A stretch of DNA of 61,520 nucleotides, from assembly GCA_036266555.1 (NCBI GenBank), contig DATAMW010000030.1, forward strand, positions 1 through 61,520. Direction: 5' to 3'. The translations under genes and the position numbers were made by a program. Each line of letters opens with the position of its first letter. The first letter of the stretch is position 1. Below, piece after piece: positions 1-61,520 of the stretch. This DNA comes from Patescibacteria group bacterium. Lineage in GTDB: Bacteria; Patescibacteriota; Doudnabacteria; UBA920. The notes below the pieces were generated by a model. That model was not told where the DNA came from, ran no database searches, and was given only the letters and a program-made list of their open reading frames with translations.

Positions 1-553
1 GTTCGTCTGCATCTGCTGCGAACCGTTCTTGATATTGGTCTAATATATTGAACCAGAGTTTATATGTATGGGATTTTCTGCCATCATCTAGTGGCTTGGA
101 GTACTTCGCAAGTGTTGCATCAATTTCTCCAAGAATTTTGCCAGCCTGTTCGGCCATGGTAGTTCCAGTGCAAACTTCGAATGTATTGCCTTCCACACCT
201 TCCAATAAACGCCATCGCCAACTGTTTTGTTCTGGGCCAATCATATCTCCTTGTTCGCCGTCATCTTCAATCCAAAGTTTATCACTTGTTGTTGGAAGTA
301 AAGTTTGAGTTTGCAAACCTTGTTCACGCAAAAATTGTGTCACGTGAAAATAATTAGTCATTGACCCTTCCATGGACACAGCTGGATGCACACATTGCAA
401 AACTAACAATTTATTTTTAGCTGTTTTGCTGTCAAGCGTGCGAATAAGAAAAGTTTTATTTAATAGTCCGCTGCTGGCGCGTTTAATTTCCGCCTCTGTT
501 ATGTTGGCTAATTCTGGGATGCTCCAGTTGTGTAACACTTGTTCTGGTTTCAT
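1..553 (-). CDS. Phosphotransferase (APH/choline-kinase-like) family protein; 3' end lies outside the window
   Basis: Absent from the ORF track because it runs off the window edge. My reverse-strand translation from ATG (553-551) reads MKPEQVLHNWSIPELANITEAEIKRASSGLLNKTFLIRT...KLLVLQCVHP...AEQAGKILGEIDATL with no stop down to base 1. The N-terminal G-x-x-N-K-T-F-L-I-R pattern resembles APH-family kinases. The + strand ORFs 48-308 and 372-563 are shadow ORFs. Confidence 0.5.
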   Translation of the reverse strand, partial: MKPEQVLHNWSIPELANITEAEIKRASSGLLNKTFLIRTLDSKTAKNKLLVLQCVHPAVSMEGSMTNYFHVTQFLREQGLQTQTLLPTTSDKLWIEDDGEQGDMIGPEQNSWRWRLLEGVEGNTFEVCTGTTMAEQAGKILGEIDATLAKYSKPLDDGRKSHTYKLWFNILDQYQERFAADADE

Positions 554-689
554 AAAGTTTTGATAAAGTCAGATAAAGAAATGATAAAGATTTTCTAAAG
601 TTTTGATAAAGCGTTTTTCAGGGTTTTTTGGCAGAGCTGCTTTATATAACCCTAATTAAATAGTATCATACAAGTACTAACCTAAAAAT

Positions 690-1853
690 ATGATAAATAA
701 AAACTCAAGTTCTGATAAAGACGCGGGTAAAGGGAAAATCCTCATCCTCTACACCTCCGTGGGATTAGGGCACAAATACATTGCGTTAAACATCGCCTAT
801 CATTTAGAACAGGCTGGGTTTGAAATAAAATTAGCCGATGTGCTGCAGGTGCAAAGCGGTGTAATGGTAAACGTGGGGGAATGGTTTCACAGCCTCATTA
901 ATACACGATTTCCATTTGTGTGGCGTTGGCTGTATTTTAGTAAAGCGTTCGCAAAAGTAACAATGCCCTTTCGTGTTCCGCTTGCAGGAAAAAACAGTGA
1001 GCACATTCAAGCTGCCGTATATGAGTTTAAACCAGACGTGGTCATTGCTACACAAACCAGTGCATCTGCGCCTATGGCGTACATGAAACAACATGGATTG
1101 TTTAATGGTAAGTTTGTAATTGCGTTCAGTGACTATCACTTTCATCCATATTGGTTTTACAAACAAGCAGATTTTTACTTGGTGAATATTAAAGAGCAGA
1201 AAGATGCGTTAGAAAAACTCGGTATCCCTGCAGAAAAAATTGCAGTATGCGGAATTACCTTAAAACCACATGTGCAAGTTGACCCAAATGCAGTGAAACA
1301 AAAACTTGATTTAACAGGAAGGCAAGTCGTGCTAATGTCGAGTGGTTCCTTGGGAATCGGTTTCTCGCAAAAACTGCTATTAGACTTTGCTAAAGAACTA
1401 ACTACAACAGAACCGAATGTACAATTAGTAGTGACATGTGGCAAGAACGAAACTATGAAGCATCAATTAGAAGAGGAAGCGCAGAAACAAAACTTAAATC
1501 TGACTGCATTAGGATTTTACGAACCAATGTCAGAGCTGTTTGCCATTACAGATGTGTTCCTCACCAAGCCTGGGGGATTAACCGTGGCTGAAGCGTTGCG
1601 CGATAACATCAAAATGATCACCACACACTTTTTACCAGGGCAGGAAGAACTGAATTACGAGTATCTGACTTCTCGCAAACTCATGACGAAGATCCCTAAA
1701 CCTATGACAGCGAAAAACTTGGTAGCAGAGACCATGCGCAGAATGAGTGAAAAAATAGAAGTAGAAAACCCAAATTCTATAGAAATTACGCAGAAAAATA
1801 ACGAGGGATCAGCGTTAATAAAAAGTATCGAAAATTTGTTTCATAATGTTTGA
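690..1853 (+). CDS. MGDG-synthase/UgtP-like GT28 glycosyltransferase (diacylglycerol glycosyltransferase family)
   Basis: N-terminal KILILYTSVGLGHKYIALNIAYHLE resembles the start of UgtP/MGDG synthase. The C-terminal half (VLMSSGSLGIG...FLTKPGGLTVAEAL) resembles the GT-B nucleotide-sugar domain. Confidence 0.7.
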   Translation: MINKNSSSDKDAGKGKILILYTSVGLGHKYIALNIAYHLEQAGFEIKLADVLQVQSGVMVNVGEWFHSLINTRFPFVWRWLYFSKAFAKVTMPFRVPLAGKNSEHIQAAVYEFKPDVVIATQTSASAPMAYMKQHGLFNGKFVIAFSDYHFHPYWFYKQADFYLVNIKEQKDALEKLGIPAEKIAVCGITLKPHVQVDPNAVKQKLDLTGRQVVLMSSGSLGIGFSQKLLLDFAKELTTTEPNVQLVVTCGKNETMKHQLEEEAQKQNLNLTALGFYEPMSELFAITDVFLTKPGGLTVAEALRDNIKMITTHFLPGQEELNYEYLTSRKLMTKIPKPMTAKNLVAETMRRMSEKIEVENPNSIEITQKNNEGSALIKSIENLFHNV

Positions 1854-1906
1854 CGAGCTCTGTGGCATGGGTTAGTATAAGACAAAGAGTATTTAACTGA
1901 TATATT

Positions 1907-2572
1907 ATGCCACGAAAAGAAAAATCATTTTTTGGGAAAATTATGGGGGGCGATGTTACTGATGTTGACCTAGCTGAAGACGAAGAAGTTGCAGAAGAAC
2001 CAGCTGTAGTCGACGATGACGATGAATTGGAAGACCTTGAGGACGAGGAAGATTTGGACGAAGAGGAAGAAGTGAATTACGTTGAAGCTCCTTTGGCTCC
2101 TGAAGCTGAGGATGAAGAAGAAGAGGAAGATGTTGAAGAAATGGAAGTCGCAGTTCAGGGCCATGATGACGAAGACCCAGAACCAGTTGCAGTTGGCAAC
2201 GCTGCAGTGAGCGCTAAAGACGAAGAGTGGATGAATGACTATGAAGGCGCGTTGAACATCGACATGTATCAGACTAAAGATAATGTAATTATCAAATCCA
2301 CAATTGCTGGTGTGCGTCCTGATGACATTGATATTACAGTTGCTAACGATATGGTGACAATTAAAGGCAGTCGTAGCCGTGAAGAAAAAATCGTGCAAGA
2401 CGATTACTTCTACCAAGAATGTTATTGGGGAAGTTTCTCTCGCAGCGTGATTGTTCCAGTGGACATCGATAGCGAAGAAATTGAAGCAGACTTAAAAGAT
2501 GGAATTCTTACAGTGATAATTCCAAAAGCTGCTAAAGCCAAAACTAAGAAAGTTAAGGTTAAGGGGTTGTAA
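1907..2572 (+). CDS. Hsp20/alpha-crystallin small heat-shock protein with a long acidic N-terminal extension
   Basis: The C-terminal ~100 aa (NIDMYQTKDNVIIKSTIAGVRPDDIDITVANDMVTIKGSR...ADLKDGILTVIIPK) is a canonical alpha-crystallin domain. It is preceded by ~110 aa of D/E-rich low complexity. Confidence 0.85.
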   Translation: MPRKEKSFFGKIMGGDVTDVDLAEDEEVAEEPAVVDDDDELEDLEDEEDLDEEEEVNYVEAPLAPEAEDEEEEEDVEEMEVAVQGHDDEDPEPVAVGNAAVSAKDEEWMNDYEGALNIDMYQTKDNVIIKSTIAGVRPDDIDITVANDMVTIKGSRSREEKIVQDDYFYQECYWGSFSRSVIVPVDIDSEEIEADLKDGILTVIIPKAAKAKTKKVKVKGL

Positions 2573-2591
2573 TAGAAATTTCGTATAAAAA

Positions 2592-2622
2592 AAGAGACCG
2601 GGCACGAATGCTCGGTCTTTTT
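2592..2622. terminator. Bidirectional intrinsic terminator between convergent genes
   Basis: AAAGAGACCGGGC-acgaat-GCTCGGTCTTTTT: long GC-containing stem flanked by an A-run and a T-run, between the Hsp20 stop and the stop of the minus-strand gene. Confidence 0.7.
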
Positions 2623-2647
2623 GTATCTGGTCGAATTGTTGCAGGTG

Positions 2648-3133
2648 CTATTTGGTTGTAATTTTTTCGCACTGGTATGGGCAGTGTTCATAGCATCTTT
2701 CCATCATGTAGAGCATGTTATAGCCTTTTAATAGATCCGAAGGATTTAATCCCTGACATAATGTGCTTAGCAACACCGCTAATATAGTAAATTTCCATGA
2801 CGGGATCATACTTACTCTCTCCCATGGAGAGATATCGTCTGGATCGCCGACTTCTTTTTCGTTCAAGAGGTCAGGATTGGTAAGCATTGAAAATTCTTCT
2901 GCGCTGATACCGCTCGCATTCCCTTCTGCAAATAGGTCGGCAGTAATTTGATTTTCCGCCGCCACTCGATTAAAAGCAAGCATAGCGGCTTTGATCGCTG
3001 CTCGTTGACCCTCTAGTTGTTCCGCCTCTTTCTGGTAACCACCAAACCACGTAGACAGGTAACTTATGTGCTCAACCAGAAACAACTGATTTTCTAAGGC
3101 ATAAATGAATTTATCTCTTTGCTTTGTGTTCAT
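2648..3133 (-). CDS. Hypothetical protein
   Basis: 161-aa ORF convergent with the Hsp20 gene; no recognisable motifs. Coding is supported only by length and by non-overlap with neighbours. Confidence 0.5.
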   Translation of the reverse strand: MNTKQRDKFIYALENQLFLVEHISYLSTWFGGYQKEAEQLEGQRAAIKAAMLAFNRVAAENQITADLFAEGNASGISAEEFSMLTNPDLLNEKEVGDPDDISPWERVSMIPSWKFTILAVLLSTLCQGLNPSDLLKGYNMLYMMERCYEHCPYQCEKITTK

Positions 3134-3209
3134 TTTTTATCCTCCTAAAAGATTTATTATTCTAGCTAAATTACGTTTAAAGGTCAACCGTGTACATCAG
3201 GCTTGAAAA

Positions 3210-3218
3210 TGCTATAAT
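3210..3218 (+). promoter_or_regulatory. Extended -10 element (TGcTATAAT) upstream of ftsK
   Basis: TGCTATAAT read directly at 3210-3218, 37 nt upstream of the ftsK ATG. Confidence 0.4.
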
Positions 3219-3255
3219 TTAGAGTGAAATAACCTTTAAACGTGTATATATAGAC

Positions 3256-5463
3256 ATGGGCAGAAATAAAAAACGATCCAATAAAGATAGAGATGAGTCC
3301 GGTTCCCTGTTAAAATCCATTCCTAAGCCTCATTTAGACTTAGCGTCCGAAACCAAGCGTGGTATTGCTGTGGTGGTTTTTCTAATTTTGGCTGGCATCA
3401 CTGCCCTATCTGTAGTGGGCGCGGCTGGGGGACTTGGTCAATTTATTTTTAAAATGTTCCAGCTATTGGCCGGAGTTTTAGCGTACTTGTTACCACTGTT
3501 GTTCGCCTTAACAGCGTACTTGCTTTTCAAAAGTACTCCAGATGAAGAAAATAAACACCCCTACTTCCGCACATACCTAGGAATCTTTTTAGCAGTCGGC
3601 GCTGTGGCTGGATTAATCCACTCTATATATATCACTTCTGAAACTGGCGCTGTGGCAATTGCTAATGCTGGCCGTGCAGGAGGATGGTTAGGCGCATTGT
3701 TCGCTGGGCCAATTGTTGGCGCATTTGGTTTTTGGGCTGGTGACTTATTGTTGATTGGTATTTTAGTAATTGGTGTGGGTGTGACAGTAAACATTTCGCC
3801 AACCATGCTGTTCCGCAAAAAGGCTGCTGAAGAAGCTCCTGTCCCTGGTGTTCAAGAAAAGATAAAAATCAATGCTTTAGAAAATATGGAAGCTGCAGAA
3901 GCAGCCGATGATGAAGAAGAGGAAGAACCAGCTCCAAAAATGGCGCCAGCTATTAATTTGACTCCATCTGGTCCAAGCAAAGATGATGAAGCAATTTCCA
4001 AAATGGAATCAATTATTTTGGAAGATCGCCGTGACTGGAAGTTGCCACCGTTTGATTTGTTAGACGATAACAAAACAGAAGTTGATTCCGGCAACATCGA
4101 AAACAACGTCACTATAATTCAAAAAGCTTTAGCAGACTTTGGCATTGAAGTAGAGATGGGAGAAGTTAATGTTGGTCCAACAGTTACACAATACACTTTG
4201 CGTCCAGCAGTGGGTGTGAAGCTTTCACAAATTGCGAGCCTGCAAAACGATTTAGCTTTGGCGTTGTCTGCACATGCGATTCGTATGGAACTGCCAATCC
4301 CAGGTAAAGCATTAGTTGGTATTGAAGTGCCGAATAAATCTACTGCAATTGTTCGCTTGCGCGAAGTCATGCAAACTTCAGATTTCGTGAACAGCAAAGG
4401 GAAGTTGTCGTTGGCGTTGGGTCGCGATGTGGCTGGTCGCCCAATGGTTGTAGACTTGGCGAAAATGCCACACATGTTAATTGCTGGTGCAACTGGTACG
4501 GGAAAATCTGTAGCAATTAATAGTTTGTTCATTTCGTTGCTCTATAAAAATACACCTCAAGATGTGAAGTTTATTGTTGTCGACCCGAAGCGCGTGGAAT
4601 TGAACATGTACAATGGCATTCCGCATCTATTAACTCCGGCAATTACTGAATCTGATAAAGCGGTAAACGCTTTAAAATGGGCGGTTGCAGAAATGGAACG
4701 ACGTTACAAATTATTGGCCGAGGCTGGCAACAGAAATATTGCCGACTACAACGCAGCCACTGAATTACATTTGCCATACATTGTGATCATCGTAGATGAG
4801 TTGGCTGACCTAATGGCTGTGGCGCAAAATGAAGTTGAAGCTGCGATTGTGCGTTTAGCGCAAATGGCTCGCGCCGTTGGTATCCACTTAATTTTGGCAA
4901 CACAACGCCCAAGCGTGGAAGTTATCACTGGGTTAATTAAAGCCAACATCACTTCTCGTGCTGCATTCGCTGTAGCTAGCCAAGTTGATTCGCGTACAAT
5001 TCTTGACAGTAGCGGCGCAGAAAAATTATTAGGTAATGGTGACATGTTGTTTGTGTCTGCTGAATTTAACAAACCACGCCGCGTGCAAGGCGCGTTCATC
5101 GGTGAACAAGAAGTGCGCAAAGTTGTAGATTTCTTTAAGAATCAAGCTGGCGCAGTCATTTACAATGAAGATGTAATTGAAAAACCAAAACGCGGTCTAG
5201 GTTTGCCAGGCATGGGTGGCGGCGGTGATGAAGATGATGAATTGTTTGAAGCAGCCAAAGAAGAAGTGATCCGCGCTGGCAAAGCAAGTGCGTCGCTGTT
5301 GCAACGTCGCTTGCGTGTAGGTTACGCGCGCGCTGCTCGCTTACTCGACATCCTAGAAGAACGAAATATTATTGGTCCGGGTGACGGCGCCAAACCTCGT
5401 GAAGTCTACGCAATATCTGAAGACGAGAAATCTGAGTATGGTAGTGAAGAAGTAGAACAATAA
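3256..5463 (+). CDS. ftsK: DNA translocase FtsK/SpoIIIE
   Basis: N-terminal multi-TM region and acidic linker. Motor domain with Walker A LIAGATGTGKSV and Walker B IVIIVDELADL. C-terminal gamma-like winged helix LLQRRLRVGYARAARLLDILEE. Confidence 0.95.
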   Translation: MGRNKKRSNKDRDESGSLLKSIPKPHLDLASETKRGIAVVVFLILAGITALSVVGAAGGLGQFIFKMFQLLAGVLAYLLPLLFALTAYLLFKSTPDEENKHPYFRTYLGIFLAVGAVAGLIHSIYITSETGAVAIANAGRAGGWLGALFAGPIVGAFGFWAGDLLLIGILVIGVGVTVNISPTMLFRKKAAEEAPVPGVQEKIKINALENMEAAEAADDEEEEEPAPKMAPAINLTPSGPSKDDEAISKMESIILEDRRDWKLPPFDLLDDNKTEVDSGNIENNVTIIQKALADFGIEVEMGEVNVGPTVTQYTLRPAVGVKLSQIASLQNDLALALSAHAIRMELPIPGKALVGIEVPNKSTAIVRLREVMQTSDFVNSKGKLSLALGRDVAGRPMVVDLAKMPHMLIAGATGTGKSVAINSLFISLLYKNTPQDVKFIVVDPKRVELNMYNGIPHLLTPAITESDKAVNALKWAVAEMERRYKLLAEAGNRNIADYNAATELHLPYIVIIVDELADLMAVAQNEVEAAIVRLAQMARAVGIHLILATQRPSVEVITGLIKANITSRAAFAVASQVDSRTILDSSGAEKLLGNGDMLFVSAEFNKPRRVQGAFIGEQEVRKVVDFFKNQAGAVIYNEDVIEKPKRGLGLPGMGGGGDEDDELFEAAKEEVIRAGKASASLLQRRLRVGYARAARLLDILEERNIIGPGDGAKPREVYAISEDEKSEYGSEEVEQ

Positions 5464-5474
5464 AGTATCTAAAA

Positions 5475-5503
5475 ACATCGCATTAAAACCGCGGTGTTTT
5501 TTT
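5475..5503 (+). terminator. Intrinsic terminator after ftsK
   Basis: ACATCGC-attaaaacc-GCGGTGT stem followed by a T7 run. Confidence 0.6.
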
Positions 5504-5507
5504 AATG

Positions 5508-5536
5508 TTGACTTAAGGTAACCTTTCATCTATATT
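5508..5536 (+). promoter_or_regulatory. Sigma70-type promoter (TTGACT-17-TATATT)
   Basis: -35 TTGACT at 5508-5513, 17-nt spacer, -10 TATATT at 5531-5536. A strong SD (GGTAGGAGG) precedes the ATG at 5562. Confidence 0.55.
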
Positions 5537-5561
5537 TATATATTCTTGGTAGGAGGTTTTT

Positions 5562-5942
5562 ATGGAAGACAATGGTAGAGAAGTGCTTGTTTCTCGCATT
5601 AAAGATTTGTTTCGAGCCCGCCCAGATTATTTTGAAAAATCTTTGAGTAGTGACACTCATCAAAATAATCTTGATGTCCAGAAGTTTTTGGCTATAGCAG
5701 CAAAGAATACGCAGATTGAATTTTACCCAGAAACTGTTTTACGATTTCTTAATAATGACGACACTGAAGAATTGCGCAAGATCTGCAATCGAAGTATTGA
5801 AATAATCAAAATTTATAACGAATGGAAACAGTTTCAGCAGATTCGGAGTCAAGCGGAAAAACAATCTAAGCCTAGCCATGTTCCACCTGCCTCTGAAGCT
5901 ATGCGTGAAATGAAAATATACGACCCTGACTTTAGAGATTAA
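5562..5942 (+). CDS. Hypothetical protein
   Basis: 126-aa ORF with its own promoter, a canonical SD and a downstream terminator. No recognisable domain. Confidence 0.6.
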   Translation: MEDNGREVLVSRIKDLFRARPDYFEKSLSSDTHQNNLDVQKFLAIAAKNTQIEFYPETVLRFLNNDDTEELRKICNRSIEIIKIYNEWKQFQQIRSQAEKQSKPSHVPPASEAMREMKIYDPDFRD

Positions 5943-5960
5943 GCAATTGCTTGGTTCTAT

Positions 5961-5986
5961 AACGCGACCCCGGTTGCGTTTTTTTA
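5961..5986 (+). terminator. Intrinsic terminator
   Basis: AACGCGAC-cccg-GTTGCGTT followed by T7. Confidence 0.6.
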
Positions 5987-6012
5987 TTACCCAAAATCAA
6001 CCACCATTGGAA

Positions 6013-6118
6013 AAACCAAAAAGCATTGCCTAAGAGGAGCATCTGCGCCCAAATTGGAGGCCTTTAAGGCCGAACAATGTAGCGCAGCTCTGCTCTTCGT
6101 GGCAATGCTTTTTGGTTT
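6013..6118. repeat. 106-nt long imperfect hairpin closed by an 18-bp perfect inverted repeat
   Basis: AAACCAAAAAGCATTGCC (6013-6030) is the exact reverse complement of GGCAATGCTTTTTGGTTT (6101-6118). Inner helices are GAGCA/TGCTC, CTGCGC/GCGCAG and an apical GGCC-tttaa-GGCC. Confidence 0.7.
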
Positions 6119-6144
6119 ATCACCTGTATGGTATGATAAATGAT

Positions 6145-7185
6145 ATGCCAATTGAATTTGAAACAAAAAAACTATCGATGGACACGCTGGGAGAGTATCT
6201 TTTAGAGGTGCGAAACCAGTTTGGTTATACCTTGGAAGAAGTGTCCCAAAAAACTGGGATTTACGAGAAGTTTATCCATTATATAGAGACAGGAAAGTAT
6301 CATTTATTGCCACCGGGCGTATATGTACTAGGGTTTTTAAAAAAGTTGGCTCAAATATACGATATTTCCTGCGAGGCATTACTAGAGCAATACAAGAAAG
6401 AGCGTGGGATCATGGAACATCAGGCTTCCGAGAAGTTGGCTGGGGAAAAAACCTGGAAAACTTGGTTTAGCAAGATTACTATTACGCCTAAATTGATCAC
6501 TATTTCCGGCAGCGGCGTGCTGGCTGCAATTGCCTTCTTCTATATAGTGTTCCAGGTGTTCGCCATCAACAAAACCCCTGACCTGACAATTACTGAGCCA
6601 AAGAATGATGCCGTAATTTCTGGCACATCAGTAAATGTAGCTGGTACTACTGAGCCGGGCATTACTGTGAGCATTAATGGCCAAAATGTATTTGTTGATC
6701 CATCAGGAAATTTTCATACTACTATTGGCGTAGCGCCTGGGCAAAAAGAATTGAAAATCAATGCTGCGAATAAGTTTGGGAAAAATAATGAACAGGTACT
6801 AGCGTTGCGGGTAGAGGAAGCGCAAGTGGCAGGAGCAGAAACCACTGTGCCGTCTGAACTCGACTTAGAATTAAAGTTTACAAAAGATACCAAAATTGAA
6901 ATTGAACAAGATGGCACAAAGTTGCCAAGTGAAATTGTTCCTGCTGGTGGTACGAAGTTAATTAAAGCCCAAGATCGTGTGACGCTTACTACCTATGATG
7001 CCGGGAACACTAAAGCGACTTTAAATGGTCAACCAGTTGGTTCTCTGGGAAAAGTTGGGGAAAAGATTACAATTCCTTTTTCAAAAGATGCAGCGAATTT
7101 GATGCAAAGTTCACCTAGCTCCAATTCTACTCCCACAAATACTACTCAAAATACGAATACAAACTCCAGCAAAACTTTAAAATAA
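6145..7185 (+). CDS. RodZ-like membrane protein (N-terminal XRE-type HTH, one TM helix, extracellular C-terminal region)
   Basis: HTH segment LGEYLLEVRNQFGYTLEEVSQKTGIYEKFIHYIETGKY, then a TM helix (LITISGSGVLAAIAFFYIVFQVF). Start moved to ATG 6145 because TGgTATGAT (6129-6137) lies 7 nt upstream and the track start 6112 lies inside the long hairpin. Confidence 0.65.
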   Translation: MPIEFETKKLSMDTLGEYLLEVRNQFGYTLEEVSQKTGIYEKFIHYIETGKYHLLPPGVYVLGFLKKLAQIYDISCEALLEQYKKERGIMEHQASEKLAGEKTWKTWFSKITITPKLITISGSGVLAAIAFFYIVFQVFAINKTPDLTITEPKNDAVISGTSVNVAGTTEPGITVSINGQNVFVDPSGNFHTTIGVAPGQKELKINAANKFGKNNEQVLALRVEEAQVAGAETTVPSELDLELKFTKDTKIEIEQDGTKLPSEIVPAGGTKLIKAQDRVTLTTYDAGNTKATLNGQPVGSLGKVGEKITIPFSKDAANLMQSSPSSNSTPTNTTQNTNTNSSKTLK

Positions 7186-7244
7186 CTTTACATCAATTTT
7201 ATGTACCTTCCGGTATGATAAACAGGTAATTAAGAAAAACCATT

Positions 7245-8336
7245 ATGGCAAAAGAAAAAAAAGCTCCCAAAACTCTGGCTGCTGCCTCTACCTCAGATAA
7301 AGGCCGCGCCGGTGCAATCGATAATGCAATCGATCAAATTCGCGACAAATTTGGTGATGGCAGTATTATGAAAATTTCCGATCAACATAAGTTAAATGTC
7401 GCTGCTACTCCAACTGGTAGTATTAGTTTGGATATGGCGCTTGGTGTTGGAGGAATCCCTCAAGGCCGTATTATAGAAATTTATGGCCCAGAAAGTTCTG
7501 GAAAAACAACGTTAACTTTGCACATGATTGCTGAAGCGCAAAAGCGTGGCGGTGTTGCTGCGTTCATCGATGCAGAACATGCCTTAGACCCAGATTATGC
7601 TAAACGTATTGGTGTGAATTTGGAAGACTTGTTAATCTCTCAACCAGATAGCGGTGAACAAGCTTTGGATATTACCGAAACTTTGGTACGCAGTAATGCG
7701 TTGGATCTAATAGTAGTAGATTCTGTGGCTGCCTTAACCCCGCGTGCAGAAATCGAAGGTGAAATGGGTGCCTCCCATATGGGTTTGCAAGCGCGCTTAA
7801 TGTCACAGGCATTGCGTAAACTTACTGCAATTATTTCCAAGTCGAACACAACAGTAATTTTCATCAACCAGATTCGTATGAAAATTGGCGTGATGTTCGG
7901 TAACCCGGAAACTACTACTGGTGGTAACGCGTTAAAGTTCTACGCATCAATCCGAATCGAAATCCGCCGCAGTGCGCAAATTAAAGATGGTGATAAAATC
8001 ATTGGTAACCGCACTAAAGCGAAAGTAGTAAAGAACAAAGTGGCGCCGCCATTTAAAGTGGCTGAATTTGATATTATGTACAACGAAGGTATTTCCGCAG
8101 CAGGCGATGTGCTGGACACAGGTTTGCTGATGGAAGTAATCTCAAAATCTGGAAACTCTTATTCCTTTGGTGATGTGAAGCTGGGTGTTGGCCGCGAAAC
8201 CGCCAAAACATTCTTAAAAGAAAACAAAGACATTTTCGAACAAGTTGATAAAGCCCTGCGCGAAAAGCTTGATTCCGGCGGCGGCATTCCTGCTAAGCCC
8301 ATGGAAGCCAGCGACGAAGAAGATGACGAAGAATAG
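7245..8336 (+). CDS. recA: Recombinase RecA
   Basis: Full-length RecA-like sequence: Walker [47 protein letters not shown]; acidic C-terminal tail. Confidence 0.97.
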
Positions 8337-8346
8337 TTTTTAAAAT

Positions 8347-8374
8347 AAAAGCCCTGAGACGGGCTTTTATTTTT
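8347..8374 (+). terminator. Intrinsic terminator after recA
   Basis: AAAAGCCC-tgagac-GGGCTTTT followed by ATTTTT. Confidence 0.7.
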
Positions 8375-8378
8375 CCTC

Positions 8379-8384
8379 TATACT
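8379..8384 (+). promoter_or_regulatory. -10 box (TATACT) 6 nt upstream of the ATG (leaderless-type start)
   Basis: TATACT at 8379-8384, ATG at 8391, no SD possible in between. Confidence 0.45.
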
Positions 8385-8390
8385 ATATAT

Positions 8391-10658
8391 ATGCTAAAGA
8401 AAATTTTAGACAAATTAACTGGTAGCGGCGAGGGCAAAATCGGCGTTGCCCCTGACCAGCTGTATTGCAGTGTGGATTTAGAGTTCACCGGTTTTGACCC
8501 ATCAAAAGACCAAATCCTAGAAATTGGATTTGCGTTTTTCCGCATGTCCGAAAAAGGTGCGGAAATTACTGAGCAGTGGTCGCAGGTGTTTAAGTCATCG
8601 ATTGAAGTACATCCAAAGATTTTAGGTCTCACTGGGATTACTCAAGCAGAACTTGATGCCGCCCCAGACTTTAACGAGCACCGTGAATTTTTACAGGAAA
8701 AGTTGGGCAACGCGATTATCGTGGGGCACAATCCAGTTATGGATGTAAAGTTTTTGGAAGCGTATGGTTTAAAGCTGTCCGGAAAAATTGTTGATACCCT
8801 CGAGTTGGTGCAATTTATTTTGCCAACGCATCACAGTTATAACTTAGAAAACTTGGTGCACTATTTTGGCGTGAAGCATCATAATGCGCATCGTGCTTTA
8901 GGTGATGCAATTTCTACAGTGGAAGTACTGGAAAATTTAGTCCGCGTATACAATGCGTTTTCACCTGAGTTGAAAAACGAATTGTTGGCCGTGGCAAACC
9001 GCGGTGATTTTTTGTGGAAAAATTTATTCGCAATAGAGTTAGATAAAAAAGACATTGAGCAAAATGATTCGTTAGCACATAGCGGCGTTGCTACAAATAT
9101 AGAACCTTTGCAGCTTAGCGAAGGCTTAGTTACGATTGATAACACTTCAGACAATCATGCTGCGCGCGTAGCCTTAGGCTTAAAAGAAAAAAAATCACCA
9201 GCTGTGTTAGCGGTTGAATCATCTGCAACAGTAATGAAGTTGTGGCAAGACGGATTAGTACATGGTGTGTTTAAAACCGATGACACATTTTCCAAAGAAG
9301 CATTTGAAAAGTTTTTACAAACTGCATCAACAAACGAAGAGTTACGTTTCTGTTTAAAAATAATTGTGTGGCTACATACTAACTGGCAAACAGAAGTTGT
9401 GTTTGATTTGAACATTTCTTTTTTTGGCGGACAGTTTAGAAGTTCTATCGTTGGGGGTACCCCGCGCATTGGCGACGAACTAATTCTCTGTGTTGATTAC
9501 ACAACGTTACAAACAGAAAACTCGAGTTTGAAAAACAGAAATTTAGTAATTGTCGATATCCAAAATTTTGAAAAATTTATGAGTACTGGTTTTGGCACGC
9601 GCTTAAGTTGGAGCAGTGTGCTTTACTCTTTGAAATTAGTTTACAATCCTGAAACAGATTTTGGTGAAGTGAAAATTAAGGATGAAGTGTTGTCTGCCCT
9701 GGCCGGAGCAGATCTGTTTTTTGGATTAGTGTACATGCTGCTGCATCAAACTTTCCCAAGCAACCAATATGCCACAGTCGAAGAATTGGAAAATAACCAA
9801 CCGCACATTCTCAAGAGACTGCAAACTGCTGCGGAAACTTTAAAGAACAAACTGCAAGCCGTGCAAGATAAAACTCAAGCTACAGATTTAACCAGAACCA
9901 TTGGTTTGCTCGAGACATTTTTTCATCAGACAGAAGGCCGAGTGAAGTGGGTGACTATTGATGAGCGCAACTTGTCCTTCCATGACCAGCCTATCGACAT
10001 AGCTGCGAGTGTGCAAAAAGTCATCGAAGGCTTCTCGCATATAGCATTTACAGAAACTATTGCGCAACCAATATTACTTTCTTACTTAGTCGACCGTCTC
10101 GGGTTACGTACAGAGATATCCGAGTTTATTGATATTAATGAACCAAAGCTACCTCGCAACCTAAATGTTGTAGCTACAGAACAAACCTTAAATAGTGCAG
10201 AGCTGTATCAAGAAGTAATTGGTTCTCCTCTACCATTAGTAGTAATTTTTCCCGACTTAATCAGTGTGAAGAATTTTTACAATGATCACTATTCAGAAAT
10301 TAAAGAAAAAGCCGCACTTTTTGCGCAAGGATACTCTGGCGGCGGTAACAAAATGTTCCGCAACTTTAGTATTAAAGAAAATAGCATGTTGTTAGTCACT
10401 GCAGACTTCATGGCTAAGCAAAATTATAAAATTTCTGCGCAAACAGTAATATTTACAGCGCAACCAGGTGTGGAAAAAGAACATCCATACACTTCGGCAA
10501 TCTTAAAACACTGGGGAGATAAGCATTCAGACTTAATCTCCGCTTTTCAAGCTGCAAAAATAGTTTCTGCACTAAAAAAATTAAAATTATCGCACGGAGT
10601 GTTAGTAAAAATGTACAATGTGTCAGAAAATAATATTTTTGTGGATAACAGTCGTTGA
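8391..10658 (+). CDS. DnaQ-type 3'-5' exonuclease fused to a DinG-like (apparently motif-degenerate) helicase-like region
   Basis: N-terminal DEDDh motifs: SVDLEFTGFD, VGHNPVMDVKFL, HRALGDA. The remaining ~550 aa has the size and layout of Firmicute-type DinG, but I see no GxGKT/S Walker A or DEAH box. Confidence 0.6.
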   Translation: MLKKILDKLTGSGEGKIGVAPDQLYCSVDLEFTGFDPSKDQILEIGFAFFRMSEKGAEITEQWSQVFKSSIEVHPKILGLTGITQAELDAAPDFNEHREFLQEKLGNAIIVGHNPVMDVKFLEAYGLKLSGKIVDTLELVQFILPTHHSYNLENLVHYFGVKHHNAHRALGDAISTVEVLENLVRVYNAFSPELKNELLAVANRGDFLWKNLFAIELDKKDIEQNDSLAHSGVATNIEPLQLSEGLVTIDNTSDNHAARVALGLKEKKSPAVLAVESSATVMKLWQDGLVHGVFKTDDTFSKEAFEKFLQTASTNEELRFCLKIIVWLHTNWQTEVVFDLNISFFGGQFRSSIVGGTPRIGDELILCVDYTTLQTENSSLKNRNLVIVDIQNFEKFMSTGFGTRLSWSSVLYSLKLVYNPETDFGEVKIKDEVLSALAGADLFFGLVYMLLHQTFPSNQYATVEELENNQPHILKRLQTAAETLKNKLQAVQDKTQATDLTRTIGLLETFFHQTEGRVKWVTIDERNLSFHDQPIDIAASVQKVIEGFSHIAFTETIAQPILLSYLVDRLGLRTEISEFIDINEPKLPRNLNVVATEQTLNSAELYQEVIGSPLPLVVIFPDLISVKNFYNDHYSEIKEKAALFAQGYSGGGNKMFRNFSIKENSMLLVTADFMAKQNYKISAQTVIFTAQPGVEKEHPYTSAILKHWGDKHSDLISAFQAAKIVSALKKLKLSHGVLVKMYNVSENNIFVDNSR

Positions 10659-10683
10659 CAAAAGCAAAAATTTATGATAACAT
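10655..10683 (+). promoter_or_regulatory. Sigma70-type promoter (TTGACA-17-TAACAT) overlapping the stop codon of the preceding gene
   Basis: -35 TTGACA at 10655-10660, 17-nt spacer, -10 TAACAT at 10678-10683. It faces an ORF-free region. Confidence 0.45.
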
Positions 10684-10689
10684 ATGTAT

Positions 10690-11206
10690 GTAAGTTAATT
10701 AGCTCCTTGAAAACAAAATAAATATTGCAACTGAACCGAGGGGATCTGCGCTTGAGGTCTAGAGACTCAATTGAGCGTAGCTTTCCTTCTTACTTCTCGT
10801 CATAGCCTATTCTAATCTAGGCTGATTGAAAACAAAAATAAAAATGTAGGTTCTTCGATTGCCTTACAATCGACAAAAATTTTCTTAAAACAAAAATCAA
10901 AAAAGAGCAAAAAAGTTTAGGTCTAACGACCACAAGAGGAGTTAGGAGTGCAGTTTGCAATTGATTAGAATGTAGACATATCTTTCAACAAGTGGTTGAA
11001 AGTCACTTAAGATGATGAAATGTTATCTAGTGCCAAAGGTCTAGGATCTCATAGGATGAGGTCCTGCAGCTTTGGCGCTGAATAGCTCAAGTCTTGAGTT
11101 AGCGTCACAACTGGCCTGTTCATTTATATAATAAGGGGCCCTAGTTGGGGCGCTTTTTGATTTTTAAGGTTAGTTTTTATCACAATGCCAAGCGCATTGT
11201 TTTTTA
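10690..11206 (+). ncRNA. Candidate structured non-coding RNA(s), family unidentified
   Basis: ~590-nt gap with no ORF of 60 aa or more on either strand. Hairpins read directly: AGCCTA..TAGGCT (10804-10824), TCGATTG..CAATCGA (10855-10873), CTTTCAAC..GTTGAAAG (10982-11002), and GCCAAAG[GGATCTCAT-agg-ATGAGGTCC]CTTTGGC (11032-11076). Bounded by a promoter upstream and a strong terminator at 11182-11206. Confidence 0.4.
11182..11206 (+). terminator. Intrinsic terminator
   Basis: ACAATGC-caagc-GCATTGT followed by T6. Confidence 0.7.
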
Positions 11207-11254
11207 TTACAAAATTGCTATAGTATATATAGAGAAGAAATTTAACAAAACTTT

Positions 11255-11560
11255 ATGTTATCAAAAGAATTTATAGAAGAGATGCGCGCTAAACTGTTGG
11301 CGGAAAAGGAATTGCTGACTACAGATGCAGCTGGTTTAGACGAGCACACCGAAATTGGCCGCGAGTCTGATGAAAATGCACAAGAAGTTGAATTAGATGA
11401 TGTGAATGCAGACATGCGCAGCCGCATGAAAGGTGATTTAGAAAAAATTGAGAAAGCTTTATCAAAAATTGATGATGGTACTTACGGTACAGACGACGAA
11501 GGTAAAGAAATTTCTGAAGAACGATTACGCGTTATCCCTTGGGCTGATCAAGCAATTTAG
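11255..11560 (+). CDS. DksA/TraR-family-like protein lacking the C4 zinc-finger cysteines
   Basis: Coiled-coil N-terminal part. The C-terminal IDDGTYGTDDEGKEISEERLRVIPWADQ parallels the GTYGxCxxCGxxIxxxRLxAxPxAxxC motif of TraR/DksA proteins, with every Cys replaced. Sits directly upstream of lspA. Confidence 0.5.
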   Translation: MLSKEFIEEMRAKLLAEKELLTTDAAGLDEHTEIGRESDENAQEVELDDVNADMRSRMKGDLEKIEKALSKIDDGTYGTDDEGKEISEERLRVIPWADQAI

Positions 11561-11565
11561 TTTTT

Positions 11566-12039
11566 GTGTTCAACAAAGTTTCTAAATTTAATTTTTGGTT
11601 ACCTTTAGTAATTTTATTTATTGGAATCGATCAAGCCACAAAATGGTTAGCAATACATTTTGGCTGGTCGATTTTTTTTAATTCACAATTTGCATTTAGT
11701 CTACCTGTCCCACAAGTTGTGATGTATTTAATTTACGTTGTAGTGTTAGTGGGTATGACTGTGTATGTTTACCGAACGTGGCACAGATTTTCAAACATTC
11801 AAATTTTAGCTTGGGCATTTGTCTACGCTGGGGGACTGTCGAACATTGGTGAGCGCATTGCACTTGGTTACGTGCGAGACTTTATTTCCATTTCATCTGG
11901 CACTTTAAATGTTGCAGACTTTTTTATTATCATTGGTTTGGTTTTGTTGTTAGTGAGTAGCCGATACACAAAGATGAACGAAGATTCAGGCGAGCACAGT
12001 ACTGAAGCACCGCCAGAAAACTTGAACAAAACTTTATAA
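11566..12039 (+). CDS. lspA: Lipoprotein signal peptidase (signal peptidase II)
   Basis: GTG start, four TM segments, conserved GGLSNIGERIALGYVRDFI and NVADFFIIIG blocks containing the catalytic Asp residues. Confidence 0.9.
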   Translation: MFNKVSKFNFWLPLVILFIGIDQATKWLAIHFGWSIFFNSQFAFSLPVPQVVMYLIYVVVLVGMTVYVYRTWHRFSNIQILAWAFVYAGGLSNIGERIALGYVRDFISISSGTLNVADFFIIIGLVLLLVSSRYTKMNEDSGEHSTEAPPENLNKTL

Positions 12040-12082
12040 TTTCTTTACGATAGTTTTATCTGCGGTTTGATATTCTGTACGC

Positions 12083-13633
12083 ATGTCAGTACAAAAAATC
12101 ATGACCGCTACTTTAGTGGGAATCAATGCCGCGCTTGTCGAAGTGGAGGCCGACGTTAGTAATGGTTTGCCTGCCACAATTATGGTGGGCTTGCCAGACA
12201 CCGCAGTGCAGGAAAGTCGGGAGCGCGTGCGTTCAGCGATAAAACATTCTGGGTTTTTGTATCCGCAAACGCGTGTGTCTTTGAACTTGGCTCCGGGTGG
12301 CTTGCCGAAAGTGGGCACACATTTTGATGTGCCAATTGCTGTGGCAATAATGCTGGCCAATGGCCTGAAAATTCGCACGCGCGCAGATGTCTTGGAAAAA
12401 CAATTGTTCGTGGGCGAGCTCTCGCTTGATGGTTCGGTTAAGGCCACGCCCGGGGTGTTAGCCATGACTCAAGCTGCTCGCGACCATGGTTTTCATTCTG
12501 TGTTTGTCCCAGCAGAGAATGCTGCTATGGCAGCGCTAGTCAATGAAATCAAGGTGTTTCCAGTCATGAGCCTAGAACAATTGTTGAATCATGTTATTGG
12601 CAGTGAATTAATTGAGCCGTACATTTCTTCTAACCTCAGCCCTGGCTTTGCCAACGCAACGCCAGCGCGCCACCACGATGCAGAAATTGATTTTGCAAAT
12701 ATTGCTGGCCAGCAATATGCCAAACGCGCATTGGAAATTGCAGCAGCTGGTGGTCACAACATTCTGATGACTGGTCCGCCTGGTAGTGGCAAAACTATGT
12801 TGGCCAAAGCCTTGCCGGGAATTTTGCCGTTGCTCGCGCCGGAAGAAGTTTTAGAACTAACAAAAATCTACAACAGCTCGGGTTTGATGAAAGCCGGAAT
12901 TATCGAGCAACGGCCGGTGCGCTCGCCTCACCACACAGCATCAGCCATCGCGCTAATTGGTGGCGGCGCAGTCCCACGCCCAGGCGAAGTAACGCTCGCG
13001 CACCACGGCGTGTTGTTTTTAGACGAGTTGCGTGAATTTTCGAGAAGTGCGCTGGAAGTATTGCGCCAACCATTGGAAGACAATGTCATAACTATTACGC
13101 GGCTGCGAAATTCGTATAGCTTTCCAGCGAGCTTCATTTTAGTGGCTGCAAAAAATCCGTGTCCGTGCGGAAACTATGGTCAAACAAATTTAGAATGTGT
13201 TTGCGCACCAGCCAACATGCAGCGTTACAGAAAAAAATTATCCGGACCACTTTTAGACAGAATCGATTTGCACATCAATGTACCACGTTTGTCTTACAAA
13301 GATTTCACAAGCACGCAAACAAAAAACGAATCTTCAGCCGTAGTCCAACAACGAGTCACTGCAGCGCGCACTAAACAAACCTCAAGGTTCAATGCACCAA
13401 AAACTAATTCCGAAATGTCGCCAACAGAATTAAAAAAATTCTGCGCCATAGATTCCGCAAGCAATAATCTCCTTGAACAAGCTGCAAATAAATATTTGCT
13501 GTCTGGTCGGAGCATCCACAGAGTGTTAAAAGTGGCCAGAACCATCGCCGATCTTGCAAACAGCGAAAACATCAACATTGATCATTTAGCAGAAAGTCTG
13601 CAATATCGATTGCGAGAGGAGCCAACGGCGTAG
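12083..13633 (+). CDS. comM: YifB/ComM family Mg-chelatase-like ATPase
   Basis: N-terminal Lon-protease-like domain (VEADVSNGLPATIMVGLPDTAVQESRERV), AAA+ Walker A MTGPPGSGKTML, Walker B VLFLDEL, and the zinc-ribbon-like CPCGNYG..C.C insertion. Confidence 0.9.
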   Translation: MSVQKIMTATLVGINAALVEVEADVSNGLPATIMVGLPDTAVQESRERVRSAIKHSGFLYPQTRVSLNLAPGGLPKVGTHFDVPIAVAIMLANGLKIRTRADVLEKQLFVGELSLDGSVKATPGVLAMTQAARDHGFHSVFVPAENAAMAALVNEIKVFPVMSLEQLLNHVIGSELIEPYISSNLSPGFANATPARHHDAEIDFANIAGQQYAKRALEIAAAGGHNILMTGPPGSGKTMLAKALPGILPLLAPEEVLELTKIYNSSGLMKAGIIEQRPVRSPHHTASAIALIGGGAVPRPGEVTLAHHGVLFLDELREFSRSALEVLRQPLEDNVITITRLRNSYSFPASFILVAAKNPCPCGNYGQTNLECVCAPANMQRYRKKLSGPLLDRIDLHINVPRLSYKDFTSTQTKNESSAVVQQRVTAARTKQTSRFNAPKTNSEMSPTELKKFCAIDSASNNLLEQAANKYLLSGRSIHRVLKVARTIADLANSENINIDHLAESLQYRLREEPTA

Positions 13634-13639
13634 TATAAT
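13634..13639 (+). promoter_or_regulatory. -10 box (TATAAT) 6 nt upstream of the galU ATG (leaderless-type start)
   Basis: TAG stop of comM (13631-13633) is followed directly by TATAAT (13634-13639), then 6 nt, then ATG 13646. Confidence 0.45.
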
Positions 13640-13645
13640 GCATAC

Positions 13646-14542
13646 ATGCAGAAAAAAGTTAGAAAAGCGGTTATTCCTGTTGCTGGGTTTGGAACTCGTT
13701 TCCTGCCAGCGACAAAAGCCCAGCCAAAGGAAATGTTGCCTTTGGTCGATAAGCCAATTATTCAATATGTAGTGGAAGATGCGGTTTCCGCCGGAATTGA
13801 AGATATTATTCTGGTTACTGGATGGCACAAACGCAATATTGAAGACCATTTTGATTATCCATTTGAGTTAGAAAAGCGTTTAGAGGAGTCTGGCAAGCAT
13901 GCTCAGCTTGAAGAAATCCGAAAAATCGCAAATATGGCCAATTTTTACTATGTTCGCCAAAAAGGGCCATTAGGGAATGCGACCCCGATTTGGAACGCTC
14001 GCCATATTATTGGTGATGAGCCTTTCCTTGTTTTATGGGGTGATGACGTATTTGAGGCTAATCCTAGTCGCAGCCAGCAATTAGTAGATGCGTATGCTCA
14101 AAATGGTGGCAGCGCTATTTTGGCTGGTGTGAATGCGACAAAACCTGATGACTACAAACGATTTGGTTATGCCGCAGGCGTGAAAGGTGATAATGGCTTA
14201 TTAAAGATCAATGAAATTGTAGAAAAGCCAGGTAAGCCTTTAGCTAATGATCATACCGCAGTTGTTTCCGGATTAGTGCTAGGGCCAGAATTTTTCCCAG
14301 CCATGGAAGAAGCTATGAAGCGTTATAGCGACAACAATACTCCAGGTGAATTGGTGTACATAGATGCCATCAATATTCTACTCGAACAAAACAAAGATTG
14401 TTATGCATTAGAAATTGAGAATGGCCGCTACTATGATTGTGGTAACAAACTCGAATATTTAAAAGCAGTGGTGGAGTTTGGTCTCAAGCATGAAGACATG
14501 AAAGATGAATTCAGCGATTTCCTAAAAAAGATTTCCAAATAA
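13646..14542 (+). CDS. galU: UTP--glucose-1-phosphate uridylyltransferase
   Basis: KAVIPVAGFGTRFLPATKAQPKEMLPLVDKPIIQYVVEDA is the canonical GalU N-terminal signature; length is typical. Confidence 0.93.
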   Translation: MQKKVRKAVIPVAGFGTRFLPATKAQPKEMLPLVDKPIIQYVVEDAVSAGIEDIILVTGWHKRNIEDHFDYPFELEKRLEESGKHAQLEEIRKIANMANFYYVRQKGPLGNATPIWNARHIIGDEPFLVLWGDDVFEANPSRSQQLVDAYAQNGGSAILAGVNATKPDDYKRFGYAAGVKGDNGLLKINEIVEKPGKPLANDHTAVVSGLVLGPEFFPAMEEAMKRYSDNNTPGELVYIDAINILLEQNKDCYALEIENGRYYDCGNKLEYLKAVVEFGLKHEDMKDEFSDFLKKISK

Positions 14543-14570
14543 TTTTAGAGCTAAAAAAGAAGAAACAAAA

Positions 14571-15878
14571 ATGAAAAAATATTTTAATAAAATCAGTAAA
14601 GCTTCTGTCTTGTTAGCAATTGCTACTTTGCCATTGCTAGCTTTGGGTTGTGGTGGTCCTTCTGCACCTAACTCTGGTCCAGTGACAATCAAAATTTGGA
14701 AGCCGTTTGTAGATTCAGACAAAATGCAAACTATCATGTCTGAGTATCAAGCGAAACACACGAACGTCACTTTTGAATATACGAAAAAAAATATTGATAA
14801 CTACGAACCAGATTTACTAAACGCATTAGCAGCTGGTACTGGCCCGGATATTTATTCCATCAACAACACATGGGTGCCACGCTACATGGATAAAATTACC
14901 CCTGCGCCTGACAAAGTGTTTACAGTGAAAGATTACAAAGAAACTTTTGTTGATGCCATGGCATCGGATTTAATTAAAGACAACAAGATTTACGGCACAG
15001 CCATGTGGGTAGATTCGCTTGGGCTTTACTACAACAAGGATCTAATGGGAACTGCAGGAATTGCAGTGCCGCCGAAAACTTGGAATCAATTAGCGGAAGA
15101 CTCTCGCAAAATTACTCGCCAAGATGCCACTGGCTACTTTAGCCGCAGCGGTGTAGCAATAGGCACAAACAGCAATGTTAATAGGGGTGTGGACGTTATC
15201 TATTTGCTTATGCTGCAAGCTGGCGTAGTGCCATGGACAGCAGACGGTGCATCTCCGCAGTTTGCCAACACTATTACTAAAAATGGCAACAGTGTTGCCG
15301 CTGGTCAAGACGCAGTAAATTTTTACACATCTTTTGCAAACCCAACCAGCGCTAACTACACCTGGAATGCCAACAGCGACTACTCTATAGATGCATTTGC
15401 AAACGGTCGCGCTGCATTTTTGTACGGCTACTCACACGCCCGCGCCACAATTGACAGCAAAGCACCAAACTTGAATTACGATGTTGCGCCAGTGCCACAA
15501 AATAATTTAGATGATCCAACAGTCAACTACTCAAACTATTTTGCAGAAGTAGTAAGCAAGCAAAGCAAGAACACAGCATGGGCTTGGGACTTCTTAAAGT
15601 TTGCGACCAGCAAAGATTCATTGGACAAATATTATAAACAAGACAAGGAACCATCTTCACGCCGCGACTTAATTGAACTGCAAGCAAGTGATGAACAGAT
15701 CGGCGTGTTCGCTCATGCTAACTTAACAGGTAAGACTTTTTACAAAGCTGATGAAACTAAGTTCGATGCAATTATCGGCGACATGATTGATAATATTATT
15801 TTACGAGGTCAAACAGTAGAGCAATCTTTGAACAGAGCACAGTCACAGGCGAGTACGCTGTCCTTGCTGCGTAATTAA
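14571..15878 (+). CDS. ABC-transporter substrate-binding lipoprotein (family 1, sugar-type), with no adjacent permease or ATPase
   Basis: Signal peptide with a lipobox-like LLALGC. MalE-like blocks (GPDIYSINNTWVPRYMD, YGTAMWVDSLGLYYNKDL). No ABC membrane or ATPase genes are adjacent. Confidence 0.75.
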   Translation: MKKYFNKISKASVLLAIATLPLLALGCGGPSAPNSGPVTIKIWKPFVDSDKMQTIMSEYQAKHTNVTFEYTKKNIDNYEPDLLNALAAGTGPDIYSINNTWVPRYMDKITPAPDKVFTVKDYKETFVDAMASDLIKDNKIYGTAMWVDSLGLYYNKDLMGTAGIAVPPKTWNQLAEDSRKITRQDATGYFSRSGVAIGTNSNVNRGVDVIYLLMLQAGVVPWTADGASPQFANTITKNGNSVAAGQDAVNFYTSFANPTSANYTWNANSDYSIDAFANGRAAFLYGYSHARATIDSKAPNLNYDVAPVPQNNLDDPTVNYSNYFAEVVSKQSKNTAWAWDFLKFATSKDSLDKYYKQDKEPSSRRDLIELQASDEQIGVFAHANLTGKTFYKADETKFDAIIGDMIDNIILRGQTVEQSLNRAQSQASTLSLLRN

Positions 15879-15886
15879 AATTTGAA

Positions 15887-16387
15887 ATGACAACTGAAAC
15901 GAAAACAAAAACTAAACAATACAATTTTGCCCCAAAAATATTTGGTGCTTTAGTCGGGTTAATAGTTATTGCTGCGGTAATCATTATTGCCACTCATGCA
16001 CCGCACGCATTAGCTCAGTCTGCCCCGGCCAATGGCGATGCCGGCGGTTTTGTCCCGTGCGGCAACGAAGCCACTAACCCCTGCCAGATCGGGCATTTAT
16101 TTTCCACTTTTGTGGTGATCGTGAACTACTTAATTGCGATGGCTGGATTCATTGCGGTAATCGCCATAGTTTATGCCGGTTTTCTCATGGTCTACTCTCA
16201 AGGCGAAGAACGACTACGTGAGGCAAAAGGGAGATTGTCTGGCGCGGTAATGGGGCTGGTTTTAGTAGCAGCTGCTTTTGTACTGATTAACGCGTTGTTC
16301 ACTGGTAGTTTAAGCATTGGTGTAAAACAAGGTGGGGACGTACTGTCTAGCCCACTAGAATATATCAAAAACGGCCCAGGAAATTAA
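15887..16387 (+). CDS. TrbC/VirB2-like (T4SS-pilin-like) membrane protein, paralog P1
   Basis: Signal/TM segment, a Cys pair (CGNEATNPC), then the two-helix module VNYLIAMAGFIAVIAIVYAGFLMVYSQGEERLREAKGRLSGAVMGLVLVAAAFVLINALF shared with P2-P7. Confidence 0.6.
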   Translation: MTTETKTKTKQYNFAPKIFGALVGLIVIAAVIIIATHAPHALAQSAPANGDAGGFVPCGNEATNPCQIGHLFSTFVVIVNYLIAMAGFIAVIAIVYAGFLMVYSQGEERLREAKGRLSGAVMGLVLVAAAFVLINALFTGSLSIGVKQGGDVLSSPLEYIKNGPGN

Positions 16388-16397
16388 TTAATATTTT

Positions 16398-16769
16398 ATG
16401 AATAATTTAATTGCATTGGAGCCATTGCCACCAAGGAATACAAACACCACTCCAAAACCGCCTGCTAATACAAACGCTAATGCCAACGCGAACACGACGC
16501 AGGTGGTAATTCCACAAATTACTAATCCATTTGGCAAAGATGCAGCTACTGTTCCTGGTATTGCCAACCGCACTATTAATGTATTGCTGGCCTTAATTGT
16601 GATTGCGGCAGTGGTTGTGATTATTATTTCCGGTTTTCGCATGATTACTGGCGGCAGCAATCCAGAACAACTTAAAACTGCTAAGCGCGGCATTGCTTGG
16701 GCAATCATCGGCATCTTGGTAGCCTTTATGTCGTTCGTTATTGTGCAAATTGTTCAGAAACTTCTATGA
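16398..16769 (+). CDS. TrbC/VirB2-like membrane protein, paralog P2
   Basis: N/T/A-rich N-terminus (NTNANANANT), then the module LLALIVIAAVVVIIISGFRMITGGSNPEQLKTAKRGIAWAIIGILVAFMSFVIVQIVQKLL. Confidence 0.6.
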   Translation: MNNLIALEPLPPRNTNTTPKPPANTNANANANTTQVVIPQITNPFGKDAATVPGIANRTINVLLALIVIAAVVVIIISGFRMITGGSNPEQLKTAKRGIAWAIIGILVAFMSFVIVQIVQKLL

Positions 16770-17920
16770 TCCAAAAATTTAAAACAATTTTGTTTGTCTC
16801 GTTTTTGCTTACACTTCTAGTGCCAGTTTTTAGTAAGCCTCTGGCAGCACAAGCTGATGTTGCATGCACAGCAGAGATAACCTTTGTTCAAAAAACAGCC
16901 AGTGGACAGGTGTATAACCATCCAAGTGGTAATAGTATCCAAATTGCTGACGGTGAAAGCTATTGGCTGCACTATAAAATTCACGCTACTGGCAAAAATG
17001 AGCCTTGTTTCGGAACTTACTATTACCGATTGGGCCAGGATGGGACTAAGGTGCTTCATTCTGCGAGTACTACAATCGCAGTAGATGACACCTATCCTTT
17101 AGATAGCGTCCTTAATCCACCTAAGCCAGGGAGTATAACTTTTGATATTCTTATTTCCCAGTCTCCTGAATTTCGTGGACTGGCGGATAGTGATGCTACA
17201 GAAATTAATTTTGTAGCAGGCAATAATACGCCTCCAACACCTTCTTCTGATCCATATCAGCCACAAAATGTGACGGTATGTAACCTGGGAAGTACTACGG
17301 CTACTATTTGTTGGACTACTAACAGTGAGTCTAACTCTGAAGTGGTTTATGGTACATCGGCGCAAACTTTAGACTCTGATAGCAACAAGCCGAATTTTAA
17401 AAGCGGCACAGCGTTTAATTTAAAAACTCATTCAATTGCCCTGACCCGTTTGACTGCGGCCACTGCGTATAAATTTATTGCTCGGAGTAGTCCGAATGCA
17501 CAAACCACTTCTACAACAAGTAGTGAAATGACTTTTACCACCAAGAACGCAGATGGCACTGGGGGGAGTAGTAACACGAATGCAAACTCAAATACCGGCA
17601 ACCCGAACTCGAATATCAACACTAATGTTGGTGTGAGTTTGGGAAACTTAGACGAACACATTGGCAGTTTCTTTAATCCTCTTACCAAAGATACTTTACC
17701 AGAACTGCTCGCCACAATTTTACGAATTTTGTTTGCGCTCATTGGCACAGTGGCTGTGATTATAATTATCATTGCTGGGTTCCGTATGGTGCTGGCTAGT
17801 GGTAACCAAACAGAATTGACCAAAGCCAAAGCAGCAATTACTTGGGCCGTGATCGGCCTAGTGATAGCGCTCATGGCATTTAGCATTGTGGCGATTATCC
17901 AAAAACTCATTCAAGGCTAG
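16766..17920 (+). CDS. Large TrbC/VirB2-like paralog P3 with an FN3-like ectodomain
   Basis: Start set at ATG 16766 (ATGA overlap with the P2 stop; signal peptide MIQKFKTILFVSFLLTLLVPVFSKPLAAQA). FN3-like segment PQNVTVCNLGSTTATICWTTNSESNSEVVYGTS...YKFIARS, an N-rich linker, then the module ILFALIGTVAVIIIIIAGFRMVLASGNQTELTKAKAAITWAVIGLVIALMAFSIVAIIQKLIQG. Confidence 0.6.
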   Translation: MIQKFKTILFVSFLLTLLVPVFSKPLAAQADVACTAEITFVQKTASGQVYNHPSGNSIQIADGESYWLHYKIHATGKNEPCFGTYYYRLGQDGTKVLHSASTTIAVDDTYPLDSVLNPPKPGSITFDILISQSPEFRGLADSDATEINFVAGNNTPPTPSSDPYQPQNVTVCNLGSTTATICWTTNSESNSEVVYGTSAQTLDSDSNKPNFKSGTAFNLKTHSIALTRLTAATAYKFIARSSPNAQTTSTTSSEMTFTTKNADGTGGSSNTNANSNTGNPNSNINTNVGVSLGNLDEHIGSFFNPLTKDTLPELLATILRILFALIGTVAVIIIIIAGFRMVLASGNQTELTKAKAAITWAVIGLVIALMAFSIVAIIQKLIQG

Positions 17921-17943
17921 TTAAAGTTTTAATAAATCAAAAA

Positions 17944-18360
17944 ATGATAAAATCTTTTCAAAAAACTTTCGCACTATTTTTCACAGCCCTCGCGCTTTGC
18001 ACGAGCCTCCTCGCACCAATCACCGCATATGCCGCAACCGACAACAAAGCTTGCACAGATTTAGAAAATCAAATTACTAACAGCGGCTTTAATGTTAAAG
18101 ATCAGTTGCCAGTGTATTGTACAACTGGATCAATTTACACTAAATTTTTAAACGGCGCGCTTTACGCAGTGGGGATTGTGGCTGTAATAGCCATTGTCTA
18201 CGGCGGCTATTTGTATATGACAGCACAATCAAACGCAGAACAGAGCAAACGGGCGCGTAATATTTTAACGTGGGCAGTACTCGGCCTAATTGTAGTAATT
18301 GTTGCAGCCTTGCTGGTAAACGTTGTTATCAACCTGCTTGTTGAAAACCGGTTTGTGTAA
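17944..18360 (+). CDS. TrbC/VirB2-like membrane protein, paralog P4
   Basis: Signal peptide (..ITAYA), a Cys pair (KACTD...VYCTTG), and the module LYAVGIVAVIAIVYGGYLYMTAQSNAEQSKRARNILTWAVLGLIVVIVAALLVNVVINLL. Confidence 0.6.
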   Translation: MIKSFQKTFALFFTALALCTSLLAPITAYAATDNKACTDLENQITNSGFNVKDQLPVYCTTGSIYTKFLNGALYAVGIVAVIAIVYGGYLYMTAQSNAEQSKRARNILTWAVLGLIVVIVAALLVNVVINLLVENRFV

Positions 18361-18469
18361 TTCCCTGGATATAGTAGAATATAAGTACGTTACATTTAGA
18401 TAAGAACCTGTTCGGAATCAGCTCTATGTTAGCCAGCCGATCCTGAACAGCTTCATCCTCATTCGAAAG

Positions 18470-18904
18470 GTGGTGAAAAAATTGAAACAAACTCTAAAAA
18501 AATTTAGTTGGTTAAATATCGCTCAGATGGTGTTCATGCTATTCTTGGTAACAGCTCCTATTACTGTTCCTGCTGTAGCTCACGCTGGCTTAGTTGATAC
18601 TTTTGTAAACAATTGTCCAGCTGATACTGGCGTGCGTTGTTCAGAAGGCAGCATTGCTTCCATCTTCCGTCTTATAATCAACTGGGCATTGGCAATTGCG
18701 TTTATCGCAGCTGTTATCATGTTGATTTACGGTGGTTTCCTTTACATCACGTCTGCAGGAAACACTGATAACGCTACAAAAGGCAAAACAGCTATTGTTA
18801 ACGCCTTAGTCGGTATTGTAATCATCGTACTTTCTTACATTATTGTTCAAATCGTGTACAGATTCGTATCTGGTTCTGGCTCCGGTGGAATTACTGGACC
18901 ATAA
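18470..18904 (+). CDS. TrbC/VirB2-like membrane protein, paralog P5
   Basis: GTG start after an SD-like GAAAGGTGG. Signal peptide, a Cys pair (NNCPADTGVRC), and the module INWALAIAFIAAVIMLIYGGFLYITSAGNTDNATKGKTAIVNALVGIVIIVLSYIIVQIVYRFV. Confidence 0.6.
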   Translation: MVKKLKQTLKKFSWLNIAQMVFMLFLVTAPITVPAVAHAGLVDTFVNNCPADTGVRCSEGSIASIFRLIINWALAIAFIAAVIMLIYGGFLYITSAGNTDNATKGKTAIVNALVGIVIIVLSYIIVQIVYRFVSGSGSGGITGP

Positions 18905-19039
18905 TTGTTTTCCCGCATTTAAGGTTAGCCTGATGTGCGGGATAGCTCTGGGAACAAAACTAAAACTACAAATGCACAAGTTCGTCGCAGTTTTATTTCC
19001 AGAGTTATTTATCAAAAATTGATTAAGACAATTAAAACA

Positions 19040-19447
19040 ATGAAACAAAAAATTATTTTAAGCTTAGCTGGGATGTTCGTTGCTATCATGGCCATGTTCG
19101 CTTTTGCTCCAAGCTTTGCAACTGTTAGCGCACAAGGCACAGGCTCTGGATGTACAACTAACTGTGTGGGCAGTGGTTTAAATGATATTGCACAAGCTTT
19201 CCCTGCAAGAACTACACACACAATTCCTGAATTGGCTAAACTAGTTATCAACTGGGCGTTGTACCTGGCTGCAATTATTGCCGTAATCTTCATCATCATT
19301 GGTGGCTTCATGTACATTACTTCTGCAGGTGACTCTGCTAAAGCAAGCAAAGGCCGCGCAACATTGGTTAATGCTTTAATTGGTTTAACCATGATCGTGC
19401 TGTCGTACTTAATTGTTCAAATCGTTTACAATTTCTTGACTACGTAG
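19040..19447 (+). CDS. TrbC/VirB2-like membrane protein, paralog P6
   Basis: Start set at ATG 19040 (MKQKIILSLAGMFVAIMAMFAFAPSFATVSA signal peptide). A Cys pair (GCTTNC) and the module INWALYLAAIIAVIFIIIGGFMYITSAGDSAKASKGRATLVNALIGLTMIVLSYLIVQIVYNFLTT. Confidence 0.6.
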   Translation: MKQKIILSLAGMFVAIMAMFAFAPSFATVSAQGTGSGCTTNCVGSGLNDIAQAFPARTTHTIPELAKLVINWALYLAAIIAVIFIIIGGFMYITSAGDSAKASKGRATLVNALIGLTMIVLSYLIVQIVYNFLTT

Positions 19448-19460
19448 TTCTATATAATTT

Positions 19461-20306
19461 GTGAGCATGATTTTTAGCAAAACATCTTTTATCTCCAAGT
19501 TTACTCTCGCCATGCTTGCTCTTGTGAGCATGGCGTTCTTTGTTGTGCCTGCAGACAACGCGCAGGCGCAGTCGGGTGGCAGAGGAACTCGAGTAGTATT
19601 CTGTTTTAACACAGTCACGAAAAACGTCACTTATCCTTCTTCTGTAGACAGCTGTCCACCAGATGCTAATATTATTTCTAAATCTTTTCCTAAAACTGAT
19701 AAAGGCTATTGTGTGACCGGCGCTAGTGCTCCTTATGATGCAGAGGAACCTCTACTAACTGCTGCAGGCGAACCTAAAGTAGCGAATGGCCAATGTCTTT
19801 CTGATGACAAACCTGGTGACCCGGCTCATTCTAGTGTGCCGTTCGGCCCATTTGTAGCATTCCCATCATCTGTTCTCCCTGCGCCAACTCCGACACCAAC
19901 CCCAACCCCAACGCCCACACCTACTCCTACTGTTCCTCCTGGTGGAAGTGGTGGTCCAGGCGGTGGCGGTCCAGGCAATTACACTCAAGGGGATTGTGAA
20001 GACAATTTCCACAAAGTTGGCCCATTGTGTGTGCCGAATAATCCTTTCAACAACAACTCCATTGCTGGGGGCGATGCCACAGCCAGCAGTATTGCTGTGA
20101 GAATCATCAAAATTTTGCTTTACTTTGGGGCAATTGTTGCAGTAATCATGGCCATGATTGGCGGTTACTACGTGATGACTGCAGCTGGCAATGCGGCTCA
20201 AGCAGCTAGTGGCCGTAAAACCCTAACTAACGCAGTAATTGGCTTGGCGATTGTAGTTTTGGCTTATGTCATAATTCAAGCAGTTATCAGTTTCCTAACC
20301 ACATAA
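19461..20306 (+). CDS. Large TrbC/VirB2-like paralog P7 with a Cys-rich ectodomain and a (PT)8 linker
   Basis: Signal peptide, a ~130-aa Cys-containing domain, a PTPTPTPTPTPTPTPT linker, a G-rich stretch, a second Cys pair, then the module LLYFGAIVAVIMAMIGGYYVMTAAGNAAQAASGRKTLTNAVIGLAIVVLAYVIIQAVISFLTT. Confidence 0.6.
   Translation: MSMIFSKTSFISKFTLAMLALVSMAFFVVPADNAQAQSGGRGTRVVFCFNTVTKNVTYPSSVDSCPPDANIISKSFPKTDKGYCVTGASAPYDAEEPLLTAAGEPKVANGQCLSDDKPGDPAHSSVPFGPFVAFPSSVLPAPTPTPTPTPTPTPTPTVPPGGSGGPGGGGPGNYTQGDCEDNFHKVGPLCVPNNPFNNNSIAGGDATASSIAVRIIKILLYFGAIVAVIMAMIGGYYVMTAAGNAAQAASGRKTLTNAVIGLAIVVLAYVIIQAVISFLTT
19884..19931 (+). repeat. In-frame (Pro-Thr)x8 dipeptide repeat within P7
   Basis: cca act ccg aca cca acc cca acc cca acg ccc aca cct act cct act, read directly. 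Confidence 0.9.
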
Positions 20307-20361
20307 CCGTTTTATGGCCTAAACACGCGCTTCACAAACCCAAAAATATATCGTATAATAA

Positions 20362-20388
20362 GGAACCAGAGCAATCTGGTTCTTTTTA
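20362..20388 (+). terminator. Intrinsic terminator after the pilin-like array
   Basis: GGAACCAG-agcaat-CTGGTTC followed by T5. Confidence 0.7.
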
Positions 20389-20413
20389 GAAAGCGCTTAG
20401 AAAAGCACTCCAT

Positions 20414-20500
20414 GCCGGAGTGGCGAAATTGGCAGACGCACCAGCCTTAGGAGCTGGCGGGGGCAACCCTGTGGAGGTTCAAGTCCTCTCTCCGGCACCA
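20414..20500 (+). tRNA. tRNA-Leu (anticodon UAG), CCA encoded
   Basis: Acceptor stem GCCGGAG/CTCCGGC, D-arm GTGGCGAAATTGGCAGAC, anticodon stem-loop CCAGC-CTTAGGA-GCTGG, long variable arm, T-arm GGAGGTTCAAGTCCTCT, terminal ACCA. Confidence 0.9.
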
Positions 20501-20517
20501 GCGCCCTTTGCGGGCGC
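20501..20517 (+). other. GC-rich hairpin directly 3' of tRNA-Leu (processing or attenuation element?)
   Basis: GCGCCC-tttgc-GGGCGC with no following T-run, 19 nt upstream of the ftsH ATG. Confidence 0.4.
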
Positions 20518-20536
20518 TCATTAACATATTTCTAGC

Positions 20537-22438
20537 ATGGGTAAGATTATCAAAAATATTATTCTCGTATTAATTGGTTTTTTAATTATCTCAGTGATTG
20601 TAGCTGCGTTTACAACCAGCAAAGAAGTTAAGTCAGTGCCGCTGTCCGAAGTATCAAGTTTAATTAAAGATGATAAAGTCGAAAGCATTGAAGTTAACTC
20701 TGACTCTATCCTAACAAAGTTAAAAGATAGCGATAGCAAATTAAAATCTTCTATCGGCGCACGCACAGATATTCCAAAATATTTTGTAGACTCAGGTGTT
20801 CCGTCCGACAAGATTGCAAACATTAAAATTGAATTCAGCACTCCAGGCACTGCATCACAAGTTGCAGGAGCAATTTTGCCATTCCTAATTCCGTTTGTGT
20901 TAATTGCGTTGTTCATTTATTTCTTGATGCGCCAAGTGCAAGGTTCAAACAATCGCGCCTTAACTTTTGGACAAAGTTCTGTAAAGTTAAATGACGAACA
21001 AAAGAATAAAGTTCGCTTTGACGATGTTGCTGGTGCCAAAGAAGCGAAAGAAGAGCTCTCCGAAATTGTGCAATTTTTAAAATTCCCACAAAAGTTTTTA
21101 GCTTTAGGTGCAAAGATTCCTAAAGGTGTGTTGTTGCTTGGTAGCCCTGGTGTTGGTAAAACAATGTTAGCTCGTGCTGTGGCCGGAGAAGCGAACGTAC
21201 CGTTCTTCCACATTTCTGGTTCTGAATTCGTAGAAATGTTTGTGGGTGTGGGTGCATCCCGCGTGCGCGATTTATTTAAAAAAGCCAAACGCAATGCGCC
21301 GTGTATTGTATTCATCGACGAAATTGATGCAGTGGGACGACAGCGCGGTGCTGGAGTAGGTGGCGGTCACGATGAACGTGAACAAACTCTAAATCAAATC
21401 TTAGTTGAAATGGATGGTTTTGAAACTGATACAAATGTAATTGTAGTAGCAGCAACTAACCGTCCAGATGTATTGGACCCAGCTTTGCTTCGTCCTGGTC
21501 GTTTTGACCGCCAAGTAATTTTGGACTTACCAGACATTAATGACCGCGAAGCGATTCTAAAAATTCACAGCAAGAACAAACCATTTGCAACAGACGTGAA
21601 TTTGCGTAAAATTGCCGAACGCACTCCAGGTTTCTCTGGTGCAGACTTAGCTAACCTTGTTAACGAAGGTGCAATTTTAGCAGCTCGTACAGACAAGAAA
21701 CAAATTGATGGCGATGACTTAAAGGAAGCGATTGAAAAAATTGTAGTTGGTCCTTCTCGCAAGAGCCACTTAATGTCTGATTCAGAAAAGAAAGTTACTG
21801 CTTACCATGAAGGTGGACACGCTTTGGTTGGCTCGGTGTTAGCTGAATCTGACCCGGTTCATAAAGTAACTATTTTGTCTCGTGGTCGCGCTTTGGGTTA
21901 CACCATGAAGCTGCCAACAGAAGATAAGCACATGAGCACTAAAGGCGCGTTTCTCGACGAAATCGCTGCTTTGGTTGGTGGTTATGCTGCTGAAAAACTA
22001 ATTTTTGGCCGATTAACAACTGGCGCGAGCAATGACTTAAAAGTTGCGACTAACATGGCGCGTAAATTAATCACTCAATACGGAATGAGCGATGCGTTTG
22101 GCCCTGTGGTTCTAGGTGAGCCACATGAAAACGTGTTCTTAGGTCGGGATATGGGTGAGCAAAAAAATTACAGTGAAGATACAGCTCAAAAAATTGATGC
22201 AGAAGTGCGCCGCATTATGTCCGAAGGTGAAGCGCGGGCTACTCAAGTGTTAACTCAGTATCGAACTTACCTTGATACCATTGCAGACCGCTTGTTAAAA
22301 GAAGAAACTTTGGAACAAGAAGCTTTTACTGAAATTGTAAAAGATATTATTCCAGCGAATAAAAAGAAACTTCCCGATTTTGATAACGTTGCACCAGACA
22401 ATACTGCAGACGGTATAGACGTAGCAGCAGTGGCTTAA
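20537..22438 (+). CDS. ftsH: ATP-dependent zinc metalloprotease FtsH
   Basis: Two N-terminal TM helices, AAA+ Walker [15 protein letters not shown], Walker [14 protein letters not shown], zinc motif HEGGHAL. Confidence 0.97.
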
Positions 22439-22494
22439 ATTTCGCCTGCTAGTCTAGCTGCGCGATCAAGTTTAGTTAAAGAAAAAATAAAGCG

Positions 22495-23400
22495 ATGAGT
22501 TACAGAGAGGTTTTATCCCAAGCCTATAACTTAACTATCCGCAACCCGTTGATGTGGCTGTTTGGACTAGTTATGTTGGGGGGATTCAACCTCTCTTTAA
22601 TTAATTTTTTTACTTTGGTGCCAGGCGGCGAATGGAAAACTTGGCCACTGGTTGCCGAAACTATCTTTGGTTCACACGCTGCAAGCTTGGTAGTTCTTGT
22701 ACTCGTTGTTGGTGCAGCGTTCGTTGTTTTGAATTTGATAAAAATTCTGTTCATTGTGGTGGCGCATAGTTTTTTGCATCATACTTCAGGCGACGCCGGT
22801 AGCACGCCGCAGATTGAATGTGATTTGTGTGTGAAAGTTAAAGCTCAAGCTACGAATGATGAACAACTACCATACTTTTCGTGGTTGGTTAAATGCATTA
22901 CATCCAGCGCAATTACTATTGCACTTACAGTTGGGATCACTTTAGCAGCTAACTCAGTTTTGAGTGCTTCTGGCTATGACACCCCCGCAGCAGTGATCAT
23001 CAATTTATTATTTGTAGCTGCAGTGACTTGCATAATTGGCACGTGGAATGTGTTCACTAATTATTTTATTGTGCTGCATGGGTTGAGTTTCCAGAATGCA
23101 TCAGCTGCGGCAATTGATTTACTCGTTAAACACAGCAAGCGCGTGGCAGAGTTTGTGATTTTGCTCTCAGTGATTTATTCATTCTCTGTAGTGGTTGGCA
23201 ATGTGTTTATCCAAACTTGGCATTTTAGTATGCTGGCTCACGCGTTGCCTCTAGTTCGCCTCGCGTTGATGGCCGGTCTGGCGTTGTGGTTTGCAATTAA
23301 CAACTCTTTCTTTAACTTTGCGTTTTTGATTTTCTTTGATCGCACAGTAAAAGCCACGCCAGCCGCAGAAAAATCCGCTCAAGCAGTGGCGCAGGTGTAA
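22495..23400 (+). CDS. Hypothetical polytopic membrane protein
   Basis: 301-aa ORF with about six or seven hydrophobic segments; no recognisable family motif. Confidence 0.55.
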   Translation: MSYREVLSQAYNLTIRNPLMWLFGLVMLGGFNLSLINFFTLVPGGEWKTWPLVAETIFGSHAASLVVLVLVVGAAFVVLNLIKILFIVVAHSFLHHTSGDAGSTPQIECDLCVKVKAQATNDEQLPYFSWLVKCITSSAITIALTVGITLAANSVLSASGYDTPAAVIINLLFVAAVTCIIGTWNVFTNYFIVLHGLSFQNASAAAIDLLVKHSKRVAEFVILLSVIYSFSVVVGNVFIQTWHFSMLAHALPLVRLALMAGLALWFAINNSFFNFAFLIFFDRTVKATPAAEKSAQAVAQV

Positions 23401-23461
23401 AATAGCCCGTAGACAATTCCTCTAAAATAGATTAGACTATGATTGTTTTAAATAACAATTT

Positions 23462-23537
23462 GGGCGGTTAGCTCAGTTGGTAGAGCGTCTCATTGACGTT
23501 GAGAAGGCCACAGGTTCGACTCCTGTACCGCCCACCA
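23462..23537 (+). tRNA. tRNA-Val (anticodon GAC), CCA encoded
   Basis: GGGCGGT/ACCGCCC acceptor stem, GCTCAGTTGGTAGAGC D-arm, anticodon loop TTGACGT, T-arm ACAGGTTCGACTCCTGT, terminal ACCA. Confidence 0.92.
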
Positions 23538-23633
23538 TTAGCTATGAATTAATTAGGGCAAGTGTTGGGAACGTTGCATCAAGTAACTAAACTTGATTCG
23601 AGGTTCGTGATTCTTGCAATAAAGCGAGAAAAT

Positions 23634-24329
23634 ATGTCAGCAATCAAAAAAGATGATGTTGCCAAATTAATCGGTCATTCGCCGAAAAATTTGGACTTGT
23701 ACATTTCAGCGTTTACTCACCGATCTTATCTAAATGAGAATCGGGAATTTAACTTGCCTCACAATGAGCGTTTGGAATTTTTAGGTGATGCAGTGTTGGA
23801 ATTAATTTCCACAGAATACTTGTACAAAACGTATGATCACCCCGAAGGGGAGCTTACCAACTTTCGTAGTGCATTGGTAAATTATAAAATGCTTTCCGAC
23901 ATTGCCGCACGTTTACAATTTGAACAATATTTATTGATGTCACGCGGCGAAGCAAAAGATACTGGACGTGCTCGCCAAGTAATTTTAGCTAATTGTATTG
24001 AAGCGTTCATTGGTGCGTTGTACTTAGACTTGGGCTACGACATAACTGCAGACTTTATCAAAAAAGAAGTGCTTGTGGAATTGTCAAAAATTATTACCGA
24101 TGGGTCATACATGGATCCAAAAAGTAAATTACAAGAATTAGTGCAAGAAAAGCATGGCATCACACCAACGTATGGAGTGGTTTCCGAAAGTGGTCCAGAC
24201 CATGACAAAGTATTTGTGGTTGCGAGCTACATGGGCAAGAAAGAAATCGGTCGCGGCGAAGGTCCAAGCAAACAGGAAGGTGAAATTTCTGCTGCGGCTA
24301 ACGCTCTTGAACAAATGGGTGTGAAATAA
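23634..24329 (+). CDS. rnc: Ribonuclease III
   Basis: Signature ERLEFLGDAVLEL and a C-terminal dsRBD (PKSKLQELVQEKHG...HDKVFVV...GEGPSKQEGEISAAANAL). Start set at ATG 23634; the track start at 23562 would abut the tRNA. Confidence 0.9.
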   Translation: MSAIKKDDVAKLIGHSPKNLDLYISAFTHRSYLNENREFNLPHNERLEFLGDAVLELISTEYLYKTYDHPEGELTNFRSALVNYKMLSDIAARLQFEQYLLMSRGEAKDTGRARQVILANCIEAFIGALYLDLGYDITADFIKKEVLVELSKIITDGSYMDPKSKLQELVQEKHGITPTYGVVSESGPDHDKVFVVASYMGKKEIGRGEGPSKQEGEISAAANALEQMGVK

Positions 24330-24443
24330 TTTTAAAGTTTTGATAAAAGTGGATAACTCGCGTTGACCGCGCATGTAACGAATGTTATTCTAGAGACACG
24401 AGATAATCTCCGAGTAACCAAACAAAGACAAAGATATCAGAAA

Positions 24444-24472
24444 CGACTTCCTAAAATCAGGAAGCCGTTTTT
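24444..24472 (+). terminator. Intrinsic terminator downstream of rnc
   Basis: CTTCCT-aaaatc-AGGAAG followed by CCGTTTTTG. Confidence 0.55.
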
Positions 24473-24483
24473 GTTTAGCAGTA

Positions 24484-24492
24484 TGGTATAAT
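24484..24492 (+). promoter_or_regulatory. Extended -10 (TGgTATAAT) 10 nt upstream of the smc ATG
   Basis: TGGTATAAT at 24484-24492, ATG at 24503, no SD in between. Confidence 0.5.
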
Positions 24493-24502
24493 TATTGAAG
24501 TT

Positions 24503-27142
24503 ATGTACCTCAAACGACTTGAAACACAAGGATTTAAATCATTCGCTAGGAAAACAGTCTTAGAGTTTGAAACAGGAATTACGGCCATTGTTGGCCCGAA
24601 TGGCAGCGGTAAATCAAATACCGCTGATTCTTTGCGTTGGGTGTTAGGCGAACAGAGTTCTAAACTGATGCGCGGTAAAAAAAGTGAAGACGTAATTTTT
24701 GCTGGCTCTGACAAGAAAGCGCGCGCAGGGTTCGCAGAAGTAATTGCCACGTTCGACAATCGTGATCATAAAATTCCTGTGGATTCGGCTGAAGTCAGTA
24801 TTGGTCGTCGCATTACGCGCAGTGGTGACAGCGAGTATCTAATTAACGGCGCTAAAGTGCGTTTGTTAGACATTGTCGATTTAGTTTTAAAGTCGAACAT
24901 TGGTACATCGCGCTACACAGTTATTGGCCAAGGTACAATTGACCAAATGATTCTTGCTGGCCCTTCGGAAATTAAAAATTTAATTGATGAAGCTTCTGGC
25001 GTAAAAACATATTACATCAAACGCGATCGCACTTTGCGTCGTTTAGAACAAACAGCGCAAAATTTAATGCGCGCTGAAGATTTACTTCGCGAACTTGAAC
25101 CACGTGTAAAGTCGCTTCGCCGCCAAGCCAAGAGAATGGAAGCGCGCGAAGTTATTGAAGTAGATTTAAAAGCGTTTCAAAAAGAACATCTTGGTTCGCA
25201 GTGGTGGAATTTGAAGGAATCAATTGATGGATTGCAAAAACAACTTGCTGACTTGCAACTCAACCGTGCACAAGTAGAAAACGTGATGGCTGCGCACTTG
25301 GAAAAAATTGAACAGCATGAAAAAGAAAACGAAAAAGCTTTAGGTGATTACAAACACGTTCAAGAAAAATTGCAAAAACTGCAAACAGAAAAAAATAGTT
25401 TGCTTGAACAAGTGAGTTTAATTCGCGGCAAAATGACTAGCCAGAAAACTGGTGCTGGTGACAGCAACAGTTTGCAAATCGACAGCCACACTTTGGAACA
25501 AAAAATTATTGAAATCGAAACGCAGTTAGCAGCCAGTACAGCGCAGCACAAACAAGCTACTGAGCAAGCTGCCGCCCAAGAACAAGCTTTGGCTACAGTA
25601 AACGCGCAACTTACTGAACTATACACCGCACTTAGTAATCCGGCAGGTAGCGACTGGGCAGCGATTGAAGAACAACTGAATACTTTAGACAACACTTTTG
25701 TGCAATTTGCGCGCATTTTAGAAGATACCGACGATATCCATCAAATTCGCAACGCCACTGCTGGCGTAATGCACGCATGGAAAGAATTCAAAACTACAGC
25801 CAGTGAAGCAGCGAAGCATCCGGATTACAACAACAAATTGCAAGCGCAATTGCAGGAGTTAAACGCTCAAAAGGACAAGCTGTCTGCAGAGCAAAACACG
25901 TTAAGCATGACTGCGTCGAAAGCAGCGATGACTAAAGATTTTCTGGCTGGGCAATTAGCAACTTTGCAAAATGAAAAATTGCATGTTGATTTAGAATTGC
26001 GCAAAGCCAGCGGCAATGGCAACCAAGACACTTACGTGCAAGAGTTGGTGGCAGAGGAAAATAAAGTGCAGGAAAAAGTTGCTGTTGTGGCAGAACAAAT
26101 TACCAAACTTGAGCAGCAGATGCAAAGTTTTTATGATTCAGAATCAAATTGGAAGTCAGCAATTTCTGAAGAAGATAAACGCTTCCGTTCACAGCAAACC
26201 GAGCTTGACCGCATTCGCGACAACGAAGCTAAAGTGCAAGTTGAAAAAGCTAAATACGAAACCCAGTCCGACGCCATTGTCAGCGACATCGTCGCGCAGC
26301 TCGGCAGTGATATTTTAGAAAAAATTCAGGCACATCACATTAAAAAAGAAACTGACGGACTGGCAGAAAAAATTGCAAAGCTGCAACATCAGTTAGGACT
26401 CATTGGGGGAGTGGATGAACTGACTATTCAGGAATATCACGAAACAGAAAATCGTTACACAACTTTGGAAAATCAAGTTACAGATTTAAAAAAGAGTATG
26501 AATGATTTGCGAGCAGTCATGGACGAGTTAGACGAACACATTAAAACAAAGTTTAATGAGTCGTTCCACAAAGTGAATGCACAATTTGAACAATACTTTA
26601 GAATGTTGTTTAATGGTGGCCGTGCGTATTTGTCCTTAGTAAAATCTGGTGATGACAAAACCGAAGCCGAAGCAGTGTTAGACGCAGAAACAGCAGCGGA
26701 AGATGCTAAAGAAGCTGCAGAAGAAAAAGACGGAATGCGCCCTGAAGAAAAAATTATTGCCAAGTACGAAAAGGGCAACTTGGCTGTGGCTGGGGTAGAA
26801 ATCCGCGCCACCCCGCCAAACAAAAAATTGTCTGCAATCCAATCTTTATCCGGCGGCGAACGTTCGCTAACTTCCATTGCCTTGCTTTGTAGCTTGCTAA
26901 CATGTTTTCCATCGCCGTTCGTGGTGCTAGACGAAGTCGACGCTGCGCTCGACGAAGCTAATACAATTCGCTTTGGCCAAATCTTGGGCAAGCTGTCTCA
27001 TCAAACTCAATTCATTACCATTACACACAACCGCGAAACCATGGCTCAAGCCAACATTATTTATGGCGTAACTATGGGGGATGATGGTATCTCCCAGCTG
27101 CTTTCCATTAAAATGGATCAAGCCAAGACGTATGCCAAGTAA
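24503..27142 (+). CDS. smc: SMC-family chromosome segregation ATPase (short form, 879 aa)
   Basis: N-terminal head MYLKRLETQGFKSFA...IVGPNGSGKSN (Walker A). C-terminal head LSGGERSLTSIALL (signature) and FVVLDEVDAALD (Walker B). The long Q/E/A/L-rich middle looks like coiled coil. Confidence 0.85.
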   Translation: MYLKRLETQGFKSFARKTVLEFETGITAIVGPNGSGKSNTADSLRWVLGEQSSKLMRGKKSEDVIFAGSDKKARAGFAEVIATFDNRDHKIPVDSAEVSIGRRITRSGDSEYLINGAKVRLLDIVDLVLKSNIGTSRYTVIGQGTIDQMILAGPSEIKNLIDEASGVKTYYIKRDRTLRRLEQTAQNLMRAEDLLRELEPRVKSLRRQAKRMEAREVIEVDLKAFQKEHLGSQWWNLKESIDGLQKQLADLQLNRAQVENVMAAHLEKIEQHEKENEKALGDYKHVQEKLQKLQTEKNSLLEQVSLIRGKMTSQKTGAGDSNSLQIDSHTLEQKIIEIETQLAASTAQHKQATEQAAAQEQALATVNAQLTELYTALSNPAGSDWAAIEEQLNTLDNTFVQFARILEDTDDIHQIRNATAGVMHAWKEFKTTASEAAKHPDYNNKLQAQLQELNAQKDKLSAEQNTLSMTASKAAMTKDFLAGQLATLQNEKLHVDLELRKASGNGNQDTYVQELVAEENKVQEKVAVVAEQITKLEQQMQSFYDSESNWKSAISEEDKRFRSQQTELDRIRDNEAKVQVEKAKYETQSDAIVSDIVAQLGSDILEKIQAHHIKKETDGLAEKIAKLQHQLGLIGGVDELTIQEYHETENRYTTLENQVTDLKKSMNDLRAVMDELDEHIKTKFNESFHKVNAQFEQYFRMLFNGGRAYLSLVKSGDDKTEAEAVLDAETAAEDAKEAAEEKDGMRPEEKIIAKYEKGNLAVAGVEIRATPPNKKLSAIQSLSGGERSLTSIALLCSLLTCFPSPFVVLDEVDAALDEANTIRFGQILGKLSHQTQFITITHNRETMAQANIIYGVTMGDDGISQLLSIKMDQAKTYAK

Positions 27143-27154
27143 CCCATAACAGCC

Positions 27155-27183
27155 TTGACTAAAAGGACTTCCAGTGGTAAACT
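27155..27183 (+). promoter_or_regulatory. Candidate promoter (TTGACT-17-TAAACT) for rpsP, embedded in the smc terminator hairpin
   Basis: -35 at 27155-27160, 17-nt spacer, -10 at 27178-27183. Overlaps the hairpin at 27164-27194. Confidence 0.35.
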
Positions 27184-27199
27184 ATGGAAGTCCTTTTTA
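27164..27199 (+). terminator. Intrinsic terminator after smc
   Basis: AGGACTTCCA-gtggtaaacta-TGGAAGTCCT followed by T5. Confidence 0.7.
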
Positions 27200-27259
27200 T
27201 TGATGAGACCGTCAAACTCAATCAATGAAGCAATCTATCAATTATATAAATTCATTTAA

Positions 27260-27790
27260 ATGTTAACTATCCGCCTACAACGTGCAGGCAAAAAGAACAA
27301 ACCGGAGTACCGAATTGTTCTTGCAGATAAAACTGCAGCTGCGCAAAAGAAATTTACCGAAGTGCTTGGTTCTTACAACCCGCACACTAAAGCTCTAACT
27401 ATCCGCGATCAAGAACGCTTGAATTACTGGAAAGATGAACAGCATGTTGAACTATCTGCAACTGTTCGCAACCTGTTGATCACTAAAGAAATTATCAAAG
27501 GTGATAAAACTAAAGCTTTCACTATTCCTAAAAAGGAAGTAGTTGCTGAGGAAGCACCAGCAGCTCCAGCGGAAACTTCAACTGAAGCTCCTGCAACCGA
27601 AGAAGCTCCTAGCGAAACACCTGCTGAAGAAGTAGCAGAAGCTGTTGCTCCAGAAGCGCCAGCCGAAGTAGAGACACCTGCTGAACCAGAAGCTCCAGTA
27701 GCTGAAGCAGCTCCTGAAGTTGAGGCTCCAGCTGAAACTCCAACAGAAACACCAGCAGAAGCTCCTGCAACAGAAGAAACTCAAGTCTAA
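27260..27790 (+). CDS. rpsP: 30S ribosomal protein bS16 with a ~90-aa A/E/P/T-rich C-terminal extension
   Basis: MLTIRLQRAGKKNKPEYRIVLADK...GSYNP is the canonical S16 start. From about residue 95 the sequence is EEAPAAPAETSTEAPATEEAP... low complexity. Confidence 0.92.
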   Translation: MLTIRLQRAGKKNKPEYRIVLADKTAAAQKKFTEVLGSYNPHTKALTIRDQERLNYWKDEQHVELSATVRNLLITKEIIKGDKTKAFTIPKKEVVAEEAPAAPAETSTEAPATEEAPSETPAEEVAEAVAPEAPAEVETPAEPEAPVAEAAPEVEAPAETPTETPAEAPATEETQV

Positions 27791-27805
27791 AATTTTAGTT
27801 TAAAA

Positions 27806-27828
27806 CTCCGCCTTCGGGCGGTTTTTTA
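27806..27828 (+). terminator. Intrinsic terminator after rpsP
   Basis: CTCCGCC-ttcg-GGCGG followed by T6. Confidence 0.75.
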
Positions 27829-27857
27829 TTGACTTTTTGTCTACCTCATCGTATGAT
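27829..27857 (+). promoter_or_regulatory. Sigma70-type promoter (TTGACT-17-TATGAT) for the first small anchored protein gene
   Basis: -35 at 27829-27834, 17-nt spacer, -10 at 27852-27857. Confidence 0.5.
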
Positions 27858-27915
27858 ATTAGTAATAAAGCTCATACAGAGCAAACGACAAAGAAATAAA
27901 AATTAATCAAAAAGA

Positions 27916-28395
27916 ATGAACAATAATAAGATGATCACGCTAGGCGTGTTAGTCCTAGCCCTTATAGTAGCAGCGGTTTTGTATTTTAATATGCAAAATA
28001 ATAAAAAAGATGTTGCTATGAACACAAATGTTCCTGAAAAAACTAAGGAAATTGTGAAAACTGATGTAGAAACTAACAAATCTCCGGAAAAATTCCCAAC
28101 TGACATTCCAATCGAATCTGGCGCTACAATTACCCAAAACTACAATGCGACTGCTCCAGATGGCCGTTTCCAAGCCACTCGCGCATTCACTAGTAAGAAA
28201 ACATTGGGCGAAAACTACGCACTTTACAAAGAATGGATGAATTCTAATGGTTGGACCATTGCTTCATCAGTTGATCAGCCAACCTATAAAATGGTTTCTG
28301 GCACTAAAGGCAAGCAAACTCTCCAAGCCTCAATTAGCGAAAATAGCTCTACTAAAGAAGTTACAGTTACCTTATCTTTGACAATTCTCCCTTAA
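27916..28395 (+). CDS. Small N-terminally membrane-anchored protein, family member S1 (unknown function)
   Basis: One N-terminal TM helix, then a ~110-aa domain with the block PEKFPTDIPIESGATITQNYNATAPDGRFQATRAF shared with the ORFs at 33586 and 34067. Confidence 0.7.
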   Translation: MNNNKMITLGVLVLALIVAAVLYFNMQNNKKDVAMNTNVPEKTKEIVKTDVETNKSPEKFPTDIPIESGATITQNYNATAPDGRFQATRAFTSKKTLGENYALYKEWMNSNGWTIASSVDQPTYKMVSGTKGKQTLQASISENSSTKEVTVTLSLTILP

Positions 28396-28411
28396 TTTAG
28401 CCTCTTTTTTA

Positions 28412-28440
28412 AAACTCCCTTGTTTGGGAGTTTTATTTTA
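28412..28440 (+). terminator. Intrinsic terminator after S1
   Basis: AAAACTCCC-ttgttt-GGGAGTTTT followed by ATTTT. Confidence 0.65.
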
Positions 28441-28461
28441 GCTTAATGTGGGGCATTTTAC

Positions 28462-28490
28462 TTGATTTTTCCGTGCATTCGTGCTATAAT
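28462..28490 (+). promoter_or_regulatory. Sigma70-type promoter (TTGATT-17-TATAAT) for giant protein G1
   Basis: -35 at 28462-28467, 17-nt spacer, -10 at 28485-28490. Confidence 0.55.
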
Positions 28491-28531
28491 TAAGTTAATA
28501 AAAAGTCAGAGTTCGAAACAAAAACAAATAA

Positions 28532-31500
28532 ATGAGTAAGAAATTCTTAAATGCGCACGCAAGACAGTGGTTCTTGATGATTTTCGGTCTTTTTGCTATG
28601 GTTTTCCCTCTAAAATCTAATTTTAGGAAAATTACCCATATTGCCGTTCTAATAGCAATATTAGTTGGAACAATTAGTGCTGGAACATTAATCAATCCAA
28701 ATGTAGCCCACGCTAGTTGTGATCCGGCCACTCAGCAGCAAGATTATCAGGCTCCAACGGTTTCAATTTCTCAGCCAACTGGTTCTTACACAGATCCAGG
28801 AAGTATGAGCATTGCGATTTCCGGTCAATTGGCTTATTACTGTGAAGGCTTTGTTGGTGGTGGCGCTGGTTACCAAAATACAGCTACCTCGGTAAACTAC
28901 CAAATTACTAATGACTCAAACGGGAGCATGCTATTTTCTAATACATGGAACTCTCCCTCATGTCCAAACCCATTAGCTTGTTTGCCTGGGCCTTATAATA
29001 TTTCTGATACTGCTAATGCTTCTTTGTGGGGCACAGCAAGTTATACAATTACAGCTAGTGTGTATGATAATACCCAGCATTCAGCAGGTAACCCAAACCC
29101 TATTGCTACAAGCTTTAATCATTTTACAGTTACCCGCACCGCAGCAGTAGGTTATGAAATTCAAGGTAGTCTTGCGATCCAGTCTGTTACTCCTGATCCT
29201 TCGGATACATCGATAAATGTATCTGGAACAGGAACTGGTGGCTATTGGTCTCGAGGAGGCCCTCGTTGTTTCTTTGGATCTAATCGCTCTGAAGCGTTCA
29301 TTCGCATGCAACTGGTTACAACTACGCCTGCCAATGGACCTTATCCGCCAGGATCTGACAGTATTACAAATAATTCTTATCACAATCCACCGCCATCAAG
29401 TTACTCAACAATTTATAAGATAGATGGATCAACTGCTGGCACTTATCCATTAGTTCTGACTTATTCAGGCAGTGATGTTCCTGGAGATCCTAATTGTAAT
29501 ACTACTCCAGATCCGATGGGTTATTCTTTCAATTTTTCTATCAATACTACTGGATTAACTAATGGTCAGCACACAGTGACTGTTACTGCTTGGGATGAGT
29601 CCAAGAAAATGGTAGTTTCTTCTACTTACACATTCACAGTGTCTCATCCAGTTGTCCTTACTCCAGACTGGTCTGTATCTTGTACTCCAGCTTCTGTAAC
29701 CCTGACCCAAGGGAACTCTGGTAGCTATTCTTTATCTACATCACCGATTAATGGATTTAAATCTGCTGTAACTTTTAGCGGCCCATCTTACAGCCCGAAT
29801 CCAGGAGTTGCTCCAAGTGTATCTTTTTCAAACAACTCTCAAGCTCCTTCAGCAACGACTACAGCTATTATAAATACAACAGCATCTACATCACCAGGCA
29901 CATATACCTTAACATTCACTGGCACAGATGGCTTAAATACACACACCTGTTCTGTGCAGTTGATAGTGCAGGCGCTCCCGTCTCCGACAGTAGTGTTATC
30001 TTTTAGCTCTTCGAGCACTGTTACTACTCAAACGATTGCCTCTGGAGCAAGTACAACTATATATTGGACTCCAACCAATACTACTGCCGGTACAAACTGT
30101 ACAGCCAGTAATGCTTGGAGCGGAGCACAAGGCAGTAACTCTGGACAGCAATATAGTTATGCTACCCCATCAATGTCTTCTTTTGGCAGCCCGTATACAT
30201 TTAGCATACAGTGTACTGGGCCAGGTGGAACCACCTCTCTGACCAGTATTGTATTAACAGTTTCAGCTAGTCCAGATTTCTCACTTTCGTGTACTCCATC
30301 GTCTCTTACTCTTACTCAAGGGAACTCCGGTAGCTACTCCTTAACAACTACGCCGTTAAACGGTTACACTGCTAAGGTTACTTTTTCAGGGCCTTCGTAT
30401 AGCCCAACTCCAGGTGTGGCGCCGTCAATTAGTTTTTCAAACAACACCCAAATTCCTAGTGCTACTACTACAGCACTTGTTACTACTACTACATCCACTT
30501 CTCCAGGCACATACAACCTAACTTTCACAGGCACAGGTAGCGGAGCAACTCATAATTGTTCTGTGCAATTAATAGTTACTGCAGTGGCTACTCCAGCAGT
30601 AGAGCTTTCTTTTAGCCCTCATCCAAGTGTGATAACAACCCAAACAATTTCTGCTGGATCAAGCGCTACTTTGTATTGGTATCCAACCAACACTACTGCA
30701 GGTACAAACTGTACTGCCAGCAATGCTTGGGGTGGAGCTTTGGGTAGTAATCCAGGCCAGCAATACAGTCAATCAACTGGCGCCATGCCAGCGGGTACTT
30801 ATACTTATACGATTCAATGTACTGGGCCAGGGGGAAGCACCTCTCCAGCTAGCGTTACATTAACGGTTTCTTCTGCCCCTGTTCCAGACTGGTCTATATC
30901 TTGTACTCCAGCTTCTATCACAATCACTCAAGGCAACTCCGGTAGTTACTCTCTTTCTACATCACCAATTAATGGATTTGCTTCTGCTGTAACCTTTAGC
31001 GGTCCTTCGTACAGCCCATCTCCTGGCGTTGCGCCAAGCATATCTTTTTCAAACAACGGCCAAGTGCCAAGTGCCACTACTACAGCAATTGTTACTACAA
31101 CTGGCTCTACTTCTGCAGGTACATATACTTTAACTTTCACAGGTACAGGTGGCTCAATTACGCACACTTGTTCTGTGCAGTTGATAGTGCAAGCTGTATC
31201 AGTCACTGCTTCTGTAGACATTAAGTGTAACGGTACTGATGGACCATGTCCTGTGGCATCCGGAGGCAGCGCCACTTTGTCATGGACTTCTAGTAATTGT
31301 ACTGGTATTTCTATTGACCAAGGCATTGGCGGCGTGGCTGCCACTGGAACCACTCCAACCGGCAGTACATTCTCGACTAAAACTTTTATTATTACTTGTA
31401 CAGCTGTCTCTGGTGATGTTACTGACTCAGTGACCATAACAGTAAATCCTGCAGACTGGTCTTTGTCTTGTACTCCAGCCTCTATCACTGTTCCTCAAGG

Positions 31501-33529
31501 TAATTCAGGCAGTTATTCTTTATCTACATCACCAATCAATGGATTCTCTTCTGGAGTGACATTCAGCGGTCCTTCGTACAGCCCAACTCCAGGGAATGCC
31601 CCAGGCATTAGTTTCTTTAGCAATGGCCAAGTGCCAAGCGCGACTACTACTGCCTTCGTTACTACTTCTGCGCTCACCACTGCAGGAACATATACCTTAA
31701 CTTTCACAGGTACAGGCGGCGGCATTACCCATACTTGTTCTGTCCAATTGATAGTGCAGACAGTAGCGGTGACTTCAGGCATTGATTTAAAATGTAATGG
31801 CACAGATGGACCGTGTACGGTTATTTCTGGTGGCAGTGCAACTTTGTCTTGGGTGCCAACTAATTGTTCTGGTACTCTTGATATGGAACCAGGCGGTATG
31901 ACTCTTGCAAACTCCCCAGGCTCAATGTCTACGGGCCCACTATTTAGTAGTCGCAATTATTTCCTTTCCTGTTTTGATGGCTCAGGCGGATCTTATTCTG
32001 ATTCTGTTACAGTCAACGTTGGTGTTGATTGGTCTTTGTCATGTAGCCCGAGTGCGGGTACTGTATCGCCTGGTGGTTCAACCAGCTTCTCTTTGTCGAC
32101 TAGCCCAGTAGGTGCATTCGGTGGCGCCATTACTTTCAGTGGGCCAACTTACAGCCCAACTCCAGGGGTGGCCCCATCTGTAAGTTTCACAAATAATAAT
32201 CAACTGACACCAGCTACGACGACAGCCATAATTTCAACAACTGGCTCTACTTCCACAGGTGTATATAATATAACGTTCACTGGAGTCATGACTGGCAGTG
32301 GCGGCATGTTCCCACACAGCTGTACTGTGCAGTTGACGATTGGTTCGGCTCCGCCACCTTCAGACTGGACGTTATCATGTACCCCACCTTCGGCAAGTAT
32401 TATGGCAGGAAATTCTACAAGTTTTTCATTATCTACTACTCCAGTTAGCGGCTTTAACAAGGCTGTCACTTTTAGTGCTCCAACCTATTTCCCAACTCCT
32501 AGCACGCCACCATCAGTTTCTTTTTCAGGCAATAGTCAGGTGCCGTCTGCTGTAACAACTGCGATTATTACCACTACATCGAGTACGTCCACTGGAACCT
32601 ATACGCTTCAGTTTAATGGCGTTGGCAATGGGATTACGCATATTTGTAGTGTCTCGTTGACTATTAGTGGTGGGCAACCGGCTACTCCAATAAACGTGAC
32701 TACTTCCAATTTCCCTTGTGGCACAGTGACTGTGAGTTGGGCGCCAGGGACACCGTCGACTCCAGCCCCAAGTGGGTACAGAGTTTTCCGAGGCACTAGC
32801 TCGAATCCATCTTTTGGAACTTGGACACTAATTTCTAAGCCAACGAAAACAGATCCTGATCCGTTGCCTCCAACCCAAACCAGCTGGCAAGATACCAGCC
32901 CTGGTTACAGCAGTAATTATTACAAGGTTTTGGCTTACAATGGGCTCACTGCGTCTAATGACCCAGGTACTGCCACTTTGGGTAATGCTGCGGCTTGTGC
33001 AGGAGCTTTGACTAGCTCAGATATAGACCTTACTCAGGTGTCTGGAAAAATTAATAAAACCTTTAGTGCAATTTCTTGTAATGGTACTTCTGATGTGGCT
33101 ACGTTGCCTAACAACGCCTTATTCACAGTAGGCGATAGAGTAACATTCAAACTTAATGTTTGTAATTCTGGCTCAGCTGGTTTAACAAGTGTGTCAGTAT
33201 CTAATCCTCTCACCAATATCACCAGTCCAACCGTGGCCACGGCCTCACCTTCTGGTTGTGTAACCGGGCAATCATATAATGTGCTCTCAAATACCTTTAC
33301 CTTTAATTTAGCTGACCTACCATCTGGTGGCGGCTCTACGCAGGTTTGTAGTATTACTTATACAGCAACAGTGACGGCGCCAGCTTCTGCGCCTGGCAGT
33401 GTTTATCGATTCTTGAGCGCAGCCACTATTTATAGTACAGAACTTGGAAGCTATCCAATTACTACGCCACCGTATTTGTTTGGAAATACTTCCACTGTTC
33501 CAGATCGTACTGAAACAGCGCCGCAATAA
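28532..33529 (+). CDS. Giant secreted surface protein G1 (1665 aa): conserved head, six A-type and four B-type Cys-paired Ig-like modules, FN3, DUF11-like tail
   Basis: Signal peptide ending VAHA|SC. ~330-aa head shared with G2. Repeated ~100-aa modules beginning DWS(V/I/L)SCTP...GNSGSYSLSTSPINGF...THTCSVQLIVQA alternate with ~95-aa modules. C-terminal FN3-like (GYRVFRG...YYKVLAYN) and DUF11-like domain. Ends VPDRTETAPQ. The true start may be the internal ATG at 28598. Confidence 0.8.
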   Translation: MSKKFLNAHARQWFLMIFGLFAMVFPLKSNFRKITHIAVLIAILVGTISAGTLINPNVAHASCDPATQQQDYQAPTVSISQPTGSYTDPGSMSIAISGQLAYYCEGFVGGGAGYQNTATSVNYQITNDSNGSMLFSNTWNSPSCPNPLACLPGPYNISDTANASLWGTASYTITASVYDNTQHSAGNPNPIATSFNHFTVTRTAAVGYEIQGSLAIQSVTPDPSDTSINVSGTGTGGYWSRGGPRCFFGSNRSEAFIRMQLVTTTPANGPYPPGSDSITNNSYHNPPPSSYSTIYKIDGSTAGTYPLVLTYSGSDVPGDPNCNTTPDPMGYSFNFSINTTGLTNGQHTVTVTAWDESKKMVVSSTYTFTVSHPVVLTPDWSVSCTPASVTLTQGNSGSYSLSTSPINGFKSAVTFSGPSYSPNPGVAPSVSFSNNSQAPSATTTAIINTTASTSPGTYTLTFTGTDGLNTHTCSVQLIVQALPSPTVVLSFSSSSTVTTQTIASGASTTIYWTPTNTTAGTNCTASNAWSGAQGSNSGQQYSYATPSMSSFGSPYTFSIQCTGPGGTTSLTSIVLTVSASPDFSLSCTPSSLTLTQGNSGSYSLTTTPLNGYTAKVTFSGPSYSPTPGVAPSISFSNNTQIPSATTTALVTTTTSTSPGTYNLTFTGTGSGATHNCSVQLIVTAVATPAVELSFSPHPSVITTQTISAGSSATLYWYPTNTTAGTNCTASNAWGGALGSNPGQQYSQSTGAMPAGTYTYTIQCTGPGGSTSPASVTLTVSSAPVPDWSISCTPASITITQGNSGSYSLSTSPINGFASAVTFSGPSYSPSPGVAPSISFSNNGQVPSATTTAIVTTTGSTSAGTYTLTFTGTGGSITHTCSVQLIVQAVSVTASVDIKCNGTDGPCPVASGGSATLSWTSSNCTGISIDQGIGGVAATGTTPTGSTFSTKTFIITCTAVSGDVTDSVTITVNPADWSLSCTPASITVPQGNSGSYSLSTSPINGFSSGVTFSGPSYSPTPGNAPGISFFSNGQVPSATTTAFVTTSALTTAGTYTLTFTGTGGGITHTCSVQLIVQTVAVTSGIDLKCNGTDGPCTVISGGSATLSWVPTNCSGTLDMEPGGMTLANSPGSMSTGPLFSSRNYFLSCFDGSGGSYSDSVTVNVGVDWSLSCSPSAGTVSPGGSTSFSLSTSPVGAFGGAITFSGPTYSPTPGVAPSVSFTNNNQLTPATTTAIISTTGSTSTGVYNITFTGVMTGSGGMFPHSCTVQLTIGSAPPPSDWTLSCTPPSASIMAGNSTSFSLSTTPVSGFNKAVTFSAPTYFPTPSTPPSVSFSGNSQVPSAVTTAIITTTSSTSTGTYTLQFNGVGNGITHICSVSLTISGGQPATPINVTTSNFPCGTVTVSWAPGTPSTPAPSGYRVFRGTSSNPSFGTWTLISKPTKTDPDPLPPTQTSWQDTSPGYSSNYYKVLAYNGLTASNDPGTATLGNAAACAGALTSSDIDLTQVSGKINKTFSAISCNGTSDVATLPNNALFTVGDRVTFKLNVCNSGSAGLTSVSVSNPLTNITSPTVATASPSGCVTGQSYNVLSNTFTFNLADLPSGGGSTQVCSITYTATVTAPASAPGSVYRFLSAATIYSTELGSYPITTPPYLFGNTSTVPDRTETAPQ
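29663..32680 (+). repeat. In-frame tandem module repeats inside G1
   Basis: A-module starts read at 29663, 30272, 30884, 31451, 32024 and 32360, giving spacings of 609, 612, 567, 573 and 336 nt. The copies are clearly related but diverged at the nucleotide level. Confidence 0.85.
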
Positions 33530-33531
33530 TG

Positions 33532-33554
33532 TGATATGCTTAATATAAGCATAT
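33532..33554 (+). terminator. Hairpin after G1 (weak terminator)
   Basis: GATATGCTT-aatat-AAGCATATC (9-bp AT-rich stem) followed by TTTAAAT. Confidence 0.4.
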
Positions 33555-33585
33555 CTTTAAATAGAGTAGAAATTAAAATAAACAT

Positions 33586-34062
33586 ATGGAGCAAGTTAAA
33601 ATAAAACAATTGTTAACAGTCATTGGGGCATTTATTGTTGCTGGTTTAGTAGTGGCTGTGGGAACAGTGATCTATAAAAAATATGTAGCACCAACACCAG
33701 TGGCTATTAAATTGCCAGTGCAGCAAAAAGATTTGCCAGTGAATCAAGTGCCAGAAAAATTCCCTACAGACGTGCCAATAGAGACTGGCGCAACCATTAC
33801 TCAAAATTACAATGCCACAGCTGATGATGGTCGTTTTCAGGCCACTCGTGCTTTTGAAACCAACAAATCTTTGGCAGAGAACCTGACCCTTTACACAAAC
33901 TATTTGAAAGCTGGCGGTTGGACTCTTAACCCTGTAATTGATCAAGATATGTTTAAATTAATATCAGGCAGTAAGGGTAATCAGCAAATCCAATTTGCTA
34001 TGACTGAAAACAATGTGTCGCATAAAAAAACTGTGACTATTTCCTTAACTGAAATTAAATAA
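33586..34062 (+). CDS. Small N-terminally membrane-anchored protein, family member S2
   Basis: A TM helix, then VPEKFPTDVPIETGATITQNYNATADDGRFQATRAF. A close paralog of S1. Confidence 0.7.
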   Translation: MEQVKIKQLLTVIGAFIVAGLVVAVGTVIYKKYVAPTPVAIKLPVQQKDLPVNQVPEKFPTDVPIETGATITQNYNATADDGRFQATRAFETNKSLAENLTLYTNYLKAGGWTLNPVIDQDMFKLISGSKGNQQIQFAMTENNVSHKKTVTISLTEIK

Positions 34063-34066
34063 TATT

Positions 34067-34555
34067 ATGATGAACAAGAAATTACTTATTGCTGTTGGGG
34101 TTTTGGTAATCGCAGCTGCGGCTCTAGCAGCAATTTACTTTTTTCATATTAAAAAAAATCAACCAAAACCTTTTGCAGTTGAAACAAAAACTTTAGACGC
34201 TGCTGTTTTGCCAAGTGGTTTTCCAAAAAACATGCCAATCGAAGCTGGCTCAACAGTGTTGCAAAACTACGAGGCCACTACCACAGATGGCAGAAAACAG
34301 TCTACCCGAGTTGCTACTACGAACAAAACTTTAACCGCAGCACTGAAAGACTATTCAGATTATTTTGTGCACTTAGGATGGACATTAATTCCTAATACAG
34401 ATGCTGCAACCAATACTACTAGCGCCCTATTAAGATATCAAGATAGAATATTAGTCATTAGCGGCAGTACAAATGATGCTACAAAACAAAACAGTGTTTC
34501 TTTAACTTTGACTGAATCATTTGTACAAGCCCCAGCTAGTAATATTAAGAAGTAG
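34067..34555 (+). CDS. Small N-terminally membrane-anchored protein, family member S3 (more divergent)
   Basis: A TM helix, then GFPKNMPIEAGSTVLQNYEATTTDGRKQSTRVA...HLGWTL. Same layout as S1 and S2. Confidence 0.65.
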   Translation: MMNKKLLIAVGVLVIAAAALAAIYFFHIKKNQPKPFAVETKTLDAAVLPSGFPKNMPIEAGSTVLQNYEATTTDGRKQSTRVATTNKTLTAALKDYSDYFVHLGWTLIPNTDAATNTTSALLRYQDRILVISGSTNDATKQNSVSLTLTESFVQAPASNIKK

Positions 34556-34564
34556 TAAAAGCAT

Positions 34565-37500
34565 ATGCTAAAACAAAACTTTAAATTCATAACCACTAGA
34601 CTAGTCAGCTTGTTAATGACAGTCGCTATCTCTGCAGGAGCAATTACTGCTGGGACTTTTGTTGCGCCAAATATTGCGCATGCTAGCTGTAATCCAGCAA
34701 CTCAAGAGCAAGATTATCAATCTCCAACTGTATCTGTGTCTCAGCCAACTGGCACCTATACAGATCCTGGTACTATTAACATTGCGATTTCTGGCCAACT
34801 CACTTACTACTGTGAAGGGGATGTTCCTCCTGGCGGCGGCGGATTTGGTTATCAGAATACAGCCACTGCAGTAAATTACCGCATTACCCGTGACTCTGAT
34901 GGCACCGCGCTGTTTAATCAAACATGGCATTCCCCAAGTTGTGATGACCCTTTGGCTTGTCTTCCTGGACCATATAATATTTCCGATGGAGCCAATGCTT
35001 CGGCATGGGAATCAGGTGCTTACACCATCAGAGCTGATGTATATGATAATACCCTTCATTCCACTGGAGCGATCGTTAATACCAGCACTAATCACTTTAC
35101 AGTGCAACAAACTCCAGGCGCTCCCGGGTATGAAATTCGAGGTAGCCTAGGTATTAATAGTGTTAATCCAAATCCAGCAGACACATCTGTGACTGTAACT
35201 GGAACCGGTGTTGGCGGCTATTGGTCTCGCGGTGGACCACGTTGTTATCAAGGGTCTAACCGTTCCGAAGCGTTCATTCGCATGCAGTTAGTGACCACTA
35301 CTCCAGCTAATGGGCCATACCCTCCTGGATCCAGTGCCATTATTAACGCTGCTTACCACAATACTCCAGTTCCAAATTATCCGACTACTTATAAAGTAGA
35401 TGGAGTGAATGCTGGCGTTTATCCGTTAGCACTTAACGAGGCTGGCAGTGATGTTCCTGGAGACCCAGCTTGTGACACAGTGCCAGACCCAATGACCTAC
35501 ACATTTAGTTTCCCAATTAATACTGCGGGACTAAGCGGTGGCAATCATACAGTGACTGTGTATGCTTGGGATGAATCCACACAAACAGAAATTTCTTCTA
35601 CAACTACTTTTGCAGTGCAGCACAATGCATTAATTTGTGATGCAACTCATACTGTTCAAAGCGGTACCCCTGCTCAATATTCTGTGGGTATGACTGGTAA
35701 TCCATCTGGCACTATCAGTGTGACTATGTCGAGCAACCCAAGCGGCCCACAAATGACTAATAGCCCATTGAGTTTAAATGCTGGCAATAGTTTTACTGGA
35801 GTTGCTAATGTTTCTACTGCTGGCTTAGCAGCAGGAACCTATAATTTAACTTTCACAGGCATGCCTGGGTCTTTCACCTGTGCTGCCACTTTAATTGTTA
35901 CTGCAGTGCCATCGGCGCCACAAGTAGATATTAAATTTAATGGCAGTGATGCTCCTCCGCCACTAAGCTCTGGCACAACCAGTGGCACCATTAGTTGGGG
36001 GAACCAAAATGTAGTTGGTTGTACTGCTTCTTCTAGTTCTAATCCAGCTGGGCGCGACGCAGTGCTTAGCCCAGTGTGGAATGGTTCATATAACGTCAGC
36101 CCAGCAGGAAATGGTTCGCAATCTGTATCTGGATTACAAGATAACACCACTTACACTTTTGTATTAAACTGTACAGGTGTGGCAGGTAGCAATCCATCTT
36201 CGGACTCTGATAACGTAGTGGTCAGTATTGGATCGTCTGCTCCAGTGCTTAACCCTTCTGCTGACATTAAATGTAATGGCAGTGATGGACCATGTACTAT
36301 CCCAAGCGGGACTAGTGCAATTTTAACTTGGACATCCACCAATACAGCAGGCAATTGTACTATTACCAATATTCCTGGTGCGCAACCGTTAAATAATCCA
36401 AGCCCTGGAATTACTACAGGCAACTTAACTAACCCACCAGGCAGTTACGATTATACTATCACTTGTCCTGGAGTAATGGCTGGTAGCTCGCCACCTAACG
36501 GCACTGACAATGTGCACATCAACGTGACTGCGGCACCACCAGTTCAACCATTTGCAGATATAAAATGTTCTGACAGTCCAAGCTCGGGCCCTAGCGATGG
36601 TCCATGTTATGTAACGCGCGGATCTGTTGGCTATCTAACTTGGGCATCATCAAATACTACTAGCTGTACTTTGTCGGAAAATGGGCAGAATCCAGGTTTT
36701 GCATCTTTGAATCGCCCAGCACCGTATCACACTGATTCAATTGATGTTGATACTACATTTACTTTAGCTTGTACTGGTCCTGGAGGTTCGACTTCGGATT
36801 CAGTTACCTTCATTGCAGTGGATGGCAATCCGCCGCCAAGCGTTGATTTAAAATGTATTGGCGACAACGGGCAAACTTCGGATGGTCCATGTGCGGTGCA
36901 AAGTGGCAATGTTGGTCATTTAACTTGGACTTCTAGTCATGCAGATAACTGTACTATGAGTAGAGATGGCGGCGGCCAATCATCTGTGGCAACCAATCAA
37001 GGTGCTCCGGGTATGGCTACGCCAACGTTAACTGCTAATACCAGTTATACAATTACCTGTTCTGGACCAACAAGTCCAGTAGCAACCGATTCAGTAACAT
37101 TTACTATCACTCAAACACCTCCTCCTCCTCCTGGCGGCGGCGATGATTTTACTTTGGCTTGTACTCCAGCAGCAGTGACTATCCATCCTGGTGACTCAAC
37201 TGCATTCCAGATTAACACTACCAAAGTTGGTAACTTTAACGACTATGTAGTTATCTCTGTACAAACATTTATTCCTACGCCTAGTCATCAAGCGCAAATT
37301 AGTTTTAGCGGCAACAATCAAATGCCTTCTGCTACTACGACTGCGTTAGTTACTACTGATGGCACCACTTCTCTTGGTTCCTACACTGTTGTGTTCCAAG
37401 GTGATGGCGGCGGGATTAATAAAACTTGTAACGTAGTTTTGAATATTGTTGATAGTTCTCCTCCGCCCCCACCACCACCTCCACCACCTCCTGCAGCGCC

Positions 37501-38305
37501 GCGCGCGCCGTCAGTGTCTGCTGATGTATCGCAGTGTGGTAAGGTAACTGTGAATTGGAGTCCAAATCCTCCTCCAACACCATCAAGTTATAATGTGTAT
37601 CGTGGTAATAACTCGAATCCATTCTCTGGTTCTTGGCAATTAATTGCGAGCGTACCAGAACCAGGCCGTTCCTTTACTGATAACGCCCCGGCCACTAGTA
37701 ACAACTATTATAGAGTTGAAGCTGTCACCTCTGGAGGCTCAGCGTCTTCTGGAGCTGTCTTAGGCAACATGTCTCCATGTGTACCGAACATTAATGCTTC
37801 GGACAAAGATTTAACTAGTGTTTCTGGTTTAATTACTAAAAACTTTGCGTTACATCCTTGTAACGGTACTTCTGATGTAGCTAGTTTGCCAGTGAATACC
37901 GTGTTTGCCATGAATGATAAAGTGACTTTCCGCATCAATGTTTGTAACGATGGCCCTGGTGCTTTAACCGGAGTTACTGTTGCGGACACATTAAAGAATC
38001 TTACTAATCCAACTTTTAGTAACCTGTCTCCTTGTGTCACTGGTCATAGTTATAATCCGGGACAAAACACTATCAAATTTGCTTTGAATAATGTTGCTCC
38101 TGGTAATGTAGTGCGCCAAGTGTGTACTATTGAATTTACTGCGACAGTTACAGCACCAGCAGTAACAACCGCTGCGCTGTATCGATTCCAAAACATTGCT
38201 GATATTTCTTCTAAAGAATTACCAGTGAAGCGCGTGATGACTCCGCCATATTTGTTTAGCGTTACAGGCGGTGTTCCAGATAGAACTGAAACCGCGCCAC
38301 AGTAA
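34565..38305 (+). CDS. Giant secreted surface protein G2 (1246 aa), paralog of G1
   Basis: Signal peptide ending IAHA|SC. The head is collinear with G1 (for example ASCNPATQEQDYQSPTVSVSQPTGTYTDPG, RSEAFIRMQLVTTTPANGPYPPGS). Four B-type modules (DIKCNGSDGPC...), one or two A-type modules, a P11 tract, FN3-like and DUF11-like tail. Ends VPDRTETAPQ. Confidence 0.8.
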   Translation: MLKQNFKFITTRLVSLLMTVAISAGAITAGTFVAPNIAHASCNPATQEQDYQSPTVSVSQPTGTYTDPGTINIAISGQLTYYCEGDVPPGGGGFGYQNTATAVNYRITRDSDGTALFNQTWHSPSCDDPLACLPGPYNISDGANASAWESGAYTIRADVYDNTLHSTGAIVNTSTNHFTVQQTPGAPGYEIRGSLGINSVNPNPADTSVTVTGTGVGGYWSRGGPRCYQGSNRSEAFIRMQLVTTTPANGPYPPGSSAIINAAYHNTPVPNYPTTYKVDGVNAGVYPLALNEAGSDVPGDPACDTVPDPMTYTFSFPINTAGLSGGNHTVTVYAWDESTQTEISSTTTFAVQHNALICDATHTVQSGTPAQYSVGMTGNPSGTISVTMSSNPSGPQMTNSPLSLNAGNSFTGVANVSTAGLAAGTYNLTFTGMPGSFTCAATLIVTAVPSAPQVDIKFNGSDAPPPLSSGTTSGTISWGNQNVVGCTASSSSNPAGRDAVLSPVWNGSYNVSPAGNGSQSVSGLQDNTTYTFVLNCTGVAGSNPSSDSDNVVVSIGSSAPVLNPSADIKCNGSDGPCTIPSGTSAILTWTSTNTAGNCTITNIPGAQPLNNPSPGITTGNLTNPPGSYDYTITCPGVMAGSSPPNGTDNVHINVTAAPPVQPFADIKCSDSPSSGPSDGPCYVTRGSVGYLTWASSNTTSCTLSENGQNPGFASLNRPAPYHTDSIDVDTTFTLACTGPGGSTSDSVTFIAVDGNPPPSVDLKCIGDNGQTSDGPCAVQSGNVGHLTWTSSHADNCTMSRDGGGQSSVATNQGAPGMATPTLTANTSYTITCSGPTSPVATDSVTFTITQTPPPPPGGGDDFTLACTPAAVTIHPGDSTAFQINTTKVGNFNDYVVISVQTFIPTPSHQAQISFSGNNQMPSATTTALVTTDGTTSLGSYTVVFQGDGGGINKTCNVVLNIVDSSPPPPPPPPPPPAAPRAPSVSADVSQCGKVTVNWSPNPPPTPSSYNVYRGNNSNPFSGSWQLIASVPEPGRSFTDNAPATSNNYYRVEAVTSGGSASSGAVLGNMSPCVPNINASDKDLTSVSGLITKNFALHPCNGTSDVASLPVNTVFAMNDKVTFRINVCNDGPGALTGVTVADTLKNLTNPTFSNLSPCVTGHSYNPGQNTIKFALNNVAPGNVVRQVCTIEFTATVTAPAVTTAALYRFQNIADISSKELPVKRVMTPPYLFSVTGGVPDRTETAPQ
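37460..37492 (+). repeat. In-frame poly-proline (P11) tract in G2
   Basis: cct ccg ccc cca cca cca cct cca cca cct cct, read directly. Confidence 0.9.
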
Positions 38306-38309
38306 TGCT

Positions 38310-38338
38310 TTGACACGATCAATTGAAAATGGTATATT
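38310..38338 (+). promoter_or_regulatory. Sigma70-type promoter (TTGACA-17-TATATT) for the KH-protein/trmD/rplS genes
   Basis: -35 at 38310-38315, 17-nt spacer, -10 at 38333-38338. The palindrome ATTGCAaaTGCAAT overlaps the -10 and start site. Confidence 0.55.
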
Positions 38339-38410
38339 GCAAATGCAATAGAGGCTACAAGAAAAGGTCGAAGCCAAGCTCTCCTATAGCAGAAATCTAA
38401 CAGAACGAAC

Positions 38411-38791
38411 ATGGAGAATGATCAAGAATTTGTTGAATACATCATCAAGGCGTTAGTTGATAACCCGGCAGATGTTCGCACAGATCGTACCGTTGATGAA
38501 ATGGGTGTTCTAATTACCTTACACATCAATCCTGCAGACATGGGCCAAGTAATTGGTCGTATGGGCCAAACTGCTAAAGCCGTTCGCACCCTTCTACGCG
38601 TTGTTGGTGCTAAGCATAAAGCTCGTGTTAACTTGAAGATTGATGAACCAGAAGGTTCTCATCGTGGACCGCGCCGTGATTACGGTGACCGTCCTCGTAC
38701 TGATGCCCCTGCATCTGACTCAATGTCCAGCGATGACTCTCAAGCGCAAGCCGAAAGCGCCGCTCCAGACATGGATGACTTCAAACTTTAG
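38411..38791 (+). CDS. KH-domain RNA-binding protein (YlqC/UPF0109-like) with a basic/acidic C-terminal extension
   Basis: VEYIIKALVDNPADVRTDRTVDEMGVLITLHINPADMGQVIGRMGQTAKAVRTLL matches the UPF0109 KH fold motif (GxxIGRxG). It holds the usual position between rpsP and trmD. Confidence 0.8.
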   Translation: MENDQEFVEYIIKALVDNPADVRTDRTVDEMGVLITLHINPADMGQVIGRMGQTAKAVRTLLRVVGAKHKARVNLKIDEPEGSHRGPRRDYGDRPRTDAPASDSMSSDDSQAQAESAAPDMDDFKL

Positions 38792-38814
38792 TTTAAAGAT
38801 AAAAAACAAAAGAT

Positions 38815-38834
38815 CGCTGTTACAGCGGTTTTTT
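38815..38834 (+). terminator. Intrinsic terminator or attenuator
   Basis: CGCTG-tta-CAGCG followed by GTTTTTTG. Confidence 0.5.
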
Positions 38835-38842
38835 GTTATCAT
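38834..38842 (+). promoter_or_regulatory. Extended -10 (TGtTATCAT) 6 nt upstream of the trmD ATG (leaderless-type)
   Basis: TGTTATCAT at 38834-38842, ATG at 38849. Confidence 0.4.
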
Positions 38843-38848
38843 TTATAT

Positions 38849-39571
38849 ATGAAGAAAACAGCGAAACGAAAAATCTCAGTCTCAATAATTACTTTGTTCC
38901 CTGAGTTCATAGACCAGTACGCTGGTTTTGGAATTATTGCTCGGGCAATTAAGAATAAACTTTTGAATATTAAAGCAGTAAATCTGCGTGGTTTTTCGTT
39001 TGATAAACGTGGGACTGTTGATGATCGCCCGTACGGCGGTGGCTTGGGCATGGTGCTGCGACCGGATGTTGTGATTAAGGCGATTACAAAGTTGCGCGGG
39101 CGTGTGAGTGCGGCAAATGCAAAAAAAACGCGCGTGGTATTAATGACTCCGCAAGGGAAGCCATTCACGCAGGCAATTGCGCGCAAGTTATCTAGCTACG
39201 ACCATTTGGTGTTTGTGTCTGGTCGCTATGAAGGCTTTGATGAACGCGTGCGCAAATTCGTAGACGAAGAAATTTCCATTGGCGATTACGTATTAATGGG
39301 CGGCGAGTTGCCAGCATTGGTAATTACCGAGGCAGTGCTACGTTTAGTGCCGGGTGTTTTAGGGAAAGATGACTCTGCAGACAAAGAAAGTTTTACTGAG
39401 AGCATGCTTGAGTTTCCGCAGTACACCAAACCAGAAGTTTTAGAGGTGGCTGGTAAAAAATTGCGCGTGCCAAAAGTGTTATTGAGTGGACATCATTTAA
39501 ATATTGAACAGTGGCGCGCGGAAGAGGCAACGAAACGCACCAAGAAGCGTCGACCGGATTTGTTAAAATAA
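38849..39571 (+). CDS. trmD: tRNA (guanine37-N1)-methyltransferase
   Basis: ISVSIITLFPEF, DDRPYGGGLGMVLRPD, VFVSGRYEGFDERV and IGDYVLMGGELPALV are canonical TrmD blocks. Confidence 0.95.
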   Translation: MKKTAKRKISVSIITLFPEFIDQYAGFGIIARAIKNKLLNIKAVNLRGFSFDKRGTVDDRPYGGGLGMVLRPDVVIKAITKLRGRVSAANAKKTRVVLMTPQGKPFTQAIARKLSSYDHLVFVSGRYEGFDERVRKFVDEEISIGDYVLMGGELPALVITEAVLRLVPGVLGKDDSADKESFTESMLEFPQYTKPEVLEVAGKKLRVPKVLLSGHHLNIEQWRAEEATKRTKKRRPDLLK

Positions 39572-39572
39572 T

Positions 39573-40514
39573 ATGGCATCAAAAAAATTCACAGTTGAAG
39601 AATTAAAAACGCGCTTAGATAAATTTTTAGCTGAGCAGTTTTCGGATTTGTCTGGACAAATTATTTCGCGTGGTAAGATTCAGCGCGACATTGAACTTGG
39701 TGCAGCAAAGGTGAACGGCAAAGTGCAAGAGTCGCCAAAATTTGTCGTGCGCAAAGACGACAAAACCGAGTACGCGCCAATTAAAGAAGAAGCGCCTGGT
39801 CCAAAAAATATTCCTTTGGTGACTTTGTACAACAATCACGGTTTGTTAATTCTCGACAAACCCGCAGGCTTAGTAGTGCACCCAGGCGCAGGGTTTAAGG
39901 GAGACTCGTTAGCGCAGGCGCTATTGTATCATTTTAAGGATATTCACTTAGTGGGCGAAGAAGGTCGAAGCGGCATTGTGCATCGGTTGGACAAGGATAC
40001 CAGCGGCGTAATTATGGTGGCTTTGACCCAGGAAATGTACGAACACTTAAAAGATGCGTTTGCAGAGCGAAAGATCAAAAAGGAATATATTGCCTTAGTT
40101 AAGGGGAAAATTGAGCAGCAGCACGGCCAAATTGACGCGCCGTTAGGCAAATCCCAGAAAGATTTCCGCAAATATACCACAAATACAGCGGACATGGTGC
40201 GGGAAAAACCATCGCTGACCGAGTACTGGGTAGAGGGCTATTTTACCGATGGAGTTGACTTTTTCACCCTAATTAAGGTAAAATTGCATACAGGTAGAAC
40301 GCATCAGATTCGCGTTCATTTTTCTTCACTCGGATTTCCATTAATAGGCGATGAGCTCTATGGCGGCAAGAAAGTGATGAAATTCGGCCTCAACAGACAA
40401 TTCCTTCATGCGAAAAAGATTGAAGTGCAATTGCCTGACTCGCAATGGATTGAGGCAGAAACAGACATGCCGAAAGATCTGAAAGACGTTTTGAATAACT
40501 TAAAAAAATTATAA
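39573..40514 (+). CDS. RluA-family pseudouridine synthase (RluD-like)
   Basis: S4-like N-terminus, catalytic motif [15 protein letters not shown]-terminal GRTHQIRVH. Confidence 0.9.
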
Positions 40515-40515
40515 G

Positions 40516-40923
40516 ATGCCAACTGTAAAACATTTAAAATCCGAACAGCTTAAAGAATGGCCAGCTTTTGAAGTTGGTAATACTATTAAGGTACACAACC
40601 GAATTAAAGAAGGCGGCAAAGAACGTATTCAGATTTTTGAAGGCGTAGTGATTGCTCGCAAAGGCGGTAAAGGTGTTAACGCAACATTCATGGTTCGCAA
40701 AATCGCTAGTGGTGTTGGGGTGGAACGTATTTATCCTTTACACTCTCCAAACATTGCGAAGATTGAAGTATCAAAAGATGATAAAGTTCGCCAAGCGAAA
40801 ATTTATTACATCCGTGAACGCCGCGACAATGCACCTCGTACTCGTCGCAAATTAGTTGTTACTAAAAAGATGAAAGAAGCTGCTGCTAAAAAAGAAGCTT
40901 CCAAAGCAGCGAAGGCTGAATAA
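40516..40923 (+). CDS. rplS: 50S ribosomal protein bL19
   Basis: [35 protein letters not shown]...[17 protein letters not shown] is canonical L19. Lys/Ala-rich tail. Confidence 0.95.
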
Positions 40924-40941
40924 AGAGTAATAAAAAAATGA

Positions 40942-40966
40942 GCCCCCGGTATTGCCGGGGGCTTTT
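40942..40966. terminator. Bidirectional intrinsic terminator between convergent genes
   Basis: GCCCCCGG-tattg-CCGGGGGC flanked by an A-run upstream and TTTTG downstream. Confidence 0.75.
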
Positions 40967-40980
40967 GTTAAGATCAGTAT

Positions 40981-41439
40981 CTATTTTAGGATCTTTGGCC
41001 TCTGCCAAAATTCGGTTCCGGATCCTAATTCTGTGATCAGGCCGTTTTTGTCCTTGCGAGCATAAACCTTCCAAGTATCCTTCCATCGAGTGCTTGCCCA
41101 GGCTTCGATTCCGCAGAGAGATTCTTGGCGAGGGGTGGAAACGGTTATTTGGTCGAATTGCTTTGTCCCTTTTTCATTGGCCGAGACGTAAAAAGTAACG
41201 TCGACTAAATCGAGGGTGAATTTTTTGGGAGTGTCTTTCTGCTCAATGCCTAGCCAGTCGTACAATCCAATACTTCTGGTTTTGACGTTAATGACTTCTC
41301 CTACAAACACGACATCTGCAGCGTCAAATTGTTGCTTTGTCGTTAGCTCTGGTTCTGCAAGCGTGCAGGCGTGTGCAATGTTTGCATAGAACATTGTCGC
41401 GAAAAACATCGCAACTATCATGATAATTGATCGTTTCAT
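40981..41439 (-). CDS. Hypothetical secreted protein
   Basis: Start set at ATG 41439 (GGAGG SD 7 nt upstream; signal peptide MKRSIIMIVAMFFATMFYANIAHA). No recognisable domain. Confidence 0.55.
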   Translation of the reverse strand: MKRSIIMIVAMFFATMFYANIAHACTLAEPELTTKQQFDAADVVFVGEVINVKTRSIGLYDWLGIEQKDTPKKFTLDLVDVTFYVSANEKGTKQFDQITVSTPRQESLCGIEAWASTRWKDTWKVYARKDKNGLITELGSGTEFWQRPKILK

Positions 41440-41496
41440 TTTTTTCCTCCGTTGATCTTCGTTGGTGCCAAAGACGATATACCTAGAGAGTAGCAT

Positions 41497-41521
41497 TAAA
41501 AAAAGCCCTCGACAAGCGAGG
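41497..41521 (-). terminator. Intrinsic terminator after sod
   Basis: On the minus strand: CCTCG-cttgt-CGAGG followed by GCTTTTTTT. Confidence 0.6.
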
Positions 41522-41530
41522 ACCTATTTT

Positions 41531-42133
41531 TTATTTAGATTCCATTTTATCCATACCAGTCGTGGAGGCAAGTTGTTCGGCTCCATCCCAGTTGAGGTTT
41601 TTGAAGAATGTGTCGATGTAGTCGGCGCGAGCAACGCCGTAGTCTATCATGTAGGCGTGTTCGTAAACGTCCAAGGCGATGAGCGGGGTAGCGTGCCAAA
41701 TTGGGAAGGCGTCGTGCGCATCACCAAGATAGTTGAACAAAGAGCCGGTTTGCCAATCGAATGCAGTCCATACCCAGCCGCGCGCAGCAATACCAGTGGC
41801 CTTCATATCAGCTTGCCAGTTTTCGAATGAACCAAAATGCTTTTCGATCTGCTGACCAAGCCATCCGTTTGGCTGACCGCCTTTGCCAGAAATATTACCA
41901 AAGTAAAGTTCATGGCTCTTAATGGCGTTTACCGCAAACGAGTAACCCATTTTGAGCGCGCGCAAGTCCGACTGAGTGGCATTGGCTGTGCTTAAGTCCA
42001 CAGTTTTTAATTTTTCAGTAATTTCGTTCGCTTTTTTGATGTAGCCTTCATACAATTTGTAGTGCTCAGTCATGAGGCGTTCAGACATGCCGTCTACACC
42101 ATTGATTGAGTCGAATTTTTTTGCTTCGAACAT
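41531..42133 (-). CDS. Fe/Mn-family superoxide dismutase
   Basis: C-terminal DVYEHAYMIDYG (the D-x-x-x-H metal-ligand motif), SHELYFGN, and an N-terminal ..TEHYKLYEGYIKKAN helix region. Length is typical. Confidence 0.8.
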   Translation of the reverse strand: MFEAKKFDSINGVDGMSERLMTEHYKLYEGYIKKANEITEKLKTVDLSTANATQSDLRALKMGYSFAVNAIKSHELYFGNISGKGGQPNGWLGQQIEKHFGSFENWQADMKATGIAARGWVWTAFDWQTGSLFNYLGDAHDAFPIWHATPLIALDVYEHAYMIDYGVARADYIDTFFKNLNWDGAEQLASTTGMDKMESK

Positions 42134-42165
42134 AGAGTTTTTATCTTAATTATTTTAATAGTAAC

Positions 42166-42194
42166 AAAAAAAGCCGCCGAAGTATATTCGGCGG
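42166..42194 (-). terminator. Intrinsic terminator
   Basis: On the minus strand: CCGCCGAA-tatac-TTCGGCGG followed by CTTTTTTT. Nearly identical in design to the terminator at 42793-42820. Confidence 0.75.
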
Positions 42195-42212
42195 GTTTCG
42201 TACTTGTCGTGA

Positions 42213-42740
42213 TTATGCATCGGCCATCTTGACTATTGGATTCCTCAACTCTGCATGGTCGTCCAGAAATTTATCGATTTCTTCGTCAAATGCTACAGAG
42301 CAATCGTTTTTCCGTATGATTATGGTCAACCCTTTCGAAGATAAGTTGACCCTAAATCTTAGGCGTGCTGATTCAAAGAAATGGAAAATTACATTCTGGG
42401 GTTCTTTGTACTGATAGCATCCGAAGCTCTTGGCATCTGCAAAACAAGAAAACACCGCGTCACGCTGTGTGTTGTCTAAAGATAGCTCAATACACAAGGA
42501 ATCTCCTTGTCCGGGCCACGCGCCTGTTAAGATTGATTCTTCCCTTGCTTTTTCCGCCTTATCTGACAAAGAGCCGATGTAAGGGAAATTGGTTATTAGA
42601 AACTGTATAGCGGAATGGTTATCTGTATCCAGTTTCAGATTAATAGATTCAATTACCTTGAGAATAGTCTGCTTAAGACGATCGTCAATGTCCCTATTCG
42701 ATAATTCCAAGAAACTAGCTAAAATCGGGTCTTTATTCAT
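42213..42740 (-). CDS. Hypothetical cytoplasmic protein
   Basis: 175-aa ORF between the peroxiredoxin and SOD genes, with its own terminator. No recognisable motif. Confidence 0.55.
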   Translation of the reverse strand: MNKDPILASFLELSNRDIDDRLKQTILKVIESINLKLDTDNHSAIQFLITNFPYIGSLSDKAEKAREESILTGAWPGQGDSLCIELSLDNTQRDAVFSCFADAKSFGCYQYKEPQNVIFHFFESARLRFRVNLSSKGLTIIIRKNDCSVAFDEEIDKFLDDHAELRNPIVKMADA

Positions 42741-42792
42741 AGTGCTCCTCCTCTAAGATTTATAGAGTATAGACCTAGAATTTGTAGATGTC

Positions 42793-42820
42793 AAAAAAAC
42801 CGCCGGAGTATATCCGGCGG
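42793..42820 (-). terminator. Intrinsic terminator after the peroxiredoxin gene
   Basis: On the minus strand: CCGCCGGA-tatac-TCCGGCGG followed by T7. Confidence 0.75.
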
Positions 42821-42838
42821 TTTGAGGACTCAATTTAA

Positions 42839-43423
42839 TTAAGCTTTTCCTAAAGTAGCGTCGCCTTTTTTCCAGTTGGCTGGGCAACGTTCGCCGGTTT
42901 GTAATGCTTCGACTACGCGCAAGGTTTCGGCAGTGTTGCGACCAACGCCACCATCAGAAACTAGTGCGTAACGGAGCACACCGTCTGGATCAATGATGAA
43001 CGTGCCGCGTTGGGAAGCGCCATCATCATCTAAAACATTATAGATGTCAGACAATTCTTGAGTCGTGTCCGCAATAATTGGATACTTAATGTCTTTCAAT
43101 CGGTCATCAGTTTCGTACCAAGCCTTGTGAGAATGCTCACTGTCAGTGCTGGCGGCAATCACTTCGCAGTTTAAAGCTTTGAACGCTTCGTAATGTTCGC
43201 CAAATTCCTGAATTTCTGTTGGGCAGATAAAAGTGAAGTCGCGCGGATAGAAAAATAGCACGAGCCATTTGCCTTTGTAGTCGGACAAAGAAGCTTTAGC
43301 AAATTCACCTTGATGATATGTAGTTAGATCTTCAAAAACTGGTGCGGGTTGACCGACTTGTGGGCCAAATTGGTAGCCAAAGTCATCTTCTAATCCGCAG
43401 GAGCTGCAGTTACAATCGTGCAT
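42839..43423 (-). CDS. Typical 2-Cys peroxiredoxin (AhpC/Prx1 family) with a Cys-rich N-terminal extension
   Basis: Peroxidatic motif FYPRDFTFICPTEI and resolving-Cys motif ERCPANW. The extra N-terminus is MHDCNCSSCGLEDD. SD-like AAAGGA lies 6 nt upstream of the ATG. Confidence 0.88.
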   Translation of the reverse strand: MHDCNCSSCGLEDDFGYQFGPQVGQPAPVFEDLTTYHQGEFAKASLSDYKGKWLVLFFYPRDFTFICPTEIQEFGEHYEAFKALNCEVIAASTDSEHSHKAWYETDDRLKDIKYPIIADTTQELSDIYNVLDDDGASQRGTFIIDPDGVLRYALVSDGGVGRNTAETLRVVEALQTGERCPANWKKGDATLGKA

Positions 43424-43458
43424 AAAAATCCTTTCACAGGTTAATAGGTTATATATTT

Positions 43459-43487
43459 AGTTTACGCCGTGGAGAATAAAGAATCAA
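43459..43487 (-). promoter_or_regulatory. Candidate promoter (TTGATT-17-TAAACT) for the peroxiredoxin gene
   Basis: On the minus strand: -35 at 43487-43482, 17-nt spacer, -10 at 43464-43459. Confidence 0.4.
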
Positions 43488-43500
43488 ATTTTTGAAATTT

Positions 43501-43523
43501 AAAAAGCCGCCCCGTAGGACGGC
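43501..43523 (-). terminator. Minus-strand terminator-like hairpin with no annotated upstream gene
   Basis: On the minus strand: GCCGTCC-tacg-GGGCGGC followed by TTTTTAAATTT. On the + strand the T-run is poor. Confidence 0.4.
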
Positions 43524-43577
43524 TTTCGATAGCAGGTTGCTATTGGTTCGACACCATTAACTACATATTATCATAGT

Positions 43578-43607
43578 TTGACCACCGACCTCAATATGTG
43601 GTACAGT
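43578..43607 (+). promoter_or_regulatory. Candidate promoter (TTGACC-18-TACAGT with a TG extension) for rny
   Basis: -35 at 43578-43583, TGgTACAGT at 43599-43607. Implies a ~210-nt 5' UTR. Confidence 0.35.
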
Positions 43608-43823
43608 AAAGCCATAAAATCAATTTTAAATTTCCGTGTAGGTTAAGGCTAAATTTTACTGAATTTCACGACAATGCGACTACTTTCAACAATTTCTACG
43701 TTAGAAACGTTACTAAAACTCAGCTCCCGAAACTTCTCTACTATCGAATAAATTTCGAGCTAGTTTTTCGCATATCAACATAGTTCAGCAACCAGCCTTA
43801 CTCCTAACGGATGTAAGGTATTT

Positions 43824-45371
43824 ATGTTAGCTATTATTTATTCAATTATTGGAGCAGTGATCGGCGGAGTGGTCGGTTACTTGATCCGCCAAAACTTGGC
43901 ATCGAAAAAGGTGTCTGGTGCAGAAGCGCGAGCTGAGCGAATTTTGGAAGATGCCAAGAATCGCGAAAAAGAAATGTTAATCGAAGCCAAGGCAAATGCC
44001 ATGGAAATTACTGATGGCGCTAAAAAAGCTGAAGCAGATTTCCGCGCGCAAATTGTGCGGTTCGAGGAACGTATCGACAGAAAAGAAAAAGATTTAGATC
44101 AGAAAGCGAATCACTTAGATCAAAAAAGTACAGATTTAGACAAGCGTGGCGAAGAGTTGCGTGCTACTGAAGAAGAAATCAAATCTGTAAAAGCGCAGCA
44201 ATTAGAAAAGTTAGAAAAAATTGCTGGCTTAAGCCGGGAAGATGCTGCAAAAGTGTTAATGGAAAATGCAGAAAAAGGCATTTCTGAAGAAATGTTAAAA
44301 TTGCACCGAAAACTTTTGAACGAAGCGCATGAAACTGCAGACAAAGAGGCGCGTAAGATTGTGGCTCAGGCCATTGAACGCATTGCCACAGAAGTTACTG
44401 CAGAAACCACTACTACAACTGTGGTCATTCCAAGCGAAGAAATGAAAGGCCGTATTATTGGTAAAGAAGGCCGCAACATTCGCGCATTCGAACAGCTCAT
44501 GGGCGTGGAAATTTTAATCGATGACTCTCCAGACACAGTGGTGATTTCTGGATTCAATTCCATTCGCCGTCATATTGCGAAACTGACTCTAGATAAACTA
44601 TTAGTAGACGGCCGTATTCATCCGGCTCGAATTGAAGAAGCTTACGAAAAGAGTAAAGCGGAAATTAATGACCAGATGAAACGTGCCGGAGAAGACACTG
44701 TGTACGAATTGGGTATTACTAACTTCCCGCCAAAGCTTGTGCACTTAGTTGGTCGCTTAATGTTCCGTACTTCTTACGGGCAGAACATTTTGCTTCACTC
44801 GATTGAAATGGCTAAAGTAGCTGCGTTAATTGCCGAAGACTTAGGTGCTGATGTATCTATTGTTAAGCAAGGTGCGCTTTTACATGATATTGGTAAAGCG
44901 TTAGACCAAGATATGGAAGGCACTCACGTAGAAATTGGTCGTCGTATTGCCGAGAAGTTTGGTTTGGATGCAAAGGTTGTGGAAGCAATTGAATCTCATC
45001 ACCATGATACAGATGTTTCTGAACATGCTTCTCACCACGCACCACTTTCTATTGAAGCCATGATTGTAGACGCTGCTGATGGTATTTCTGGATCTCGTCC
45101 AGGTGCTCGCAAAGACAGTTTTGAAAATTACGTAAAGCGTTTGGGCGATTTGGAAGATATTGCTAACTCATTCCCTGGGGTTGAAAAAACTTATGCCATT
45201 CAAGGCGGTCGTGAACTGCGCGTGTTCGTTACGCCAACTGCTTTGGACGATTATGGTTGTCAAAAACTGGCTCGTGAAATTGCGAATCGATTGGAAACAG
45301 AACTAAAGTTCCCAGGTGAAATTCGTGTGCACGTGATCCGCGACTTTAGAGTAATTGAGTATGCGAGATAA
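43824..45371 (+). CDS. rny: Ribonuclease Y
   Basis: N-terminal TM helix, K/E-rich coiled coil, KH domain (GRIIGKEGRNIRAFE), HD domain (ALLHDIGKA...HH). Confidence 0.95.
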   Translation: MLAIIYSIIGAVIGGVVGYLIRQNLASKKVSGAEARAERILEDAKNREKEMLIEAKANAMEITDGAKKAEADFRAQIVRFEERIDRKEKDLDQKANHLDQKSTDLDKRGEELRATEEEIKSVKAQQLEKLEKIAGLSREDAAKVLMENAEKGISEEMLKLHRKLLNEAHETADKEARKIVAQAIERIATEVTAETTTTTVVIPSEEMKGRIIGKEGRNIRAFEQLMGVEILIDDSPDTVVISGFNSIRRHIAKLTLDKLLVDGRIHPARIEEAYEKSKAEINDQMKRAGEDTVYELGITNFPPKLVHLVGRLMFRTSYGQNILLHSIEMAKVAALIAEDLGADVSIVKQGALLHDIGKALDQDMEGTHVEIGRRIAEKFGLDAKVVEAIESHHHDTDVSEHASHHAPLSIEAMIVDAADGISGSRPGARKDSFENYVKRLGDLEDIANSFPGVEKTYAIQGGRELRVFVTPTALDDYGCQKLAREIANRLETELKFPGEIRVHVIRDFRVIEYAR

Positions 45372-45385
45372 TTAAATATAAATTT

Positions 45386-45721
45386 ATGGGAGATAGCTTT
45401 GTTCAAATTGGAGGCACTTTTGCTTTTGCAGTCTTGTTCTTTTATGGTGTTATCGGGTTTATAACTGGAAAATTATTTTACAATGATGTTCCGGGCGCGA
45501 TCGGCACAAATATTTATTCTATATCTGGCAAAAGAGCTGATTATACAAGTGCTGGCATAGCTTTATTAGGGTTATTAATTTATCTGCTAATAGCTTACTC
45601 TGCCCCTCCCGTATTTTATGGCAGTTATTTATTGAGCCATATCATCTTCGGACTTACTGGATTGATAACTGCTTTCATTTCTAATTTAATTGCAAAGAGA
45701 AAAGTAACGAATAAAAGATAG
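45386..45721 (+). CDS. Small hypothetical membrane protein
   Basis: 111-aa ORF with three hydrophobic segments, inserted between rny and the ymdB-like gene. Confidence 0.5.
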   Translation: MGDSFVQIGGTFAFAVLFFYGVIGFITGKLFYNDVPGAIGTNIYSISGKRADYTSAGIALLGLLIYLLIAYSAPPVFYGSYLLSHIIFGLTGLITAFISNLIAKRKVTNKR

Positions 45722-45730
45722 TATAAATTA

Positions 45731-46537
45731 ATGGCAAAAATCTTACTTATTGGCGACATAATGGGACGACCTGGGCGGCACGCGCTAGCCCAGGTTTTGC
45801 CTATGTGGAAAGCCGACTATTCGCCTGACGTTGTAATTGGTAATGTGGAAAATTTGGCGCATGGCAAAGGCATCACTTTGAACACGATGGAAGAAATGGA
45901 AGCGCTGGGCTTTGACGCGTACACTTCCGGGAATCATGTGTTTAAAACTGGTTCGCACTCCACAGATTGTTTTAACAAGTATGATAAAATCACGCGGCCA
46001 AATAATTACGTGGGTGATTTGCCAGGCAGCGGCTACTATCGGTTTGCGAAAAATGGCCAACAGTACTTGATCATGAATTTATCAGGCCAAGTATTTATGG
46101 AAAAGCAAACTCCATACGAAATTAGTAATCCATTTTTTGCGTTTAACGAACTTTACGAACAGCAGGCTCAAAAAGATGATATAATTATTGTAGATTTGCA
46201 TGCTGAAGCTACGAGTGAAAAAAATGCGTTTGGCTGGCATGTAGATGGCCGTGCCACAATTATGTATGGCACCCACACGCACATCCCGACCGGCGACACC
46301 AAAATTTTGCCAAAGGGCACAGCATTCCAAACTGATTTGGGAATGACTGGCGCTAAGGACTCGGTCATTGGAGTAATTCCGGAAAATTCTTTGAACATGT
46401 TCCTTGAAAAAGGAAAAATGAAAATGGAATTGCCAGAGTCTGGCCCAGTAGTCGTGAACGCGCTATTAGTAGACACAAACGGAAACAAAGTTATTAAAAT
46501 AGAGCGATTGCAAAAAGAAGTTCACGTCGAAGCTTAA
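45731..46537 (+). CDS. ymdB: YmdB-like metallophosphoesterase (2',3'-cyclic-nucleotide phosphodiesterase family)
   Basis: MAKILLIGDIMGRPGR, GNVENLAHGKGIT and VDLHAEATSEK are calcineurin-like motifs in YmdB order. It holds the conserved position downstream of rny. Confidence 0.85.
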   Translation: MAKILLIGDIMGRPGRHALAQVLPMWKADYSPDVVIGNVENLAHGKGITLNTMEEMEALGFDAYTSGNHVFKTGSHSTDCFNKYDKITRPNNYVGDLPGSGYYRFAKNGQQYLIMNLSGQVFMEKQTPYEISNPFFAFNELYEQQAQKDDIIIVDLHAEATSEKNAFGWHVDGRATIMYGTHTHIPTGDTKILPKGTAFQTDLGMTGAKDSVIGVIPENSLNMFLEKGKMKMELPESGPVVVNALLVDTNGNKVIKIERLQKEVHVEA

Positions 46538-46575
46538 AATGTCGGCCAAATAGTCGCTTAGCAAACAAAACAAAA

Positions 46576-47100
46576 ATGAAATTCATCAATCCACAAAACG
46601 TAGTGTCCCAAATGGGACTAAAAACTGGCCAAACCGTGGCAGATTTAGGCAGCGGTGCTGGCTTCTTTGCTTTAGCTGCCGCCAAGTTAGTTGGCAATAC
46701 TGGCAAAGTGTTTGCCGTGGACGTACAACAGTCTAAACTCACAGCCACTTTTTCTGCAGCCTCGCAACAAGGTTTTAAAAACATTCATTTGGTACAAGCA
46801 GATTTAGATCAGCCAATTAGCGCCATTCCCGATGCCAGCTGCGACGCCGTTATTATGGCCAGCATTTTGCATGAAATGAAAGACAGAAAAATGTTGTTTG
46901 CGAACATGTATCGAATTTTAAAAACTGGTGGTGTGGTGTTAACAGCAGAATGGAAAGTGGCGCATACAATTTTTGGTCCGCCATTGGAAAAGCGCATCCC
47001 AGAAGATCAACTTGAACAAGAACTTGCCCAAACTGGCCTACATAAGGTAAAATCTATACCAGCTGACATGGCGCACTACGCGCTTCTGTTCCAGAAGTAA
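46576..47100 (+). CDS. Class I SAM-dependent methyltransferase
   Basis: Motif I VADLGSGAGFFALAAA; post-I FAVDV; motif II-like AVIMASILHE. Confidence 0.75.
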   Translation: MKFINPQNVVSQMGLKTGQTVADLGSGAGFFALAAAKLVGNTGKVFAVDVQQSKLTATFSAASQQGFKNIHLVQADLDQPISAIPDASCDAVIMASILHEMKDRKMLFANMYRILKTGGVVLTAEWKVAHTIFGPPLEKRIPEDQLEQELAQTGLHKVKSIPADMAHYALLFQK

Positions 47101-47114
47101 TTAACGTAACTCAA

Positions 47115-47543
47115 ATGATATTGAACATCGACCTCCACCACATAAATTGGCGCGAATTCGCAACTACTCAATTTTGGTTCGCCATCGACCGTTCTGGCCC
47201 ACACCCTTCTGATAAAGTAATTCTTTTAGCCGCTGCAGTAATTTTTGTGTTGGGGATTTTGGTTTTAGTGTACGCTCGGTTTGCAAAGAATCAGTTTTTA
47301 GCTGATGTGGCCCGCCGCGTTGGCAAGATTTTTGTGGGCACTGCAATTTTGGAAGCCCTTTGGTATGGTTTGCGCTATGAATATGCACAAGTACTTGGTA
47401 CCAAAGCCGCAGCTGCAGTGATTTTGTTGGGTGGATTAATTTATCTGTACAGCCCGCTGAAATATTTAATTACTCATTACAAAACTGATATGGCTGTTGC
47501 AGAACGCGCTGCTAGCCGTGAAAAATACTTGAAAAAATCTTAA
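47115..47543 (+). CDS. Hypothetical membrane protein
   Basis: 142-aa ORF with about three TM segments; no recognisable motif. Confidence 0.5.
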   Translation: MILNIDLHHINWREFATTQFWFAIDRSGPHPSDKVILLAAAVIFVLGILVLVYARFAKNQFLADVARRVGKIFVGTAILEALWYGLRYEYAQVLGTKAAAAVILLGGLIYLYSPLKYLITHYKTDMAVAERAASREKYLKKS

Positions 47544-47557
47544 GAAAAAATTCAGTA

Positions 47558-47610
47558 AAAGTTTAAAAAAACTTTACCGAAACTTTATAAAAACTTTAAG
47601 TTAACTTTAA
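47558..47610 (+). repeat. Four AACTTTA direct repeats at exact 11-bp spacing, preceded by an inverted copy
   Basis: ACTTTA begins at 47571, 47582, 47593 and 47604. Upstream GTAAAAGTTT is nearly the reverse complement of AAACTTTAC. Confidence 0.7.
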
Positions 47611-47633
47611 CTCGATTATGTCATGCTTACCAC

Positions 47634-48029
47634 ATGACATTTTCTTTTCGAAAAAATTTAGGAACCTGGGGCGAATATATTGCTTGCGAAGAATATTTAA
47701 AACGTGGCTATGTATTAGTAGCGCGCAATGTGTACAACAACAAAGGCAAGCAAATGGGCGAAATCGATCTCATTATGCGCAGCGAAACTGAGCTAATTTT
47801 TGTTGAGGTCAAAACTCGCAGCAGCAACAGATTTGGCACAGGCGCAGAGTCTGTAACTAAAGCCAAGCAGAAAAAACTCATTCGAGTATTGAGCTGGTTT
47901 TGCCGAAAATTTCCCCAATATAACAACTTAAAGCAGCGCATCGACGTATGCGTTGTTGAGCCTGCCTCACTTGACAAATCCGCTGCAAATGTTATAATTA
48001 TCCCAGATGCAATAACCTTAGATTATTGA
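47634..48029 (+). CDS. yraN: YraN-family (UPF0102) endonuclease-like protein
   Basis: GEYIACEEYLKRGYVLVARN...GEIDLIMRSETELIFVEVKTRS matches the UPF0102 core. Confidence 0.8.
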   Translation: MTFSFRKNLGTWGEYIACEEYLKRGYVLVARNVYNNKGKQMGEIDLIMRSETELIFVEVKTRSSNRFGTGAESVTKAKQKKLIRVLSWFCRKFPQYNNLKQRIDVCVVEPASLDKSAANVIIIPDAITLDY

Positions 48030-48051
48030 TGAGCAGCGGCTCATCTTTTTT
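48028..48051 (+). terminator. Intrinsic terminator overlapping the yraN stop codon
   Basis: GATGAGC-agcg-GCTCATC followed by T6. Confidence 0.7.
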
Positions 48052-48147
48052 AATAGGCTATTGTGGTTTCTGAAATATTTTCAGGAATCAAAGCGTACAA
48101 TTAAATATGAGCTCCTATCAATTAGAGAGTTCAAGAAAATTAAATAT

Positions 48148-49359
48148 ATGAACGAACCATTCGAACAAGCATTGCAGCAAATTGCCGAAGAAAAAGGCGT
48201 TTCCCGCGATGAAATAATCCAAATGATCGAAGCTTCTCTTGCAGCAGCTTTCCGTAAAGATTACGGTGAAAAAGATCAAAACCCAGTTGTTGTTTTCGAC
48301 GCCGAAAACATGGGTGCAAAAATTTATGATGAAAAAATTGTAGTATCTGGCAAAACTTTGGAATCCGAAGATCCAGAACTGCAACTTGATCCAGTTAAAG
48401 AAATTGATGTAGAAGCAGCGCAGGCTTTTGGCAAACACAAAGTCGGCGATGTAATTCGCACAGAAATCACTCCAACCGATGGTGTGGCTTTTGGTCGTAT
48501 CGCTGCGCAAACTGCAAAGCAAGTTATCATTCAAAAACTTCGTGAAGCTGAACGCAATGTGCAATTCTCAGACTTCAAAGCTAAAGAACGCACTTTAATT
48601 AATGGGATTGTGCAACGCATCGAAGGCGACACAGTGCTTGTAGATTTAGGTAAAGGCGTTGGTGTGCTATTCCCATCAGAACAAATTCGCGGTGAAAAAT
48701 ATGAAATCGGTCAACGCATTAAAGTACTGATCTTGCATGTTGAACCGGCGACTCGCGGACCGAAAATTACTTTGTCTCGTTCCCACCCAGATATTGTCCG
48801 AAAACTTTTTGAAATGGAAGTACCAGAAATTTTTAACGGCGCAGTAGAAATTAAAGCGGTAGCTCGTGAAGCTGGTTCCCGTTCGAAAATTGCCGTGGCA
48901 TCTACTCAAGAGGGTATTGATCCAATTGGTGCATGTGTTGGCCAAAAAGGCACTCGCGTGCAAACAGTTATGGCTGAACTTGGCGGCGAGAAAATCGATA
49001 TTATTGAGTGGAGTGAAGACCCTGTGAAGTTTATTGCGAACTCTTTGTCTCCCGCAAAAATTATTAACGTGCAACTTGATATGGAAGAAAAAGAAGCTAA
49101 AGTTGGCGTTTTGGAAGATCAATTGTCTTTAGCAATTGGTAAAGCTGGTCAGAACGTACGCTTAGCCGCGCGTTTAACGGCTTGGAAAATTGATATCAAC
49201 CAAGAAAATGTTGGTTCTGCTCCTGCTGATGAAAATGCAGAAGGTGATGAAGTTCCAACCGAACAACAAGCTCCAGCAGAAACAGAAACTTCTGACGAAG
49301 CAACAACAACTCCTGAACACCCAACCGACGTGGTTGATGGTGAAAATTCAGAGGAATAA
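48148..49359 (+). CDS. nusA: Transcription termination/antitermination factor NusA
   Basis: Start set at ATG 48148 (MNEPFEQALQQIAEEKGVSRDEIIQMIEASLAAAFRKDYG is the NusA N-terminal domain). S1 domain, two KH domains (GACVGQKGTRVQ, LAIGKAGQNVRLA), acidic tail. Confidence 0.93.
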   Translation: MNEPFEQALQQIAEEKGVSRDEIIQMIEASLAAAFRKDYGEKDQNPVVVFDAENMGAKIYDEKIVVSGKTLESEDPELQLDPVKEIDVEAAQAFGKHKVGDVIRTEITPTDGVAFGRIAAQTAKQVIIQKLREAERNVQFSDFKAKERTLINGIVQRIEGDTVLVDLGKGVGVLFPSEQIRGEKYEIGQRIKVLILHVEPATRGPKITLSRSHPDIVRKLFEMEVPEIFNGAVEIKAVAREAGSRSKIAVASTQEGIDPIGACVGQKGTRVQTVMAELGGEKIDIIEWSEDPVKFIANSLSPAKIINVQLDMEEKEAKVGVLEDQLSLAIGKAGQNVRLAARLTAWKIDINQENVGSAPADENAEGDEVPTEQQAPAETETSDEATTTPEHPTDVVDGENSEE

Positions 49360-49417
49360 ATTTGAGAATAACTTGTAGCTAAGCGAACGCATCTGAGTAT
49401 GTGGCGCAAAAATTATT

Positions 49418-49452
49418 TAGTTAGCCATGAACGAAGCTAAGTGAGCTAACTA
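49418..49452 (+). other. Hairpin between nusA and clpP
   Basis: TAGTTAGC-(19 nt)-GCTAACTA, an 8-bp stem. The role (terminator or leader) is unclear. Confidence 0.35.
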
Positions 49453-49491
49453 CAATTTATTGTTCTAAAATTATTATTAACAACAAAACAT

Positions 49492-50067
49492 ATGCCCTTA
49501 GTACCAATGGTTATTGAAAAGTCTTCGATGGGCGAACGTGCTTACGATATTTATAGCCGCTTGCTTAAAGATCGAATTATTTTCTTAGGCGAACCAATTG
49601 ATGACAATGTAGTGAATACTATCATTGCGCAATTGCTTTTCCTTGATACAGAAAATAGTTCCGAAGACATTAAAATCTATATTAACTCTCCAGGTGGAAG
49701 CGTGACTTCTGCAATGGCGTTGTACGATACAATTCAACATGTTAAATCTGATGTTTCTACAATTGTAATTGGGCAAGCAGCTTCGGCTGCTGCAGTATTA
49801 CTTTCTGCTGGAGCAAAAGGCAAGCGTCTTGCACTGCCAAACTCCCGTGTAATGATCCATCAAGTGATGGGTGGCATGGAAGGTCAGCAAACTGATGTGG
49901 AAATTCAAGCACGCGAAATGTTGCGTATGAAAAATCAGATTAATGAAATTTTGGCTAAGCACACTGGTCAGCCTGTAAAGAAAATTGAAGAAGATACAGA
50001 TCGCGATTACTTCATGACCCCAGACGAAGCCAAGAAGTATGGTTTAATAGACAAAATCATCCAATAA
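49492..50067 (+). CDS. clpP: ATP-dependent Clp protease proteolytic subunit
   Basis: [19 protein letters not shown], catalytic Ser context [11 protein letters not shown], and MIHQ (His). Typical length. Confidence 0.96.
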
Positions 50068-50084
50068 AACTTTCATATAAAAAA

Positions 50085-50106
50085 ACGCCCGCTCGGGTGT
50101 TTTTTT
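50085..50106 (+). terminator. Intrinsic terminator after clpP
   Basis: ACGCCC-gctc-GGGTGT followed by T7. Confidence 0.65.
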
Positions 50107-50118
50107 GCCATAAAAGCG

Positions 50119-50147
50119 TTGACAATAAGCCATTTTTCTGCTATAAT
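50119..50147 (+). promoter_or_regulatory. Consensus sigma70 promoter (TTGACA-17-TATAAT) for the HTH / tail-fibre-like / beta-helix operon
   Basis: -35 TTGACA at 50119-50124, 17-nt spacer, -10 TATAAT at 50142-50147. This is the best promoter match in the window. Confidence 0.65.
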
Positions 50148-50231
50148 AGTTATAGAAAGTATCGGTTAGCCGAGCAGTATAGCCAAAATTAGCTATTTTG
50201 CTTAGAAATACAAACAAAAACACAATTTTAT

Positions 50232-50495
50232 ATGTCAGAGCAGCAAAAACTTCTGCTTTCACAGCCTCAGAATCTAATTTCTATGGCGAAAGTAGCGAAG
50301 TTAACCCCATATTCTGCTGAATATTTATCGTTACTATCTCGCAAGGGGCGTATTCCAGCAATCAAGATCAACCGCGACTGGCTAACTAGCCGTCAGGCGG
50401 TTTTGTCATATGTGGCTGAGCAAAAGAAAAAGCATGAATCATTGCTCAAGCGGTTTGATAGCTCTGCTGCCTTAGAAAATGGAGGGACACGATAA
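50232..50495 (+). CDS. Small helix-turn-helix protein (excisionase/MerR-like HTH_17-type)
   Basis: LISMAKVAKLTPYSAEYLSLLSRKGRIPAIKINRDWLTSRQAVLSYV resembles the excisionase-family DNA-binding HTH. Its stop overlaps the next start (TAATG). Confidence 0.6.
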   Translation: MSEQQKLLLSQPQNLISMAKVAKLTPYSAEYLSLLSRKGRIPAIKINRDWLTSRQAVLSYVAEQKKKHESLLKRFDSSAALENGGTR

Positions 50496-53400
50496 TGCCA
50501 GAGATTACTATCAATTTAATCCATGATTTGAGAAAGTCTCATGCGCTTAAAAAACCCAAGCCACCTTTTTTTGGTGGGCTGCGAACAGGTTATGTTCGTG
50601 CTTGGGTTTTTGTGGTGCTTAAAGTTTGGTTGATCGTTGCTTTAATCAACGGCGTTACCACCATGGATAAAATTGAAAGAAATATGGCATTGCTAGATAG
50701 TTATATTCGCAATGATTTTTCTCAACCTGAAATATTTTTTCCAAACCAACCTCAGACTACATTAGCAATTGGAAAATTCCATAAACCAAAATCATCAAAC
50801 TCATTGCAAACGAATTCTGGTGTGTTTATGCCACGCGGCCCTGAGCTAGCAACTGATAACAATGAAGAAGGAACAGTGGCTGGAGATTTTACTGCAAGCT
50901 CATCTAGTACACAAAGTATTGTTTCCTCAGCTTCTTCTGCGTCGCTAGTATCAGTACCGCCTTCGCCAGCCCAGGCAACTTCAGGGAATAGTTCTGCTGC
51001 AGCGCTGACAAATGTTACTGAACAATTTGTGCAGCAGACTGTGCAATATTCTTTAGCGCAATCAATTAACTTTGGATTCATATTAGGCAACGGCACAGCA
51101 TTGCGCGGTTGTTTGTTCGCAGACCAATACGGAATTATTTCTGGGAGCGGACGCCGTTGTACAACTGGCGGCGGGGGAAGCAGTAGTTCTGGTGGCGGTA
51201 CTGTGAGCATGGCTATAGGGGACGCAGTTACAGGTGCTACTCAAGGCTCAGTCTTATTTGCTGGAGCTAGTGGAGCGCTTGCCCAAGACAACACTAATTT
51301 CTTTTTTGATGATTCAACTAACAGCTTAAGTCTTGGTGGCAACTTAACTGTGGCCGGCCTTGGCGGTAGCGGCATCAGATGTTTGCAAACTGATAACACT
51401 GGTGCAATTTCTGTAGCCGGTGCATCTTGTGGTTCTGGTGGCAGCCAAACTCCGTGGACAGCCCCAATCGATGCTGATGGATTTGCAGTGACCAACTCAA
51501 CCGGATTTAACGGCTTAGTAGTTACTCCGAATAGCGGCGTAATTACGACTGGAACTTGGAATGGCACTACAATTGCCGTAGCCAATGGCGGCACAGGAGG
51601 TACATCATTTACATCTAATGGAGTGGTGTATGGCAATGGCTCATCTCCATTACAAGTTACAGCTCAAGGCGGAGCGAACACAGTGCTTGTGGCAAACAAT
51701 GGTGCACCAAGTTTCAGTTCGTCCATCACAGTTGGTACAAGTGTTACTTCTCCAACGGTTAACGCAACAACCGCGGTACAAATTAATGGCGCCAACATTA
51801 ACACTGCTGGCACTTTAAATAATGTTGCTTACTTAAATCAAGCGAATAATTTTGTAGCATCAAGTACTGTTGGAATTTCATATACAAACAGTTCTGGGCA
51901 TGCGTTAATGAAGGTTGATGCTGCTAGTGCGTCTCAAGGTGGATATTACATTTACAAAGCTGGAGTAGAAAAAGCGCAACTGGCTGTGTTGGGATCTTCA
52001 AATGATTTAACTTTCAATATGGCAGGCACTCCTCACATGACTTTGCAGGCTGCTGGTAACTTGGGTATTGGCGATGCATCTCCAGCCGCTATGCTAACTG
52101 TAGGTAACGGCGACTTATTCCAAGTCAATAGTAGTGGTGCAATTGCTGCAGCCACTGGCATCACTTCTTCTGGAACAATTACTCTTTCTGGTTTAGGCGG
52201 CGGCGGTGTACAGTGTGTGCAAACTTCTAACACTGGTGTGTTATCTGCGGCCGCTTGCGGTGGCAGCGGAGGAATAACAATCGGCACAACCGCAATCACC
52301 AGCGGCACTAACGGTCGTGTACTGTATGACAACTCTGGCGTTGTCGGGGAAATGACAACTACTGGTTCAGGCACAGTATTAGCTTTGGCAACTAGCCCAG
52401 CATTTTCTACATCAATTTCTACACCGTCTATTGTAACCGCTTCCGGTGCATTAACTGTTACTCCAGCCGCTGGCTCTAATTTAAACATAAACCTCTCTAC
52501 TACTGGTGACTTTGCGGTTAATACAAATCAACTCTATGTTGATACTTCAACTGGAAATGTTGGGATTGGCACCGCTAGTCCTAGTAGCTTATTAACCGTT
52601 GTGGGTACTGGTGCTAGCGATAGTGCTATTACCATAGGCCCAACTACTGCGTCTGATGGTAATGCAACTTTGTATCTAAATGGTAAGAATGGAGGCACTA
52701 CTTATCAAGCAAGTATATATTCTAGCTATCTTGGAGCATTACTTATAGCACCGAATGCTGCTGACCCTTCGGTAATTATCGGCGGTGCGGATTATGTAAA
52801 TGGGAATATGCTAAATGTTTTTGGGAGAGCCGCGATAGGTTCGACATATGCAGCTTCGGCCGCTCCAACTGATGGGATGATTATTGAAGGCAATGTTGGC
52901 ATTGGCGATGCTACTCCAGTTGCCATGTTTACTGTTGGCGCCGGCGACTTATTCCAAGTCAACTCTTCTGGTGCAATTGCTGCTACCACTGGCATTACAA
53001 CTACTGGTGCTTTAAATACTTATGTTGGCGGTGGTGCAGATATCTTTAATGCCTTTGACACTAGTGACAGCAATAATCCAGTTGCTACCATGTACATTGG
53101 TTCTGACAGTGGAATCATGGAATTAGGTGGCGGTGGAACATTAGACCAAATTCATTTAAGTGGTGCTGGAGGTGGATCGTCATATTTCAGAAACAGCCTT
53201 GGGATTGGCACGGATACCCCTGGCTATTTGTTACATGTAGCAGAAAACACTAGCAATGGCTCTAGCTCTATCACCGCAAATATGACGCCGACTTATGATT
53301 ACAGTTCAAATGGCTCCCATCCACAAACTGTTCTTTGGGCTCAGCCGGTAATTACAGGTAGTGCAAATAATACTGGCACAATTCGCGCCTTCAATGCACT

Positions 53401-55105
53401 CGCTGATGACAACACCAATACAGGTGTACTGACCAAAGTGATTGGTGCTGAATTAGCAACAGAAAACAATGATGCAGGTACAATAATCAATGCTTATGGT
53501 TCATATAATAGAGTAGATAAAAATTACACTGGCCCAATCACTACAGCTTATGGAACCTATTCCGCGGTCAACAATAATAATGCTACGAATGCAATCACTA
53601 CAGCTTATGGTTTATATTCTGGCGTCAATAATTCTGGTACTATCGATACTGGGTACGGTTTGTATATTAATGACATTCAAGCTACAACAGGTTACGGAGT
53701 ATATCAGTCAGGCAGTAGTAACAATAACTACTTTGCTGGCGCTGTTGGCATAGGCACAGCTACCCCTGACTATATGTTAGATGTAGCTGGAGATATGGGT
53801 ATAGGTGATGGTTCTTCTCCAGGAACAATTTACGACAACTCAGGTTCGACTGATAGAATTGAATTTTCAAATACTGGTGCAGCCGTTAGTGTAATTTCCG
53901 CGGGAAGCACTTTCTTTACTGCTAATGGAACCGGTGGGGTTATGGATTTCAATCCTAACCAAGAAAATATAGACTGGAGAGTAAGATCAAATGCAACTAC
54001 CTATTCACTAACTGTTAATGGCTTAACAGGTCATGTTGGCATTGGCACTAATAGTGCATCAGAACAGTTAACCGTTGGTGGGAACATTACAACTGAAACA
54101 AGTGATTATGGCAATGGAGCTGCGGGCCCAATTATTATTCTTGGTCGCAACAACAATGGCACTACTGGCGCTGGTAGTGTGAACTTCCAAAGCAAAGCTG
54201 GTACTGCTGGTTACGTGTGGCAAGATAACGCTGGCAATTTAAGAATAAATACTTCTGCACCAACCAACGCGCTAGACACAGCAGGGGTAGTAGTAGGAAC
54301 TCAAACTTCTACTCGTAACACCAAACAAGATATTACAGATTACACAGACTATGCTGCTGCTTTGAACATGGTCACCAGTGCGCCGCTGCATACTTTCCGT
54401 TACATCAAGGATGTTCATGGTTATGGCGCAAACAGCCCATTGGCAAAACCACACATTGGTTATATTGCAGACGAAGTGCCTGCAGATTTTATGTGGGGTA
54501 ATTCAATTGACCAAGTTTCTGTTAATGGTATTTTGATGGCCAGCATAAAAGCATTAAATGCAAAAATTACAGATTTGCAAACTGCTAGTGCAAATCCAAA
54601 CTTGTTTGCATCTGATACGCCAATTATTTTGCAATCACAATTATACTTGTCTGGAGATAATGTTGGTGAAGCGAAAATTTTAGCTGGTCAAAAATCTGTG
54701 CACGTGAGTTTTGTTAAAAATTATCAGTATCAACCAATTGTTACTACAACCCCAGAAGGCCGTGTTGGCAGCGAGTACTGGGTGAGTGACAAGGACGAAT
54801 CCGGCTTCACTATATACATAGATCAGGAAGCTAGCGATGACATTGTCTTTGACTGGCATTCTTTTGCAGGGCAAAGCGCTAAGTTAACTGTGTCTGATGG
54901 ATCTACATCAAACATTGAATTAGTGGTGGCAAGCGCCCCTGTGGCTCCGCCCGCTGGTACTCCGCCATCTGAGCCAACTCCACCAGAGCCAGCGGATTCT
55001 GGAACAGTTGCTGGGGATACAACACCGCCAGATTCTGGGACCGACGGTGGAGTTATAACCCCACGTGGCGATGCACTCCCTGCAGATTCGCAACCAACTG
55101 AGTAA
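50495..55105 (+). CDS. Membrane-anchored giant tail-fibre-like protein (1536 aa) with a peptidase-S74-type intramolecular chaperone domain
   Basis: N-terminal TM helix (WVFVVLKVWLIVALINGV). G/S/T/A-rich body with recurring (N/S)(L/V)GIG(T/D)A(S/T)P..(L/M)(L/F)TV motifs. Near the C-terminus, TSTRNTKQDITDY...PHIGYIADEVPADFMW...NGILMASIKALNAKITDLQ matches the endosialidase-chaperone (S74) pattern with a Ser-x4-Lys dyad. Confidence 0.7.
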   Translation: MPEITINLIHDLRKSHALKKPKPPFFGGLRTGYVRAWVFVVLKVWLIVALINGVTTMDKIERNMALLDSYIRNDFSQPEIFFPNQPQTTLAIGKFHKPKSSNSLQTNSGVFMPRGPELATDNNEEGTVAGDFTASSSSTQSIVSSASSASLVSVPPSPAQATSGNSSAAALTNVTEQFVQQTVQYSLAQSINFGFILGNGTALRGCLFADQYGIISGSGRRCTTGGGGSSSSGGGTVSMAIGDAVTGATQGSVLFAGASGALAQDNTNFFFDDSTNSLSLGGNLTVAGLGGSGIRCLQTDNTGAISVAGASCGSGGSQTPWTAPIDADGFAVTNSTGFNGLVVTPNSGVITTGTWNGTTIAVANGGTGGTSFTSNGVVYGNGSSPLQVTAQGGANTVLVANNGAPSFSSSITVGTSVTSPTVNATTAVQINGANINTAGTLNNVAYLNQANNFVASSTVGISYTNSSGHALMKVDAASASQGGYYIYKAGVEKAQLAVLGSSNDLTFNMAGTPHMTLQAAGNLGIGDASPAAMLTVGNGDLFQVNSSGAIAAATGITSSGTITLSGLGGGGVQCVQTSNTGVLSAAACGGSGGITIGTTAITSGTNGRVLYDNSGVVGEMTTTGSGTVLALATSPAFSTSISTPSIVTASGALTVTPAAGSNLNINLSTTGDFAVNTNQLYVDTSTGNVGIGTASPSSLLTVVGTGASDSAITIGPTTASDGNATLYLNGKNGGTTYQASIYSSYLGALLIAPNAADPSVIIGGADYVNGNMLNVFGRAAIGSTYAASAAPTDGMIIEGNVGIGDATPVAMFTVGAGDLFQVNSSGAIAATTGITTTGALNTYVGGGADIFNAFDTSDSNNPVATMYIGSDSGIMELGGGGTLDQIHLSGAGGGSSYFRNSLGIGTDTPGYLLHVAENTSNGSSSITANMTPTYDYSSNGSHPQTVLWAQPVITGSANNTGTIRAFNALADDNTNTGVLTKVIGAELATENNDAGTIINAYGSYNRVDKNYTGPITTAYGTYSAVNNNNATNAITTAYGLYSGVNNSGTIDTGYGLYINDIQATTGYGVYQSGSSNNNYFAGAVGIGTATPDYMLDVAGDMGIGDGSSPGTIYDNSGSTDRIEFSNTGAAVSVISAGSTFFTANGTGGVMDFNPNQENIDWRVRSNATTYSLTVNGLTGHVGIGTNSASEQLTVGGNITTETSDYGNGAAGPIIILGRNNNGTTGAGSVNFQSKAGTAGYVWQDNAGNLRINTSAPTNALDTAGVVVGTQTSTRNTKQDITDYTDYAAALNMVTSAPLHTFRYIKDVHGYGANSPLAKPHIGYIADEVPADFMWGNSIDQVSVNGILMASIKALNAKITDLQTASANPNLFASDTPIILQSQLYLSGDNVGEAKILAGQKSVHVSFVKNYQYQPIVTTTPEGRVGSEYWVSDKDESGFTIYIDQEASDDIVFDWHSFAGQSAKLTVSDGSTSNIELVVASAPVAPPAGTPPSEPTPPEPADSGTVAGDTTPPDSGTDGGVITPRGDALPADSQPTE

Positions 55106-55117
55106 TTATTTCAAAGT

Positions 55118-58100
55118 ATGAAATTTTTAACACTAAAATCTATATTTTCAAAAACCGCAATCGCATTGTTGGTTCTTGTAGTTGTAGTTAGCGTTGGAAA
55201 TCTTGCAGACCTATCTAAGGTGAGCGCAACTGGAACTCCAACAGACCCTAACTCTACTGGGTATTCTTGGTCAGACATGACTTGTACGCTAAACGCTGGG
55301 GTAAGTTGTGCTGGTGGTGTTGTGACTCGAACAGCAGCGAGCAGTGGTTATGGTGCTGCATACGCCCAAGCTAATCAAACTATTCAATACGGCACCGGTG
55401 CCGTCGCGGTACAAATTAATTCTATTAATGATGTATTTAGATTTGGATTAACTAATACAGGAACTTGGAATATCTTGCCATCAGCAATCACTGCTCCAGA
55501 TCCAAGCAGTGATGAAACTAGTTCCACTGCTCCAACTTTTGGTTTTTCATTCAGTGGTTCAGGGAACTATCGAATTTGGAATCAAGAGTCTGGCAGATTG
55601 TTCAATGTTGATTCTGGAAATGGAGTATTCCAAGCAGGTGACTGGGCAATTGTTTATTCTGATGAAGGAACTGTAAAGTATTATCGAGATCACGCTGGTT
55701 CGCTAACACTTTTGTACACTAGCGACTTCAATCCAGTTTCGCCGTCTTACCCATTGCTGCCACAGATTTCTATCAGTACTAACGGCGCTGCGGAAACAGT
55801 AAAAGTGTTGCAGCCAAAAGCATTTGGTAGCTCTGGAACAGTGTACGTGGCAACAACAGGAACCACATATGGGGCTGGCACTTTGGCTGACCCAATTACT
55901 TTAACTGCTGCTATCGACGGTAGTCGCCCTGTTTGTGGTAGTAGTGGTAATAATGATATTACCATTGCTGATGGTACCTACACTGCACCTTTCACAGCAC
56001 GCGTGAGTGGTAGTTCAGGCACCCTTTGTAAAATTCACGCCACGAATATCACCTATCCACCTTCTGTAAAAATTACTAATGCCACTAATGATATTAGTAT
56101 TACTGTAAGTGGGGACTATGAACAATGGAAAGATGTTGAAATTTATAACTCCAGTACTATTCGTACTACCACACAAGCTGGGGCTAGTACTGAAGCCACA
56201 ATTGACACTCATCGAAATGATGGTTGGCGCAGCGATGGCACCGGGAACCAAATAATCAACTCTGTAATTCATGACGAAGTTAACGGCATAGTTTCTCAGA
56301 CTCATGGCGGCACTATTGCTAGAGGGAATATTTCTTACAATAATGGTTTTAGTGCGAGCGATGGTGGAGCAGGCCACTGTGCTTATGTGCACAACACCAC
56401 AGATGTAGACAGATCGTATTTAAATAACAACGTGTTCTTTGGCTGTTATGGTTTGCAAATGCAATACTATAACCAAAATGGAGGGGACGAGACTGGTAAT
56501 ATGACTTTTGATAGAGACGTGGCTATTGGTGGAATGTTTGGAATTTTAGGACAAGGTCCAAAAACAGATATTGATGTAACCAATACCCATGTTTATAAAG
56601 GTAGCTTAACCTTAGGTTATTCAAATGAGATCAATCATACTGGCGGGGTATTTGATCATGATTATGTATATGGAGTCACGCCAATGCAAGTTAAGACTTG
56701 GGCCGGATTCAGTATCACAAATAATAAAATTGTAGAACAGGCAAATGGTGGTAATCGCATGATGGTGATGAATCAAAAAACTGGTACACCGCTTGGCTCA
56801 TATACTTTTACTGGCAATACTTATTATCGTGGATTAACAGGGAGCTGTCCTGGTGCTTGCCAAGAATTTACCATTTTAGATCAAAACGGAACTTCTCCTG
56901 TGGACTATACCATTGCTCAATGGCTGGGTTTGGGCTTTGATTCCGGCTCAACTTTTTATGATACTGCTAACGAAGCAGGAACTCCATATGGGACAGGCGT
57001 GGCAGTTCGTCCAAACACAACTGATGTATATGTAAACCCAAATGCTGACCAAGTCGGTCGTGCTAACGTGGTAATTTGGAACTGGCCATTGGCTAATAAC
57101 GTTAATGTTAACTTGTCTACTTCTGGATTAACCAACGGGCAACATTATGATGTGTACTCGGTTATATCCGGTAAAAAATTAATTTCTCAAGGTACATATA
57201 ACTCCAGTTCACCGACTGTATCATTCCCAATGAATACAGATGATGCACCTATTGCCCCAATAGGAGATTCTGGTTCAACTATTACTACAACCTTGCCGGA
57301 ATTCGGTGTGTTTGTGGTAATGCCAGGAACTAGTACAGACACCACTAACCCAACTGTTTCAATTACTGCTCCAGCCAACAGCGCCACGGTTTCTGGTTCA
57401 AGTGTCACTGTTTCTGCAAATGCTTCTGACAACGTTGGTGTGGTTGGTGTGCAATTTAAATTAGACGGCTCTAACTTAGGTTCCGAAGATACTTCAGCAC
57501 CGTACTCCATTACTTGGGACAGTACTGGAGCGTCGAATGCCAGTCATGCGTTGACTGCAGTGGCGCGTGATGCCGCGACCAATTCTACTACGTCGTCTAC
57601 TATTACTGTTACAGTGGATAATACACTTCCTACTGTTGCCACGCCGAGTATTTCTCCAAATGGCGGATCATTCAGCAGTGCGCAGTCTGTGACTCTCTCG
57701 ACAGTAACTTCTGGCGCAACCATCCGCTACACCACAGATGGCACTACGCCAACTTCTAGTTCAGGTACAATTTATAGTTCAGCTTTCTTAGTTTCGTCTA
57801 CAGCAACTGTAAAAGCTATTGCGTACAAAAATGGGAATACTGATAGCTCTGTTGCATCCGCATCCTTTACTATCACCATTCCCGCTGTAGTAGCGGATCC
57901 AAGCATTTCCCCGAACGGTGGATCGTTTAGTGATACACAATCCGTGACTCTCTCTACCGTAACTTCTGGCGCTAGCATCCGATACACCACAGATGGCACT
58001 ACGCCAACTTCTAGCTCAGGTACTGTCTACAGTTCAGCATTCAGTATTTCGGCTACAACTACTGTGAAAGCCATTGCCTACAAGAGCGGAGATATTGATA

Positions 58101-58822
58101 GTTCTGTTGCATCAGCAACGTTCACTCTTGCTTCCAGCGGAGGCGGCGGTGGAGGCGGAGGGTCGTCCGGTAGTGGCGGCGGATCTTCAGGCGGCGGTGG
58201 AAGTGGTGGTAGTGGCGGTGGCGGTGGAGTGAATCCTCCGCCAGTTATCCTCCCGCCATCAACAGTCACTGTTCATTTGGTGAATGCTCAGGGAACATTG
58301 TATTTAATTCAGAGTGGTTATAAAAAAGGGATTCCATCACCTGATATTATGCGTTCATGCGGATTCGACTTTACAGATGCTGTCTCTGCTTCTCCTGCAG
58401 ACTTAGCATTACCTACAAGTGTACTCTTGCCTTGTGGGGGCATAACGATGAAAGATTATGTACATAAAACTATTTATCAAATATTTTTGGGCGAGAAGCA
58501 TCCGTTTACGTCTCGCAATGTATTTTCAGGGCTAAGCTTTAAATTCCCTTCGGTGTTTACATTCCCGAACACAACTGTTCAAAGTTTGCCGGACGGGGCG
58601 CCGATAGGAAGTGCCTCTCAGCATCATGCTCCACAAACAGACATTGTTATTAATGGAACGGTTTATTGGATTGATGGCGATTCGATTAGGCATCCTTATC
58701 CATCAACAATAATTTGGAATTCTTGGCATAAGGACAATGATTATTCTTCAGCTGTGACTGCGAATCAATTTGATATTGCTTTGCCAGTTGGTCATGATGT
58801 GCCATTGCGAGTGTATCAGTAA
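55118..58822 (+). CDS. Giant secreted protein (1234 aa) with a right-handed beta-helix-like (pectate-lyase/depolymerase-like) region, an Ig-like domain, two CHB_HEX_C-like repeats, a Gly-rich linker and a triple C-terminal repeat
   Basis: Signal peptide. Region ~55.8-56.8 kb has short N/G/T-rich turns (NNGFSASDGGAGHC, NNNVFFGCYG). The Ig-like segment DTTNPTVSITAPANSATVSGS...DNVGVVGVQFKLDG...APYSITWD resembles a bacterial Ig domain. Two SISPNGGSF...IRYTTDGTTPTSSSG copies resemble CHB_HEX_C. Confidence 0.65.
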   Translation: MKFLTLKSIFSKTAIALLVLVVVVSVGNLADLSKVSATGTPTDPNSTGYSWSDMTCTLNAGVSCAGGVVTRTAASSGYGAAYAQANQTIQYGTGAVAVQINSINDVFRFGLTNTGTWNILPSAITAPDPSSDETSSTAPTFGFSFSGSGNYRIWNQESGRLFNVDSGNGVFQAGDWAIVYSDEGTVKYYRDHAGSLTLLYTSDFNPVSPSYPLLPQISISTNGAAETVKVLQPKAFGSSGTVYVATTGTTYGAGTLADPITLTAAIDGSRPVCGSSGNNDITIADGTYTAPFTARVSGSSGTLCKIHATNITYPPSVKITNATNDISITVSGDYEQWKDVEIYNSSTIRTTTQAGASTEATIDTHRNDGWRSDGTGNQIINSVIHDEVNGIVSQTHGGTIARGNISYNNGFSASDGGAGHCAYVHNTTDVDRSYLNNNVFFGCYGLQMQYYNQNGGDETGNMTFDRDVAIGGMFGILGQGPKTDIDVTNTHVYKGSLTLGYSNEINHTGGVFDHDYVYGVTPMQVKTWAGFSITNNKIVEQANGGNRMMVMNQKTGTPLGSYTFTGNTYYRGLTGSCPGACQEFTILDQNGTSPVDYTIAQWLGLGFDSGSTFYDTANEAGTPYGTGVAVRPNTTDVYVNPNADQVGRANVVIWNWPLANNVNVNLSTSGLTNGQHYDVYSVISGKKLISQGTYNSSSPTVSFPMNTDDAPIAPIGDSGSTITTTLPEFGVFVVMPGTSTDTTNPTVSITAPANSATVSGSSVTVSANASDNVGVVGVQFKLDGSNLGSEDTSAPYSITWDSTGASNASHALTAVARDAATNSTTSSTITVTVDNTLPTVATPSISPNGGSFSSAQSVTLSTVTSGATIRYTTDGTTPTSSSGTIYSSAFLVSSTATVKAIAYKNGNTDSSVASASFTITIPAVVADPSISPNGGSFSDTQSVTLSTVTSGASIRYTTDGTTPTSSSGTVYSSAFSISATTTVKAIAYKSGDIDSSVASATFTLASSGGGGGGGGSSGSGGGSSGGGGSGGSGGGGGVNPPPVILPPSTVTVHLVNAQGTLYLIQSGYKKGIPSPDIMRSCGFDFTDAVSASPADLALPTSVLLPCGGITMKDYVHKTIYQIFLGEKHPFTSRNVFSGLSFKFPSVFTFPNTTVQSLPDGAPIGSASQHHAPQTDIVINGTVYWIDGDSIRHPYPSTIIWNSWHKDNDYSSAVTANQFDIALPVGHDVPLRVYQ
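57644..58131 (+). repeat. Tandem in-frame duplication (255-nt period) encoding two CHB_HEX_C-like domains
   Basis: ccgagtatttctccaaatggcgga... at 57644 recurs as ccaagcatttccccgaacggtgga... at 57899. There are long identical stretches, for example acaccacagatggcactacgccaacttctag. Confidence 0.85.
58134..58230 (+). repeat. Gly/Ser-rich low-complexity linker
   Basis: SSGGGGGGGSSGSGGGSSGGGGSGGSGGGGG, encoded by GGN/AGY-rich DNA. Confidence 0.9.
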
Positions 58823-58833
58823 TAATATTTGTG

Positions 58834-58862
58834 AAGACGCTGCCAAGCAGCGTCTTTTTTAT
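58834..58862 (+). terminator. Intrinsic terminator ending the surface-protein operon
   Basis: AAGACGCTGC-caa-GCAGCGTCTT followed by T6. Confidence 0.8.
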
Positions 58863-58877
58863 TTGGACAGATTTCGG

Positions 58878-58883
58878 TATACT
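58878..58883 (+). promoter_or_regulatory. -10 box (TATACT) 7 nt upstream of the ATG (leaderless-type)
   Basis: TATACT at 58878-58883, ATG at 58891. Confidence 0.4.
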
Positions 58884-58890
58884 ACTGAAT

Positions 58891-59493
58891 ATGCTCTCGG
58901 ACAAAAATTTTACAATTGTAGATGTAGAAACAACAGGCGGAAGCCCGTTTTTTAATCGTGTCATAGAGATTGGTTTGCTGCGTGTGGAAAAAGGTGAGGT
59001 CGTGGAAGAATATAAAACTTTGATAAACCCGGAAATGGACATTCCTGAATTCATTACCAACATGACTGGAATTACTGCACAGGCCGTGGCAAACGCACCG
59101 ACTTTTGCCGAGCTGGCGGATGAGATTTTATCAAAATTTGAGGACTCTATTTTTGTGGCCCACAACTCGCAATTTGATTATGGATTTTTAAAAGAAGAAT
59201 TTCGCCGTTTAGATTACAGCTTTAACATGCCGCAGCTGTGCACGGTGCGGTTATCGCGCGCGTTGTATCCAGAACATAAACATCATAACTTAACAGCGCT
59301 AATTGAACGCTATGAATTTGAATGTGCCAACCGGCATCGTGCGTTTGACGACGCCAAAGTGCTGTGGGATTTTTTGCAGCACGCGCAAACAAACATTGAA
59401 CCAGCCGAATTCCACAAAGCTTTGAAGCAGCAAATTCGCGTGCCGCGCGTTTTGGCCAGTGCACAAGCTCCCACACAAGAAGAATTAGAATGA
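58891..59493 (+). CDS. DnaQ-like 3'-5' exonuclease (DEDDh; DNA polymerase III epsilon-like)
   Basis: Start set at ATG 58891. Motifs IVDVETTGG, VAHNSQFDYGFL, HRAFDDAKVL. Confidence 0.85.
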   Translation: MLSDKNFTIVDVETTGGSPFFNRVIEIGLLRVEKGEVVEEYKTLINPEMDIPEFITNMTGITAQAVANAPTFAELADEILSKFEDSIFVAHNSQFDYGFLKEEFRRLDYSFNMPQLCTVRLSRALYPEHKHHNLTALIERYEFECANRHRAFDDAKVLWDFLQHAQTNIEPAEFHKALKQQIRVPRVLASAQAPTQEELE

Positions 59494-60137
59494 AACCAGA
59501 GAAGAACAAATTGCTTTCCCCGGCTGCAAAGTATTTATCAAAAGTTGATCCAATTTTAGGAGCAGCGATTGAGCAAATTGAACTGGAAGAAAATCGGAAG
59601 CCGAATAAAAATCATCTTCGATCTCTAGTTGAGTCTATTGTTTCGCAGCAGCTCTCTGTAAAAGCGGCGGATACAATTTTTGCACGGTTCGTGGAACTGT
59701 TTGTTGCTAAAGGCGACATCAAAACGGCGCGCAGTTTTCCGACTCCAGCCCAGCTCCTAAACATGTCCGATGCCAAACTTCGTAGCGCTGGGCTTTCCGG
59801 CGGCAAAGTGAAATACATTAAAGACTTAGCTCGCAAAGTGGAAGCAAAAGAATTACAGTTGCATCGTTTGCAGAAAATGTCCGATGAAGAGGTTGTAGAG
59901 CACTTGGTGCAGGTGAAAGGAATTGGCCGATGGACTGGCGAAATGTTTTTAATGTTCAGCCTCGCACGCCCAGACATCTTTTCGCACGGTGACCTTGGCC
60001 TGCGCAATGCTATTATCAAATTGTATAAATTTAAAACCATTCCAACAGAAAAACAAATTCAAAAAATTGTAGCGAAGTGGTCGCCACATCGCACCCTTGC
60101 CAGTCGCTATTTGTGGAAAAGTTTGAATAATGAATAG
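59490..60137 (+). CDS. HhH-GPD family DNA glycosylase (AlkA-like 3-methyladenine glycosylase II)
   Basis: ATGA overlap with the upstream gene. HhH motif VKGIGRWTGEMFLMFSL, followed by HGDLGLRNA with the catalytic Asp position. Confidence 0.8.
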   Translation: MKPEKNKLLSPAAKYLSKVDPILGAAIEQIELEENRKPNKNHLRSLVESIVSQQLSVKAADTIFARFVELFVAKGDIKTARSFPTPAQLLNMSDAKLRSAGLSGGKVKYIKDLARKVEAKELQLHRLQKMSDEEVVEHLVQVKGIGRWTGEMFLMFSLARPDIFSHGDLGLRNAIIKLYKFKTIPTEKQIQKIVAKWSPHRTLASRYLWKSLNNE

Positions 60138-60157
60138 CGAGGGAGTAGTAAGCTGTA

Positions 60158-60186
60158 TTGACAAAACCTCTGAAAAAAGTTAAGAT
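60158..60186 (+). promoter_or_regulatory. Sigma70-type promoter (TTGACA-17-TAAGAT)
   Basis: -35 at 60158-60163, 17-nt spacer, -10 at 60181-60186. This argues against the track start codon at 60158. Confidence 0.45.
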
Positions 60187-60226
60187 ACCACGGTCCGCAA
60201 ATTTTTTTCATGAGGAGGAAAATATT

Positions 60227-60508
60227 TTGGTCGCATTAGAAATTATTCCATTGCATCTGGAGTTACCGAGTAATTCCGATAGCATCGCTAATTGTTTTTT
60301 CGTTGACGAAATAGGTACCGTGCAAAATGTTTCGGCAGAAAGCATCGAAGCCCATGCCGCTAAACATAACCTCAGAAAGCTTCCAGAGAAGTTCCGAGGA
60401 ACAGAAAAAGATGTCTACACCGGTATCGAGAATGATGATGACATTGTGCATCGTCTTCTTGCCAATCGGCCGATTCCGGTCCAGAAATATACTTGTATAT
60501 CAGCGTAA
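60227..60508 (+). CDS. Hypothetical small protein
   Basis: In-frame TTG at 60227, preceded by GAGGAGG (60212-60218). No recognisable motif; a terminator follows. Confidence 0.4.
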   Translation: MVALEIIPLHLELPSNSDSIANCFFVDEIGTVQNVSAESIEAHAAKHNLRKLPEKFRGTEKDVYTGIENDDDIVHRLLANRPIPVQKYTCISA

Positions 60509-60534
60509 ATCCGCAGATATATTCACCCCTTTTG

Positions 60535-60560
60535 GGAAGGCTAATTACCTTCCTTTTTTA
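60535..60560 (+). terminator. Intrinsic terminator
   Basis: GGAAGG-ctaatta-CCTTCC followed by T6. Confidence 0.7.
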
Positions 60561-60584
60561 TTTGCAAATTTCCCCAAAAAACCC

Positions 60585-60613
60585 TTGACAACCCTCACAG
60601 AAACCCTTAATAT
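60585..60613 (+). promoter_or_regulatory. Candidate rRNA operon promoter (TTGACA-17-TAATAT)
   Basis: -35 at 60585-60590, 17-nt spacer, -10 at 60608-60613, about 480 nt upstream of the 16S 5' end. Confidence 0.5.
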
Positions 60614-60813
60614 AGTTAAGGATAAATAAGTAATCCACAGGAGATTTAAAAAGGCAATAAAACACAGCAATTCTACTCAGATGTATCCGCCAGTTTGCGG
60701 AGATTATCTGGGGTCCGGCAAAAGCTTTAGACTTAGCTCCGGAGAATCGGCGCTCTACACAATTCGTGTATGAGTTTTTTATATCCTCAAATCGGCCTGC
60801 ATTCATCCCTGTA

Positions 60814-60822
60814 CTTTAACAA
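60814..60822 (+). promoter_or_regulatory. boxA-like antitermination element in the rRNA leader
   Basis: CTTTAACAA matches the core of the E. coli rrn boxA (TGCTCTTTAACAA). Confidence 0.45.
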
Positions 60823-61089
60823 CTGCATAGTGATTGAAATGTGTACAAACTTAATTTATTAAGTGTGTCGTCTGAGATAGTAGAAATACGAACCTTAGAC
60901 AAAAAACCAATTACGTCAATTTTTTGAGTTCAATGACTCCGTCTGTATTAAAAAGCAGACAAACGTTTTGATAGAGTGAACGTTCTAAAAAAATCAACTA
61001 TCGCCAAGTTCATAACTGAAGCACTGCTTCAATAGAAGCATCTACAGTCATACTTAAAAAACTTTCATCCACACGGTGTGTGATGAATT

Positions 61090-61520
<431 letters not shown>

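What the first reader, a model, noticed from the sequence alone, without database searches (positions are those of the whole stretch)
28532..38305. Two giant paralogs share head and tail but carry reshuffled Cys-paired module arrays
G1 (1665 aa) and G2 (1246 aa) have the same signal-peptide end ((V/I)AHA|SC). They are collinear over a ~330-aa head, roughly two-thirds or more identical by eye, including RSEAFIRMQLVTTTPANGPYPPGS verbatim. They share the same C-terminal FN3-like plus DUF11-like region. The middle differs in number and order of two module types. A modules (~100 aa) run DWSxSCTP...THTCSVQLIV. B modules (~95 aa) are either the NCTAS...IQCTGPGG type or the DIKCNGSDGPC type. G1 has 6 A and 4 B modules; G2 has 1-2 A and 4 B. 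Each module carries paired cysteines, suggesting disulfide-stabilised Ig-like beads on a stalk. I do not recognise the head domain as any named family.
Basis: partly seen in the sequence, partly recalled or inferred. Interest (0 to 1): 0.75.

Follow-up and report, generated by a model that had tools for sequence, protein, structure and literature searches.

The report
Modular surface proteins with membrane partners
Two large secreted proteins of an uncultured Saccharibacteria (TM7) bacterium are built like adhesin fibres: a binding-type head, a stalk of cysteine-paired Ig-like beads and a conserved tail. They sit with small membrane proteins in a fast-changing gene island, which makes them candidates for how these parasitic bacteria hold on to hosts, though nothing has been tested experimentally.

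Summary
G1 (1665 aa) and G2 (1246 aa) are real paralogs. Their heads are 68% identical and their FN3-like plus DUF11/CLIPPER tails 48%. HMM segmentation gives 6 A + 4 B modules in G1 and 2 A + 4 B in G2. Every module holds 2 or 4 cysteines.

AlphaFold models (pLDDT 79 and 86) show strings of beta-sandwiches. Fold searches return only generic Ig/FN3 chains. Head, A and B modules match no Pfam, NCBIfam or PDB family. Only the C-terminal CLIPPER domain is a named family.

Three things go beyond the finding:
- Family members end in a near-invariant, disordered P-x-R-x-E tail, with no LPXTG and no membrane segment.
- In all 13 loci examined, the large genes lie next to small (~160 aa) single-pass membrane proteins (PF27226).
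- In every locus with both flanks visible, these cassettes fill the slot between rpsP and khpA-trmD-rplS. The slot is hypervariable between close genomes and empty in cultured Southlakia.

Best reading: fibrillar-adhesin-like surface proteins held by their C-terminus, possibly through the small partners. This is a new variant of a known kind and of moderate interest. Function and anchoring are inferred.

The parts
27916..28395 (+). small1: 159-aa single-pass (N-terminal TM) protein, PF27226 'AF_1845' type. It has its own promoter-like site (27829-27857) and terminator-like site (28410-28435).
   Evidence: (P0037 is identical and carries PF27226)
28532..33529 (+). G1, 1665 aa. Layout: signal peptide (1-61, real start perhaps Met23), head-N (62-205), head-C (206-378), A-B-A-B-A-B-A-B-A-A, FN3-like (1384-1487), CLIPPER-like (1488-1650), tail GNTSTVPDRTETAPQ.
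28715..29665 (+). G1 head: two beta-sandwich subdomains with 4 + 2 Cys. The conserved Pro-rich loop TTTPANGPYPPGS falls largely in a low-confidence stretch of the model (pLDDT 48-56, below 50 for its last residues).
29666..32668 (+). G1 stalk: A1 29666-29971, B1 29987-30265, A2 30275-30580, B2 30596-30871, A3 30887-31192, B3 31205-31447, A4 31454-31759, B4 31772-32023, A5 32027-32344, A6 32363-32668.
32681..33526 (+). G1 FN3-like + CLIPPER-like domain + tail. This copy lacks the putative isopeptide pair (Ile and Ser in place of Lys and Asn).
33586..34062 (+). small2: 158-aa single-pass protein, small1-type paralog (43-44% identical to small1).
34067..34555 (+). small3: 162-aa single-pass protein of the divergent type. 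Its stop lies 9 nt before the G2 start. This type immediately precedes a large tail-bearing gene in 14 pairs across 11 loci (L012 carries two pairs, L011 three).
34565..38305 (+). G2, 1246 aa. Layout: signal peptide (1-40), head (41-352), A' (353-446), four B modules (451-849), A (861-962), poly-Pro linker (963-985), FN3-like (986-1070), CLIPPER (1071-1231; Lys1081 and Asn1210 are the putative isopeptide pair), tail SVTGGVPDRTETAPQ.
38258..38302 (+). G2 C-terminal tail with the P-x-R-x-E motif. The motif is near-invariant in the family. The last 15 residues span model blocks with mean pLDDT 56 and 43, and the final six are below 50, so the tail is a flexible linear motif.
27260..27790 (+). rpsP (S16): upstream boundary of the island.
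38411..38791 (+). KH-domain gene (khpA-like): downstream boundary of the island, followed by trmD, rluD-like and rplS.

Best explanation
G1 and G2 are Sec-exported, fibrillar-adhesin-like surface proteins of an environmental Saccharibacteria (TM7) bacterium.

Each protein has three regions. The N-terminus carries a two-subdomain beta-sandwich head, which is the likely ligand-binding tip. The middle is a stalk of Ig-like A and B modules, each stapled by one or two disulfides. G1 has 10 stalk modules and G2 has 6, so the same head is presented at two different reaches. The C-terminus is a conserved base: an FN3-like domain, one CLIPPER (DUF11) domain, and a flexible tail carrying P-x-R-x-E.

The base most likely attaches the protein to the cell. 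The best candidates for the attachment point are the co-encoded small single-pass membrane proteins (small1/2/3, PF27226), which could bind the tail.

The cassettes of small genes plus a large gene occupy a hypervariable slot inside the rpsP-khpA-trmD-rplS gene cluster. Heads are swapped between lineages there while the base is kept. That pattern is what one expects of host- or surface-recognition proteins.

Shown here: gene reality, architecture, fold class, family membership of the CLIPPER domain, tail conservation, gene pairing, island variability.

Inferred: extracellular location, disulfides, isopeptide bond, adhesion as the function, which end is anchored, and the tail-partner interaction.
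For: Genes are real and constrained.
- An orthologous 1131-aa pair (L005 vs L006) has dN/dS 0.13: head 0.08, stalk 0.23, base 0.07.
- An independent, identical JGI assembly exists.

Export.
- Both proteins have N-terminal hydrophobic signal sequences ending in A-x-A.

Fold.
- The models have pLDDT 79 and 86 and are all beta-sandwich.
- Foldseek returns Ig/FN3 chains, including the adhesins PrgB, Cna and AspA.

Base.
- PF01345/CLIPPER scores 28.0 bits in G2, above the 24.6 cut-off.
- CLIPPER is a CnaA-like isopeptide domain of fibrillar adhesins (PMC12617251).
- Of 24 family members, 20 have both Lys and Asn at the two candidate sites. Three of the four members lacking Lys also lack Asn, and G1 is one of them.

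Tail.
- P-x-R-x-E, or the variant P-x-[IF]-x-E, lies 1-6 residues from the C-terminus in 23 of 25 members, down to roughly 25-30% domain identity. The other two are L011_1102, which has Ile in place of Pro, and P0021, whose motif is followed by 15 further residues.
- The last 15 residues fall in model blocks with mean pLDDT 56 and 43.

Partners.
- Small single-TM genes lie next to the large genes in all 13 loci examined: the window and L001, L002, L004-L008, L010-L014. The gap between them is often 2-12 nt, or they overlap.
- Small proteins are only 28-53% identical between genomes whose SMC is 83-91% identical, so they diversify together with the large proteins.

Head.
- The head is the most constrained part between the paralogs. 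Codon identity at identical residues is the same in head and base (0.48 vs 0.47).

Island.
- The slot between S16 and KH is empty in Southlakia epibionticum ML1.
- No relatives were found in viral contigs.
Against: - There is no expression, localisation or binding evidence of any kind.
- No recognised anchor is present: no LPXTG, SLH, LysM, C-terminal TM or other NCBIfam sorting signal.
- The head matches no known adhesive or lectin domain.
- The topology of the small proteins is ambiguous by the positive-inside rule: mean K/R count is 2.3 on each flank. They could be foldases or regulators rather than anchors.
- small1 is a separate transcription unit by consensus signals, and G1 has no small3-type gene directly upstream.
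- Disulfide and isopeptide geometry could not be measured.
- The family is tiny in public data: 4 + 4 + 21 hits in three searches of 5.8 billion proteins, 6 loci in the genome scan and 1 in the JGI metagenome scan. Generality is therefore unknown.
Confidence: 0.55

Rival explanations
1. The proteins are S-layer or surface-sheath subunits. G1/G2 would tile the cell surface as a lattice, the small membrane proteins would be their anchors or assembly factors, and the variability would reflect phage or host pressure on an exposed coat rather than ligand binding.
For: - Foldseek hits include the B. anthracis Sap and EA1 S-layer assembly domains.
- The genes sit inside a ribosomal-protein gene cluster, where strong expression is plausible.
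- Hypervariability between close genomes is typical of S-layer genes.
Against: - There are two to four different large paralogs per island, with very different lengths and heads.
- The head is under strong purifying selection.
- No SLH or other S-layer anchoring domain is present.
- A long, linker-separated bead array (poly-Pro linker in G2) suits a fibre better than a lattice.
Confidence: 0.15
2. The small proteins are dedicated membrane-tethered foldases or export chaperones for the Cys-rich giants, in the manner of lipase-specific foldases encoded next to their lipase. Anchoring or release would then be decided by something else.
For: - Tight one-to-one gene coupling: small3-type stop codons lie 2-12 nt from, or overlap, the large gene start.
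- A weak NCBIfam hit of small3 to a lipase secretion chaperone (E = 0.012) and a weak Pfam hit of small1 to SpoIIIAH (E = 0.0011). Both are far below the curated cut-offs and probably driven by the TM segment.
Against: - The small proteins have no Cys and no thioredoxin-like motif.
- This model does not explain why an unstructured C-terminal motif is the most conserved feature of the clients.
- Some small genes stand without a following large gene: L005 8563-9051 and L010 10001-10486.
Confidence: 0.2
3. The P-x-R-x-E tail is a cleavage or ligation signal for an unidentified transpeptidase, a sortase-like logic without a membrane segment, that links the proteins covalently to peptidoglycan or to each other.
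For: - Arg and Glu are conserved in nearly all members, in a disordered tail at a fixed distance from the C-terminus.
- Related extreme C-terminal motifs occur on other head-N proteins with different architectures: KKKPxFxEN and TTRIEILP[QR].
Against: - No sortase, transglutaminase or similar enzyme appears in the window genes scanned or in the islands.
- Known sorting signals need a hydrophobic segment to hold the substrate at the membrane, and none is present.
Confidence: 0.12
4. The proteins have the reverse orientation. The invariant Cys after the signal peptide (A-S-C) would be a lipobox Cys, so the head is lipid-anchored at the membrane and the conserved base and tail form the distal tip.
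For: - Cys is invariant at the second residue after the A-x-A site in all head-N proteins.
- The window encodes signal peptidase II (11566..12039).
Against: - The -3 position is H, Q, S, F or L rather than a conserved Leu, whereas the A-x-A rule for signal peptidase I is met in every member shown.
- Head-N has four Cys. The fragment P0020 keeps the 1st and 2nd but lacks the 3rd and 4th, which fits pairing of 1-2 and 3-4.
- Family members with other heads have no lipobox-like Cys.
Confidence: 0.07

Closest known systems
Fibrillar adhesins of monoderm bacteria (Cna/MSCRAMM, SasG, PrgB, the cross-linked giant adhesin of Mobiluncus mulieris)
   Same: - Sec signal.
- Terminal non-repeat head.
- Long stalk of tandem Ig-like domains with internal covalent staples.
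- Paralogs that differ in repeat number.
- Foldseek hits to PrgB, Cna and AspA.
   Different: - No LPXTG/sortase signal or any other known anchor.
- The stalk staples are apparently disulfides, not isopeptide or ester bonds.
- Stalk modules and head belong to no Pfam family.
- The head has no recognised adhesive domain.
CLIPPER (PF01345, formerly DUF11) domain proteins, e.g. Acinetobacter silvestris B9T28_05395, PDB 9IFR (PMC12617251)
   Same: - G2 passes the Pfam gathering score.
- It has the N-x-G motif and candidate Lys/Asn positions that co-vary across the family.
- Disulfides alongside isopeptide bonds are common in CLIPPER domains, according to the paper.
   Different: - A single copy at the C-terminal base rather than a tandem stalk.
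- About 30 extra residues between the first strand and the core.
- G1 has lost both candidate isopeptide residues.
- The domain is followed by a unique P-x-R-x-E tail.
- A profile search of PDB sequences did not reach 9IFR.
Cohesin-dockerin style anchoring (a scaffoldin's C-terminal module binds a separately encoded, cell-anchored partner)
   Same: Analogy only: a conserved C-terminal element on large modular secreted proteins, plus small cell-bound proteins encoded alongside.
   Different: No sequence or fold relationship was shown. The proposed interaction is untested. The element here is a roughly 10-residue linear motif rather than a domain.
Gram-positive S-layer proteins Sap/EA1
   Same: Chains of Ig-like domains and strain variability.
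   Different: No SLH domain. Several paralogs per locus, with distinct heads.

Membership tests
CLIPPER / DUF11 (PF01345) | Sequence match above Pfam's gathering score | tested here: met
   G2 scores 28.0 bits against a 24.6 cut-off, residues 1111-1216. G1 reaches only CLIPPER_2/DUF7507 at 16.8 bits against a cut-off of 27, but its domain is 52% identical to that of G2.
CLIPPER / DUF11 (PF01345) | Intramolecular Lys-Asn isopeptide bond with a catalytic Asp (not universal in the family, per PMC12617251) | tested here: inconclusive
   Lys1081 and Asn1210 of G2 co-vary across 24 members: 20 have both, and 3 of the 4 without Lys also lack Asn. G1 has Ile and Ser. Geometry could not be checked because no coordinates are available, and there was no alignment to 9IFR.
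Fibrillar adhesin (functional class) | Secreted protein with a stalk of tandem Ig-like repeats | tested here: met
   Signal peptides. 10 and 6 stalk modules. Beta-sandwich models.
Fibrillar adhesin (functional class) | Recognised adhesive or ligand-binding domain at the tip | tested here: not met
   The head has no Pfam, NCBIfam or PDB sequence match. Fold hits are generic Ig only. Binding itself cannot be tested here.
Fibrillar adhesin (functional class) | Known cell-surface anchor (LPXTG, T5SS/T1SS elements, OmpA, SLH, etc.) | tested here: not met
   No such domain or motif in Pfam or NCBIfam scans at E <= 1. The C-terminus is hydrophilic and ends ...VPDRTETAPQ.
Sortase substrates | LPXTG-type motif followed by a hydrophobic segment and a basic tail | tested here: not met
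   The sequences end 4-5 residues after the conserved Glu, with no hydrophobic segment.
Bacterial lipoproteins | Lipobox [LVI][ASTVI][GAS]C at the end of the signal peptide | tested here: inconclusive
   A-S-C is invariant in head-N proteins but the -3 residue varies (H/Q/S/F/L). A-x-A|S-C fits signal peptidase I equally well or better. LspA is present in the window.
   No fn3 hit even at E <= 10; the best was Kre9_KNH at E = 0.004, below its cut-off. At fold level the region is a beta-sandwich, and the model matches contactin and titin FnIII chains.
PF27226 'AF_1845' (small partner proteins) | Precomputed Pfam hit | tested here: met
   P0037 (identical to small1) and 10 other relatives carry PF27226. 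The small3-type members mostly do not, or only weakly. The family is absent from the local Pfam copy, and no literature was found.
NCBIfam NF058595 'invert_tail' (A modules) | Score above the curated cut-off | tested here: not met
   27.6 bits against a cut-off of 37. Only the last 33 profile positions match, at the end of A modules.

The most novel reading that the evidence does not exclude
The disordered C-terminal P-x-R-x-E tail, together with the paired single-pass PF27226 proteins, is a previously undescribed, sortase-independent system. It would display (or fold and display) large surface proteins in Saccharibacteria and related Patescibacteria. The rpsP-khpA island would be a swap-in site for head cassettes that set host or substrate range.
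Probability: 0.3. Interest if true: 0.75.

Novelty: new variant of a known kind. Interest (0 to 1): 0.48.

Why it matters
How ultrasmall episymbiotic Patescibacteria recognise and hold on to their hosts is largely open. Type IV pili are the main known factor (PMC10633639, PMC11623550).

This locus offers concrete candidates. It encodes lineage-specific, strongly constrained heads on adjustable stalks. It also carries a conserved base, tail and partner module that could be a new way of attaching proteins to a cell envelope without an LPXTG signal.

The tail motif and the small partner genes give simple handles for finding such proteins in other CPR genomes and for testing anchoring in vitro.

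The limits are clear. There is no cultured carrier, the family is rare in current databases, and the island is absent from the genetically tractable oral strain.

Tried and rejected
- **Word-indexed protein searches.** Full G2 and a profile of the C-terminal domain returned only 4 hits each and missed known members. These searches are not a measure of family size.
- **PDB sequence searches.** The head, the base profile and the small-protein profile gave nothing meaningful.
- **Pfam on isolated modules at E <= 10.** Only faint Ig-type signals appeared: Ig_2, PKD-like, He_PIG, Big_7.
- **Foldseek against PDB and viral libraries.** Only generic multi-Ig hits with TM-scores of 0.34 or less (mostly 0.3 or below), so no specific template for the head.
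- **Phage origin.** Rejected: no relatives in IMG/VR.
- **Recent gene conversion as the cause of the identical 25-aa stretch.** Rejected: 16 of 25 codons differ.
- **Tandem Repeats Finder.** No array found.
- **First genome scan with the 9-sequence alignment.** Failed because no stretch was conserved enough. A 5-sequence alignment worked.
- **Positive-inside analysis of the small proteins.** Uninformative.
- **Literature.** Searches for 'lipo-invert' and 'AF_1845' found nothing. The Southlakia Tn-seq data cannot speak to this family because the slot is empty there.

Full report
**Observation**

They are clear paralogs (BLASTP E = 5e-156).

The heads are 68% identical over about 316 aa. The C-terminal FN3-like + DUF11-like + tail regions are 48% identical. 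The 25-residue string NRSEAFIRMQLVTTTPANGPYPPGS is identical in both proteins, but 16 of its 25 codons differ. Among identical residues, codon identity is the same in head and tail (0.48 vs 0.47). The head is therefore not younger than the tail; it is more tightly constrained.

HMMs built from the G1 modules recover 6 A and 4 B modules in G1. In G2 they recover 2 A (one divergent 'A-prime' directly after the head) and 4 B. G1's middle is best described as tandem A-B didomain duplication. A1-A4 are 72-85% identical in protein and 69-81% in DNA, and B1/B2 are 66% identical. B3/B4 are of the DIKC type.

Every module has 2 or 4 cysteines, and the totals are 36 and 30.

Two caveats apply. G1 probably starts at Met23, by alignment with G2. 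A JGI contig identical to the window begins at 32054, inside G1, so the repeat count in G1 rests on one assembly.

**What the parts are**

Pfam recognises only the C-terminal domain. PF01345 (DUF11) scores 28 bits in G2, above the cut-off, and DUF7507 scores weakly in G1. PF01345 has been renamed CLIPPER. It is a CnaA-like fold with a Lys-Asn isopeptide bond, is typical of fibrillar adhesin stalks, and was solved as PDB 9IFR (PMC12617251).

Isolated head-N, head-C, A, B and FN3-like segments give nothing significant in Pfam or in PDB sequence searches. NCBIfam gives only a sub-threshold 'invert_tail' match at the ends of A modules.

AlphaFold2 on family alignments gave two models:
- Head-A-B of G1: mean pLDDT 79. 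Head subdomains and the A module are mostly 85-95, and the B module is about 60.
- A-FN3-CLIPPER-tail of G2: mean pLDDT 86.

Both models are all-beta sandwiches. Foldseek against the PDB and the viral library returns only chains of Ig/FN3 domains: integrin legs, PrgB, contactin, titin, Cna, AspA, Sap/EA1 and phage Ig-decorated proteins. TM-scores are low because the relative orientation of domains differs.

The 'beads on a stalk' picture is therefore supported. The disulfides are inferred from the even and conserved Cys pattern; I could not measure distances.

**The head**

An exhaustive search of 1.84 billion representative proteins found only 28 relatives. It showed that the head is two separable units:
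- Head-N (query residues 1-145) occurs alone in about a dozen 450-780-aa proteins.
- Head-C (residues 142-315) occurs alone in others (P0009, P0010, P0021). Its last strands carry the Big_7-like G-x-H-T-x-T-V-x-A-x-D motif, which also hits many tandem-Ig proteins.

Head-C contains a conserved Pro-rich loop (TTTPANGPYPPGS). Most of it lies in a low-confidence part of the model: blocks with mean pLDDT 48-56, and residues 209-217 below 50.

**Organism and family**

The window is a complete 61.5-kb contig of a 'Patescibacteria group bacterium' MAG. A scan of species-representative genomes found the closest relatives in Candidatus Saccharibacteria MAGs, whose SMC is 83-91% identical to the window's.

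Family members share the FN3-like + CLIPPER base. Their extreme C-terminus is near-invariant: P-x-R-x-E, or the variant P-x-[IF]-x-E in the most distant members. The motif sits 1-6 residues from the end in 23 of 25 proteins, with no hydrophobic segment after it. In the other two, Ile replaces the Pro (L011_1102) or 15 further residues follow the motif (P0021). The G2 model places the tail in its two lowest-confidence C-terminal blocks (mean pLDDT 56 and 43), and the final six residues are below 50. That is how a short linear recognition motif behaves.

Within the CLIPPER domain, Lys (S-D-K-D) and Asn (Y-R-F-Q-N) co-vary. Twenty members have both. Three of the four without Lys also lack Asn, and G1 is one of them. 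This fits an isopeptide bond in G2 that G1 has lost, but the geometry is untested.

**Context**

Three small paralogous genes flank the giants: 27916..28395, 33586..34062 and 34067..34555. Each encodes about 160 aa with one N-terminal membrane segment and a conserved domain of about 100 aa without Cys. Relatives carry the recent Pfam family PF27226 'AF_1845', for which I found no literature.

In every related locus I could read, one or two such small genes sit next to each large tail-bearing gene. The loci are L001, L002, L004-L008 and L010-L014. A recurring cassette is [small1-type][small3-type][large]. The small3-type stop codon lies 2-12 nt from the large gene's start or overlaps it.

Wherever both flanks are visible, the cassettes fill the slot between rpsP (S16) and the KH gene-trmD-rluD-rplS. 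Between genomes whose SMC is about 90% identical, the slot differs in three ways:
- The number of cassettes.
- The head type.
- Whether the first large gene is instead a 465-545-aa HExxH protein.

Small proteins are only 28-53% identical between such genomes. In the cultured oral Saccharibacterium Southlakia epibionticum ML1, S16 and KH are adjacent and there is no island. A scan of viral contigs found no relatives, and a scan of JGI metagenomes found one more fragment.

An orthologous pair (L005 vs L006) has dN/dS 0.13: head 0.08, stalk 0.23, base 0.07. These are functional genes whose diversity comes from cassette replacement rather than from positive selection on point mutations at that scale.

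Consensus promoter- and terminator-like sites suggest three transcription units: small1; G1; and small2-small3-G2. These are pattern matches only.

**Mechanism**

The most economical reading is a fibrillar-adhesin-like surface protein. Sec export and signal peptidase I cleavage at A-x-A|S-C come first. The modules then fold oxidatively. The conserved base and tail hold the protein at the cell, and the variable but strongly constrained head is presented at the far end.

G1 and G2 would present nearly the same head on a 10-module and a 6-module stalk.

The base is conserved and the heads are swapped between lineages, so the base is the end more likely to contact conserved cell machinery. The small single-pass proteins are the only conserved co-encoded candidates for that contact. 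Their rapid co-diversification fits surface exposure. I put this anchor model at roughly one in three.

The same gene pairing could equally reflect dedicated foldases. The tail could be a signal for an unknown ligase. The proteins could be coat subunits. A lipoprotein reading of A-S-C is possible, since LspA is encoded at 11566..12039. It fits the data less well than signal peptidase I, and other heads in the family have no such Cys.

**Comparison and novelty**

The proteins work like Gram-positive fibrillar adhesins, and they contain a genuine CLIPPER domain. They fail two class-defining tests: a recognised adhesive tip and a recognised anchor.

The stalk and head modules are unclassified Ig-like families, stapled by cysteines rather than by isopeptide or ester bonds. 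The tail motif, the partner genes and the rpsP-khpA island appear undescribed in the literature I could search.

I rate the finding a new variant of a known kind with moderate interest. Large Ig-repeat surface proteins in CPR bacteria are not surprising. The tail-partner module is a testable lead on how these episymbionts display host-contact proteins.

Noticed in passing
window 15887..20306: Seven consecutive + strand genes (123-407 aa) each carry a C-terminal T4SS_pilin domain (PF18895). This is a tandem array of type IV secretion pilin-like paralogs. One of them (16697..17920) also has a purple-acid-phosphatase N-terminal-like domain.
   Followed up: partly
window 50495..55105 and 55118..58822: Two further giant genes unrelated to G1/G2. 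The first is a 1536-aa Gly/Ser/Thr-rich protein with a Peptidase_S74 intramolecular-chaperone domain, as found in phage tail-fibre and endosialidase-type fibres. The second is a 1234-aa protein with Big_7, two CHB_HEX_C_1 and Fn3_assoc domains.
   Followed up: partly
L004 3881..5407; L005 3111..4508; L006 3117..4514; L010 5023..6660: In sister Saccharibacteria genomes, the first large gene of the same rpsP-khpA island is a secreted 465-545-aa protein with an HExxH zinc-protease motif instead of a G1-like protein. It lacks the P-x-R-x-E tail.
   Followed up: no
P0005, P0007, P0013-P0019; P0006, P0018: Other proteins that share head-N end in different but equally conserved extreme C-terminal motifs...KKKPxFxEN, or ...TTRIEILP[QR]. 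L008 and L013 CLIPPER-base proteins end in ...SPSFEEN or ...NPTIIER. This suggests a wider set of P-x-hydrophobic/Arg-x-E C-terminal tags in Patescibacteria.
   Followed up: partly
window 27260..27790: Ribosomal protein S16 is 176 aa. It has a C-terminal extension of about 90 aa, low in complexity and rich in Pro, Ala, Glu and Thr. The extension is also present, but poorly conserved (62-65% identity overall), in related genomes.
   Followed up: no
window 32054 (L003 start): A JGI metagenome contig (Ga0400313_0000153) is 100% identical to the window over 11.5 kb but begins inside G1, near module A5. This suggests that assemblers break in the G1 repeat region.
   Followed up: yes
window 29282..29356 and 35258..35332: The 25-aa stretch identical in G1 and G2 lies mostly in a low-confidence (pLDDT 48-56) Pro-rich loop of head-C, and it differs at 16 of 25 codons. 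The sequence is therefore under unusually strong protein-level constraint. It could be a binding loop or a modification site.
   Followed up: partly
window 40981..41496 (- strand): A 171-aa predicted secreted protein whose signal peptide ends ...YANIAHA|C, closely resembling the ...NIAHA|SC ends of G1 and G2. It has no Pfam hit.
   Followed up: no
window 11566..12039: A signal peptidase II (LspA, PF01252) gene is present, so lipoprotein processing is available in this organism.
   Followed up: partly
window 61090..61520: The contig ends in the first ~430 nt of a bacterial 16S rRNA gene (Rfam RF00177), which could be used to place the organism.
   Followed up: no

What the first reader, a model, noticed from the sequence alone, without database searches (positions are those of the whole stretch)
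50119..58862. Stand-alone operon of an HTH protein, a membrane-anchored tail-fibre-like giant and a beta-helix depolymerase-like giant, without other phage genes
A perfect TTGACA-17-TATAAT promoter (50119-50147) drives three genes that end at a strong terminator (58834-58862). The first is an 87-aa excisionase-like HTH protein. The second is a 1536-aa protein with phage tail-fibre hallmarks: recurring GIG(T/D)A(S/T)P..L.V motifs and an S74 intramolecular-chaperone domain. The third is a 1234-aa protein whose centre looks like a right-handed beta-helix, the fold of phage tailspike depolymerases and pectate lyases. The flanks are housekeeping genes (clpP upstream; exonuclease and glycosylase downstream). 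I see no integrase, capsid, terminase, baseplate or tail-tube genes. This looks like domesticated phage receptor-binding hardware used as a cell-surface apparatus. Plausible roles are recognising and digesting host-cell surface polysaccharide, although a degraded prophage end remains possible.
Basis: partly seen in the sequence, partly recalled or inferred. Interest (0 to 1): 0.72.

Follow-up and report, generated by a model that had tools for sequence, protein, structure and literature searches.

The report
Membrane-anchored host-binding fibre operon of Patescibacteria
This is a chromosomal operon of an ultra-small (Patescibacteria/CPR) bacterium, not a prophage remnant; it encodes a tail-fibre-like surface fibre with a small DNA-binding partner and a sugar-degrading-type enzyme, and it is a good candidate for how these epibionts recognise their host cells.

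Summary
A 12/12 sigma-70 promoter, three co-oriented genes and a strong terminator sit between clpP and an RNase T-like exonuclease. The whole 61.5-kb Patescibacteria contig carries no phage genes.

The prophage reading fails. The HTH+fibre pair lies at the same chromosomal site in four other genomes. In about 20 related loci the HTH stop overlaps a giant's start by 1 or 4 nt, and in at least 8 loci the two are fused (HTH, membrane helix, fibre).

Gene 2 is an N-in membrane-anchored fibre. It has six VGIGTxxPxxxLxV motifs, an S74 self-cleaving chaperone with Ser1272/Lys1277 conserved, and a conserved C-terminal domain. Its closest known kind is the Bdellovibrio MAT prey-recognition fibres.

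Gene 3 is secreted: a lectin-like domain, a right-handed beta-helix (AF2 pLDDT 84.6), Ig-like domains and three C-terminal repeats. One syntenic genome has the same tail on a different beta-helix head.

New here is a conserved 5' leader. It has a TATCGG box after the -10, which I read as the likely HTH operator, and a covarying hairpin with a CAAAAYNA loop. Rfam has no match.

Verdict: a new variant of a known kind. Function is inferred, not shown.

The parts
50085..50106 (+). Hairpin plus T7 after clpP: a terminator-like end of the upstream unit
   Evidence: Read from the sequence. Not reported by the scan because its loop is short.
50119..50147 (+). Sigma-70 promoter, TTGACA-17-TATAAT with extended -10 TG
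   Evidence: 12/12. Promoters scoring 11-12 of 12 sit at the equivalent place in 11 of 15 related loci.
50157..50169 (+). 5' box AAGTATCGGTTAG, about 9 nt after the -10; candidate operator of the HTH
   Evidence: Unique exact match in the window. The regex A[AG]TATCGGNT[AG] lies within 400 nt upstream of 25 of 26 HTH domains of the close subfamily (domain E<=2.4e-28) and of none of the 20 significant distant ones. Arrays of 19-bp-spaced related boxes lie next to solo HTH paralogues.
50172..50203 (+). Leader hairpin GAGCAGTATAGC-CAAAATTA-GCTATTTTGCTT with the conserved loop CAAAAYNA
   Evidence: 87.5% of cells are paired against 54% in shuffles, 10/10 pairs show compensatory changes, and slid controls give 30-41%. 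The covariance model hits window 50174-50201 at 34.2 bits. No Rfam match.
50205..50222 (+). A-rich pre-start element GAAAYAAAAAYA; a generic translation-initiation-type motif of this genome
   Evidence: 14 matches against 4.6 expected, several just upstream of other start codons.
50232..50495 (+). Gene 1: 87-aa HTH_17-type protein, the cytoplasmic partner of the fibre
   Evidence: Its stop overlaps the gene-2 start (TAATG).
50495..55105 (+). Gene 2: 1536-aa N-terminally membrane-anchored tail-fibre-like (MAT-like) fibre
50600..50662 (+). Transmembrane signal-anchor (about aa 36-56), preceded by a conserved basic cytoplasmic peptide (aa 1-35)
   Evidence: Alignment A5 and hydropathy. N-in topology is inferred from the positive-inside rule.
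54308..54529 (+). S74 intramolecular chaperone/protease; predicted cleavage at Ser1272 with Lys1277
   Evidence: Pfam. Ser and Lys are invariant in A4. PDB profile hits.
54617..54904 (+). Conserved C-terminal domain (about aa 1375-1470, FDWHSFA motif), followed by an acidic Pro-rich tail carrying GTVAGD
   Evidence: AF2 gives a beta-sandwich here at only moderate confidence (pLDDT 60-78).
55118..58822 (+). Gene 3: 1234-aa secreted multidomain beta-helix protein, 13 nt after gene 2
55265..55867 (+). Lectin/glucanase-like beta-jelly-roll domain (about aa 50-250)
   Evidence: AF2. Foldseek hits to SPRY, GH16 and legume-lectin-like folds.
55955..56917 (+). Right-handed parallel beta-helix (about aa 280-600)
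   Evidence: AF2 strand pattern. Foldseek hits GH87 glucanase, Dettilon tailspike, K64-1 depolymerase and alginate lyase. Distant homologues P0224 and P0225 hit Pfam Beta_helix.
57350..58123 (+). Big_7 Ig-like domain and two CHB_HEX_C_1/Fn3_assoc domains
58250..58819 (+). Three ~55-aa C-terminal repeats after a Gly-rich linker; putative envelope-retention module
   Evidence: 47% identical to the tail of the L005 third gene. No Pfam or PDB match. The retention function is inferred.
58833..58862 (+). Intrinsic terminator closing the operon

Best explanation
This is a vertically inherited Patescibacteria operon for a host-contact surface apparatus.

Shown:
- A near-consensus promoter.
- An ~84-nt conserved leader.
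- Three genes and a terminator.
- Gene 1 (HTH) and gene 2 are translationally coupled here and fused in relatives.

Inferred, step by step:
1. The fibre inserts with its N-terminus in the cytoplasm and one membrane helix.
2. Its ~1,450-aa extracellular part trimerises from the C-terminus under control of the S74 chaperone.
3. The S74 domain cuts itself off at Ser1272, together with the C-terminal domain and the acidic tail. This exposes a T5-L-shaped-fibre-like tip that binds a host-cell surface glycan.
4. The small HTH protein docks on the fibre's conserved cytoplasmic peptide. When free, it binds the TATCGG box at about +1 and represses its own very strong promoter.
5. Gene 3 is exported by a signal peptide and retained by its C-terminal repeats. 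It uses a lectin-like domain and a beta-helix head to bind or cut polysaccharide at the contact site.
6. The beta-helix head is exchangeable between lineages.
For: Cellular and conserved:
- Synteny YmdB-MTase-NERD-NusA-ClpP-HTH-fibre-(gene 3)-RNaseT-HhH-GPD in the window, L001 and L005; the upstream part, through the HTH (and in L008 the fibre's N-terminus), is also matched in L006 and L008, whose loci end inside the giant ORF.
- 38 GTDB loci, almost all Patescibacteria.

HTH-fibre unit:
- 1- or 4-nt stop/start overlaps with giants of 879 to more than 2,670 aa that carry an N-terminal membrane helix.
- Fusion proteins P0010, P0017, P0083, P0116 and P0125. P0116 has HTH + TM + S74 + the same C-terminal domain in one chain.
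- An exhaustive HMMER search finds 1,313 representative clusters. Many have 2-3 tandem HTH copies and/or lengths of 1,000-4,700 aa.

Fibre:
- S74 Ser/Lys invariant.
- PDB profile hits to phage tail fibres, MyRF and Bdellovibrio MAT fibres 8ol4 and 8ond.
- Six capping-loop-type motifs and three Cys pairs.
- The MAT family description is in PMC10769870.

Operator idea:
- Box and HTH-subfamily co-occurrence is 25/26 against 0/20.
- The box sits right after the -10.
- 19-bp box arrays lie beside solo HTH genes.

Gene 3:
- AF2 and Foldseek.
- P0034, 52% identical, sits in a Wza/Polysacc_synt locus.
- L005 has a different head on the same Big_7 + repeat tail at the same site.

Literature: large surface proteins with glycan-binding domains are essential in a cultivated Saccharibacterium (PMC10633639) and are proposed host-recognition factors (PMC13059738).
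Against: - No experimental data exist for any step.
- AF2 of the fibre's C-terminus failed (pLDDT 40), so trimer, tip fold and cleavage are inferred from sequence only.
- The HTH alone is below the Pfam threshold and has no PDB sequence relative. DNA binding is not shown.
- The 5' box could be an RNA 5'-end element or simply co-inherited with the gene rather than an operator.
- Equimolar coupling of a repressor to a structural protein is unusual.
- Foldseek TM-scores for gene 3 are low (0.2-0.3 global), and no catalytic residues were identified, so it could be a non-enzymatic adhesin.
- Gene 3 is absent from L001, so the 'bind and digest' pairing is optional.
- The host and lifestyle of this MAG are unknown.
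Confidence: 0.6

Rival explanations
1. Contact-sensing device. HTH, membrane helix and fibre form a trans-envelope one-component signalling unit, working like ToxR/CadC or like membrane sequestration of Mlc by PtsG. Engagement of the fibre tip with a host changes how the cytoplasmic peptide holds the HTH, and so switches transcription on attachment.
For: - Fusion and coupling of a DNA-binding-type domain to the cytoplasmic end of an extracellular fibre.
- Tandem HTH copies (P0071-P0073).
- Another giant, P0025, carries two integrase SAM-like DNA-binding-type domains at its N-terminus.
- A conserved cytoplasmic peptide, aa 1-35.
- A conserved box at the promoter.
Against: - Within the 61.5-kb window the exact box occurs only at the operon's own promoter, so no wider regulon is visible.
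- There is no evidence that a single helix transmits a signal over a >1,400-aa fibre.
- S74 cleavage acts at the far extracellular end and cannot release the HTH, unlike in MyRF.
Confidence: 0.14
2. Self-directed envelope structure. The fibre is a structural coat, cell-cell cohesion or phage-decoy element of the Patescibacterium's own envelope, not a host-recognition device. Gene 3 remodels the cell's own exopolysaccharide.
For: - A gene-3 core homologue lies in an EPS synthesis/export locus.
- The position among housekeeping genes is conserved.
- EPS genes matter in Southlakia (PMC10633639).
Against: - The fibre middle and tip are highly variable between syntenic genomes. Only about 20-30% of the query is covered at 35-59% identity, while flanking genes are 70-94% identical.
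- IMC type (S74 versus G2-like) and beta-helix heads are swapped.
- This is the pattern of diversifying receptor-binding proteins, as in MAT fibres and phage RBPs.
Confidence: 0.13
3. The HTH is a non-DNA-binding adaptor, like the RodZ HTH that binds MreB. It links the fibre base to a cytoplasmic partner such as the cytoskeleton, a secretion ATPase or pilus machinery. The 5' box and hairpin are then RNA-level elements.
For: - Stoichiometric coupling or fusion fits a structural subunit better than a regulator.
- The same contig encodes a RodZ-like HTH_25-TM-RodZ_C protein, showing this architecture in the organism.
- The hairpin covaries with G-U pairs, which indicates RNA.
Against: - HTH_17/excisionase-type domains are DNA binders.
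- Iteron-like 19-bp box arrays lie beside solo paralogues that have no fibre.
- Box and HTH subfamily co-occur strictly.
Confidence: 0.1
4. Degraded prophage or tailocin end: leftover receptor-binding genes of an integrated phage.
For: - S74 and beta-helix folds are common in phage RBPs.
- The HTH has weak excisionase PHROG hits.
Against: - No phage gene on the whole contig.
- Identical insertion context in five genomes.
- GC of the genes equals that of the contig.
- No PHROG hits for the giants, almost no relatives in phage genomes and one weak relative in IMG/VR.
- The family is widespread in Patescibacteria chromosomes.
Confidence: 0.03

Closest known systems
Bdellovibrio bacteriovorus MAT (mosaic adhesive trimeric) fibres, S74 subgroup (Caulton et al. 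2024, PMC10769870)
   Same: - Large cellular, not phage, fibre proteins on the surface of a bacterium that lives on other bacteria.
- Repeated capping-loop motif V-G-G/N-pi-x-x-P-x-x-x-L. Here it appears as VGIGTxxPxxxLxV, six copies.
- C-terminal S74 self-cleaving chaperone with a Ser...Lys motif.
- One conserved end for retention and a variable distal end.
- The profile of the window's C-terminal region hits MAT structures 8ol4 and 8ond.
   Different: - MATs have a cleavable signal peptide and a conserved ~130-aa beta-rich N-domain that binds an unknown outer-surface element. Gene 2 has a cytoplasmic peptide, a membrane helix and a different juxtamembrane domain.
- Gene 2 has a coupled or fused cytoplasmic HTH, which MATs do not.
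- Gene 2 has an extra conserved domain and an acidic tail after S74.
- The organism is probably monoderm.
- Neither the main text nor the held supplements of that paper mention Patescibacteria.
Phage tail fibres and tailspikes with S74 intramolecular chaperones (T5 pb1 L-shaped fibre, K1F endosialidase) and beta-helix depolymerases
   Same: - S74 domain with its dyad, with best PDB hits to T5-type fibres.
- A fibre plus beta-helix gene pair with swappable heads.
- Foldseek hits to tailspikes and depolymerases.
   Different: - No virion to attach to. The N-terminal adaptor is replaced by a membrane anchor.
- No sequence-level relatives among phage genomes.
- Chromosomal, syntenic and vertically inherited.
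MyRF (myelin regulatory factor), a membrane-bound transcription factor with an S74-type ICA domain
   Same: A DNA-binding domain, a membrane helix and an S74/ICA domain occur in one functional unit. The MyRF ICA domain is hit at 8.4e-7.
   Different: - In MyRF the order is DBD-ICA-TM, with DBD and ICA on the same side, so cleavage frees the DBD.
- Here the order is HTH-TM-fibre-S74, so cleavage is extracellular and cannot release the HTH.
- The DBD types are unrelated.
Membrane-anchored HTH proteins (RodZ; ToxR/CadC-type one-component regulators)
   Same: N-terminal cytoplasmic HTH, a single membrane helix and an extracytoplasmic C-terminal part. A RodZ-like gene is on the same contig.
   Different: - A different HTH family: HTH_17 against XRE or OmpR-winged.
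- An extracellular part more than 1,400 aa long and fibre-like.
- In this locus the HTH is a separate, coupled polypeptide.

Membership tests
Peptidase S74 / intramolecular chaperone auto-processing domain (Pfam PF13884) | Match to the family model at or above the curated threshold | tested here: met
   22.5 bits against a cut-off of 22, which is borderline. Backed by a profile-to-PDB search with E 6.7e-9 to 2.5e-5 against four S74/ICA-bearing structures. Fused relative P0116 scores 43 bits.
Peptidase S74 / intramolecular chaperone auto-processing domain (Pfam PF13884) | Catalytic Ser-Lys dyad spaced S-x-x-x-x-K (SDxxxK) | tested here: met
   S1272-T-R-N-T-K1277. Ser and Lys are invariant in seven family members. 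The usual Asp at +1 is Thr here and Asp in P0003.
Peptidase S74 / intramolecular chaperone auto-processing domain (Pfam PF13884) | Trimerisation-dependent self-cleavage | not testable with these tools
   The AF2 monomer model of the region failed (pLDDT 40). Protein expression is needed.
MAT fibre family (Bdellovibrio, PMC10769870) | Signal peptide followed by the conserved ~130-aa beta-rich N-terminal retention domain | tested here: inconclusive
   Gene 2 starts with a 35-aa basic peptide and an uncleaved-looking membrane helix. That differs from a cleavable signal peptide. No MAT N-domain sequence was available for a direct comparison.
MAT fibre family (Bdellovibrio, PMC10769870) | Long stalk with repeated capping-loop motif V-G-G/N-pi-x-x-P-x-x-x-L | tested here: met
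   Six [VL]GIG[TD]xx[PA]xxxLxV copies. The profile region holding this motif aligns to Bd2439 and Bd2133 structures at weak E-values of 0.0069 and 0.43.
MAT fibre family (Bdellovibrio, PMC10769870) | Surface display and binding of prey/host glycans | not testable with these tools
   Needs microscopy and glycan binding assays.
Prophage / phage tail module | Neighbouring phage structural, packaging or integration genes, or att repeats | tested here: not met
   None on the 61.5-kb contig. The flanks are the same housekeeping genes in five genomes.
Prophage / phage tail module | Sequence relatives in phage genomes or phage protein families | tested here: not met
   No PHROG hit for either giant. 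Two weak Thermus-phage hits for the fibre C-terminus and none for the gene-3 core. One weak IMG/VR hit for the HTH.
HTH_17 / excisionase-type DNA-binding domain (Pfam PF12728) | Match to the family model at or above threshold | tested here: inconclusive
   The window protein scores 20.7 bits against 27. Homologues P0072 and P0073 score 41.6 and 49.5 bits. P0017 carries a precomputed PF12728 hit.
HTH_17 / excisionase-type DNA-binding domain (Pfam PF12728) | Works with an integrase as a recombination directionality factor | tested here: not met
   No integrase in the window or in syntenic loci. The invariable partner is the giant fibre.
Right-handed beta-helix polysaccharide lyases/hydrolases (pectate-lyase fold; GH87, tailspike depolymerases) | Right-handed parallel beta-helix fold | tested here: met
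   AF2 pLDDT 84.6. Foldseek probability is 1.0 to GH87 (7c7d, 6k0m), the Dettilon tailspike and alginate lyase 6kfn, and 0.99 to the K64-1 depolymerase structure 9k4a. Distant homologues hit Pfam Beta_helix.
Right-handed beta-helix polysaccharide lyases/hydrolases (pectate-lyase fold; GH87, tailspike depolymerases) | Family-specific catalytic residues or a CAZy family signature | not tested
   Global TM-scores of only 0.2-0.3 and 8-13% identity.
Known structured RNA families (Rfam 15) | Covariance-model match of the 5' leader | tested here: not met
   Nothing at the gathering score. Nothing meaningful at E<=10 in 50080-50260.

The most novel reading that the evidence does not exclude
The HTH, membrane helix and tail-fibre unit is a contact sensor. 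A phage-fibre-like adhesin is wired through a single membrane helix to a DNA-binding module that sits on the operon's own promoter box. Host attachment is therefore read out directly as a transcriptional switch in an ultra-small epibiont. The conserved leader hairpin, with its CAAAAYNA loop, is a new cis-regulatory RNA in the same circuit.
Probability: 0.13. Interest if true: 0.85.

Novelty: new variant of a known kind. Interest (0 to 1): 0.62.

Why it matters
How Patescibacteria (about a quarter of bacterial diversity) find and hold their host cells is stated in recent papers to be largely unknown (abstract of PMC12206443, listed). So far only type IV pili and unspecified large adhesins are implicated (PMC10633639, PMC13059738).

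This locus defines a recognisable and widespread module:
- a small HTH_17-type gene;
- an overlapping start codon;
- a membrane-anchored S74 or G2-type fibre;
- a conserved C-terminal domain;
- often a swappable beta-helix enzyme.

The module can be searched for, compared with host range, and knocked out in cultivable Saccharibacteria. It extends the Bdellovibrio MAT-fibre idea to a second, unrelated bacterium-on-bacterium lifestyle. It also adds two features not described for MAT fibres: a cytoplasmic DNA-binding partner, and a conserved promoter-leader with a covarying hairpin.

Tried and rejected
- GTDB scan with the fibre's N-terminal domain alignment (A5) confirmed no hits. The scan with the HTH alignment worked.
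- AF2 of the fibre's C-terminal 351 aa gave pLDDT 40 and was not used for fold search.
- phmmer or profile searches against the PDB found nothing for the HTH, the fibre C-terminus as a single sequence, or the gene-3 repeats.
- PHROGs had no hit for either giant.
- RNAalifold on the MAFFT leader alignment predicted no pairs, because the 3' arms were out of register. Anchoring on the loop showed the helix.
- Rfam gave no match.
- Literature searches for Patescibacteria with tail fibre, S74, HTH or MAT found no description of this module.
- Rejected the prophage-remnant reading (see rivals).
- Rejected GAAACAAAAA as a specific element. It is a generic pre-start motif in this genome.
- Rejected the hairpin as a terminator. 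There is no consistent U-run after it.
- A 'PRG[DE]' C-terminal sorting signal was considered. It is present in only five members and no hydrophobic segment follows it, so I did not pursue it.
- A covariance-model hit at window 24442-24469 looks like an ordinary terminator hairpin.

Full report
**1. What is there**

The window is one whole 61,520-bp contig of a Patescibacteria (CPR) metagenome-assembled genome. Gene 2 is in public databases as 'tail fiber domain-containing protein [Patescibacteria group bacterium]', and the same locus is on a JGI contig.

- 50232-50495, 87 aa
- 50495-55105, 1536 aa
- 55118-58822, 1234 aa

The promoter at 50119-50147 is a 12/12 consensus with an extended -10. 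The terminator at 58833-58857 has an 11-bp stem. A hairpin plus T7 after clpP isolates the unit.

NusA and ClpP lie upstream. An RNase T-like exonuclease, an HhH-GPD glycosylase and the 16S rRNA gene lie downstream.

The rest of the contig encodes FtsK, a RodZ-like protein, RecA, six T4SS-pilin-domain proteins, FtsH, SMC, two further giants, TrmD, L19, SOD, AhpC, RNase Y and YmdB. It has no phage gene.

**2. Not a prophage; a conserved chromosomal module**

A related 788-kb contig (L001) has the same gene order from SOD/AhpC to HhH-GPD, with an 82-aa HTH and an 1873-aa fibre at the same place. The order YmdB-MTase-x-NERD-NusA-ClpP-HTH-fibre also holds in L005, L006 and L008. Flanking proteins are 70-94% identical, but the fibres match only in parts. 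In L002 the pair follows rpoB-rpoC.

A scan of GTDB species representatives with an HTH alignment gave 38 loci, nearly all Patescibacteria: MAGs labelled Saccharibacteria, Doudnabacteria, Gribaldobacteria, Nealsonbacteria and Paceibacterota.
- In about 20 loci the HTH ORF (76-136 aa) overlaps by 1 or 4 nt a giant ORF (879 to more than 2,670 aa) that begins with a membrane helix.
- In 8 loci the HTH is the N-terminus of the giant itself.

An exhaustive HMMER search with the HTH found 1,313 representative clusters. Many have two or three tandem HTH copies, and many are 1,000-4,700 aa long. P0116 carries HTH, membrane helix, fibre, S74 and the same C-terminal domain in a single chain.

By contrast:
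- the giants have no PHROG match;
- tblastn against 50,697 phage genomes gives two weak hits for the fibre's C-terminus and none for the gene-3 core;
- IMG/VR holds one weak HTH relative.

GC content of the genes equals that of the contig.

**3. Gene 2**

The N-terminal 35 residues are conserved and basic. Residues ~36-56 form the only strongly hydrophobic segment. A conserved juxtamembrane stretch, a Ser-rich linker and a Cys-loop domain follow. I infer N-in, C-out topology.

The body is rich in Gly, Thr, Ala, Ser and Asn. It carries six [VL]GIG[TD]xxPxxxLxV motifs. This is the capping-loop motif that Caulton et al. derived for Bdellovibrio MAT fibres and also found in MyRF (PMC10769870).

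Pfam S74 is at threshold. However, Ser1272 and Lys1277 are invariant in the family alignment. The profile of the last 351 aa hits in the PDB:
- a T5-type L-shaped tail fibre (6.7e-9)
- another tail fibre (1.8e-8)
- the MyRF ICA domain (8.4e-7)
- a long-tail-fibre tip (2.5e-5)
- weakly, Bdellovibrio Bd2439 and Bd2133

After S74 comes a domain (aa ~1375-1470, FDWHSFA) that is conserved in every complete giant of the close loci. It is also present where S74 is replaced by a module with a GRVPVKV motif. That module hits Pfam Peptidase_G2 only weakly (E 0.0084).

The structure prediction of this region failed. Trimerisation and cleavage are therefore inferred.

**4. Gene 1**

The HTH is 66-76% identical among three genomes whose fibres have diverged much more. 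It belongs to HTH_17 by transitivity. It has no integrase partner.

Its constant partner is the fibre. That, together with the fusions, argues that it acts at the fibre's cytoplasmic end.

**5. A conserved promoter-leader (found in passing, but part of the unit)**

In the window and 11 of 15 related loci there is an 11-12/12 promoter. About 9 nt after the -10 comes the box AAGTATCGG(A/T)TAG.

The box lies upstream of 25 of 26 HTH domains of the close subfamily and of none of the 20 significant distant ones. It occurs once in the window.

Next to three solo HTH paralogues, related TATCG(G/T)TTA boxes form arrays with 19-bp spacing. I therefore read the box as the HTH's operator. At that position it would act as an auto-repressor site. 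This is inference.

Downstream lies a hairpin whose loop CAAAAYNA is conserved while the stem differs from locus to locus.
- Over 26 leaders the best loop-anchored hairpin has 8.5 pairs, against 3.9 +/- 2.0 in shuffles.
- In a 12-sequence loop-anchored alignment, 87.5% of cells pair (54% in shuffles, 30-41% when slid). All ten pairs show compensatory changes, including G-U.
- I chose those 12 sequences for having 8-nt loops, which biases the test somewhat.
- A covariance model also finds non-training leaders (L010, L017, L018, L019, L022). It finds a second site upstream of a CAP-domain gene in L013.

Rfam has no match. The A-rich GAAACAAAAA element before the start codon is generic in this genome.

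**6. Gene 3**

Gene 3 begins 13 nt after gene 2 with a signal-peptide-like N-terminus.

AF2 (pLDDT 84.6) shows a beta-jelly-roll, a right-handed beta-helix and a beta-sandwich. Foldseek's best matches are GH87 alpha-1,3-glucanases, phage tailspikes and depolymerases and an alginate lyase for the helix, and SPRY, GH16 and lectin folds for the jelly-roll. Global TM-scores are low.

Then follow Big_7, two CHB_HEX_C_1/Fn3_assoc domains, a Gly-rich linker and three ~55-aa repeats without database matches.

Only about a dozen sequence relatives of the core exist among 5.8 billion proteins. One, 52% identical, lies in an exopolysaccharide synthesis and export locus of a higher-GC bacterium.

L001 has no third gene. 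L005 has one at the same place, with a different beta-helix-like head. I judged that head by eye from its repeat pattern, with no Pfam support. Its Big_7 domain is 75% identical and its C-terminal repeats 47% identical to those of gene 3. So the fibre + beta-helix pairing recurs, with head swapping on a conserved tail.

**7. Interpretation**

The best reading is a host-contact surface apparatus of an epibiotic bacterium. It is analogous and partly homologous to Bdellovibrio MAT fibres. It is anchored in the cytoplasmic membrane rather than on an outer surface, is tied to a cytoplasmic HTH, and is often accompanied by a glycan-active beta-helix protein.

The sequence facts, conservation, coupling, fusions, motif counts, covariation and the gene-3 fold are shown. 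Topology, trimerisation, self-cleavage, host glycan binding, enzymatic activity, HTH-DNA binding and HTH-fibre docking are inferred.

The general idea that very large surface proteins of Patescibacteria mediate host recognition is already published (PMC10633639, PMC13059738). I found this particular architecture and its leader in none of the searched literature.

I rate it a new variant of a known kind, with interest 0.62.

Noticed in passing
window 50148-50231; also L001, L002, L005-L027 upstream of the HTH genes: Conserved promoter-leader: the box AAGTATCGGNTAG just after the -10, then a hairpin with a covarying stem and the conserved loop CAAAAYNA. Rfam has no family for it.
   Followed up: partly
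L014:15902-15982, L015:7871-7984, L016:7650-7880: Iteron-like arrays of TATCG(G/T)TTA boxes at 19-bp spacing in three related loci. In L015 and L016 they lie just upstream of solo HTH paralogues not followed by a giant; in L014 the array lies just downstream of the giant, near the locus end. They resemble the single box at the operon promoters.
   Followed up: partly
L013:6280-6360: A second leader-like element (promoter, hairpin GATGAGC-CAAAATTA-GTTCATC, then GAAACAAAAA) upstream of a 448-aa CAP-domain secreted protein. A gene of similar size (443-452 aa, not annotated here) also precedes the HTH in L021, L023, L025 and L026. The hairpin motif may be broader than the HTH operons.
   Followed up: partly
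window gene 2 aa 126-131 and 1503-1508 (nt ~50870 and ~55001); family members P0004, P0005, P0008, P0010, P0016, P0083, L021, L025, L026: A short linear motif G-x-V-A-G-[DE] recurs in the acidic C-terminal tails (13 of 27 proteins against 0.9 expected) and in the juxtamembrane linker (8 of 27 against 2.8 expected). Its function is unknown. It could be a processing or recognition site.
   Followed up: partly
proteins P0005, P0010, P0011, P0014, P0016, P0018, P0024, P0083, P0125; L023, L025, L026: Some family members replace S74 with a different pre-C-terminal module (GRVPVKV motif; weak Peptidase_G2 hit, E 0.0084) in front of the same C-terminal domain. Two phage-type auto-processing chaperones therefore look interchangeable.
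   Followed up: partly
L005:12087-14654: At the syntenic site, a third gene has a different beta-helix-like head on the same Big_7 + Gly-linker + three-repeat tail as window gene 3. This is head swapping on a conserved anchor.
   Followed up: yes
window 15887-20306: Six consecutive genes, each with a T4SS_pilin domain. One (16697-17920) also has a purple-acid-phosphatase N-domain.
   Followed up: no
window 27916-38305: A second surface-protein cluster: giants of 1665 aa (28532-33529) and 1246 aa (34565-38305, DUF11), interleaved with ~160-aa proteins of unknown function (27916-28395, 33586-34062, 34067-34555). Two of these starts (28532, 33586) and 27916 are preceded by the GAAAYAAAAA motif.
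   Followed up: no
window 6112-7185: A RodZ-like protein (HTH_25 + RodZ_C, with a Glucodextran_B-like insert). It is another cytoplasmic-HTH / extracytoplasmic-domain protein on the same contig.
   Followed up: no
window, 14 sites (e.g. 14562, 27893, 28515, 33569, 50205): GAAAYAAAAAYA is enriched (14 matches against 4.6 expected) and often lies 10-20 nt before start codons. It may serve as a non-Shine-Dalgarno initiation signal in this organism.
   Followed up: partly
protein P0025 (2652 aa): A fibre-family giant whose N-terminus carries two phage-integrase SAM-like (DNA-binding-type) domains instead of the HTH.
   Followed up: no
window 58831-58890: The mechanically listed GTG start of the RNase T-like ORF overlaps the operon terminator. 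The conserved part begins about 20 codons later, so the true start is probably downstream.
   Followed up: partly
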